The position numbers and the translations under genes are program-made. A stretch of 37,954 nt of DNA, taken from positions 1 through 37,954 of the forward strand of contig MFPR01000028.1 in NCBI GenBank assembly GCA_001784175.1. The letters are read 5' to 3'. Every line of letters begins with the position of its first letter. Position 1 is the first letter of the stretch. The notes under the pieces were generated by a model that made no database searches, was not told the DNA's origin, and saw only the letters and a program-made list of their open reading frames with translations. Below are positions 1 to 37,954 of the stretch, piece after piece. This DNA is from Candidatus Lindowbacteria bacterium RIFCSPLOWO2_12_FULL_62_27 (lineage in GTDB: Bacteria > Lindowbacteria > 2-12-FULL-62-27).

Positions 1-1
1 T

Positions 2-3000
2 CACGGCCCTTCGTCCGGACTTCCGCGGGTGTATGACATTGCGCTGGAGACGATCGCGCACGGCGATGGACGGGTGGACCCGGAAAGCCTTCTCCGTTTC
101 GTCGCGTCCTACCAGTCGGTCACCGCCCTCAAGTTGGGCGAATTGTGGGCCATCCCCATCATGCTGCGCCTGGCCTTGATCGAGAATCTCCGGCGCGTTG
201 CCGCCCGCACCGCCGCCGGCAGGATCGACCGAAACCTGGCCGATTCCTGGGCGAACCGGATGACAGAGATCGCCGAGAAGGATCCGAAGAACCTGATTCT
301 GGCGATCGCGGACATGGCGCGTTCGAGCCCGCCGATGACGACCCCGTTCGTTTCGGAATTGGTACGCCGCTTGCAAGGACAAAGCCACGCACTGGCATTG
401 CCGCTGACCTGGATTGAGCAACGACTCGCCGAATCGAACCTGACGATCGAACAATTGGTGCAGTCGGGTAATCAACAACAGGCTGCGGACCAGGTTTCCA
501 TCAGCAACAGCATCGGCAGTCTCCGATTTCTGGGGTCGATGGATTGGCGCGAGTTCGTCGAAACGATGAGCGTTGTCGAGCAGACGTTGCGTGAAGATCC
601 GGCCGGCGCCTACGGCGAGATGGATTTTGCCACCCGGGATCGATACCGTCATGTCATAGAAAGGATCGCGAGGCACAGCGGCCTGTCCGAAGTCGATGTG
701 GCGCGCAAAGCGATCGATCAGGCGCGCGCGAGCGCGGCCGTGAAAGGCGTCGACTTTCGAAGGACGCATGTAGGGTTTTACCTGATTGACCGTGGATTGC
801 CTCTGCTCGAACGATCGGCGGGGATACGCCTTTCCACCTCCGAGGCGCTCCGCAGAACGGTCGGCCGGGTTCCATTGCTCCTGTACGTGGGCGCGATCAT
901 GCTGATCACGCTGGTCCTCACCGGGGCTCTGTTGATGCATGCGCGCTCCAGCGGCAGGCCGGATTGGGCGTTCATGTTGCTGGGTGTCCTCGCGGCGCTA
1001 TCCACCGGTCATCTGGCGGTTGCGCTGGTAAACTGGCTGGCGACGTTGCTGGTGCCGCCGCATCCGCTGCCGCGAATGGATTTTTCCAGGGGAATTCCGC
1101 CGGACTGCCGCACTCTGGTGATACTCCCGACGATGCTCACCCGTGTTCAGAATATCGAGGATCTGATCGAGGCGCTGGAAGTCCGGTTCCTGGCCAATCG
1201 GGACGACAACCTGCACTTCGGCTTGCTGACGGATTTTCCGGACGCGGCCGAGGAAACACTGCCGGGGGACGATCCGCTGTTGCGCCTGGCCGAAACGCGG
1301 ATCAAAAAACTGAATGAAAAGTACCGGGGCGCGGCCGGCGACACGTTCTTCCTTTTCCATCGCCCGCGCCGCTGGAATCCGCGGGACCGGATTTGGATGG
1401 GCTACGAGCGCAAGCGCGGGAAGCTGGCGGAACTGAATTCTTTTCTGCGCGGCGGATCAAAAGATCGCTTCTCGCTGGTCGTCGGCAAGACCGATGTTTT
1501 ATCGAACGTGAAATATGTCATTACTCTTGACACGGACACGCAACTTTCGCGCGACTGCGCGCGGCAGTTTGTGGGAGCCATGGCGCACCCGCTGAATCGC
1601 GCGCGGTACGACGAAGACAAGCAACGTGTCTGTGAGGGCTACGGCATCCTGCAACCCCGCGTGAGCGCGAGTTTGCCGGGCACGAACCGTTCGCGGTATG
1701 CGCAACTGTACGGGGGCGATTCGGGTATCGACCCGTATACGCGCGCCGTCTCCGACGTTTACCAGGACGTGTTCCAGGAAGGCTCGTTCATCGGCAAGGG
1801 GATCTACGACATCGATGTATTCGAGCGGTCACTCAAGGATCGATTTCCCGAGAACCGAATTCTCAGCCACGATTTGCTCGAAGGCTGTTACGCGCGGGCG
1901 GGTCTGTTGAGCGACGTACAATTGTACGATGACTATCCCGCTCGCTACAGCACGGACGTGAGCCGCCGGCACCGCTGGATTCGCGGGGACTGGCAGATCG
2001 CGCGCTGGCTGTGGCGGGACGTTCCCAAACTTGAGGAACACAGCCGTCAGAAGAATCCACTCTCGGCGCTGTCGCAATGGAAGATTCTCGATAACCTGCG
2101 TCGGAGTTTCGCGCCGGCGGCGTTGACACTCCTGTTGGTACTGGGCTGGACGGTCTTGTCGCCGATCCGGATTTGGACCTTCTCGGTGATCGGAATCATC
2201 CTGATTCCGCCCTTGCTTGCCTCTATTCTGGAAATTCTCCATAAGCCGAGCGATGTAATTTGGGGCCGGCATCTCGCCGCCGCCGTATACTCCGCGGGCC
2301 GGCGATTCGCCCAGGCGGTTTTTACACTCGCGTGTCTTCCCTATGAGGCGTTCTTCAGTCTGGATGCGATTGCGCGCTCGATTGGGCGGATGCTGGTCAC
2401 ACACAGGAGACTGCTCGAATGGAATCCATCGAACGAATCGGAACATGACGTGCGCACGGACCTCATTGCCTCTTTCCGGTCGATGTGGATCGCTCCGGTT
2501 ATCGCCGTGGCAGCAACGATCCATCTCTTGGTTTCGGCGCCGGCTGCGCTGGCCGTGGCCGGGCCCATCTTGTTTCTCTGGTTTGCCTCCCCCGCCATCG
2601 CCTGGTGGATCAGCCGGCCGCTCGTTCGCCGCGAAGCGAAACTGACGGCGGGCCAAACTCTCTTTCTCCGGAAACTTTCACGCAAGACCTGGGCATTCTT
2701 CGAAACCCTCGTCGGCCCGGAAGACCATTGGCTGCCGCCGGATAATTATCAGGAGAATCCCGTTGCCGCCGTTGCGCATCGCACGTCGCCGACCAACATG
2801 GGGCTGGCTCTGCTCGCGAATCTGTCCGCGTACGACTTCGGTTACATTTCGGCCGGACAGCTCATCGAGCGCACGACGAATGCGTTGCATACGATGGAGG
2901 GCATGGAACGGCACCGCGGCCATTTCTACAACTGGTACGACACGCTTTCGCTCAAACCGCTGAACCCCGCCTACATTTCGTCGGTGGACAGCGGGAACCT

Positions 3001-6000
3001 CGCGGGTCATCTGCTGACATTGCGTCCGGGTCTGCTCGCACTACCCGATCGCCCGATCCTGGAGGCGCGATGGTTTGACGGGCTGCGCGATACGCTGGGG
3101 ATTCTGGTGGATGCAGTGGGAGGCGACACGCCAAATTTGCTCGCGCAATTTCAGAAGGATGTGGAGTCTGCCTGCGATTCCCGCCCAACTACGCTCGCGA
3201 CGGCACGGCTCACTCTTGACCGGCTGGCAGCGCGGGCGGAGGAGTTGGCTCTCAGCCTCGACACTGCCCCCAAGACCGACGCGAGTTGGTGGGCGCAGGC
3301 GCTGGCCCGGCAATGCCATAGCGCCCTCGAAGAGCTGACGTTTCTCGCCGACTTCCCCGGCAACGGCGAAATCCCCACGCTACGCGAGCTGGCAAGACTC
3401 GATACACAGGCAGGCGAAGCCGCTCGTGCGCGGATGGCGGTTATCGAACGCCTGGCGCTGCAATCAAGCGAACTTGCGCGCATGGAGTATGACTTCCTGC
3501 ATGACAAGGAGAACCATCTATTGGCCATCGGGTATAACGTGGATGATCGCCGGCGGGATTCGAATGACTACGATCTGATGGCGTCGGAAGCGAGATTCTC
3601 CGCTTTCGTGGCGATTGCGCAGGGACAGGTGCCGCAGGAGAGCTGGTTTGCCCTCGGGCGTCAGCTCACGACCGCCGGCGGCTCGCCGGTTCTGCTTTCG
3701 TGGGGCGGTTCGATGTTCGAGTATCTCATGCCGCTTTTGGTGATGCCGACCTACGAAAACACTCTGCTCGACCAGACCTGTAAGGCGGCGGTGGAACGGC
3801 AGATCGAGTATGGGGTACAGCGTGGCGTGCCGTGGGGCATATCGGAATCAGGCTACAACACGGTCGACGTTCATTCCAACTACCAGTACCGCGCATTCGG
3901 TGTGCCCGGCATGGGGCTCAAACGCGGACTCGCCGAGGACCTGGTCATTGCGCCGTATGCTTCGGCGCTTGCGTTGATGGTGGCGCCCGAGGCGGCGTGT
4001 CTGAATCTCCAGCGACTCGCCGCCGAGGGGCTCGAAGGAAAATTCGGCTTGTATGAATCCATCGACTACACCCCTTCACGTCAACGGCCCGGGGAATCGA
4101 GCGCGCTGGTTCAGTCCTTCATGGCCCATCACCAGGGCATGAGTTTGCTGTCTTACGCCTACCTGATCCTGGATCGTCCGATGCAGAAGCGGTTCGAGTC
4201 GGACCCGCAGTTCCAGGCGACGCTGATGTTGCTCCAGGAGCGGATTCCCAAGACCATGGCGTTCTATTCGCACGCAGTCCAGGTTTCCGACATTCGCGCA
4301 TCTTCCGGCGGTGCCGAGACGCCTGTACGCGTACTGGACAGCCCCGACACGCCGATACCGGAAGTGCAGTTGTTGTCGAACGGCCGATACCACGTGATGG
4401 TCACGAACGCGGGCGGCGGATACAGTCAGTGGAAGAACCTCGCCGTTACCCGCTGGCGAGAAGACAGCACCTGCGACAACTGGGGCACGTTCTGTTACAT
4501 CCGCGACGTGTCAAGCGGGGAGTTCTGGTCAACCGCCCATCAGCCGACGCTCAAACGAGCGGGGACCTACGAAGCGATTTTCTCGGAGGGTCGGGCGGAG
4601 TTTCGCCGCCGCGACAACCATTTCGACAGCCATACCGAGATCGTGGTTTCGCCGGAAGATGACATCGAACTGCGCCGCGTCCATATCACCAACCGGTCCC
4701 GAACACCGAGAACGATTGACGTGACGAGTTACGCGGAGGTGGTTCTTGCGCCGTCGGACGCGGACGCGCTGCACCCGGCGTTCAGTAATCTTTTTCTTCA
4801 GACCGAGATTGTCGACCCGCGCCGGGCGATCCTCTGTACTCGCCGGCCCCGCTCCCGCGATGAGCCGGCGCCATGGATGTTTCACCTGATGGCCGTGCAC
4901 GGGGCCGCGGGGCGCATCGGAGAGATCTCCTACGAGACCGACCGCATGCGGTTTATCGGCCGCGGAAACACGGTCGCCACGCCCCAGGCCCTGAACGGTT
5001 CCGCTGCGCTCTCGGGAAGTCAGGGATCGGTGCTGGATCCGATTGTCGCCATCCGCCATCGCATCACAATCGAGCCGGACGAATCGGCAGCGATCGATAT
5101 CGTTTCCGGCGTCGGCGAAACCCGCGACGCCGCATTGAGCCTGGTCGATAAATACCAGGATCGGCGGATCGCGGATCGCGTCCTGGAACTGGCATGGACC
5201 CACGCCCAAGTGGTGCTGCGGCAGATCAATGCCACCGAGGCCGACGCGCAACTCTATGCGGGCCTGGCCGGATCTGTCATCTACGCCAATTCCTCGTTGC
5301 GCGCCGACTCCGCCATCCTCATTAAAAACCGCCGCGGGCAATCCGGCCTGTGGGGCTATGCCATTTCCGGCGATTTGCCGATCGTCCTCCTGCAGATCGC
5401 CGACCCGGCCAATATCGATCTGGTACGCCAACTGGTACAGGCCCACGCGTACTGGCGCTTGAAGGGGCTGGCCGTGGACCTGGTGATCTGGAACGAAGAC
5501 CGTGCCGGGTACCGGCAACTGCTCCAGGATCAAATCATGGGGCTGATTGCCGCGGGCGTCGAAGCGCAGGTGATCGATCGCCGAGGCGGCATCTTCGTGC
5601 GGCCGGCGGAGCAGATTTCGGCCGAAGACCGCATCCTGCTGCAATCGGTCGCGCGCGCCATTTTCACCGACAGCCGGGGAACGCTGGCGGAACAGATCGA
5701 CCGTCGCGGCCCGGCGGAAGTGCGAGTTCCGCGTCTCAAACCGACCCGAATCCACCGCGCCGAAATTCCAGCCGCCACCGGGTTGCCGCGCCGCGATCTC
5801 ACCCTCTTCAATGGACTGGGAGGATTTACCCGTGACGGGCGCGAATACGTCATCCAGACCTCGCCCGGGCAGGTGACGCCGGCGCCGTGGGCGAACGTGC
5901 TTGCGAATCCGCACTTTGGAACCGTCATCTCGGAAAACGGCCAAGCCTATACCTGGAGCGAGAACGCCCACGAATTCCGTCTCACCCCCTGGCACAACGA

Positions 6001-8275
6001 CCCGGTGAGCGATGCCGGCGGAGAAGTCTTTTACCTGCGTGACGAAGACAGCGGCCATTTCTGGTCTCCCACGCCGTTGCCCAGCCGCGGAGCCGGTTAT
6101 TACGTGACCCGCCATGGGTTCGGCTACAGCGTCTTCGAGCATACCGAGGGCGGCATTCGCTCGGAGCTGACGGTTTACGTGGCCGTGGACGCGGCGATCA
6201 AGTTCGCGGCGCTGAAAGTGCGCAACGAGTCGGGCCGGCCGCGCAGGCTCTGCGCGACCGGTTATGTGGAGTGGGTGCTGGGAGATTTGCGGCCGAAATC
6301 GGCCATGCACGTGACCACCGAAATTGACCCCAGCAGCGGAGCGCTTTACGCGCGCAATCCCTACAGCACGGAGTTCTCCGATCGCGTGGCGTTTTTCGAC
6401 GTCGACGACGCGACTCGCACGACCAGTTGCGACCGCACTGAATTCGTCGGGCGTAACGGCACGCTCAAGAATCCGGCCGCGATGAATCGCGTGCGTCTTT
6501 CCGGCAAAGTAGGAGTGGCGCTCGATCCCTGCGCCGCGATCCAGGTCGGTTTCGAGCTGGCAGCCGGACAAGAGCGTGAGATTATATTCAGACTTGGCGT
6601 CGGGCAGGATGCCCGGGCGACCGGCAACCTGGTGCAACGATTCCGGGGACCCACGGCCGCGCGTGGCGCGCTCGACGCGGTGCATCAATACTGGAATCAC
6701 ACGCTCGGCGCCGTGCAGGTGGAAACACCCGACCCGTCGCTCAATATGCTGACCAACGGCTGGCTTTTGTACCAGACGCTGGCATGCCGTCTTTGGGCGC
6801 GCAGCGGATACTACCAATCGGGGGGCGCATTCGGCTTTCGCGACCAATTGCAAGACGTGATGGCGCTGATCCACGCCGAGCCGCAATGCGTGCGCAAGCA
6901 GCTGCTCCTGTGCGCGAGCAGGCAGTATCAGGAAGGTGATGTCCAGCATTGGTGGCATCCGCCGGCGGGCCGGGGCGTGCGAACGCATTGTTCGGATGAT
7001 TACCTCTGGCTGCCGTTGGCGGTGTGCCGTTATGTTCTGACGACAGGCGACACCGGGGTACTGAATGAATCCGTTCACTTCCTCGAAGGCCGCCCGGTCA
7101 ACGCCGAGGACGACTCTTATTATGATCTACCCGGCCGTTCCGGCGAGGTGGCCAGCCTGTACCAGCACTGTGTGCGAGCCATCCAGACAGGACTCCGATT
7201 TGGTGAACACGGCCTGCCGCTCATGGGCACCGGTGACTGGAACGACGGCATGAATCTGGTGGGAAATAACGGTAAAGGCGAAAGTGTCTGGTTGGGATTC
7301 TTCCTGCATACCGTGCTCACGCAGTTCACGGCGGTGGCGCGTTTGCAGGGTGACTCATCCTTCGCCGGGCGTTGCGAAGATGCGGCGCTTCGGCTGCGCC
7401 AGAACATCGAACAGCATGGCTGGGATGGCGGGTGGTACCGCCGCGCTTACTTCGACGACGGCACGCCACTGGGATCGGCAGCCAACCCCGAGTGCCAGAT
7501 TGATTCGATTTCGCAGAGCTGGGCGGTTCTATCCGGGGCGGGCGATGTCCAGCGCGCGAGGCAGGCCATGGAAGCGATGGATCAGCGCCTCGTGCGCNNN
7601 NNNNNGCAGGCCATGGAAGCGATGGATCAGCGCCTCGTGCGCCGGGACCATGCATTGATCCAACTATTGGATCCGCCGTTCGACAAGTCGCCGTTGAATC
7701 CCGGCTATATAAAAGGATATGTCCCGGGCGTGCGCGAGAACGGCGGGCAGTACACGCATGCGGCGATCTGGGCGGCCATGGCGTTTGCCCGATTAGGCGA
7801 CAGCCGGCGCGCCTGGGAACTGTTGGCCATGATCAACCCGGTAAAGCACGGAACAACTCCGGAAGCGGTGGCAACCTACAAAGTCGAGCCCTACGTTGCC
7901 GCCGCCGATGTCTATGCGCTCGCACCGCACACCGGCCGCGGTGGATGGACCTGGTACACGGGTTCGGCCGGCTGGATGTATCGGCTGATCGTGGAATCTC
8001 TCCTGGGCTTGAGGCTGGAAGTGGACAAACTGCATTTCGACCCGTGCCTCCCGGCGGATTGGAATGTGTTCAAGATGCACTACCGGTATCGGGAGACGGT
8101 CTACCACATCGTCGTCACGCAAACTCACGCCCGTGACGATGACAAGATCGGCGGGATGCGTGTAACGGTTGACGGTGTTGAACGACCCGACAAGGCCATT
8201 GCTCTGGTCGATGACCGTCAGGAACACCTGGTCGAGGTGCGCGTCGACGCCGCCGGCCGCGCGGCGGCGCGATAG
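2..8275 (+). CDS. ndvB: Cyclic beta-1,2-glucan synthase (Cgs/ChvB/NdvB type: GT84 synthase, TM region, glucoamylase-like region, C-terminal GH94 phosphorylase); 5'-truncated by the window edge
   Basis: Motifs GELWAIPIMLRLALIENLRR, MDFATRDRYRH, GYERKRGKL, TLDTDT, SHDLLEG, RRHRWIRGDWQ, SWGGSMFEYLMP, YQSGGAFGFRDQLQD, GDWNDGMN, RENGGQYTH and WYTGSAGW. The frame is open back to base 2 (HGPSSGLPRVYDIA), so the real start lies upstream. Contains an N gap at 7598-7605. Confidence 0.95.
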   Translation, partial: HGPSSGLPRVYDIALETIAHGDGRVDPESLLRFVASYQSVTALKLGELWAIPIMLRLALIENLRRVAARTAAGRIDRNLADSWANRMTEIAEKDPKNLILAIADMARSSPPMTTPFVSELVRRLQGQSHALALPLTWIEQRLAESNLTIEQLVQSGNQQQAADQVSISNSIGSLRFLGSMDWREFVETMSVVEQTLREDPAGAYGEMDFATRDRYRHVIERIARHSGLSEVDVARKAIDQARASAAVKGVDFRRTHVGFYLIDRGLPLLERSAGIRLSTSEALRRTVGRVPLLLYVGAIMLITLVLTGALLMHARSSGRPDWAFMLLGVLAALSTGHLAVALVNWLATLLVPPHPLPRMDFSRGIPPDCRTLVILPTMLTRVQNIEDLIEALEVRFLANRDDNLHFGLLTDFPDAAEETLPGDDPLLRLAETRIKKLNEKYRGAAGDTFFLFHRPRRWNPRDRIWMGYERKRGKLAELNSFLRGGSKDRFSLVVGKTDVLSNVKYVITLDTDTQLSRDCARQFVGAMAHPLNRARYDEDKQRVCEGYGILQPRVSASLPGTNRSRYAQLYGGDSGIDPYTRAVSDVYQDVFQEGSFIGKGIYDIDVFERSLKDRFPENRILSHDLLEGCYARAGLLSDVQLYDDYPARYSTDVSRRHRWIRGDWQIARWLWRDVPKLEEHSRQKNPLSALSQWKILDNLRRSFAPAALTLLLVLGWTVLSPIRIWTFSVIGIILIPPLLASILEILHKPSDVIWGRHLAAAVYSAGRRFAQAVFTLACLPYEAFFSLDAIARSIGRMLVTHRRLLEWNPSNESEHDVRTDLIASFRSMWIAPVIAVAATIHLLVSAPAALAVAGPILFLWFASPAIAWWISRPLVRREAKLTAGQTLFLRKLSRKTWAFFETLVGPEDHWLPPDNYQENPVAAVAHRTSPTNMGLALLANLSAYDFGYISAGQLIERTTNALHTMEGMERHRGHFYNWYDTLSLKPLNPAYISSVDSGNLAGHLLTLRPGLLALPDRPILEARWFDGLRDTLGILVDAVGGDTPNLLAQFQKDVESACDSRPTTLATARLTLDRLAARAEELALSLDTAPKTDASWWAQALARQCHSALEELTFLADFPGNGEIPTLRELARLDTQAGEAARARMAVIERLALQSSELARMEYDFLHDKENHLLAIGYNVDDRRRDSNDYDLMASEARFSAFVAIAQGQVPQESWFALGRQLTTAGGSPVLLSWGGSMFEYLMPLLVMPTYENTLLDQTCKAAVERQIEYGVQRGVPWGISESGYNTVDVHSNYQYRAFGVPGMGLKRGLAEDLVIAPYASALALMVAPEAACLNLQRLAAEGLEGKFGLYESIDYTPSRQRPGESSALVQSFMAHHQGMSLLSYAYLILDRPMQKRFESDPQFQATLMLLQERIPKTMAFYSHAVQVSDIRASSGGAETPVRVLDSPDTPIPEVQLLSNGRYHVMVTNAGGGYSQWKNLAVTRWREDSTCDNWGTFCYIRDVSSGEFWSTAHQPTLKRAGTYEAIFSEGRAEFRRRDNHFDSHTEIVVSPEDDIELRRVHITNRSRTPRTIDVTSYAEVVLAPSDADALHPAFSNLFLQTEIVDPRRAILCTRRPRSRDEPAPWMFHLMAVHGAAGRIGEISYETDRMRFIGRGNTVATPQALNGSAALSGSQGSVLDPIVAIRHRITIEPDESAAIDIVSGVGETRDAALSLVDKYQDRRIADRVLELAWTHAQVVLRQINATEADAQLYAGLAGSVIYANSSLRADSAILIKNRRGQSGLWGYAISGDLPIVLLQIADPANIDLVRQLVQAHAYWRLKGLAVDLVIWNEDRAGYRQLLQDQIMGLIAAGVEAQVIDRRGGIFVRPAEQISAEDRILLQSVARAIFTDSRGTLAEQIDRRGPAEVRVPRLKPTRIHRAEIPAATGLPRRDLTLFNGLGGFTRDGREYVIQTSPGQVTPAPWANVLANPHFGTVISENGQAYTWSENAHEFRLTPWHNDPVSDAGGEVFYLRDEDSGHFWSPTPLPSRGAGYYVTRHGFGYSVFEHTEGGIRSELTVYVAVDAAIKFAALKVRNESGRPRRLCATGYVEWVLGDLRPKSAMHVTTEIDPSSGALYARNPYSTEFSDRVAFFDVDDATRTTSCDRTEFVGRNGTLKNPAAMNRVRLSGKVGVALDPCAAIQVGFELAAGQEREIIFRLGVGQDARATGNLVQRFRGPTAARGALDAVHQYWNHTLGAVQVETPDPSLNMLTNGWLLYQTLACRLWARSGYYQSGGAFGFRDQLQDVMALIHAEPQCVRKQLLLCASRQYQEGDVQHWWHPPAGRGVRTHCSDDYLWLPLAVCRYVLTTGDTGVLNESVHFLEGRPVNAEDDSYYDLPGRSGEVASLYQHCVRAIQTGLRFGEHGLPLMGTGDWNDGMNLVGNNGKGESVWLGFFLHTVLTQFTAVARLQGDSSFAGRCEDAALRLRQNIEQHGWDGGWYRRAYFDDGTPLGSAANPECQIDSISQSWAVLSGAGDVQRARQAMEAMDQRLVRXXXQAMEAMDQRLVRRDHALIQLLDPPFDKSPLNPGYIKGYVPGVRENGGQYTHAAIWAAMAFARLGDSRRAWELLAMINPVKHGTTPEAVATYKVEPYVAAADVYALAPHTGRGGWTWYTGSAGWMYRLIVESLLGLRLEVDKLHFDPCLPADWNVFKMHYRYRETVYHIVVTQTHARDDDKIGGMRVTVDGVERPDKAIALVDDRQEHLVEVRVDAAGRAAAR
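7561..7642. other. Scaffold gap (8 N) flanked by an exact 37-bp duplication; assembly artefact
   Basis: gcaggccatggaagcgatggatcagcgcctcgtgcgc occurs at 7561-7597 and again at 7606-7642. Removing 45 nt keeps the frame. Confidence 0.9.
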
Positions 8276-8390
8276 GTCGCGCCGGGGCGCCGAGTTATAG
8301 GAACTTCCCTGATGGAAGATTGAGCGGTTGCCCCGATTGCGGGGTGACTGACCCAAGTGGATAATATGATTACGGGAAAGGGCGGATCTC

Positions 8391-11030
8391 ATGAATCTTG
8401 ACCGGTTTACCCAAAAGGCGCAAGAAGCCGTGGCGGCAGCCCAGCAGCTGACCATGGAATTCAACCACTCGCAGATCGAGCCGGAACACATTCTGGCGGC
8501 CCTGCTTCGTCAGCCGGACGGCGTGGTCCCGCAAATTTTTTCGCGGATCGGTAATTTGAATGTGATCCAAAACGAAATCGAATCCGATCTCCAGTCCAGG
8601 CCCAAGGTTCTGGGCGCGCCCGAGACGCCGGGATTATCCCGCGCCGCGGCGGACGCGTTGACAGCGGCCGAACGGGAAGCCCAGGCGATGAGAGATGAAT
8701 ATGTCTCGACCGAACATGCCTTGCTGGCCTTGCTCGATACGGTCCGGACCACAAAAGCCGGCAAGGCCGTCACCAAGGAATCCATCCTCAAGACCCTCAG
8801 TTCCATTCGAGGATCCCAACGGGTCACATCGGCCAATCCTGAGTCGACCTACGCCGCGCTTGAAAAATACGGCCGGGATCTGACCCAACTGGCCCGGCAG
8901 GGCAAACTCGATCCGGTCATCGGCCGCGACGAGGAGATCCGCCGGGTGATCCAGATCCTCTCTCGCCGAACGAAGAACAATCCGGCGCTGGTCGGCGAGC
9001 CGGGCGTGGGCAAGACCGCAGTCGCGGAAGGGCTGGCCCAGCGGATGGTGACCGGCGACGTTCCGGAAGGATTGAAAAACAAGCGACTCGTCGCGCTGGA
9101 CATGGGAGCGCTCGTCGCCGGCGCCAAGTTCCGGGGAGAATTCGAAGAGAGGCTCAAGGCCGTCCTCAAAGAGGTGGCGGATGCCAACGGGCAGGTCGTT
9201 CTTTTCGTGGATGAACTCCACACAGTCGTCGGCGCCGGTAAAGTCGAAGGCGCGATGGACGCGGGCAACATGCTCAAGCCCATGCTCGCGCGCGGCGAAC
9301 TGCACCTCATCGGCGCGACGACGCTGGACGAGTATCGCAAGCACGTTGAAAAGGACGCGGCGTTGGAGCGGCGGTTCCAGCCGGTTCTGATCGATGAGCC
9401 GTCGGTCGATGAAACCATCTCCATTTTGCGCGGCCTCAAGGAGCGTTACGAAATTCATCACGGCGTGCGGATTCAGGATTCGGCGGTGATTGCCGCCGCG
9501 ACGCTGTCCCATCGATACATCTCCGACCGGCGTCTTCCGGACAAGGCCATCGACCTGATCGACGAGGCCGGGGCGCGGCTCCGGACGGAAATCGACTCCA
9601 AACCCCTGCGGCTGGACGAGGTCGACCGGCGGATCATGCAGATGGAGATCGAGCGGGAGGCGTTGAAAAAAGAGAAAGACCGCGCCAGCCGGGAGAGACG
9701 GGAAAAACTGGAAAAGGATATTGCCGATTTGAAGGAGAAATCGAATTCTCTGCGGCTCAAGTGGGAATCAGAAAAACAGGCCATCTCGGAACTGCGGACC
9801 GCCAGGGAAAAAATCGAGCAAACAAAGATCGACGTCGAACAGGCGGAACGCAAAGCCGACTTGGAAGCCGCCGCGCGGCTGAAATACGGAACACTGCGGG
9901 AACTGGAACAACAGTTTGCCGCCGGCGAGGACAAACTCAAAAAACTTCAGGCCGGCGACGGACTCTTGAATGAAGAGGTTGACGCGGAAGATATCGCCCG
10001 GGTGGTGGCAAAATGGACGGGCATTCCGGTTGCGCGGCTGATGGAAGGCGAGGTCGAGAAATTGCTCCACATGGAGGACCGGCTCCGCCGCCGGGTGGTG
10101 GGTCAGCCGGAGGCGGTGGAGGCGGTGTCGAATGCCGTGCGCCGCGCGCGGTCCGGAATGCAGGATCCCCGGCGGCCGATCGGCTCGTTCATTTTCGTCG
10201 GCCCGACGGGCGTCGGCAAAACGGAGCTGGCCCGCGCTCTGGCCGAATTTTTGTTCGATGACGAGCAGTCGATGATCCGGATCGACATGAGCGAGTATCA
10301 GGAAAAACATTCGGTCTCGCGGCTTCTCGGCGCGCCGCCGGGCTATATCGGATACGACGAAGGCGGCCAGCTGACCGAGGCCGTCCGGCGGCGGCCCTAC
10401 AGCGTGGTGTTGTTCGATGAAATCGAAAAAGCCCACCCGGAGGTCTTCAATACGCTTCTTCAGCTTCTGGACGACGGCCGGCTGACCGACGGGCAGGGTC
10501 GAACCGTGGATTTCAAGAACACCGTTGTGATCATGACCAGCAATATCGGAGGGGAACTTTGGAGGCGGGGCGTCGTCGCCGGGGAGGAGGTTCAGAAACT
10601 CCTGCGAGCTCATTTTCGGCCGGAATTTCTAAATCGCATTGACGAAATCGTGGTGTTCCACAACTTGAAGATGGAACATCTGAAGGAGGTCGTGGATATC
10701 CAGATGAACCGCGTGAGAAGCCTGCTGGCCGCCCGAAATCTCAAGTTGGAGATCACGGACAATGCCCGGGAATTTCTCGTCAAGGTGGGGTGGGATCCGG
10801 CCTACGGCGCGCGCCCGCTCAAACGCGCGATCCAGAGGGAACTGCAGGATCCGCTGTCGGTCAAAATTCTGAAAGGCGAGGTCCCGGACGGCGATACCAT
10901 CCGCGTGGATGTCAACGGAAATGGATTAAAGTTTGTCGGCGCGTCGGCCCATGCACAGGGAAGGAAAGAGGCGCAGCTCTCGGAAAAAGACGATCAGGCC
11001 CGCTGGCGAGACGACGGTGGCCAGGGATAG
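8391..11030 (+). CDS. clpB: ATP-dependent chaperone/disaggregase ClpB
   Basis: Clp N-domain; NBD1 GEPGVGKT and LFVDELH; middle coiled coil ([20 protein letters not shown]...AARLKYG); NBD2 [36 protein letters not shown] and YGARPLKR. Confidence 0.97.
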
Positions 11031-11065
11031 TTCGTCCCGATGGGCAAAAATCGAAGGAGGAAACG

Positions 11066-11485
11066 ATGAAAACAAGAGTGGGGTTGTGGATTGACCACAG
11101 GAAGGCCCATACCATGGGTGTTACGGACAAAGGGGAAGAGACGGGAGTGATCACATCGAACGTTGAAACGCAGTTCCGACGCTCCGGCGATTTAACGTCC
11201 AAGGGTCCCTACGAACCACAGGCGCACAGACCGCCGGATGATACCCGTCAGAGAACGTTTACGGGACATCTCAACATTTTCTACGACAAGGTCATTGCGT
11301 TTATTCGTGATGCCGAATCGATCCTGATATTTGGTCCCGGTGAGGCCAAGGGCGAACTCAAAAAACGTCTGGAGAGGCTAAACCTCGGCCGACGCATCGT
11401 CGGCGTTGAAACGGCCGGCAGGATGACGATTCGTCAGATTGCGACGAAAGTCCGCGGGCACTTTCCCCAATTCGCCCGGCCATAG
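11066..11485 (+). CDS. Small hypothetical protein, eRF1 domain-2-like / host-attachment-like family (139 aa)
   Basis: The RBS AAGGAGG (11054-11060) precedes ATG 11066, so the 10790 start in the ORF track is unlikely. Family-like motifs GLWIDHRKA, ILIFGPGEAK and VGVETAGRMT..QI..KVR.HF. Confidence 0.7.
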   Translation: MKTRVGLWIDHRKAHTMGVTDKGEETGVITSNVETQFRRSGDLTSKGPYEPQAHRPPDDTRQRTFTGHLNIFYDKVIAFIRDAESILIFGPGEAKGELKKRLERLNLGRRIVGVETAGRMTIRQIATKVRGHFPQFARP

Positions 11486-11503
11486 TATTTTGCCGAGTAG
11501 AAG

Positions 11504-12415
11504 ATGTTTTTAAAAATCGCGCAAAGGACAGAATGTCGATACAGCCGGCCGGTGGATCGCGCGCGGATCGAGTATCGCGTTTTTCCGGCAAACGACCCGG
11601 ATCAGAGAGTGCTGGGCTTGGAGGTCGGTGTCACGTCGTCAGGCGTGCCCTTGGATGTCGCGGGGCCGGAGGCGGTGTTCATCGACGCGTGGGGGAATCT
11701 CTGCCGCAAAGTCGAATGGTCGCGGCCCATCGATTCGTGGTCTTTCACGGTAGATCTGTTCGTTGAAACCTTGCGGCAAAATCCGTTTGATTTCCCCCTA
11801 TCCGCTGTCCGCCTGCCCATTCCGGCCGATTCCCATGCGTGGCCCGCGGAGGTGCATGGATATATTCGATGGGAGTACGACCCGTGGGATAATGACCCGG
11901 AGGTCAAGGCTTGGGCGATAGCGCAGTCCGCTTCGGAATCGGGCGCTTTCCAAAAAATCCAATTCCTCATGGAGATCATCTCCAAGGAATTCAAATTTTG
12001 CATGGGACGGACAGACGTGAAGACGCCGCCCGGGGAAATTTTGAAACTGAAAATGGGTGTGTGCCAGGATTTCGCAACGCTTCTCATCGCCTCCTCCCGC
12101 GCCCTCGGTCTTCCGGCGCGGTACGTGAGCGGCTACATCTACGAAGGTCCGCGGGCGAAACGGCAGGGGCCGGCGCCGGTCGGGCATGGCTGGGCCGAGA
12201 TATTTTTCCCTGAAATCGGCTGGCGGGGATTCGATCCCTTGAACGGGATTCTCGCGTGTCACAAGCATGTGCGCACCGCGCAGGGTCGATGGTACGCCGA
12301 CGCCGCGCCGGTCATCGGCCGGTTCACCGGTATGGGGGTCGAACAGAACAGCCGGACAGAAATCCACGTTGACATGGCCGATGCTTCCGGCCGGATCGTC
12401 GAGTTAAATGAATGA
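11504..12415 (+). CDS. Transglutaminase-like family protein (bacterial N-terminal domain plus catalytic core)
   Basis: Cys-His-Asp triad motifs GVCQDFA, GHGWAE and GFDPLN, plus ARYVSGY. Confidence 0.9.
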   Translation: MFLKIAQRTECRYSRPVDRARIEYRVFPANDPDQRVLGLEVGVTSSGVPLDVAGPEAVFIDAWGNLCRKVEWSRPIDSWSFTVDLFVETLRQNPFDFPLSAVRLPIPADSHAWPAEVHGYIRWEYDPWDNDPEVKAWAIAQSASESGAFQKIQFLMEIISKEFKFCMGRTDVKTPPGEILKLKMGVCQDFATLLIASSRALGLPARYVSGYIYEGPRAKRQGPAPVGHGWAEIFFPEIGWRGFDPLNGILACHKHVRTAQGRWYADAAPVIGRFTGMGVEQNSRTEIHVDMADASGRIVELNE

Positions 12416-12492
12416 AATGACAGGATAGGGGGTGCGCCGCAGACGGCGACCTCTTGCCGGAAACGGCGCGACAAGCTAATGATTCATCACTT

Positions 12493-13752
12493 ATGCGCAT
12501 CCTGAATCTCCGGTGGGGCCGCTTGGTCGCAGCGCTTGTGTTTTCCGTTTCCGCGCTGTTCGTCTTTGAATCCGCCGCCCACGCCGCCCGGAAAGAGGAG
12601 AAAAAGAAGAGAGAAAAGGACCCCTTCGCCGCGTCTACCGGCGGGTTCATCCTCCAGTCGACCAGCCAGGAGATCCGGCTGGGGCAGGAGGTCAAGCAGC
12701 AGGTGCTGAAGCAGTACAAGCTGTACGAGGACAGCGCGCTCGTGAGTTACGTCCGGCGGATCGGCGCGAAGCTGGCGTCGTACGCGGACCGGCAGAACGT
12801 ACAGTACGAGTTCTACGTGCTGGACGATCCGCTCGTCAACGCCTTCGCGCTGCCGGGCGGCACGATTTTCATCACGCGCGGAATCCTCACGGTCTTCAAC
12901 AACGAGGCGGAACTGGCCGGCGTCCTCGGGCATGAACTTTCCCACGTGGTCGAGCGGCACTCCATGAAACAGATGACGGGCGCGACAGTCCTGGATCTCG
13001 CCTGGAAAGTTTACTCCAAGGGCCAGGCGATGCCGCTCGGCTACCAGATCGGCGCCGACCTTTTGCTGTTCAAACCCTACGGGCGCGGGGACGAGCTGAA
13101 ATCGGACGCGCTCGGGCTGAAGTATTCGTACCTGGCCGGCTATCAGGCGAACGAGGTGGCGCACGTGTTTGAGGAATTCCAGAAGCGCGAGGAATTCCAT
13201 ACACCCGCTTTTTTTCGCAGCCATCCCGTCGACGCCGCGCGCATCAAGCAGATCCGCGAGCTGTGGGACCTGATTCAGACCCGGACCGACTTCAAACCCG
13301 GCGCCGCGCCGCCCGTGACGGGCGCGGAAGCCTACGAGAAGGAAGTCGGCCCGCACAGCTTTCGGATTTTTTTCCCGCAGGTCCGGGCCGCCTACGAGGA
13401 AATGCAGGCGGCGGTGGGCCGCAAGGACCTGGACGGCGTGATGCGCGTGGTGGACAAGAGCTTCAAATCGCGCTGGCTGAATCTGGACCGCGAGAAGCTT
13501 CGCAAGTCGTACGAGCAGAAATTTTCCGCCGCGGACACGATCCAGGCCGCGGTGGAGTTCAGAGAATACCGGTTCCTGGACCGCGACGCGATCAGCGCGC
13601 TGTGCCGCGAGACAGAGACGCGCCGGTATGCGGACGGCCGGACCGAGGAGGACACGCGCGCGCAGGTGGTGTTTTTCGTGAAGCGCGCGGAAAAAGAAAC
13701 GGACGGGCCGCCCTGGCGGCTGGCCCGGATAGAGGAAGAAGGCAAATGGTGA
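12493..13752 (+). CDS. Secreted M48-family zinc metallopeptidase with a C-terminal NTF2/SnoaL-like domain
   Basis: Signal-peptide-like N-terminus ending AHA; VNAFALPGG, HELSH (HExxH), GRGDELKSD and FRSHP. Start placed at ATG 12493 rather than TTG 12454. Confidence 0.85.
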   Translation: MRILNLRWGRLVAALVFSVSALFVFESAAHAARKEEKKKREKDPFAASTGGFILQSTSQEIRLGQEVKQQVLKQYKLYEDSALVSYVRRIGAKLASYADRQNVQYEFYVLDDPLVNAFALPGGTIFITRGILTVFNNEAELAGVLGHELSHVVERHSMKQMTGATVLDLAWKVYSKGQAMPLGYQIGADLLLFKPYGRGDELKSDALGLKYSYLAGYQANEVAHVFEEFQKREEFHTPAFFRSHPVDAARIKQIRELWDLIQTRTDFKPGAAPPVTGAEAYEKEVGPHSFRIFFPQVRAAYEEMQAAVGRKDLDGVMRVVDKSFKSRWLNLDREKLRKSYEQKFSAADTIQAAVEFREYRFLDRDAISALCRETETRRYADGRTEEDTRAQVVFFVKRAEKETDGPPWRLARIEEEGKW

Positions 13753-13788
13753 TCGACCCCTAAATTCAACCACAAAGGAGGACGGGCT

Positions 13789-15801
13789 GTGGCTGACAAC
13801 AATCATCTTGATCAGTTGTGCATCAACACCATCCGGACGCTTTCCATGGACGCGGTCCAGAAGGCCAATTCGGGACACCCGGGCACGCCGATGGCGCTGG
13901 CGCCGGTGGCTCACGTTTTGTATGACCGGTATCTCCGGTTCAACCCCAAAAATCCGAACTGGCCCAACCGCGACCGATTCATTCTTTCGGCGGGCCACGC
14001 GTCGATGCTGCTCTACAGCACCCTGCACATCAACGGATTTGATCTGCCGCTGAACGAACTCAAAAATTTCCGCCAATGGAACAGCAAGGCCCCCGGGCAC
14101 CCCGAGTACGGGATGACGCCGGGCGTCGAAACGACCACGGGACCGCTTGGGCAGGGTGTGGCGAACTCGGTGGGATTCGCGATGGCCCAGAAGTGGCTCG
14201 CGGCCCATTTCAACCGGCCGGGTCACGACATCGTCGATTACCGGATTTTCGCCGTCTGCGGCGACGGATGCATGATGGAGGGCGTGTCGGGTGAGGCCGC
14301 GTCGATTGCGGGACACTTGGGACTCGACAATCTTGTTTGGATTTATGACAACAACCACATCACGATCGAGGGAAACACAGCGCTCGCGTTCACCGAGGAC
14401 GTCGCGGCCCGCTTCATGGCCTACCACTGGAACGTCCAGCGCGTCGGCGACGCCAACGACTTGGACCTTTTGACGAACGCGTTCGGCACGGCGCTCAAGG
14501 AAACCGGTCGGCCCACGCTGATTATCGTCGACAGCCACATCGCCTACGGCGCGCCGAACAAGCAGGACACCTCCGGCGCGCACGGCGAGCCCCTGGGCGA
14601 AGAGGAGATTAAACTGACCAAACAGCGATATGGATGGCCGGCCGACAAGCAGTTCTGGGTGCCGGACGAGGTCGCGGCCCGGATGAATACGATGGCGGAC
14701 CGCGGCCAGAAACTGGAATCGGAGTGGAACCAAAAATTCGAGGCGTATCGGAAGGCCCATCCGGACCTCGCGGAGGAATTCCTCCGGATGCAGAAGGGCG
14801 ACCTGCCGCCCGATTGGGACAAGGACCTGCCGACCTATCCGGCGGACCCGAAGGGCGTGGCGGGCCGGGACTCGTCGAGCAAGACGCTGGCGGCGATCGC
14901 CAAGCGCGTTCCGTATCTGGTGGGCGGCTCGGCGGACCTGACGCCGTCGACGAAGACGCGGATCCCGGACGGCGGGGATTTTCAGAAGGGATCCTACGCC
15001 GGCCGCAACCTGCATTTCGGAATCCGCGAGCACGGCATGGGTTCGATCCTCAACGGCATGGCGCTGTCGAAACTCCGGGTCTACGGCTCGGGCTTTTTGA
15101 TTTTCTCGGATTACTGCCGGCCCACCCTGCGGCTGGCGGGGCTCATGGAGATTCCGGTTCTGCACATCTTCACGCACGATTCGATCGGTGTCGGCGAGGA
15201 TGGCCCCACCCACCAGCCGATCGAACATCTCGTGTCGCTTCGCGCGATCCCGCACCTTGTGGTGATCCGCCCCTGCGATGCCAATGAAACCGTGGAGGCA
15301 TGGCGGTGGATCATGAAAAACAGAACCCATCCCGTCGCGCTCATCCTAAGCCGCCAGGCTCTGCCCACCCTCGATCGGACGAAATTTGCGCCGGCCTCCG
15401 GGCTCCACAAAGGCGCCTACATCCTCGCGGACGGTGGCGGCGCGCCGCAGGTGATCCTGATGTCGACCGGATCCGAAGTCCAGTTCTGCATGGAGGCGCA
15501 CGAGAAACTGAAGGCGGAAGGCATCCGGTCGCGCGTGGTGAGTTTTCCGTCCTACGAGATTTTCGAGATGCAGTCCGAGGATTACCGCAACGAAGTTTTG
15601 CCGCCGGCGTGCCGCAAGCGCGTCGCGGTCGAGGCCGCGTCCACGCTCGGCTGGCGCCGCTATGTCGGCATCTACACCGACGGCGCCGTGATCGGCCGCA
15701 AGGAATTCGGCGCCTCGGCGCCGCTCAAGGAACTGCTCAAACAGTTCGGGTTCACCGCCGACCACGTCGCGGCGGAGGCGAAGGCGCTCCTGAAGGGCTG
15801 A
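13789..15801 (+). CDS. tkt: Transketolase, bacterial/yeast type (670 aa)
   Basis: [59 protein letters not shown] and FGASAP. RBS AAGGAGG lies upstream of the GTG. Confidence 0.97.
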
Positions 15802-15864
15802 GGGGGTAAAAACTCAGCTTGTTCTCTTGCGCTTGGCGCGGGTCAAAGGCTAAGCTGGGAATTC

Positions 15865-16068
15865 ATGCACCAGTTCACGGGCAAAGTGATCATGATCCTG
15901 ATCATTATTTCCTTTTTCCTGGGCGCTCTCGTCGTGACGTTCAACGACGAGTACACCCTGGAGAAAAACATTCATTCGAACCGGCATTACTACCCGTCCG
16001 TCAAGGTGGGGGAGGAGGCGCGCAAGGCCGGCGACGCTGAGGAGGCCGATCGTGATCAAGGATATTAA
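15865..16068 (+). CDS. Small single-pass membrane protein (67 aa), unknown function
   Basis: Hydrophobic stretch VIMILIIISFFLGALVVTF and GC-rich third codon positions. It overlaps the next gene by 17 nt and contains that gene's RBS. Confidence 0.65.
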   Translation: MHQFTGKVIMILIIISFFLGALVVTFNDEYTLEKNIHSNRHYYPSVKVGEEARKAGDAEEADRDQGY

Positions 16069-19000
16069 TTTCAAATCCCTGGCGGTAAAACTATGGAAGG
16101 ATTTTCTGTACTTTCTCTCCAACCCCATCCCCCTCAGCTTTTCCAAGATGAACACCTATCAGACGTGCGCGTACAAGTACAAACTGATTTATCTCGACCG
16201 GCAGCCCGGCAAGCCCAGCCCGTATCTGGCCTACGGCACGGTGATGCACGACACGCTGTTCGAGTTTGAGAGCATCCCGCGGGGCGTGAAGCGCGACTAC
16301 GCGGACCTCGAGCGGATCTTCCAAAAAAACTGGAACCTCCACTTCGAGTCCTACCGCCGAAAATGGGGCAAAAGCCTGTATGACCTGATCGCCGCCGAGA
16401 AAAACACGCCGGCCGAGGAGCTTGAAAAAGCGGCCTATGACACCGCCGTCATCATGCTGAAAAACTACTGGCGCGACGAGTCCAAAAATCCGAACAAGGT
16501 CCGCTACGTTGAGAAATGGCTCTTCGGCGAGCTGGGCCACTACCACGTGACGGGCCGGCTCGACCGGCTGGACCAGCGGCCGGACGGGCATTACGAGATC
16601 ATCGACTACAAGACCGGCCAGCGCATCTACGACGCCGACACCCTCAAGGACGCATCCCGCGGATACGGCCTTCAGGCCGGTGTCTATTACGAAATGTGCC
16701 GGTCGGCATGGCGCGACCGGGTCGACCGGTTCATTTTCAAATACCTGCAAAAACGGCAGACGCTGATGGAGCATCTGGCTTCGGAGTGGATCGACACTGT
16801 GGTGGGCGCCGCGCGCGGTGCGCTGAGCAGTGCGCCGGAGTCGGCCATTCCCGGCGGCGCGGCGGTGGATCCGGCCGCGCTGACCGCGACGGCACTCCAC
16901 GCGGTGCGGGACAAACTGGAGGAAAAACTTCTGAAAAAAGTTCTGGCCGAGTGCGAAGAGGAACGGGTCCGGAAGGAAGTTCGGAAGATCCGTCTGGAGG
17001 AGGAGCAGGAGATCCTGAACGAGCTGGACGAGGCGGCGCGCCCGACGGCGCGGGTGTTTCTGAAGGCCCTGAACAAGGCGCTGGAGGACCGGATCACCGC
17101 CGAGGTCGATCGGTCGGTCGAGAAACTCGACGATCCCGAAGGCGTCCGCGGCGTGATCCGTGAGGCGCTCAAGGCGCTGGACGAGGGCAGGGTCGGCGAC
17201 TGCGTGTCGGCGTGTGTGAAAAACGTCGAAACGCAGTTCAGGTCTCTGGCGGGCGCCGTCGCATGGCCGAATCTTGCGACACCGGAACGCGAGCGGATCG
17301 TGAACGAGATCATCGAGACGCTGTACCGGCGCGAAATCAAGGACACGTGCGCCGCGTATCTTCAGGCGATGACGCCGGAGAAACTGGCGCGGAGTGCGGA
17401 GGCGGCTCTTTCGGCCGCGCCGGACATCCGCCCCGACCAGCGGCCGGCGCTGATCAGGCACGTGCTCGATACCCTGCGGGCGTCGTTTGCCCGCAGTCTG
17501 GACGCGTACACGCCGGACGAGATCGCCCGCGTTATCGCCGAGTCGACACCGCCGAATTTTCTGACGAGCGAGCACGTCGAGCGCACGAACCGCCTGCTGG
17601 ACCGGCTTGTGACCAGGACCGCCTTGCGGGAGGACAAGGCCGGGAGGAAACTCCCGGACGACGCAATCTCGGCCGCGCGCCGCAACATCATGCTGGCGCC
17701 GCTGGCCGACGTCATCAAACACATCGTCCGCGCCTGCCTCGACGGCGTGATCGCGGACCTGCGGGCGGAGAAATCCAGCGAGCTGACGGCCGCACTTCGC
17801 GGACAGTACCTCGGCGCGCTCCGGGCGCTGGCCGGCCCGCTCTTCGTTCAAACGGCGGCGCGAAAGGTCGCGGTCGCGTACGGCCGTCAGGCGTTTCATG
17901 AGATTTATTATCAAACGGCGGTCGTCCCGGTCGTCGATCACGTCACCCGCCTCTTCGAGCGGCCGGACGTGATGAAAATTTACGCGCAGATTGAGACGGG
18001 CCTGACCGAGCGCGACCGGAAGGCAAAAGCGCAGCGGCTGATCGAGAAGCTCAACTGGACGGATGCGGCGGCTCTGGTGGAGGAGAGTGTACGGCCCGTG
18101 CTCACGGCCTGGGAGGGAGCGCTCCAGGGGATCGCGGCCGGCGCGGTCGAAGAGGCGGTGGCCGCGTCGTTCTCGCCGGCGGACCTCGAGGCCGTCCTGG
18201 ACCGCGCCGCCGAACTTTTTGAAAATCGCCTCGAACGCGTCTGCACGCTCGACGTCGAAGTCCCCTACGCGCCGGAAACGCGCGAGAACGTGATCCGCGC
18301 GATCGAACAGGTGCAGGACGGCATCCGGCGGAACGAATTCTCGACGGCCCGCGGCGCGCTCTGCGGCTGGTGCGAGTATCAGTCCGGCTGTCCGGCCTGG
18401 TGCCGGTACCGGGACATCTGCAAGGACACCTGCAAGGACGAGTACCACTGCAAGCGCTGGTTCGACGAGAAGACCGGCCGGCTGGTGGAGGGCCGGCCGC
18501 CGGACATGACGCACGAGGAGTATCTGCGGCGGATCGAAGCGAAGTACGAAGTCACCGACCGGTCGCTCTTCCGGCTGTCGTTCTCCAAGATGAATTCCTA
18601 TGAGTTGTGCCCGATGAACTACCGCAAACTCTATCTGGACCATGTGTCGCCGAAACCCAAGTCGTTTTTCTCCATCGGCCTTTCATTTCACCAGACCATG
18701 GAGGACCTCTACGCCTACCACGGCCCGCACCAACAGCCGTCGCTGAAGATGCTGCTGGACCTGTTCAGGAAAAAATGGATTTCGGCCGGATACCGCAGCC
18801 GCGAGGAGGAGGATTTCAATTTCCGCCGCGGGCTGCGGATGTGCGAGGACTATTACGAGGCCTACATCGACGGCGCCTACAAGCCGGCGGGCGCCGCCGA
18901 GGATTACTTCGAGTTCAAACTCGGCCGCACGCTCCTCTGCGGATTCATCGACCGCGTCGACATGAACGAGGATGGCAGCATCTCGATCATCGACTATAAG

Positions 19001-19471
19001 ACAAACCCGAAACTCTACACGCAGGAGGAACTCGACGAGGACCAGCAGATGACGATCTACTACCTGGCCGCGCGCGAGGGCAAGCTCGAGAGCGTCAAGT
19101 ACAAGCCGGTCGAGGTCAAACAATTTATTTTTCAGTTCGTCAATTTCTGCAAGGACCTCGTCGCCACGCGCGATGCGTCCTATCTCGGGGCCCTGCAGGA
19201 TCGTGTGCGGCAGTTCACCGAGGAGATGGAGTGGCGGCAAAAGGTCTACAAGGATTCGAAATTCGATCCCCGTGCCGGCATGCTCCTGTTCCCGCCCCAG
19301 GACAACAAATACTGTCAGTCCTGCGACCACCACCATCTCTGCCCGCTCAAGACCGACATGACGCTGACCGGCGAGGTCCAGAAAAAGGGGACGCAGTTTG
19401 AGGATGGCGTGGACGCCAAGGAGTTGGCGGAAGAGTCGACGGATCGTGTCGCGACGTACGATGTTGCCTGA
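16052..19471 (+). CDS. Tandem PD-(D/E)XK nuclease (two RecB/AddB/Cas4-like iron-staple domains) with a large helical insertion in domain 1
   Basis: Domain 1: LSFSKMNTYQTC39, YGTVMH, GRLD171, IID185YK187, Q208xxxY212, C771xxC774x5C780. Domain 2: LSFSKMNSYELC853, IGLSFH, GFID967, IID981YK983, QMTIY, C1088xxC1091x5C1097. RBS GAGGAGG at 16039-16045 precedes GTG 16052. Confidence 0.9.
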   Translation: MIKDINFKSLAVKLWKDFLYFLSNPIPLSFSKMNTYQTCAYKYKLIYLDRQPGKPSPYLAYGTVMHDTLFEFESIPRGVKRDYADLERIFQKNWNLHFESYRRKWGKSLYDLIAAEKNTPAEELEKAAYDTAVIMLKNYWRDESKNPNKVRYVEKWLFGELGHYHVTGRLDRLDQRPDGHYEIIDYKTGQRIYDADTLKDASRGYGLQAGVYYEMCRSAWRDRVDRFIFKYLQKRQTLMEHLASEWIDTVVGAARGALSSAPESAIPGGAAVDPAALTATALHAVRDKLEEKLLKKVLAECEEERVRKEVRKIRLEEEQEILNELDEAARPTARVFLKALNKALEDRITAEVDRSVEKLDDPEGVRGVIREALKALDEGRVGDCVSACVKNVETQFRSLAGAVAWPNLATPERERIVNEIIETLYRREIKDTCAAYLQAMTPEKLARSAEAALSAAPDIRPDQRPALIRHVLDTLRASFARSLDAYTPDEIARVIAESTPPNFLTSEHVERTNRLLDRLVTRTALREDKAGRKLPDDAISAARRNIMLAPLADVIKHIVRACLDGVIADLRAEKSSELTAALRGQYLGALRALAGPLFVQTAARKVAVAYGRQAFHEIYYQTAVVPVVDHVTRLFERPDVMKIYAQIETGLTERDRKAKAQRLIEKLNWTDAAALVEESVRPVLTAWEGALQGIAAGAVEEAVAASFSPADLEAVLDRAAELFENRLERVCTLDVEVPYAPETRENVIRAIEQVQDGIRRNEFSTARGALCGWCEYQSGCPAWCRYRDICKDTCKDEYHCKRWFDEKTGRLVEGRPPDMTHEEYLRRIEAKYEVTDRSLFRLSFSKMNSYELCPMNYRKLYLDHVSPKPKSFFSIGLSFHQTMEDLYAYHGPHQQPSLKMLLDLFRKKWISAGYRSREEEDFNFRRGLRMCEDYYEAYIDGAYKPAGAAEDYFEFKLGRTLLCGFIDRVDMNEDGSISIIDYKTNPKLYTQEELDEDQQMTIYYLAAREGKLESVKYKPVEVKQFIFQFVNFCKDLVATRDASYLGALQDRVRQFTEEMEWRQKVYKDSKFDPRAGMLLFPPQDNKYCQSCDHHHLCPLKTDMTLTGEVQKKGTQFEDGVDAKELAEESTDRVATYDVA

Positions 19472-19477
19472 CCTCTG

Positions 19478-22400
19478 ATGGCCGCGTTCAGTTCCGCTGC
19501 GGTCCCCGCCGCGCCGGCCGCGCGGCCGCACCGGTTCGACACCTATCTCAAGTCCGTTTTCATCAATATGGTTCGCTATCTCGAAGTCTGCGCATTGCCG
19601 TATCTGGCGGGCATCGCGTCCGGGGTCGGTTTTGACCTGAAAATCCCGCCGGCCGTCTGGGCGGCGCTGTCGACGCTCGGGGTATGGGGAACGGTCCTGG
19701 TCCTCTATGGACCGATCATCCTTCTTCACGCGTTTTTCATCCAGTGGATGAAAACGCGCCACCCGGAACAAAGTCCGATCGTGTTTCTGGAGGACGGCGT
19801 GACGGAACACCGGTGTACGGTCTTCCTGGCCGTCCTCGCGGCCTGCGTATCGATCGTGTTCGGCGTGATCAACTACAATTTCGCGGTCGACATCTCGCAT
19901 CCCCGGCACATTTCGCGGCACGTCGTGAAACCCTGGGAAACCAACCCGGTGAGCCTGGACGGCAAGATCGTCCGGGAGCCGGATTTCCGCGAGCATGCGG
20001 TGTGGCTGTATCTTCAGCCTCGCATGCTCGACGGCCGCGAACCGATCGAAAAGGGCCTCGTGCTCGTCCAGGTGGCCCGGACCGTCGAAGGGTTCGAGGA
20101 ATTCGAGTACGGCCAGCACATCCAGGTGAAGGGCAATCTCGTCGAGCCGGAAGCCGCCACCAATCCCGAGACGTTTGATTACAAGCGCTGGCTCAACAAC
20201 CGGAACGTCTTCGGCCTCATCCGCATCAACAAGCCGGAAAACGTCCGGTACCTGGGCGTCCGCGAATCCAACCCCGTCTTTGATATCTCGCTCTGGGTCA
20301 AGAAAAAATTCCTCGGCATCATGAAACAGACCCTGCCCTACCCGCACTCGGCCTTTCAGGGCGGGATTATCTACGGCCTGAAAACCGGCCTCGATCCGGT
20401 AATCCATTTCGAATTCAAGTGGGCCGGCATGGCCTGGGTCCTCGTCGTCGCCGGCGCGCACCTCCTCATGGTCTACCTCACGCTGAAAATGATATTGGAA
20501 AGCATCCGGCCGAACCCGAAAATCGCCTTCACGGTGCTGTTTGTGCTCCTGATCATGTTCCTGATCCTGACCGGCATCAACCCGCCGACCGTCCGGGCCT
20601 TCATCATGATCATGCTCTACGAATTCACCAAGGTATTCCTGGGCCAGGACATCCGGGCGGCCGTGCGGAGCGCCATCGGGATCGCGGCGTTTTTGCTGCT
20701 GTCCTCGCACGTCTTTCCATATTTTTCTCCGCTCCTCATCTTTGAGCCGACCGTCACGCTCTCCTTCGGCGCGGTGCTGTCGCTCGTGTATCTGTCCCGG
20801 CCGATCGAACACATGCTCCGGCGATACTGCTACGGCATGACCAGCGTGGTCGTGCTCGGGGGTGTGACGGCGTCGCTGGTGTATCTCAGCCTCAAGCGCC
20901 CCGTGACGCTCTCGCTCATGTTCTGGCAGCAGATCCCCATCTGGGTCGTCACGCTCATCTGCGCCGTGATCACCGCGCGCATCAACGACAGGTACCGGGA
21001 CCGGTATCAGCTCGATCAAATTTATCTCGGATACAACGACCCGGCCCGATTTCACGGGTGGCTGCGCTGGATCCATCCGACCTTCCTGACGTACAACAAC
21101 CTTCCCCGCTGGGTTCTCGGCTTCGTCGGCGCGCAGATCGCCATCCAGTTCGGCATGGTCATGCCGCTGTCGAGCTGGTATTTCCAGCGCTCGCCGGTAG
21201 GCGGGCTGCTCGCCAACATCGTCGCGTTTCCGGCGCTTGGCGTGATCATCCAGGTGGGCCTCGTGGCGGTCCTCATCGGCATGATTCCCGTGATCGGCCT
21301 GCCGCTCGCGTTCATTCTGAACGCCGCCGATTATCTGGGCATCGAGCTTCTCATGTTCCTCGCGCGGGTCAGCAAGGAATTTTTCCCGTACCCGATGGCG
21401 ATGAAACCGACGGGGTCACAGCTCCTCCTTTATTACGGAATCCTTTTTGGATTCGTGTTGTTCGACAAGATTTTTTATTCGTTCGAAAAACATGGGTATC
21501 TCACGCTGCGGGAGGTTCTCGAGCAAAAATTCCTGTTCACCAAACGGCCGTTCTACGCGCGGATGATCCGGGTGCTGAGCACGCCCAAACGCGAATGGCT
21601 CTTCGTCGGCGTCGTGGCCGTTTTGCTCGCCGGCGTCGGATGTTACATGGCCCAGGGCCGGAAGCTGGACCATCTCAAGATCATCGTGATGGAACTCGAC
21701 GAAGGCGCCGGCACGGTGATCATGACGCCGGGCGGGACGCGGTTCCTCGTCGACGGCGGCGGCGTCTCATGGAACCCGCGGTTCAACGTCGGCGAACGCA
21801 CCGTCGCGCAGGTCCTCTTGGGACAGCAGATCGAGCACATCGACGCGGTCTTCATCACTTCGTTCAACTCCACCAACATCGGCGGCCTTCCGTTCATCCT
21901 CGAAAATTTTACGGTGGGCCGCGTGTTCGTTCCGTACGATCCCGCGATCCTCACGTCGGACGAGGAATTCACCAGCCACAACTACATGGAACTGGCGGCG
22001 AAGGTCGACCGGGAGGGTGACCGCGCCAAGATTTCGATGATGGTCCGGCGCGGGCGGGTGAGCACGAAGCAGGTGGTGGAATCGATCGAGGCGATCCGAA
22101 AGGCTGTCCGGAGCCGGCAGATTCCCGTGTCGCGTCTGTCGGAGGGCGCGCAGGTCCTCAAGGGCAGCGACGTCCAGATCGATGTCCTGAACCCCGTCGC
22201 GGACAAATCCGCGATGGCGGGCCGCGGCCTCGTCAACAATGGGTTGGTCCTTCGGATCACCTACGGCGGAAACTCGGTCCTGTTGCCGGGCGACCTGGAC
22301 GCCGACGGCGAGGCGGAACTGATCGCACGCGCGAAAAATTTGAAATCGAGATTTGTCCTCGTGCCGGCGCACGGCGACGAGGAATCAAGCGGTGATGCGT

Positions 22401-22771
22401 TTCTGAAAGCCGTGCAACCGGAGTACGCCGCGGTTCAGTACCGCCGGCCTTTCCGGCGCCCGACGGACCGCGCGCGGCTTGATCGCCTGATCCGGCGTCT
22501 CGAATCCGCCGGCATCAAGGTGGACGTCCGGATGGAGGACCTGGATGCCTTTGAGCAGGTGGTCCGGCTCTATGAGGCGGCGGGCGCCAAAGTCCTGCGG
22601 ACGGATCTGAATGGCGCCATCCTCATCGACGCCTGGGCCGACGGCCGCTTCTCGGTATCGCCGATGCTCAAAACCGCGCAGAAGGAAATCGCGGCCGAGA
22701 CGGAAGCCGACGAGTCGGACACCGACGTCCAGGACCGGTCGATGCTCAAGAGCGAAGGGACGGGGTTGTAG
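19478..22771 (+). CDS. comEC: ComEC/Rec2 family DNA-uptake channel (OB/DUF4131, Competence and degenerate metallo-beta-lactamase domains)
   Basis: OB-domain motif QVKGNL.EP..ATNPETFDYKRWL; Competence-like F..AG....VVAGAH, TVRAFIM, TLSF and LLANIVA; MBL-fold LVDGG, LPGDL, VPAHG and RTDLNGAI; many TM segments. Confidence 0.9.
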   Translation: MAAFSSAAVPAAPAARPHRFDTYLKSVFINMVRYLEVCALPYLAGIASGVGFDLKIPPAVWAALSTLGVWGTVLVLYGPIILLHAFFIQWMKTRHPEQSPIVFLEDGVTEHRCTVFLAVLAACVSIVFGVINYNFAVDISHPRHISRHVVKPWETNPVSLDGKIVREPDFREHAVWLYLQPRMLDGREPIEKGLVLVQVARTVEGFEEFEYGQHIQVKGNLVEPEAATNPETFDYKRWLNNRNVFGLIRINKPENVRYLGVRESNPVFDISLWVKKKFLGIMKQTLPYPHSAFQGGIIYGLKTGLDPVIHFEFKWAGMAWVLVVAGAHLLMVYLTLKMILESIRPNPKIAFTVLFVLLIMFLILTGINPPTVRAFIMIMLYEFTKVFLGQDIRAAVRSAIGIAAFLLLSSHVFPYFSPLLIFEPTVTLSFGAVLSLVYLSRPIEHMLRRYCYGMTSVVVLGGVTASLVYLSLKRPVTLSLMFWQQIPIWVVTLICAVITARINDRYRDRYQLDQIYLGYNDPARFHGWLRWIHPTFLTYNNLPRWVLGFVGAQIAIQFGMVMPLSSWYFQRSPVGGLLANIVAFPALGVIIQVGLVAVLIGMIPVIGLPLAFILNAADYLGIELLMFLARVSKEFFPYPMAMKPTGSQLLLYYGILFGFVLFDKIFYSFEKHGYLTLREVLEQKFLFTKRPFYARMIRVLSTPKREWLFVGVVAVLLAGVGCYMAQGRKLDHLKIIVMELDEGAGTVIMTPGGTRFLVDGGGVSWNPRFNVGERTVAQVLLGQQIEHIDAVFITSFNSTNIGGLPFILENFTVGRVFVPYDPAILTSDEEFTSHNYMELAAKVDREGDRAKISMMVRRGRVSTKQVVESIEAIRKAVRSRQIPVSRLSEGAQVLKGSDVQIDVLNPVADKSAMAGRGLVNNGLVLRITYGGNSVLLPGDLDADGEAELIARAKNLKSRFVLVPAHGDEESSGDAFLKAVQPEYAAVQYRRPFRRPTDRARLDRLIRRLESAGIKVDVRMEDLDAFEQVVRLYEAAGAKVLRTDLNGAILIDAWADGRFSVSPMLKTAQKEIAAETEADESDTDVQDRSMLKSEGTGL

Positions 22772-24641
22772 CTTTTTCTCTCTGCCGGACCGCCTGCATG
22801 ATCGCGCGTTTTGAAATGTCCTCATAATCTAGCAGTTCCTCGGGTTTGCCGCTCTTCGGAAGTTTCCTCACGGCCAGTTTCGTGACGCGCACGGGTGTGT
22901 CCGCAAGCGCGCTCAGCACGGCCTCGCCCAGGCCGCCCTCCGCGAAGTGGTCCTCGACGGTGACGATGTGTCCGGTGTCGGCCGCGGCTTTTCTCAGAGT
23001 CTGGGCGTCGATGGGTTTGATGCTGTACAGATCGATGACGCGTATGGGGGTGCCGTCGCGCCGAAGCTCTTCGGCGGCGGCGAGCGCCTCGTGCAGCGTG
23101 ATGCCCGCCGCAACCACCGTGGCCGCGTCCCGGTCGCTCTGCCGTAAAACCTTGCACCCGCCGATGGGAAACTCGTCCTGCGGGCCGTAGAGGAGGGGCG
23201 TTTCCTTGCGCGTCGTTCGGAGATACACCATCCCGACATGACGCGCCGCCTCCTCCACGAGTCTGGCTGCCGACCATGCGTCGGCCGGATAGAGAACGAC
23301 ACTGCCGAGGATCGCGCGGAACATCGCGATTTCCTCCAGCCCCATCTGGGACGGGCCGTCCTCGCCGATGGAAACGCCGGCGTGTGATCCGACGAATTTG
23401 ATGTTCGCACGCGAATACTGGCTCATCCGGATCTGATCGTACGCGCGCGTCAGAAAGGCGGCAAAGGTCGAAACAAACGGGATTTTGCCCCGGCGTGAGA
23501 GGCCCAGCGCAACGCCGGCCATGTTCTGCTCTGCGATGTACATTTCGAAAAACCGGTCCGGATGGGCCTGCGCAAAGATTTCGGCGTAGGTGGAATTGCT
23601 TGTTTCCGCGTCGAGCACGACGATGTTCGGATATTTTTTGAAGGCCGTCACCAGCGCCTGCCCGTAGGCTTTCCGCGTCGGCGTCGGCTTGTCAAACGCC
23701 AGCGGCGCCGCGCGCTCCACGGCCGGTTTCCGCGCGCCGGGGGGAATTTTGTACGGCAACGGTTTGGCCGGCGCCGCCGTCAAAGACTGATCGACGGGCC
23801 CGAGTTCCTTCAGGACGCGATCGAGTTCCTGCGGCGTCACGGGCTTGCCGTGCCAGTTGTCCTTGTCGGCCAGATACCGCGTTCCGGCGCCTTTCAACGT
23901 TTTCGCCACGATCATGACGGGCTTGCCCCGTACCGCGATCGCCTGCCGGTATGCCGCGAGGATTTTCGGAAGCGAGTGCCCGTCGACCGACAGCGTGTGC
24001 CATCCGAAGGCCGATACGCGCCGAATGTATGCTTGGATGTCGTGACCATACATTGTCTGGCCGCGCTGCCCCAGCCGGTTGACATCGAGGATTCCGACGA
24101 GATTGTCGAGCTTGTAATGCGCAGCGATCTGAATGGCTTCCCATTGGGATCCTTCCGCCATCTCGCTGTCGCCGAGAAGCACGTATGTCCGGTAGCCGAC
24201 GCGGTCGAGGTACTTCGCATTGAGCGCCATCCCGACTCCGATGGAAAGTCCCTGCCCGAGCGACCCGGTGGCGGCCTCGGTGTAGGGAAAGGCCATGGCC
24301 GGATGGCCTTCGAGCGGGCTGTTCAATTTGCGCAGCGTCAGAAGTTCTGATGGAGTGAGCTTGCCGGCCACCGAAAAGAGCGCATAGAAAAGCGGCGATG
24401 CGTGACCTTTGGAGAAGATCAGCCGGTCGTTGTTGGGATGCTCCGGCCGGTCGAGGTCGAAGCGGAATATCCCGCCGAACATCAGCGCCGTCATGAGGTC
24501 CGTCGCCGACATCGATGAGGTCGGATGGCCGGACCCGGCCCGCGTGGTGGACATGAGAATGTGATGCCGGATCAGCCGTGCGATCCCGGCCAGCCGGCCG
24601 TCTTTGAGAGGTATGGATTTTTTTCGTCGCACTCTCACCAT
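22746..24641 (-). CDS. tkt: Transketolase, animal-TKT-like single-chain type (~630 aa)
   Basis: SGHPTSS, NDRLIFSKGH, ATGSLGQG, LLGDSEMAEG, NRLGQ, TRKAYGQAL, IAEQNM, GSHAGVSIGEDGPSQM, VEDH and PKSGKPEELL. ATG 24641 is preferred over the ORF-track start 24656. The 3' end overlaps comEC by 26 bp. Confidence 0.93.
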   Translation of the reverse strand: MVRVRRKKSIPLKDGRLAGIARLIRHHILMSTTRAGSGHPTSSMSATDLMTALMFGGIFRFDLDRPEHPNNDRLIFSKGHASPLFYALFSVAGKLTPSELLTLRKLNSPLEGHPAMAFPYTEAATGSLGQGLSIGVGMALNAKYLDRVGYRTYVLLGDSEMAEGSQWEAIQIAAHYKLDNLVGILDVNRLGQRGQTMYGHDIQAYIRRVSAFGWHTLSVDGHSLPKILAAYRQAIAVRGKPVMIVAKTLKGAGTRYLADKDNWHGKPVTPQELDRVLKELGPVDQSLTAAPAKPLPYKIPPGARKPAVERAAPLAFDKPTPTRKAYGQALVTAFKKYPNIVVLDAETSNSTYAEIFAQAHPDRFFEMYIAEQNMAGVALGLSRRGKIPFVSTFAAFLTRAYDQIRMSQYSRANIKFVGSHAGVSIGEDGPSQMGLEEIAMFRAILGSVVLYPADAWSAARLVEEAARHVGMVYLRTTRKETPLLYGPQDEFPIGGCKVLRQSDRDAATVVAAGITLHEALAAAEELRRDGTPIRVIDLYSIKPIDAQTLRKAAADTGHIVTVEDHFAEGGLGEAVLSALADTPVRVTKLAVRKLPKSGKPEELLDYEDISKRAIMQAVRQREKATTPSLRS

Positions 24642-24698
24642 TTGATTATGATACACCGATTCGTTCGAAAGACAAGTTTGGTTTTAAGTTTTTTGAAT

Positions 24699-25613
24699 TC
24701 AGTCCCCGTTCAGCGCGTCCTCCACGCTCAGCGGCAAGCGTCGTCCCGGCGTGCCGTCGCGTTTGAATTTTTCAAAAAAATATTTCGTGATCGCCGGCGG
24801 CTCCAGCCGCGCGTGCTCCAGAAGCGGGATGTCGGTCAGGACGCCCCGGGCGTCGCGGTCGGCAAGCAGCCGGCCGGTTTCCATCACCAGCACGCGCTCT
24901 GCGACCTGCGGGACCAGGTCCATTTCGTGCGTGACGATCAGAAACGCGTATTTGTGCCGCCGGTTCAGATGCCGGATGAGTTCCACGAGATGGCGCATGG
25001 CGGCCGGATCGAGGCCGGAGGTCGGTTCGTCGAGGACCAGGAGCGGCGCGCGCATCGCGATGAGGCCGGCGAGCGCGACGCGCTTCATCTCGCCGAGGCT
25101 CAGATGGTGGATGGGTCGCTGCGCCAGATGTTCCGCCTCGGTGAGTTTGAGCGCCTCCATCACGCGCACCCGGATTTCGTCCTTCGGAAGGCCGATCCCC
25201 TCCAACCCGAACGCGACGTCCTCGGATACATGGCTGCAGAAGAGCTGGTCGTTCGGGTCCTGAAACAGGATGCCGACACGGCGAAACGCCTGGGATGCGG
25301 CATCCCGCGTGAGTTCCGCGCCGCCGAGCGCGATCGCGCCGCGGTCCGGCCGCAGCAAGCCGGCGATGACCTTGAGAAGCGTCGTTTTGCCGGATCCGTT
25401 CGGCCCGCAGAGCGCGACCGTCTCGCCGGGCTGAATGCAAAACGAGATGCCGGACAGGATCGGCAGGCCGTCATGGTAGGAGAAATGGATATCGTTGCAT
25501 TCCAGGACCGGCCGGCCGTTGACGGGCAGAAGGGGCGAGAGATCGCACGTGTCGCAGGCGGGCGCCGCCGATTCCGGCGGCTCCTCGGCGCCGAATAAAA
25601 ATTTCAGGTTCAT
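24699..25613 (-). CDS. cbiO: ECF transporter ATPase (CbiO)
   Basis: Walker A GPNGSGKT, Q-loop FQDPNDQLF, signature LSLGE, Walker B LVLDEPTSGLD and VTH. ATGA overlap with cbiQ. Confidence 0.9.
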   Translation of the reverse strand: MNLKFLFGAEEPPESAAPACDTCDLSPLLPVNGRPVLECNDIHFSYHDGLPILSGISFCIQPGETVALCGPNGSGKTTLLKVIAGLLRPDRGAIALGGAELTRDAASQAFRRVGILFQDPNDQLFCSHVSEDVAFGLEGIGLPKDEIRVRVMEALKLTEAEHLAQRPIHHLSLGEMKRVALAGLIAMRAPLLVLDEPTSGLDPAAMRHLVELIRHLNRRHKYAFLIVTHEMDLVPQVAERVLVMETGRLLADRDARGVLTDIPLLEHARLEPPAITKYFFEKFKRDGTPGRRLPLSVEDALNGD

Positions 25614-26290
25614 GAAACGCCCCCGCGCGCGCGAATGCTCAGATCAATTCGCTCCGCTCGATCGTAGGCCTGCAGGAAAATCTGCGCGGCCAGCCGGGAG
25701 GTGGTGTCGATCCGTCGTGCGCGGTTCGACATCCCGCCCCTCGCCTTCGCGGCGGTCCACATCCGGTCGAATTCGTCCCAGAGAAGAAAAACGTAGCGGT
25801 ACATGAAGGCCAGCGTGTCAACCAGGACGCCGGGCACTCGGATTTTCCGGAGGACGGCGATTTGTTCCGTAAACGGCGTCGTGAGAAAAAGCGCCGCCAT
25901 CCACGCCATGTCGCACGCGACCCGCGCGGCCGCCGCGATTCCCTCTCGCAGGCCCTCCCGGTAGGCCGTGAGCGGGCCAAACGACCAGATCGGAGTTGCG
26001 CCGAATCCGAACGAAAAGCCGATGACCACCACCAGCGTCGCCCATGCGGGCGCCAGGAAGAAGAGCAGGAATTGGCGGCGCGGGATGCGCGAGCCGATGA
26101 GAAGAATCCCCGCCACGGCGAACAAGAGGAGACTCACCGGCAGCTTCGCCACCGTCACGTTGGCCGCGACGGCGGTCACGGCCAGAAACATCTTGAGGCC
26201 GGCGCCGGCAGACCGCCAGCCCTTGGGCGGTGCAGCGAACAGATGCTCCTCGATTTCGAGATAATCTCTAAGAGAAAGTTTTCCGCTCAT
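25610..26290 (-). CDS. cbiQ: ECF transporter transmembrane T component (CbiQ)
   Basis: Hydrophobic protein with TTPF, MYRYVFLL and two ARG motifs (AKARGG, IRARGG). Lies between cbiM and cbiO. ATG 26290 preferred. Confidence 0.88.
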   Translation of the reverse strand: MSGKLSLRDYLEIEEHLFAAPPKGWRSAGAGLKMFLAVTAVAANVTVAKLPVSLLLFAVAGILLIGSRIPRRQFLLFFLAPAWATLVVVIGFSFGFGATPIWSFGPLTAYREGLREGIAAAARVACDMAWMAALFLTTPFTEQIAVLRKIRVPGVLVDTLAFMYRYVFLLWDEFDRMWTAAKARGGMSNRARRIDTTSRLAAQIFLQAYDRAERIDLSIRARGGVS

Positions 26291-27218
26291 CTCGTCCCCC
26301 AAACAGGAGGTGCCACCACCGGCCGATCACAAAACCGCTCACGCCGCCTGCGGCCAAAAGAAGCGTGTTCCACAGGTCGCCCATCGACTCCGTGTCGATG
26401 TATGGCGCGCGCGGCGTGGCCCCCGCCTCCTCCGCGATCCTCTCGTTCACCGCCTCGTCCATCCCGGCGAACGTCCCGGCCTGCGCCGGAGTCGCCGCGC
26501 CGAGCGCCATCGCGAGGAGCAGGAGCGGCGCGAGAACGGGTTTCGATGCGCGCGAAATCACGCCGAGCGATTCGAGGACCTCTGGGCGCCGGACAAAAAT
26601 GTAATGGATGGCCAAGCCGGTGACGAACATTTCCCCGATCGCGATCGGTCCCTGCGTCGGAAGATAGGCTGAATAAATGGCCGCCAAGTATCCGCCCCAC
26701 GAATATTGCGGCTGCGGTGAAATCGACAGCACCGTGCCGAGGCTCAGGCCCGCCAGCACGTACGTCATGACGTCCCCGACCAGCCCGCCGGCCGCAGCCG
26801 CCGCGCGGATCGAACAGCCCGCCCGGAGCGCCACGCGGTAGGCCAGCCAGCCGAAAAACGCGCCGCCGATACCCAGCGTGATGAGGTTGGCGCCCCACGT
26901 CGAAAATCCGCCGTGGGCGAAAAACGCCGCTTGCAGGAGAAGCGACAGGCCCGTCAGCGCGATGCCGACCCACGGCCCCAGCAAGATGCCGGCCAGCGGC
27001 GATCCGCACGGATGCGAGCAGGTCCCCGTGAAGGCGGGGATCGGAATGAGCGACACGAAAAAGATAAAGGCCCCGCCCATGCCCAGAAGCGGTTTGCGTT
27101 CCGGGTTATCCTGCACAAACGTTTTCATTTTCCGGGCGCCGACCGCCATCAAGCTCACGCCGGCGGCGGTATAGGCGACGGCGGGCCAGCCCCTGATGAT
27201 TCCCTCGGTGATGTGCAT
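26268..27218 (-). CDS. cbiM: Cobalt ECF S component CbiM with a fused C-terminal CbiN-like accessory segment
   Basis: N-terminal metal-binding MHITEG, TCSHP, QAAFFAHGG.STWGAN and TQGPIAIGE, followed by ~90 extra residues (GMDEAVNERIAEEAG..PRAPYI....GDL...AGGVSGFVIG). RBS AAGGAG. Confidence 0.9.
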   Translation of the reverse strand: MHITEGIIRGWPAVAYTAAGVSLMAVGARKMKTFVQDNPERKPLLGMGGAFIFFVSLIPIPAFTGTCSHPCGSPLAGILLGPWVGIALTGLSLLLQAAFFAHGGFSTWGANLITLGIGGAFFGWLAYRVALRAGCSIRAAAAAGGLVGDVMTYVLAGLSLGTVLSISPQPQYSWGGYLAAIYSAYLPTQGPIAIGEMFVTGLAIHYIFVRRPEVLESLGVISRASKPVLAPLLLLAMALGAATPAQAGTFAGMDEAVNERIAEEAGATPRAPYIDTESMGDLWNTLLLAAGGVSGFVIGRWWHLLFGGRDERKTFS

Positions 27219-27252
27219 CTGCCACTCCTTAGAAAATGCAATTGAACAGCAA

Positions 27253-27280
27253 ATTTTAACACACCCGCGGCTGGTGTCAA
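27253..27280 (-). promoter_or_regulatory. Sigma70-type promoter of cbiMQO
   Basis: TTGACA (27280-27275), 16 nt, then TAAAAT (27258-27253) with a TGn extended -10; 34 nt separate the -10 from the cbiM ATG. Confidence 0.75.
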
Positions 27281-27291
27281 ATGGGTTGATT

Positions 27292-27333
27292 CCCCCCTCT
27301 CCCCCTTGTGGGGAGAGGGTTGGGGTGAGGGGG
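27292..27333 (+). repeat. BoxC/REP-like palindromic repeat, copy 1
   Basis: CCCTCTCCCC-cttgt-GGGGAGAGGG-TTGGGGTGAGGG, just past the SDR stop codon. Confidence 0.85.
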
Positions 27334-27339
27334 TTGGGC

Positions 27340-28071
27340 TTACCGGGACATGTACCGGCCGCCGTTGAGGGTTACGCACTGGCCGGTGACGGAGGGGCTT
27401 TCGATGAGGAACCGGACCGCGCGCGCGACTTCCTCCGGCGCGACGATCCGCTTCAACAGGTCGAGGTCCTTGAGCTTGCGTTTGAGTTCGTCGCCCAAAA
27501 ACTCGGTGTCGACCGGTCCGGGCGCGATGCAGTTGACCTGGATGCCGGGCGCCAGTTCCTTCGCGAGCGCCTGGGTCATCGAGATGACGGCGCCCTTCGA
27601 TGCGGCGTAGCCGACGCCGATCGTGCCGCCGGTCTGGCCGGCGATGCTGGAGAGGTTGATGATGTGCGCCGGCGCCGCCTTGCGCAGGAGCGGCAGGAGC
27701 GCCTTGGTCAGGAAAAAAATGGACGTGAGATTGTTGGCGATCAGATCATTCCATTCATCCGTCGGAATCGACTCGATCGGATAATGCCGCGGCATCACGC
27801 CCGCGTTGTTGACGAGAACGTCCAGCCGGTCCGTTTGACGCGCAAGGTCGCCCGACAACTTGCCGACGGACGACTCGCTCGATACGTCGCATTTGAACAG
27901 CGTAACCCTGCGATGGCTCGCCGACTGGATCGTGTCCCGGCATGCTTCAGCGGCCTGATCGTTCGACCGGTAAACCAAAAACAGGTCGCAGCCGTTTTCC
28001 GCCAGGTTCTGTGCAATGGCCTTGCCGATCCCTCTCGTGCCTCCCGTGATCAGTGCCACACGCGCCATCAT
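27340..28071 (-). CDS. Short-chain dehydrogenase/reductase, FabG-like
   Basis: TGGTRGIG, LVNNAG, NLSS, YAASK, VNCIAPG and VTGQ...NGG. Start at 28071 or 28068; the ORF-track extension runs through a repeat element. Confidence 0.92.
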   Translation of the reverse strand: MMARVALITGGTRGIGKAIAQNLAENGCDLFLVYRSNDQAAEACRDTIQSASHRRVTLFKCDVSSESSVGKLSGDLARQTDRLDVLVNNAGVMPRHYPIESIPTDEWNDLIANNLTSIFFLTKALLPLLRKAAPAHIINLSSIAGQTGGTIGVGYAASKGAVISMTQALAKELAPGIQVNCIAPGPVDTEFLGDELKRKLKDLDLLKRIVAPEEVARAVRFLIESPSVTGQCVTLNGGRYMSR

Positions 28072-28119
28072 ACCGTCATGGAAACAGGGAGGTGCGGGCA
28101 AGTCAAGCTTGGTGGATAT

Positions 28120-28228
28120 CCCCCTCTCCCGCCCATGGCGGGAGAGGGTTGGGGTGAGGGTGGCCATTCGGATGCCGTACCGAGTGACCCCCTCACCCTG
28201 ACCCTCTCCCCCTTTCGGGGGAGAGGGG
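28120..28228. repeat. BoxC/REP-like repeats, copy 2 (28120-28160) and copy 3 (28188-28228, inverted), forming an inverted doublet
   Basis: CCCTCTCCCGCC-cat-GGCGGGAGAGGG-TTGGGGTGAGGG and CCCTCACCCTGA-CCCTCTCCCCC-tttc-GGGGGAGAGGG. Confidence 0.85.
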
Positions 28229-29920
28229 AACGCCTATGTAAATCTCGAACGGCCGGAGACGAATCATCCCGATGGCATTCTCAGCCGCCCTACTCTCATG
28301 TGTCGAATACAGACATTCGATCCGGCCGCCCAGTCCGGTCGAGAGTCGCCGGGCCCGCTCGGACATGTTCAACGCCACAAGACACGCTTGGCCGTCGGTC
28401 GCGCGGCGCATAAACGCGAGAATGTCCCCGGACGCCTCGTCGACGGGCTGATAGTCGCCGGTCACCAGCGCCGGCGTTTGCCGGCGCAGGCGGAGCATCC
28501 GCCGATAGAAATTCAGCATGGAATCCGGCCGGCCGTCCTCGTCCGATACGTTCACTCCCTCTGCGTAATTCGGATGCACCGGAAGCCAGGGCCGGACGTG
28601 CGCCGGGCAGAAGCCGGCGTTCGGAGCGTTTGCCCACTGCAGGGGCGTCCGGCATCTGTCGCGGGTCGCTTTCGCGGCCACGTCCAGCGCCTCCGCCGGC
28701 GGCGTGCCGAGATGCTCGGTTTCAATCGTGTGGGCCCACACGCCGGCGTTGTCTTTGAACTGGCCGAGGTCATTGAGCATAAGATCGGTCATCCCGATTT
28801 CCTCGCCGTTGTAGAGAAACGGCGTGCCTTTCAGCGTCAGCATGAGCGCGAGCGAGATACGAGCCAGCGTGTCGTCGTTCCGGCCGTCGCCGTAGCGGTT
28901 GTAGACGCGTGACGAATCATGATTGCCGAGCGTATTGCACGGCCAAGCGCCGTCCGGCAGCGCGGTGAGCCGCGAAGTTTGATTTTCCCGGACCCACGCG
29001 GGCGTCAGCCGGGGAGTTTTCATGAGCGGGAAATTGAACACCATGTGCAGTTCGTCGTGGCCGTTTCCATGATAGGCGATGTCTTCGGTTTCTCCCACCA
29101 GGACCGCGCAGGGGTATTGATCGACCAGCGCCCGCAACTCCTGCATCAGCTCGTGAAGTTCCGGCCGGTCGGCCTGATGCTCGTACATGAGACGCCACTG
29201 CTCGCCGATCGCCTTCCACTCCGCTTCCGTTTTTGCCTGCCGCGCCATCCGGTGAAGCTCAATCTGGGTTTGCGTCGCCGTGTGGGGAGGCTCCGCGGGG
29301 TTTTCAAAAATCGTACCGATGGCGTCAAGCCGGAACCCGTCGACGCCGAGGTCCAGCCAGAACCGAACTGCGTCGAACATCGCCTTCTTGACCTCGGGAT
29401 TCCGCCAATTGAGGTCCGGCTGCTCCTTGAAAAAAAAGTGGTAGTAGTACTCCCCCGTCGCCGCGTCGCGCTCCCATGCGGAACCGCCGAAAACAGACAA
29501 CCAATTGTTGGGCGGACCGCCGCCGTTTCCGGATCGCCAGACGTACCAGTTCCGCTTGGGATGGCTCCGGCCGGATCGCGACTCGAGAAACCAGGGGTGC
29601 AGGTGGGACGTGTGGTTCAACACAAGATCGAGGATGACCCGGATCCCGCGCCGGTGGGCGCCGGCCAGGAACTTTTTGAAGTCATCGAGCGTCCCGTATT
29701 CGGGCGCGACGCCCGTGTAGTCGGCCACGTCGTATCCGCAGTCAAAGAGCGGCGAAGGATAATGCGGAGACAGCCAGACCGCGTCGATCCCGAGATCCTG
29801 CAGATAGTCCAGCCGGTCAATCATGCCGCCGATGTCGCCGATCCCGTCCCCGTTTCCGTCCGCGAAACTGCGCGGATAGATCTGATAGAAAACCGCCGTC
29901 TGCCACCAGTGCGGCTTCAT
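28193..29920 (-). CDS. GH13 alpha-glucosidase / oligo-1,6-glucosidase family
   Basis: WWQTAVFYQIYPRSFAD, GYDVADY, DLVLNHTS, QPDLNW, GFRLDA (nucleophile), VGE, NHD, YNGEEIGM and RDRCRTP. Confidence 0.95.
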   Translation of the reverse strand: MKPHWWQTAVFYQIYPRSFADGNGDGIGDIGGMIDRLDYLQDLGIDAVWLSPHYPSPLFDCGYDVADYTGVAPEYGTLDDFKKFLAGAHRRGIRVILDLVLNHTSHLHPWFLESRSGRSHPKRNWYVWRSGNGGGPPNNWLSVFGGSAWERDAATGEYYYHFFFKEQPDLNWRNPEVKKAMFDAVRFWLDLGVDGFRLDAIGTIFENPAEPPHTATQTQIELHRMARQAKTEAEWKAIGEQWRLMYEHQADRPELHELMQELRALVDQYPCAVLVGETEDIAYHGNGHDELHMVFNFPLMKTPRLTPAWVRENQTSRLTALPDGAWPCNTLGNHDSSRVYNRYGDGRNDDTLARISLALMLTLKGTPFLYNGEEIGMTDLMLNDLGQFKDNAGVWAHTIETEHLGTPPAEALDVAAKATRDRCRTPLQWANAPNAGFCPAHVRPWLPVHPNYAEGVNVSDEDGRPDSMLNFYRRMLRLRRQTPALVTGDYQPVDEASGDILAFMRRATDGQACLVALNMSERARRLSTGLGGRIECLYSTHESRAAENAIGMIRLRPFEIYIGVPLSPERGRGSG

Positions 29921-32635
29921 TTACTCTTCCGCTGCCTCGTCTTTCTCATCTTTCGCGGCGCCTTTGCCGGCGGCAGTATCGGGTTTGGGCGTCTTGGCCC
30001 AAAGCTCGGCGTATTTCGCGGCTGCGGGACCAAGCACCATCTTCGCCTCCCGATACCCGTAGGTGCCCATTCGAGACAGATGGACGGCATGGCGTCGGGC
30101 CTCCGCATCCCGGCCTGCATCGGTCAGCAGGCGGATCAAATGAGCGTATAGGAGCGCGGCATTCTCCTTTCTTTCTTGGCTTTCAAATTTTTGCGCGGCC
30201 TTCAGGTAAGCCGCATAGGCTTTGTCTTTAGCCTCTGTTGCCGCGCGGGACTTGCCGAGTTCGGCAAGACCACTTCCAAGGATCAAATAAATGCTCGCTG
30301 CCTCCTGATCTTGCCCAAGTTTTTCACGCAGCGCGGCGGCTTTTCGATACGAATCCACCGCCTCCGCGGGCTTGCGATTCATCTGGAGTACCGATCCCAA
30401 ATGGGTGGCTGCATTCGCCGCCGACGCCAAGTTTCCCTCGCTTTCATACTTTGACACTGCCGCCCGGAAGGGCGCCTCTGCCGACTGGTACGCCTGACGG
30501 GCGCCTGTTTCGTTCCCGGTTTGTCGCCGTGCCATCCCCACTTGCCGGTAGGCGATTCCGAGTGAAAAGTCGTCACCACGCTTTTCAAAGATCTCAACGG
30601 CCCTCTCTGAGGCTCTCTCCGCTGACTGGTAGGCCAAACGGGCGCCTGTGTCGCTGCCCACCCGTGTATGGGCGTGCGCCAGACTCCAGTACATCGAGCC
30701 GATGGTAAGATAATCCTCCCTTTTTTTACGGATCTCCGCCTCCTTTTGGACAGCACTCTCCGCACATGCTAATCTCTTCTTCCTTATCATTGTCGATCTC
30801 ATGCGTTCATAAAGGCCCAACAAAGCATCGGTGTCTCCGTGCGCCAGATAAATCACCGCTGCGTCCTGATAGGCGTTTTCCACCGCAGTATCGTCCGTCG
30901 TCATTCCCGCAATCATGGATCCCACACTCGCGTACATATTCGCCGTGGCGTTTGTATCCCCGAGTTTCTTGTACACGCCGGCCGCCCGTCGACCGGCTTC
31001 TACGGAATCCTCAAGCCTTCGCTTGGATAAGCCAAGCGCGGACCGGACCCGCACATATTGGATCGCCTGCTTTCGCAGGTATCCGTCTTTTCCGAAGAGT
31101 TCCGCCGAGGTTCCATGGGCGGCTGCCGCGTCGGATCTCTTGCCCAGCGTGACCAACACAACGCCCAGACCGGCATAAGCGTCCGCAAGCGCATAGTTCG
31201 ATCCCGAACGCTTCGCGGTTTCAACAGCCTTCCAAACGTATTCTTCCGCCTCGGCCTGCCGCTCCATTGAAACCAACGCGCATCCAAGTCCCAGATACGC
31301 ATCAGACAATCTATGGTCATCTCCGCTCTTTGTGGCTGTCTCGACCGCCTTCAGGAAAAAAGATTCGGCCTCAGGCAACTTGTTTCTACCCCTGTGACTC
31401 CAGCCCAGCAGGGTATATGCCTCCGCCAGACCCTTCGTATCCCCTCGTTTCAGACATAGTTGCTCTGCGCGCCGGATCGCCGTATCGGCCGCATCGAGAT
31501 CTCTCCCCAGCTCGATCAGTGTCCGGCCCAGCCCGAGGTACGACGCCGTCAGACCGCGTTCGTCGCCTTCCTGTTCATTGACGATCACAGCGGCCTGGAA
31601 GGCCTTCTCCGCTTCGCTCCAGTAACCGACGTCCAGCAGCTTTCGCGCCTTGGCTTCCTCTGTCGGTTTCACTATCATCCAGATCGCAATGGCGGTCGCC
31701 CCCGCGGCGCCCACCCACAGAACACGCTTCGTGATTTTCCGGATCGCCTTCCGCCTCCGGTCCGCCGCCTTCCGCGCCTTCGATGGACGCGCCGTGTACA
31801 CTCCGCACTCCATCGCGCCTTCCAGCGCCGCAATGAGTTCCCCGGCGGACTGGAACCGGTCGACCGGGTCCTTCTCGGTCAGCCGGTCGATGACGGCGGC
31901 CAGTCCCGGGGTGACGCCGGACTTGACGTCACGAATGAACGGCGTGTCCTCGTTGGGATTGGCGATTTTTCGGATCAATGTGATCTGGCTCTCCGATTCG
32001 AAGGGCAGCCGGCGCGCCAGCATCCAGAACCCGACCACGCCGAGCGACCACAGATCCGCGCGCGCGTCAACGCCTTTCGACCCGCTCGCCTCGAATTGCT
32101 CCGGCGCCATGTAGGCCGGCGTGCCGAAATACTGCCCGGTCATCGTCAGCGTGACTTCGTCCATCACCTTTGATATTCCGAAGTCGATCACCTTCACGTC
32201 GTCGGTATCGGTCACCAGAATATTTTTCGGCGAGATGTCCCGGTGGATCACGCCCTGCGCGTGCGCATACTCCAGAATCCGCGCCGTCTCGGCCAATATC
32301 TTCCACACCCACTTGGAACTCGCGCGGTCCGGCTGGTTCGGCACGATCCACTCCACCGCCCGGCCCTCGACGTACTCCATCGTCAGGTACAGCCGTCCGC
32401 CCTCCTGGCCCTGCTCATACAGGCGCGGGATCCCCGGATGGGAAAGGCGGTCGAGCGTCTTGCACTCGCGCAAAAATCGGTTTCGGAACTCATCGTTTCT
32501 TGAAAGATGTTCGGGAACGATCTTCAGCGCCACGGTTCGGCCTTTTCCGTCTTCCGTAAGGTACACCGCCCCCATCCCACCGTGGCCGACTTCGCGCTGG
32601 AGTTCAAACGGACCAAATGAGGAGAGGCTTGCCAT
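29921..32635 (-). CDS. Membrane Ser/Thr protein kinase (Hanks type) with C-terminal TPR-like repeats
   Basis: GHGGMGAVY, VALK, HRDISPKN, DFG, GTPAYMAPE and DLWSLG; TM segment VLWVGAAGATAIAIWMIV; ~40-aa repeats of the Y.GLG..L...G type. Start at ATG 32635 or GTG 32653. Confidence 0.92.
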   Translation of the reverse strand: MASLSSFGPFELQREVGHGGMGAVYLTEDGKGRTVALKIVPEHLSRNDEFRNRFLRECKTLDRLSHPGIPRLYEQGQEGGRLYLTMEYVEGRAVEWIVPNQPDRASSKWVWKILAETARILEYAHAQGVIHRDISPKNILVTDTDDVKVIDFGISKVMDEVTLTMTGQYFGTPAYMAPEQFEASGSKGVDARADLWSLGVVGFWMLARRLPFESESQITLIRKIANPNEDTPFIRDVKSGVTPGLAAVIDRLTEKDPVDRFQSAGELIAALEGAMECGVYTARPSKARKAADRRRKAIRKITKRVLWVGAAGATAIAIWMIVKPTEEAKARKLLDVGYWSEAEKAFQAAVIVNEQEGDERGLTASYLGLGRTLIELGRDLDAADTAIRRAEQLCLKRGDTKGLAEAYTLLGWSHRGRNKLPEAESFFLKAVETATKSGDDHRLSDAYLGLGCALVSMERQAEAEEYVWKAVETAKRSGSNYALADAYAGLGVVLVTLGKRSDAAAAHGTSAELFGKDGYLRKQAIQYVRVRSALGLSKRRLEDSVEAGRRAAGVYKKLGDTNATANMYASVGSMIAGMTTDDTAVENAYQDAAVIYLAHGDTDALLGLYERMRSTMIRKKRLACAESAVQKEAEIRKKREDYLTIGSMYWSLAHAHTRVGSDTGARLAYQSAERASERAVEIFEKRGDDFSLGIAYRQVGMARRQTGNETGARQAYQSAEAPFRAAVSKYESEGNLASAANAATHLGSVLQMNRKPAEAVDSYRKAAALREKLGQDQEAASIYLILGSGLAELGKSRAATEAKDKAYAAYLKAAQKFESQERKENAALLYAHLIRLLTDAGRDAEARRHAVHLSRMGTYGYREAKMVLGPAAAKYAELWAKTPKPDTAAGKGAAKDEKDEAAEE

Positions 32636-32687
32636 GTCGACGGAGTGTTTCACAAATCGTTGTCAACGTCAAATGAACCCGCCCGCG

Positions 32688-32716
32688 TTGACAACCCGCG
32701 CGCGCCTGACTATGAT
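32688..32716 (+). promoter_or_regulatory. Sigma70-type promoter for the riboswitch-cbiX transcript
   Basis: TTGACA (32688-32693), 17 nt, TATGAT (32711-32716), ending 4 nt before riboswitch P1. Confidence 0.8.
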
Positions 32717-32720
32717 GCCG

Positions 32721-32920
32721 CGCGAAGGTGCTCCGATTCGTGGAATCGGAGTAAACGGGAATCCCGTGGGCCCCCGCGATGGGGGAGCCGGGAGCGGTCA
32801 CGCCACTGTGAAGGGGTGCCGGACCACAAAGCCACTGTCCTCCGTAGCGCGCCGGAGTCCGCGAAGGAGGATGGGAAGGCGGCGAGGCGATCCCCCTGAG
32901 CCAGGAAACCGGCCTTCGCG
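32721..32920 (+). ncRNA. Cobalamin (B12) riboswitch
   Basis: P1 CGCGAAGG (32721-28) pairs with CCTTCGCG (32913-20); hairpin CTCCGATTC/GAATCGGAG; AAACGGGAA (32753-61); GCCACTG twice (32802, 32831); GGGAAG (32873); B12-box end GAGCCAGGAAACCGGCC. Lies upstream of a chelatase-like gene. Confidence 0.95.
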
Positions 32921-32956
32921 ATGGTAATAGTCTCCTCGATGAAGGAGCGGTTGACG

Positions 32957-33355
32957 ATGCAACGTCCTTCCGGCGGCGCCAATGGCCGCCATCCAAATCG
33001 CGCGCTGGTGATTGTGTCGCACCAGTCGATGATCCGGAAACCGAATCCCGGTGTACAGCGGCTCTGCCGCGGCATGCGTCGGCGCATGGTCTTTGGCCGG
33101 GTCTATTCGACCAATATCGCCCTCAAGGACCGGCTGGAACAGATCGCGACCCGCCTCTGGCGCGCCGGGATCCGTCAGATGGATGTGTTCCCTTATTTTT
33201 TACATGAAGGATTCCACGTCCGCGTGGAGCTTCCCAAAAGGCTCATGTCCATTCGGAAAAAATATCCCGCCCTCGATGTCCGGCAGTGGCCGCATCTCGG
33301 CTGTCACCCGGACCTGGCGGAACTTGCGGCGGACCTTCTGGGCGTGCGCGACTAG
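32957..33355 (+). CDS. cbiX: Short CbiX/SirB-like sirohydrochlorin chelatase family protein
   Basis: LVIVSHQS (HGS-like), FPYFLHEGFHVRVELP and HLGCHPDL. RBS AAGGAG (32942-47) precedes ATG 32957. Downstream of the B12 riboswitch. Confidence 0.72.
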   Translation: MQRPSGGANGRHPNRALVIVSHQSMIRKPNPGVQRLCRGMRRRMVFGRVYSTNIALKDRLEQIATRLWRAGIRQMDVFPYFLHEGFHVRVELPKRLMSIRKKYPALDVRQWPHLGCHPDLAELAADLLGVRD

Positions 33356-33873
33356 AAATGAACGCCCAGGGCCAGATAGGGAAAAATATAAACCGTCGCG
33401 ACTTCGAAATAGATGTTGTCCGTCGTGAACTCCGTGCCGATGCCGATGTAGGGTAGAATCACCAGCATCGTGCCCCATTGCCAGAAACTGTTCCAGGCAT
33501 GCTTGCGCAGGGGCTTGAAATAATTTTTGCTCTGAAAGCCCAGCCCGTAATTGATCCCGCGGAACCCGATCATTTCGTTGTTCCGGCTGTACTTGGACCA
33601 TTCGAACATCGTCACGGAGAGAAAGGGGACCCCCACCGAATAGCGGAAATCCGGTTTCCCTGATTCCACTTGCGCCGCCGGCTGGTCCGCCTCGTACACA
33701 CTCGGCATCATGGTTTTCTTCCACTTCGGAAAGTCCGACCCGAGGAGCACCCAAGACCGGGGATCGCCCTGCGTCGACGAGGATCTCAGATTCAGAAAAT
33801 CGCCCGCATGTGCCTGATCGAAAAAACACATGAGTCCCGCGATGATCAGCACTGCACACAGCCATCTGCTCAT
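33352..33873 (-). CDS. Secreted hypothetical protein, possibly a small outer-membrane beta-barrel
   Basis: RBS AAGGAGG before ATG 33873; signal peptide ending AHA; aromatic-rich alternating strands; C-terminal ...LALGVHF. Confidence 0.65.
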   Translation of the reverse strand: MSRWLCAVLIIAGLMCFFDQAHAGDFLNLRSSSTQGDPRSWVLLGSDFPKWKKTMMPSVYEADQPAAQVESGKPDFRYSVGVPFLSVTMFEWSKYSRNNEMIGFRGINYGLGFQSKNYFKPLRKHAWNSFWQWGTMLVILPYIGIGTEFTTDNIYFEVATVYIFPYLALGVHF

Positions 33874-33938
33874 GACATGTCCTCCTTTTGTGATGGGACT
33901 GATAACAACCATTTTATCGGCACGTTCAATGCGCCTGT

Positions 33939-34916
33939 TCAGTGTTCGATCTCAAATCCGTGCGACTCGATCATCCGGTGCGCGTCCTCCGCCGTCTGGC
34001 CGGACGTGGTCAGGTAGCCTTCGACGAAGATGGAGTTGGCGGCGTAGAGAACGCGGTAGGAATCGGCGCCGAAATTGAATTCGCGCCCGCCGGCCGCGCG
34101 GATGTCTTTTCTCGGATTGAGAAACCGGAAGAGACTGAGGGTCCGCAAGCCCATCTCGAGCCGCGTCGACGGTTGGTCCCCCAGCGGGGTGCCGCGGATC
34201 GGATGGAGGAAATTGACAGGGATGGAATCGATGTCGAGCGACTGGATCGTGAACGCAAGATCAAGGACGTCCCTCTCCGTCTCGCCCATCCCGATGATCC
34301 CTCCCGAGCAGGTGTGCATCCCGGCGGCCTTGACGGCCTGCACGGTTTCGATCCGGTCCTGATAGGTGTGCGTGGTGCAGACGCTCGAATAAAACCGCTC
34401 GCTCGTGTTCAGGTTGTGATTGATCCATCCAGCGCCGGCGTCCTTCAGGCGCCGCGCCTGCGACTCCCGCATGAGGCCGAGGGAACAGCAAATTTCGAGG
34501 TCCGGAAAATCCGATTTGATGTTGCGGATGCAGTCCGCGAGATGCTCAATGTCGCGGTCCGTCGGGCCGCGGCCGCTGGCGACCATGCAGTAGCGCCTGG
34601 CGCCCGCGCCGCGAACCGCCTCTTCAGCGCCGCGATAAATGGACGCCATCGTTTTGAGCGGATAGGCGGAGATGTCGGCCGTTGAAATATTGGACTGGGA
34701 GCAGTAGAAGCAGTCCTCCGGACACAGCCCGGACCGCACGTTGTTCAGCACGCAGATTTTGACGCGCCGGCCCCACGCCGCCTCCCGCACGCGGAACACC
34801 GCGTCGGTCAAGGCGCCGATATTCTCCGCGGGCGTCTGCAGGCACGCCCGGGCCTCCTCGCGGCTCAGCGTCCCGCCGGCCAGCGCGCGGTCGGCCCATT
34901 CCTGGTATCGCAACAT
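33939..34916 (-). CDS. bioB: Biotin synthase (radical SAM)
   Basis: SGLCPEDCFYCSQS (CxxxCxxC), RYCMVASGRG, CCSLG, NHNLNTS, CSGGIIGMGE, SIPVNFL, GGRE and ANSIF.EGYLTT. Confidence 0.95.
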   Translation of the reverse strand: MLRYQEWADRALAGGTLSREEARACLQTPAENIGALTDAVFRVREAAWGRRVKICVLNNVRSGLCPEDCFYCSQSNISTADISAYPLKTMASIYRGAEEAVRGAGARRYCMVASGRGPTDRDIEHLADCIRNIKSDFPDLEICCSLGLMRESQARRLKDAGAGWINHNLNTSERFYSSVCTTHTYQDRIETVQAVKAAGMHTCSGGIIGMGETERDVLDLAFTIQSLDIDSIPVNFLHPIRGTPLGDQPSTRLEMGLRTLSLFRFLNPRKDIRAAGGREFNFGADSYRVLYAANSIFVEGYLTTSGQTAEDAHRMIESHGFEIEH

Positions 34917-34922
34917 GGACGG

Positions 34923-34951
34923 AGTTTAGCTTTTGAAGTACGGTGGAGCAA
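34923..34951 (-). promoter_or_regulatory. Putative sigma70 promoter of bioB (leaderless)
   Basis: TTGCTC (34951-46), 17 nt, TAAACT (34928-23), 6 nt, ATG. No SD sequence. Confidence 0.55.
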
Positions 34952-36064
34952 ATGATTCTCGCAAGACAGCGGATCGGCGCGGCCTTTGGCGGCGCCGAAG
35001 GGTACGTTGCGATGCTGGCACGGGCTTTGAGGGATCGCGGGGCCGACGTGAGGCTGATGGCCCAGCGAATCGGCGAAGACGTTTCCCGCGACGAATTTCC
35101 TGTCATTCGCGCTCCGGACCGGCCCTTCAACCTGTGGGGCGTGTGGTTGTTTTCCCGATTTGTCCGTCAATATCTGGAGCGTCATCCCGGGGAAACGGTG
35201 ATTTCGTTTGACCGCGTTCCGGGCGTGGATTTTTTTCGCGCCGGCGACGGATGCCATGCGGCCTACATGGATGCGATGGGGTGCGGCGCTCTGGATCGAT
35301 TGTCCCTCAAGCACCTGTTGATGTTGTCCCTTGAACGGCGCATGTTCGCGCATCCGAAGTTGCGGCTCGTCATCGCCAACTCGAAGATGGGGGCGGATGA
35401 AATCCAACGGGAATACGGGGTGCCTTCCGAAAAGATAAGAATCATTTACACGGGGCTGGCGCCGGGTCGGGCGCTCCTGCCCAAATCGGATGCGCGGAGC
35501 AAGCTGGGTCTGGACGAGAGCCTCCGCGTCCTTCTGTTTGCCGGCCACCACTATGAGCGAAAGGGCCTCTCGACACTGTTGCAGTCGATCGGTATCATGG
35601 ACAAGAAGGGGCATCGCGCCGCAGTGAAGCGAAACTGGATTTTGCTGGTGGCCGGCAAGGGCGACGCCGACACGTATCGGCTCGCGGCCAAAGGGCTGGG
35701 CATCCACGATTCGGTCGTGTTCCTTGGCCCGTGCGACCTCGACGCGTATTTCGCGGCGGCCGACCTTTTCGTGCTGCCAACCCGCTACGATCCGCTGGCG
35801 CGGGTCTGTCTCGAAGCCGCGCGCGCCGGCCTTCCGGTGATGACGACCCGCCGGAACGGTTTCTGCGAATGGCTGAACGAATCGGACGGATTCATTCTCG
35901 AGCGGCCCACCGACGCGGACACGCTGGCCCGGATGATCGAGCGGGCGTTCACGATCAATCTCGAGGATGCGGGCCGCCGCCTCCAATCGAAGGTGGCGCA
36001 TCTGACAATCGAGCGGAACGCGGAGGAAATTCTGGAATGTCTGAAAGTTTTCGGAGGGAAGTGA
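34943..36064 (+). CDS. GT4 family glycosyltransferase, WaaG/RfaG-like
   Basis: FGGAE, RAGDGCH, IANSKM, ERKGL, ADLFVLPTRYDP and LEAARAGLPV. Confidence 0.88.
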   Translation: MEQMILARQRIGAAFGGAEGYVAMLARALRDRGADVRLMAQRIGEDVSRDEFPVIRAPDRPFNLWGVWLFSRFVRQYLERHPGETVISFDRVPGVDFFRAGDGCHAAYMDAMGCGALDRLSLKHLLMLSLERRMFAHPKLRLVIANSKMGADEIQREYGVPSEKIRIIYTGLAPGRALLPKSDARSKLGLDESLRVLLFAGHHYERKGLSTLLQSIGIMDKKGHRAAVKRNWILLVAGKGDADTYRLAAKGLGIHDSVVFLGPCDLDAYFAAADLFVLPTRYDPLARVCLEAARAGLPVMTTRRNGFCEWLNESDGFILERPTDADTLARMIERAFTINLEDAGRRLQSKVAHLTIERNAEEILECLKVFGGK

Positions 36065-36065
36065 C

Positions 36066-37007
36066 ATGCAGCGCGTGTTGATCGTCAAACCGAGTTCGCT
36101 CGGCGACATTGTCCATTCCCTCCCGGTGGCTGCGGCGCTCGCGCAAAGCGGCGCCGAGGTGCACTTCGCCGCCCGGCGAGAATACCGGGACCTCCTGTCC
36201 ATCTGCCCGGCGGTGCGCCGAATTCTGGAATTTCCGGGCCGCCTGGCCGGCGCGGCCGCGTTTCTCGGTGACCTGCGAAGAGAATCCTACGACGCCGTTG
36301 TCGATCTTCAAGGGCTTCTGCGGTCGGCCCTCGCAACCGCCTGCGCAAGAACGCCACGGCGAATCGGCCTTCCGGATTCGAGAGAAGGATCCGTCTTGTT
36401 TTATGACGAGGTCGTATCGTATCCGAACGGCGTAAGGCACGCCGTCGATCGATATCTGTCCGTCCTGCCGCTTTTCGGACTCCGGACTGACCCGCCGTTC
36501 AAGCCTGACTACGGGCTGGTCATCTCGACCGCCGCACAGGAGTTCGCGGCCCGGCATGTCGGCGAACCCGGATACGTGGTTTTTTCTCCCCTGACGCGCC
36601 GGCCCGCGAAACTGTGGCGGCTCGATGCGTGGGCTCGGATGGCGGAAACGCTGATCCGAACCGGCCGGCGGGTGGTCGTCGTCGGCCACGGCAAAATCGA
36701 ATGGCCTTCCCCCGAACCGGCTTGGATCAATCTCATCGGCCGGACCGACCTGCCGCAGCTTTGCGCGACGATTTCCCGCGCCCGGCTCTGCGTCACCGTC
36801 GACAGCGCTCCGATGCACCTCGCGGCGGCGCTGGCCGTCCCGGTCGTCGCGCTCTTCGGGCCGACCGACCCGGCCAAAGTCGGTCCCTACACGCGGGATC
36901 GGCTCATCCTGCGGGGAGAAGCGCCGAACCTCGCGGACCTGTCCTGCGAAGGCGTGGCGGCCGTCGTCTTGTCGGAGCTGGAAAAACGTTCAGACCGTGA
37001 CGGATGA
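36066..37007 (+). CDS. GT9 family ADP-heptose:LPS heptosyltransferase (WaaC/WaaF-like)
   Basis: VLIVKPSSLGDIVH, YDAVVDLQGLLRS, HAVDRY, DSAPMHLAAA and LFGPTDP. Confidence 0.92.
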   Translation: MQRVLIVKPSSLGDIVHSLPVAAALAQSGAEVHFAARREYRDLLSICPAVRRILEFPGRLAGAAAFLGDLRRESYDAVVDLQGLLRSALATACARTPRRIGLPDSREGSVLFYDEVVSYPNGVRHAVDRYLSVLPLFGLRTDPPFKPDYGLVISTAAQEFAARHVGEPGYVVFSPLTRRPAKLWRLDAWARMAETLIRTGRRVVVVGHGKIEWPSPEPAWINLIGRTDLPQLCATISRARLCVTVDSAPMHLAAALAVPVVALFGPTDPAKVGPYTRDRLILRGEAPNLADLSCEGVAAVVLSELEKRSDRDG

Positions 37008-37853
37008 CAGCATCCGTTCGACTTCCAGAACGCGCGCTTCATCCGCCGCCTGCCGGTAATTCACGTGGAGATTGCGCAGCATCCGCGCGAGAATTTCGTT
37101 GCTGTTGACTTCAGGAAACGGATCGAATCCCTCCGGCACTTCCCCAAGGAGAGGTCGCGCTTGCGCGGCGTTCAGAAACTGACCGCCGCCATAACAGTCA
37201 ATATAGGTGAGTCCTGAGTTCTCCCGGACGGCGAGCAGGAATCGGTTGGGCGCGCCGATGGGGAGCAAATTCAGCGTCATCCGGCGGGCGATGAGGAGCG
37301 TGAGAACGGACAGTGAGATCGGAATGCCGCGCCGGCGGTCGATCACGGCGGACAGGAAACTGTTGTCGGGATCATGATAGTTCTCTTCATTTCCCCGAAA
37401 TCCGATTTCCTCGAACAGGTACCGGCAAAGCTCTCTCGCGCTCGCGGCTGGATTTTCTCTCGCTTGCCTGCGCGGGATCGTGTCGGCCATACGGCTGGCA
37501 TAGGCATCGAGTTTGAGCTGCGACCGCCGTTCCGGCAGGTCCGGCCGGCCCCAGGCTGAGATCAGAAACGCGCCGGTCTCCAGTTCCGGCAGGACCGGTT
37601 GCGCCATCAGGGCGCAGAACCGGTCGACCGCCGAAAGCCGCAGCGCCAGCGCGATCGCGGGCGGCTGCGCCGGCGTCTCCGACGCCGACCGGGACCGAGC
37701 CTGCCAGAATTCGAGGATGGTCCGGAGATCCGCTTCGCTCATCCTCTTCAGGCTGGCTGCCAGGCTCGCGACCACGTCCGAATCGTCGTCCTGCAGCAAA
37801 CGATAAAGGGCTTCGAGTTTTTCCGGCGTCAGCCGGCCCGGTTCACGTTTCAT
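36990..37853 (-). CDS. SirB1 / transglutaminase-like (Transglut_core2) protein
   Basis: LL.DDD..V, FRGNEENYHDPDNSFL..VIDRRRGIPISLS and ILARMLRNL. ATG 37853 overlaps the upstream stop (ATGA). Confidence 0.85.
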   Translation of the reverse strand: MKREPGRLTPEKLEALYRLLQDDDSDVVASLAASLKRMSEADLRTILEFWQARSRSASETPAQPPAIALALRLSAVDRFCALMAQPVLPELETGAFLISAWGRPDLPERRSQLKLDAYASRMADTIPRRQARENPAASARELCRYLFEEIGFRGNEENYHDPDNSFLSAVIDRRRGIPISLSVLTLLIARRMTLNLLPIGAPNRFLLAVRENSGLTYIDCYGGGQFLNAAQARPLLGEVPEGFDPFPEVNSNEILARMLRNLHVNYRQAADEARVLEVERMLSSVTV

Positions 37854-37954
37854 TTCCGTGCCGCTACTTCGTCGAGGAGATTCCGCGCCGCGCTGAGAAC
37901 CTCCTCCGGCGAAATGTCCTCCAAGCATCGCGATCGCTTCGTTCCCGCACATCC
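37850..37954 (-). CDS. 3' end of a probable GT9 heptosyltransferase (RfaQ/WaaQ-like); partial and absent from the ORF track
   Basis: The reverse strand from the window end reads GCAGTKRSRCLEDISPEEVLSAARNLLDEVAARK*, which resembles the GT9 C-terminal GC...S.CL..I.P.EV helix. The TGA at 37852-37850 overlaps the next ATG. Confidence 0.65.
   Translation of the reverse strand, partial: GCAGTKRSRCLEDISPEEVLSAARNLLDEVAARK

Follow-up and report, generated by a model that had tools for sequence, protein, structure and literature searches.

The C-terminal domain of ComEC acts outside the membrane. The metal ligands of its motif II (H-x-[HD]-x-D-H) are required for ComEC nuclease activity, and how the non-transported strand is removed when this domain is inactive is posed as an open question in the same source (PMC8579336). 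On the cytoplasmic side, ComEC has been described as handing single-stranded DNA (ssDNA) in the 3′-to-5′ direction to ComFA and ComFC (PMC13539106; bioRxiv 10.1101/2025.05.09.652193). A literature search found no description of a module combining ComEC with a Cas4-like nuclease, and the words 'ComEC' and 'competence' have no occurrences in the main text of a Cas4 phylogenomics paper (PMC5704561).

A 37,954-nt stretch of DNA, termed here the window, was analyzed on the forward strand of contig MFPR01000028.1 of Candidatus Lindowbacteria bacterium RIFCSPLOWO2_12_FULL_62_27 (GCA_001784175.1). Within it, a small membrane protein, a nuclease with two Fe-S PD-(D/E)XK domains (the twin nuclease), and a ComEC paralogue are encoded one after another, and sequence comparison indicates that the three genes are a conserved functional unit in several uncultured bacterial lineages.

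Layout and conservation of the three-gene unit

The small-protein gene and the nuclease gene overlap by 17 nt, and a gap of 6 nt separates the nuclease gene from comEC (Table 1). The open reading frames, the overlap, the embedded ribosome-binding site, and the gap set out in a first-pass annotation of this DNA were all reproduced to the exact coordinate, and the GTG start of the nuclease is backed by aligned orthologue N termini. A promoter that the same annotation had assigned to the unit did not hold up: the sequence TTGCGC-18-TAAGCT is present, however it matches the consensus at only 3/6 and 3/6 positions and was not called in a promoter scan of the region, which found one promoter-like site against 1.8 expected from shuffled sequence. 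Housekeeping genes flank the module, and none of the 20 large window ORFs scanned is a comEA, comF, or dprA, in line with the earlier statement that the window lacks them. The eight sequencing runs containing the locus were all DNA, from groundwater or soil metagenomes.

Table 1. Positions of the genes, domains, and motifs discussed; positions are those of the window unless a contig of the same genome is named.
Feature	Position	Strand	Details
Candidate promoter TTGCGC-18-TAAGCT	15827..15856	+	sequence present; weak, unsupported
Small membrane protein gene	15865..16068	+	67 aa
Shine-Dalgarno-like GAGGAGG	16039..16045	+	within 3′ end of first gene, 6 nt ahead of nuclease GTG
Twin Fe-S PD-(D/E)XK nuclease gene	16052..19471	+	GTG start, 1139 aa, long form
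N-terminal nuclease core, aa 28-237	16133..16762	+	C39, D171, D185-Y-K187, Q208...Y212; invariant in 6 long-form sequences
All-helical insertion of ~485 aa, aa 238-722	16763..18217	+	between N-domain core and its Cys triad
Cys-rich linker	18362..18451	+	C771-x2-C774-x5-C780, completes N-domain Fe-S cluster with C39
C-terminal nuclease domain, aa 838-1098	18563..19345	+	C853, D967, D981-Y-K983, Q999...Y1003, C1088-x2-C1091-x5-C1097
ComEC paralogue gene	19478..22771	+	1097 aa
C-terminal MBL-fold domain, dead metal site	21671..22663	+	Foldseek to 9ic4 (ComEC beta-lactamase-like domain): E 1e-16, TMt 0.84
Motif I LDEGAGT	21695..21715	+	ComEC C-terminal domain
Motif II TSFNSTN, aa 794-800	21857..21877	+	THPDADH in solved Moorella-type ComEC chains
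Membrane-anchored MBL gene 1	C26:69117-70157		motifs intact
Membrane-anchored MBL gene 2	C28:161296-162069		motifs intact

The proposed linkage to comEC was confirmed when gene neighborhoods were tabulated. Among 37 complete twin-nuclease loci, 24 had a ComEC gene within 3.5 kb, one had a ComEC-type MBL gene only, four had neither, although each flank extended for at least 3.5 kb, and eight lay on contigs that were too short; after removal of near-identical rows, 19 of the 22 informative loci were found beside a ComEC or ComEC-type MBL gene. In the phylogenetic tree, a single clade of 27 rows (SH-aLRT 98) contained 23 ComEC-linked members, four of unknown context, and none that was unlinked. 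In L006 and the phylum's four genomes, each of the seven genes for a twin nuclease stood directly upstream of a ComEC paralogue, the linkage recurred in metagenomes, and a second, compact copy of the module was located in the same genome on contig C33. Three gene orders were observed, namely small protein-nuclease-ComEC, nuclease-small protein-ComEC, and small protein-ComEC-[ComEA]-MBL-nuclease, with frequent 4-nt overlaps. ComEC was found near none of the control loci, which comprised 15 distant PD-(D/E)XK genes, 11 multi-repeat forms, and 26 single-domain 401-aa relatives, three loci in each of the latter two groups having 3.5 kb on both flanks.

The 67-aa protein has one transmembrane helix at approximately residues 8-26, followed by a conserved tail SN-x-x-YYP-x-V (SNRHYYPSV in the window), and matched no family in Pfam or NCBIfam. 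It accompanied 21 of the 24 ComEC-linked twin-nuclease loci and none of 41 others (0/4 unlinked, 0/11 multi-repeat, and 0/26 single-domain), and in the whole genome it was present only in the window and at C33:4465-4683. Structure prediction of the C33 small protein together with the C33 ComEC gave a score of 0.45, while the best of three controls scored 0.01; this falls in the 'weak support' class, a mark attained by 58 of the 80 solved complexes but also by 2 of the 110 pairs that were mismatched, and the range up to 0.60 held just seven of the 80 solved complexes plus both mismatches that passed. The prediction runs shared at least 62% of contacts, with a partner pLDDT of at least 58. The single-pass protein is probably a subunit of the channel, and the SNxxYYP proteins would constitute a new small ComEC-associated family.

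Active sites of the twin nuclease and the ComEC paralogue

The 1139-aa protein matched Pfam PF12705 (PDDEXK_1) over three stretches (E 9.6e-52, 176.8 bits, cut-off 22). All catalytic and Fe-S residues are kept in both domains, so that the two intact PD-(D/E)XK domains read from the sequence at first pass were found with D...(D/E)xK, QxxxY, and a four-Cys cluster in each. Across 30 twin nucleases tabulated, the C-terminal domain was intact in every one, and all eight cluster cysteines were invariant wherever the sequence was complete. The N-terminal domain has degenerate catalytic residues in the linked lineages L062-65, L079/96, and L084/91, and the stand-alone MBL of L062-65 is likewise catalytically degenerate, so the two-active-site design is not universal. 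The helical insertion is missing from the short form of the nuclease (~ 576 aa), and four further linker cysteines (C784, C790, C794, and C800) are invariant in the long form only. Full-length homologues numbered five among 5.8 billion proteins. A GYF domain suspected by eye in the N-terminal extension of another nuclease, P0007, was not found by Pfam.

An AF2 model of the nuclease (pLDDT 85.7, pTM 0.83) was matched by Foldseek to AdnA/AdnB, ACE1 (9iab_A, TMt 0.72), AddB, Exo5, and Cas4, with ACE1 the closest solved single-domain match. The helices of the insertion (residues 238-722) were modeled mostly at pLDDT >85, and the insertion gave no convincing structural match in Foldseek and no match in the ESM Atlas. 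The CRISPR Cas4 model TIGR00372 scored 18.2 bits (cut-off 65) and no cas genes are present in the window; the AddB models TIGR02773 and TIGR02786 were far below their cut-offs and no helicase domain was found in the nuclease. The sequence contains no export signal and no Tat motif and is predicted to hold two Fe-S clusters, and for these reasons the twin nuclease is taken to be cytoplasmic.

The 1097-aa ComEC protein matched Pfam DUF4131 (69.5 bits, cut-off 31.6) and, over two stretches, Competence PF03772 (89.2 bits, cut-off 23), the latter domain bearing an insertion. Lactamase_B scored 18.7 bits, below the cut-off of 22.7, and the equivalog model TIGR00361 gave 108.9 bits (cut-off 190.05); by sequence, then, the protein is a divergent paralogue and no equivalog. 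It aligned with the solved ComEC chain 30bt_A (phmmer E 3.1e-31), and its AF2 model (pLDDT 73.4) placed beta-strands of the OB/DUF4131 region at residues 157-260. The ComEC of L006 has a GYF_2 domain at its N terminus.

Comparison of motif II with the solved chains (Table 1) shows that all four metal ligands have been replaced, while the MBL fold is retained, and the lost nuclease motif reported at first pass is thus upheld. The GDLD of motif IV is retained, and AHGDE stands at motif V. Motif II was kept in none of 23 ComEC rows examined, which comprised 21 adjoining a twin nuclease, a second, divergent ComEC from L006, and an unlinked paralogue on C26; of 20 ComECs that are more distant and of unknown gene context, 16 keep it. 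Motif loss thus extends beyond nuclease-linked copies, as the unlinked C26 paralogue lacks the motif as well.

Possible functions of the module

The genome encodes four ComEC paralogues. A canonical comEA-comEC pair, with a short ComEC, is located on C2, and dprA lies outside the window contig. There were 32 ComEA-type HHH_3 matches in the genome; none was on contig C28, and no comEA adjoins the window comEC. A ComF-like gene on C20 scored 82.9 bits, below the cut-off of 233.55, and the control also matched in 14 of 14 genomes. In related operons the MBL is a separate protein, anchored in the membrane and with HPHxDH, GD(I/V)E, and HHGS intact; the stand-alone MBLs of these clusters comprise 17 rows, 14 of which keep motifs II, IV, and V together with an N-terminal transmembrane anchor.

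The reading preferred here, held with about even confidence and drawn from sequence, is that the module would form an additional DNA-uptake route that cuts imported DNA, most likely serving the scavenging of nucleotides or phosphate and not transformation; it would be additional because the canonical comEA-comEC pair and dprA are also present. Its parts would be a ComEC-family channel with a dead external MBL domain, the small membrane protein, and the cytoplasmic twin nuclease. ComEA-like proteins would capture external double-stranded DNA, and a separate membrane-anchored MBL nuclease, encoded in the same operon in relatives and at C26 and C28:161 kb in the present genome, would degrade one strand outside the membrane. 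The other strand would pass through the ComEC paralogue, with the twin nuclease cutting the ssDNA as it emerged in the cytoplasm. The window operon itself encodes neither an MBL nor a ComEA, and it is assumed that these are supplied to the module in trans.

Nucleotide salvage is probably the purpose, with hints in the gene content that include the 32 ComEA-type HHH_3 matches. An alkaline phosphatase gene follows the MBL gene in three loci, and nucleoside phosphorylase, thymidylate kinase, and NUDIX or NDK genes adjoin the module in single loci each; these neighbors are mostly single observations from different lineages and could be coincidental. Deoxynucleotide auxotrophy was considered as an argument for feeding and was rejected: the genome encodes a class I/II ribonucleotide reductase and so is not forced to salvage deoxynucleotides, and a class III enzyme was not found in the genome (94% complete). 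A more specialized form of the same idea, tentative and rather doubtful, is a dedicated DNA-eating machine in which the ComEC paralogue and its own small subunit feed ssDNA into a channel-docked twin nuclease, and the external MBL, ComEA, and phosphatase complete a catabolic import pathway distinct from transformation and present in duplicate within genomes. If true, it would make the module the first transporter-nuclease system specialized in environmental DNA as food.

Alternatively, by trimming or cutting the single strands that come in, the twin nuclease could produce recombination-ready pieces for gene acquisition, comparable to AddAB/AdnAB end processing. The structural kinship of the nuclease to the corresponding domains of AdnAB and AddB, the DprA encoded in the genome, and the description of ComEC as the channel for transformation in every species studied (PMC8579336) are consistent with such a role. 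However, the genome already has its canonical comEA-comEC pair, the neighbors scanned in seven linked loci included no gene for a recombinase, SSB, DprA, or helicase, and two to three paralogous modules per genome would be hard to justify by transformation alone, all of which makes transformation processing rather unlikely.

An entry filter, in which the nuclease would destroy channel-borne DNA or attack invading elements in the manner of ACE1 with Argonaute or Cas4 in CRISPR adaptation, is improbable. The best single-domain structural match is indeed an Argonaute-associated Cas4-family enzyme (PMC12094033), and PADLOC returned Cas4-type matches for the nuclease; these matches were generic and at domain level only, however, with none for ComEC or the small protein. 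The flanks are housekeeping genes, no cas, Argonaute, or restriction genes were found among the neighbors scanned in the window and the linked loci, and the partners of the nuclease are an import channel, ComEA, and MBL rather than defense genes.

The ComEC paralogue might also no longer be a DNA importer, acting in DNA export or as a membrane anchor for a repair nuclease. Its score below the equivalog cut-off, its dead C-terminal domain, and the insertion in its Competence domain point that way, but the OB fold, channel domain, and C-terminal fold are all retained and the operon partners in relatives (ComEA and an external MBL) are import-side components; the probability of this alternative is accordingly put low.

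The first-pass annotation had suggested that nucleolysis was handed over from ComEC to the PD-(D/E)XK protein, which would substitute for the lost MBL activity and degrade the non-transported strand. The three-gene, ComEC-linked unit on which this was built is real, and the absence of motif II from every one of the 23 ComEC rows, set against the distant ComECs, would fit. A takeover of MBL activity by the nuclease found no support, since the ComEC C-terminal domain is external and the nuclease, by its sequence, would sit on the wrong side of the membrane; intact membrane-anchored MBLs are available in the operons of relatives and elsewhere in the genome, and the unlinked C26 ComEC lacks motif II too. 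Such a substitution is therefore very improbable, and it is most plausibly the stand-alone MBL, not the putatively cytoplasmic twin nuclease, that replaces the dead domain. That the genes are chance neighbors with no functional link is scarcely credible, as the linkage survives three gene orders, divergence to ~ 30% identity, and two paralogous copies in one genome.

Two questions in competence research become testable. For removal of the non-transported strand, the operons suggest a membrane-anchored MBL that has been split off, and a ComEC paralogue with a predicted cytoplasmic nuclease beside a canonical comEA-comEC is the kind of uptake route, for feeding on DNA rather than recombination, that the DNA-as-nutrient idea predicts. 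If the role is nutritional, it would bear on extracellular DNA turnover in groundwater and soil.

Comparison with known systems

The window ComEC shares the OB/DUF4131, Competence, and MBL-fold plan of ComEC/Rec2 from Bacillus and Moorella/Neomoorella (PDB 30bt, 9ic4, and 9vc6). It differs in lacking the four motif II ligands, in scoring below the equivalog cut-off, in being ~ 250-300 aa longer, and in being one of four paralogues, and the genes that accompany it are those of a twin nuclease and a small membrane protein, not comEA/comEB. The Firmicutes ComEC-ComFA-ComFC complex is described as likewise joining a channel to dedicated cytoplasmic receivers of ssDNA (bioRxiv 10.1101/2025.05.09.652193), whereas the putative cytoplasmic partner encoded in the window operon is a nuclease and not a translocase/ssDNA-binding pair. 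[quoted passage not shown]

The twin nuclease has the same fold as Cas4, AddB, AdnAB, ACE1, and Exo5, with D...(D/E)xK, QxxxY, and a four-Cys cluster per domain, and through the module one clade of 'solo' Cas4-like nucleases gains a genomic context. Unlike those enzymes, it combines two domains in one helicase-less chain, the first being split in the long form by a 485-aa helical insert, it falls far short of the equivalog cut-offs for Cas4 and AddB, and its partners are not cas1/cas2, Argonaute, or a helicase, but a ComEC paralogue and a small membrane protein.

Gene layout and linkage to ComEC

The genome studied is metagenome-assembled (4.39 Mb, 94% complete), and the window is made up of bases 1 to 37,954 of contig C28. 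The three open reading frames of the module were found in the sequence exactly as placed by the first-pass annotation. Genes 1 and 2 share 17 nt, with a GAGGAGG 6 nt ahead of the GTG of gene 2, and genes 2 and 3 are spaced by 6 nt. The promoter that had been proposed for the module was not borne out, as only 3/6 + 3/6 of its positions agree with the consensus (counted by hand) and a promoter scan made no call there. Housekeeping genes occupy both flanks. Upstream lie ClpB, a transglutaminase-like protein, an M48 peptidase and transketolase; downstream lie a transketolase-like gene in convergent orientation and an ECF transporter for cobalt. The reading frame that opens the window resembles a giant glucan phosphorylase or synthase.

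Coordinates of the module, its neighbours and related genes (C2, C26 and C33, other contigs of the same genome; L006, L079 and L096, numbered loci)
Feature	Location	Positions	Size	Remarks
5'-open ORF	window	2-8275	>2750 aa	GH94 supersandwich and catalytic domains, glucoamylase-like domain
Transketolase	window	13789-15801		borders the module upstream
Gene 1, small protein	window	15865-16068	67 aa	same strand as genes 2 and 3
Gene 2, nuclease	window	16052-19471	1139 aa	GTG start; same strand as genes 1 and 3
Cys-rich linker of the nuclease, with four extra Cys	window	18362-18451		C784, C790, C794, C800
Gene 3, ComEC	window	19478-22771	1097 aa	same strand as genes 1 and 2
Transketolase/DXS-like gene	window	22746-24656		convergent, borders the module downstream; shares 26 nt with the ComEC stop region
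Compact twin nuclease	C33	2716-4446	576 aa	second copy
ComEC paralogue	C33	4686-7580	964 aa	follows the second nuclease copy
ComEC paralogue	C26	70889-73840		
ComEC paralogue	C2	39520-41610	696 aa	Competence domain only, beside a comEA-like gene
ComEC	L006	11399-15037		nuclease-linked, N-terminal GYF_2
Second ComEC paralogue	L006	4514-7531		divergent, just upstream of the module
ComEC	L079	1669-5052		SNase-like (PF00565) segment inserted in OB region
ComEC	L096	1842-5225		SNase-like (PF00565) segment inserted in OB region

The phylum is represented by only four species-level genomes, and twin nucleases were present in all four. Together with the locus L006 these provided seven twin-nuclease genes, and every one (7/7) lies directly upstream of a ComEC paralogue; in the second copy of the genome studied, on C33, a 72-aa ORF stands between the two. 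A metagenome scan, in which neighbours were called by HMMs built from our own alignments, gave 79 loci. Among the 37 complete twin nucleases, 24 had ComEC within 3.5 kb, one had only a ComEC-type metallo-beta-lactamase (MBL) on a truncated contig, for four neither was found although both flanks extended for at least 3.5 kb, and the contigs of the other eight were too short to decide. Removal of identical and near-identical tree rows left 18 ComEC-linked, one MBL-only and three unlinked distinct loci. The adjacency first seen in the window recurs among homologues.

In a nuclease tree (a quick IQ-TREE run, midpoint-rooted for drawing only), one clade of 27 rows (SH-aLRT 98) contained 23 linked, four undetermined and no unlinked loci. 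All unlinked twins fell on the other side, as did the multi-repeat forms and a single linked pair, L084/L091. ComEC was found beside none of the 15 control loci with distant PD-(D/E)XK genes, beside none of 11 multi-repeat proteins, which have three to five nuclease units in tandem (full flanks in only 3), and beside none of 26 single-domain 401-aa relatives (full flanks in only 3). Homologue source names, which include Candidatus Hydrogenedentota, Syntrophomonadaceae and Bacillota, suggest that the module spans several phyla.

Two groups of relatives stood out. Loci L103-L128 encode uniform single-domain Fe-S nucleases of 401-403 aa, related to the C-terminal unit and drawn from many sediment and soil metagenomes; the 3 of these loci with full flanks had no ComEC close by. 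Nine other loci (L076, L077, L082, L083, L087-L089, L095, L102) encode proteins in which five Fe-S PD-(D/E)XK units, three single ones and a twin, follow one another in tandem within 1282-1463 aa, and neither ComEC nor the small protein was found near them.

The twin nuclease and the small membrane protein

Three stretches of the nuclease match PF12705 (E 9.6e-52). Only five full-length homologues were found among 5.8 billion proteins, and alignment with these resolved it into two complete Cas4/AddB-type units, each carrying the catalytic Asp, the D-x-K and Q...Y motifs and a four-Cys cluster, which upholds the original reading of two intact domains. Of the 150 best rows from a search of 1.84 billion representative proteins, 31 (E up to 1e-103) mostly covered both units, a few being truncated or partial. 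The C-terminal unit was intact in 30/30 twins; the N-terminal unit is intact in the window protein and degenerate in several lineages.

The first unit is split by an all-helical insert of ~485 aa (aa 238-722) lying between the core and the CxxCxxxxxC triad. The AlphaFold2 model of the protein was confident (pLDDT 85.7, pTM 0.83), and Foldseek matched the nuclease units to AdnA/AdnB, ACE1 (TMt 0.72), AddB, Exo5 and Cas4; a Foldseek search with the insert returned no convincing structural match. The protein is a PF12705 Fe-S nuclease, and neither Cas4 proper nor AddB. The presence of two Fe-S clusters and the lack of any signal or Tat motif make a cytoplasmic location probable. Four extra cysteines, beyond the three that close the first cluster, are invariant in the long form and may form another metal site within the linker.

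The 67-aa protein has one transmembrane helix and matched no family among Pfam and NCBIfam profiles. Its homologues share a common plan of a short N-terminus, the helix and then SN-x-x-YYP-x-V, and occupy one of three positions: upstream of the nuclease where that is of the long form, between it and ComEC in compact pairs, or immediately upstream of ComEC in ComEC-first operons. A motif scan detected the protein in 21/24 ComEC-linked twin loci, the three misses forming one clade in which the start of ComEC falls at or close to the end of the contig, and in 0/4 unlinked, 0/11 multi-repeat and 0/26 single-domain loci. The genome encodes it nowhere but at the two modules, in the window and on C33. 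The ORF is a genuine third conserved part and no artefact.

Complex prediction was carried out with a paralogous pair, the C33 small protein and residues 38-964 of the C33 ComEC, rather than the window's own proteins. The complex scored 0.45, the best of three controls reaching 0.01, with contact agreement between runs of at least 62% and partner pLDDT of at least 58. This was graded as weak support: the mark was attained by 58/80 solved complexes and 2/110 mismatches, and scores of 0.60 or below comprised only 7/80 solved complexes plus both mismatches that passed.

The ComEC paralogue and the loss of motif II

By domains and fold the channel belongs to the ComEC family, from which it departs in motif II and in the equivalog score. 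Its DUF4131 and Competence domains scored above their cut-offs, Lactamase_B fell under its own, and the ComEC/Rec2 equivalog score was 108.9 bits, below the cut-off of 190. At the position of THPDADH in solved ComEC chains the protein has TSFNSTN, and the motif II aspartates are necessary for activity according to an earlier study (PMC8579336). The model of the C-terminal domain can be superposed on 9ic4, the beta-lactamase-like domain of ComEC (TMt 0.84), and the domain is predicted to be folded and catalytically dead.

It had been proposed that nucleolysis passed from ComEC to its PD-(D/E)XK partner. In part this stands: motif II was kept in 0/23 ComEC rows from module clusters, and in 0/3 close orthologues, compared with 16/20 distant ComECs of unknown gene context found via the C-terminal domain. 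The proposed identity of the replacement is not supported. Many relatives encode, within the operon itself, a protein of 335-464 aa with an N-terminal transmembrane anchor and a ComEC-type MBL domain, and motifs II (HPHxDH), IV and V of this stand-alone MBL were intact in 14/17 rows, the L062/63/65 clade being degenerate. One such operon, L079, runs small protein-ComEC-nuclease-MBL-alkaline phosphatase with an intact MBL, and another, L084, small protein-ComEC-ComEA-MBL-nuclease. Two stand-alone MBL genes are present in this genome; that on C26 belongs to a ComEC-ComEA-MBL-ComEA cluster, which lies downstream of an ORF that contains NDK, and the ComEC on C26, which is unlinked to the nuclease, has lost motif II too. 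Most plausibly, the external MBL job was passed to the split-off MBL and not to the PD-(D/E)XK protein.

Possible function and relation to known systems

Domains of the Cas4, AddB, Exo5 and Dna2 type act on ssDNA ends. ComEC carries ssDNA 3'-to-5' into the cytoplasm, where it is received by ComFA/ComFC (PMC13539106; bioRxiv 10.1101/2025.05.09.652193). The simplest reading is that the twin nuclease would act on each strand that leaves the ComEC paralogue of its own module.

Four ComEC paralogues occur in this one genome, whereas a single ComEC was reported for 89% of proteomes (PMC6299819). DprA is present, as are 32 HHH_3 (ComEA-type) matches, many in multi-repeat proteins of 280-2200 aa that cluster on C33 (regions C33 ~62-105 kb and C26 ~68-117 kb); the set resembles a large expansion of surface proteins that bind DNA. 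In relatives, alkaline phosphatase adjoins the module at three loci, and nucleoside phosphorylase, thymidylate kinase and NUDIX at single loci each. The four paralogues, including the short comEA-adjacent C2 copy, together with DprA, the HHH_3 matches and the metabolic neighbours, favour DNA scavenging over transformation as the probable purpose. Note, however, that the genome encodes ribonucleotide reductase and that metabolic neighbour genes are sparse, both of which argue against scavenging. The module could instead process DNA for recombination or filter it on entry, and a non-import role for the ComEC paralogue is also possible.

Overall, the observation behind the first-pass annotation was confirmed and its interpretation partly supported. 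Literature searches and the main text of a Cas4 phylogenomics paper gave no mention of a ComEC-linked Cas4-like nuclease or of the small protein. The module is conserved and rare, an undescribed variant of the DNA-uptake machinery in three parts. Its nearest functional analogies are two, namely pneumococcal ComEC with EndA, where the nuclease is separate and external, and the ComEC-ComFA-ComFC complex, where the dedicated partners are cytoplasmic.
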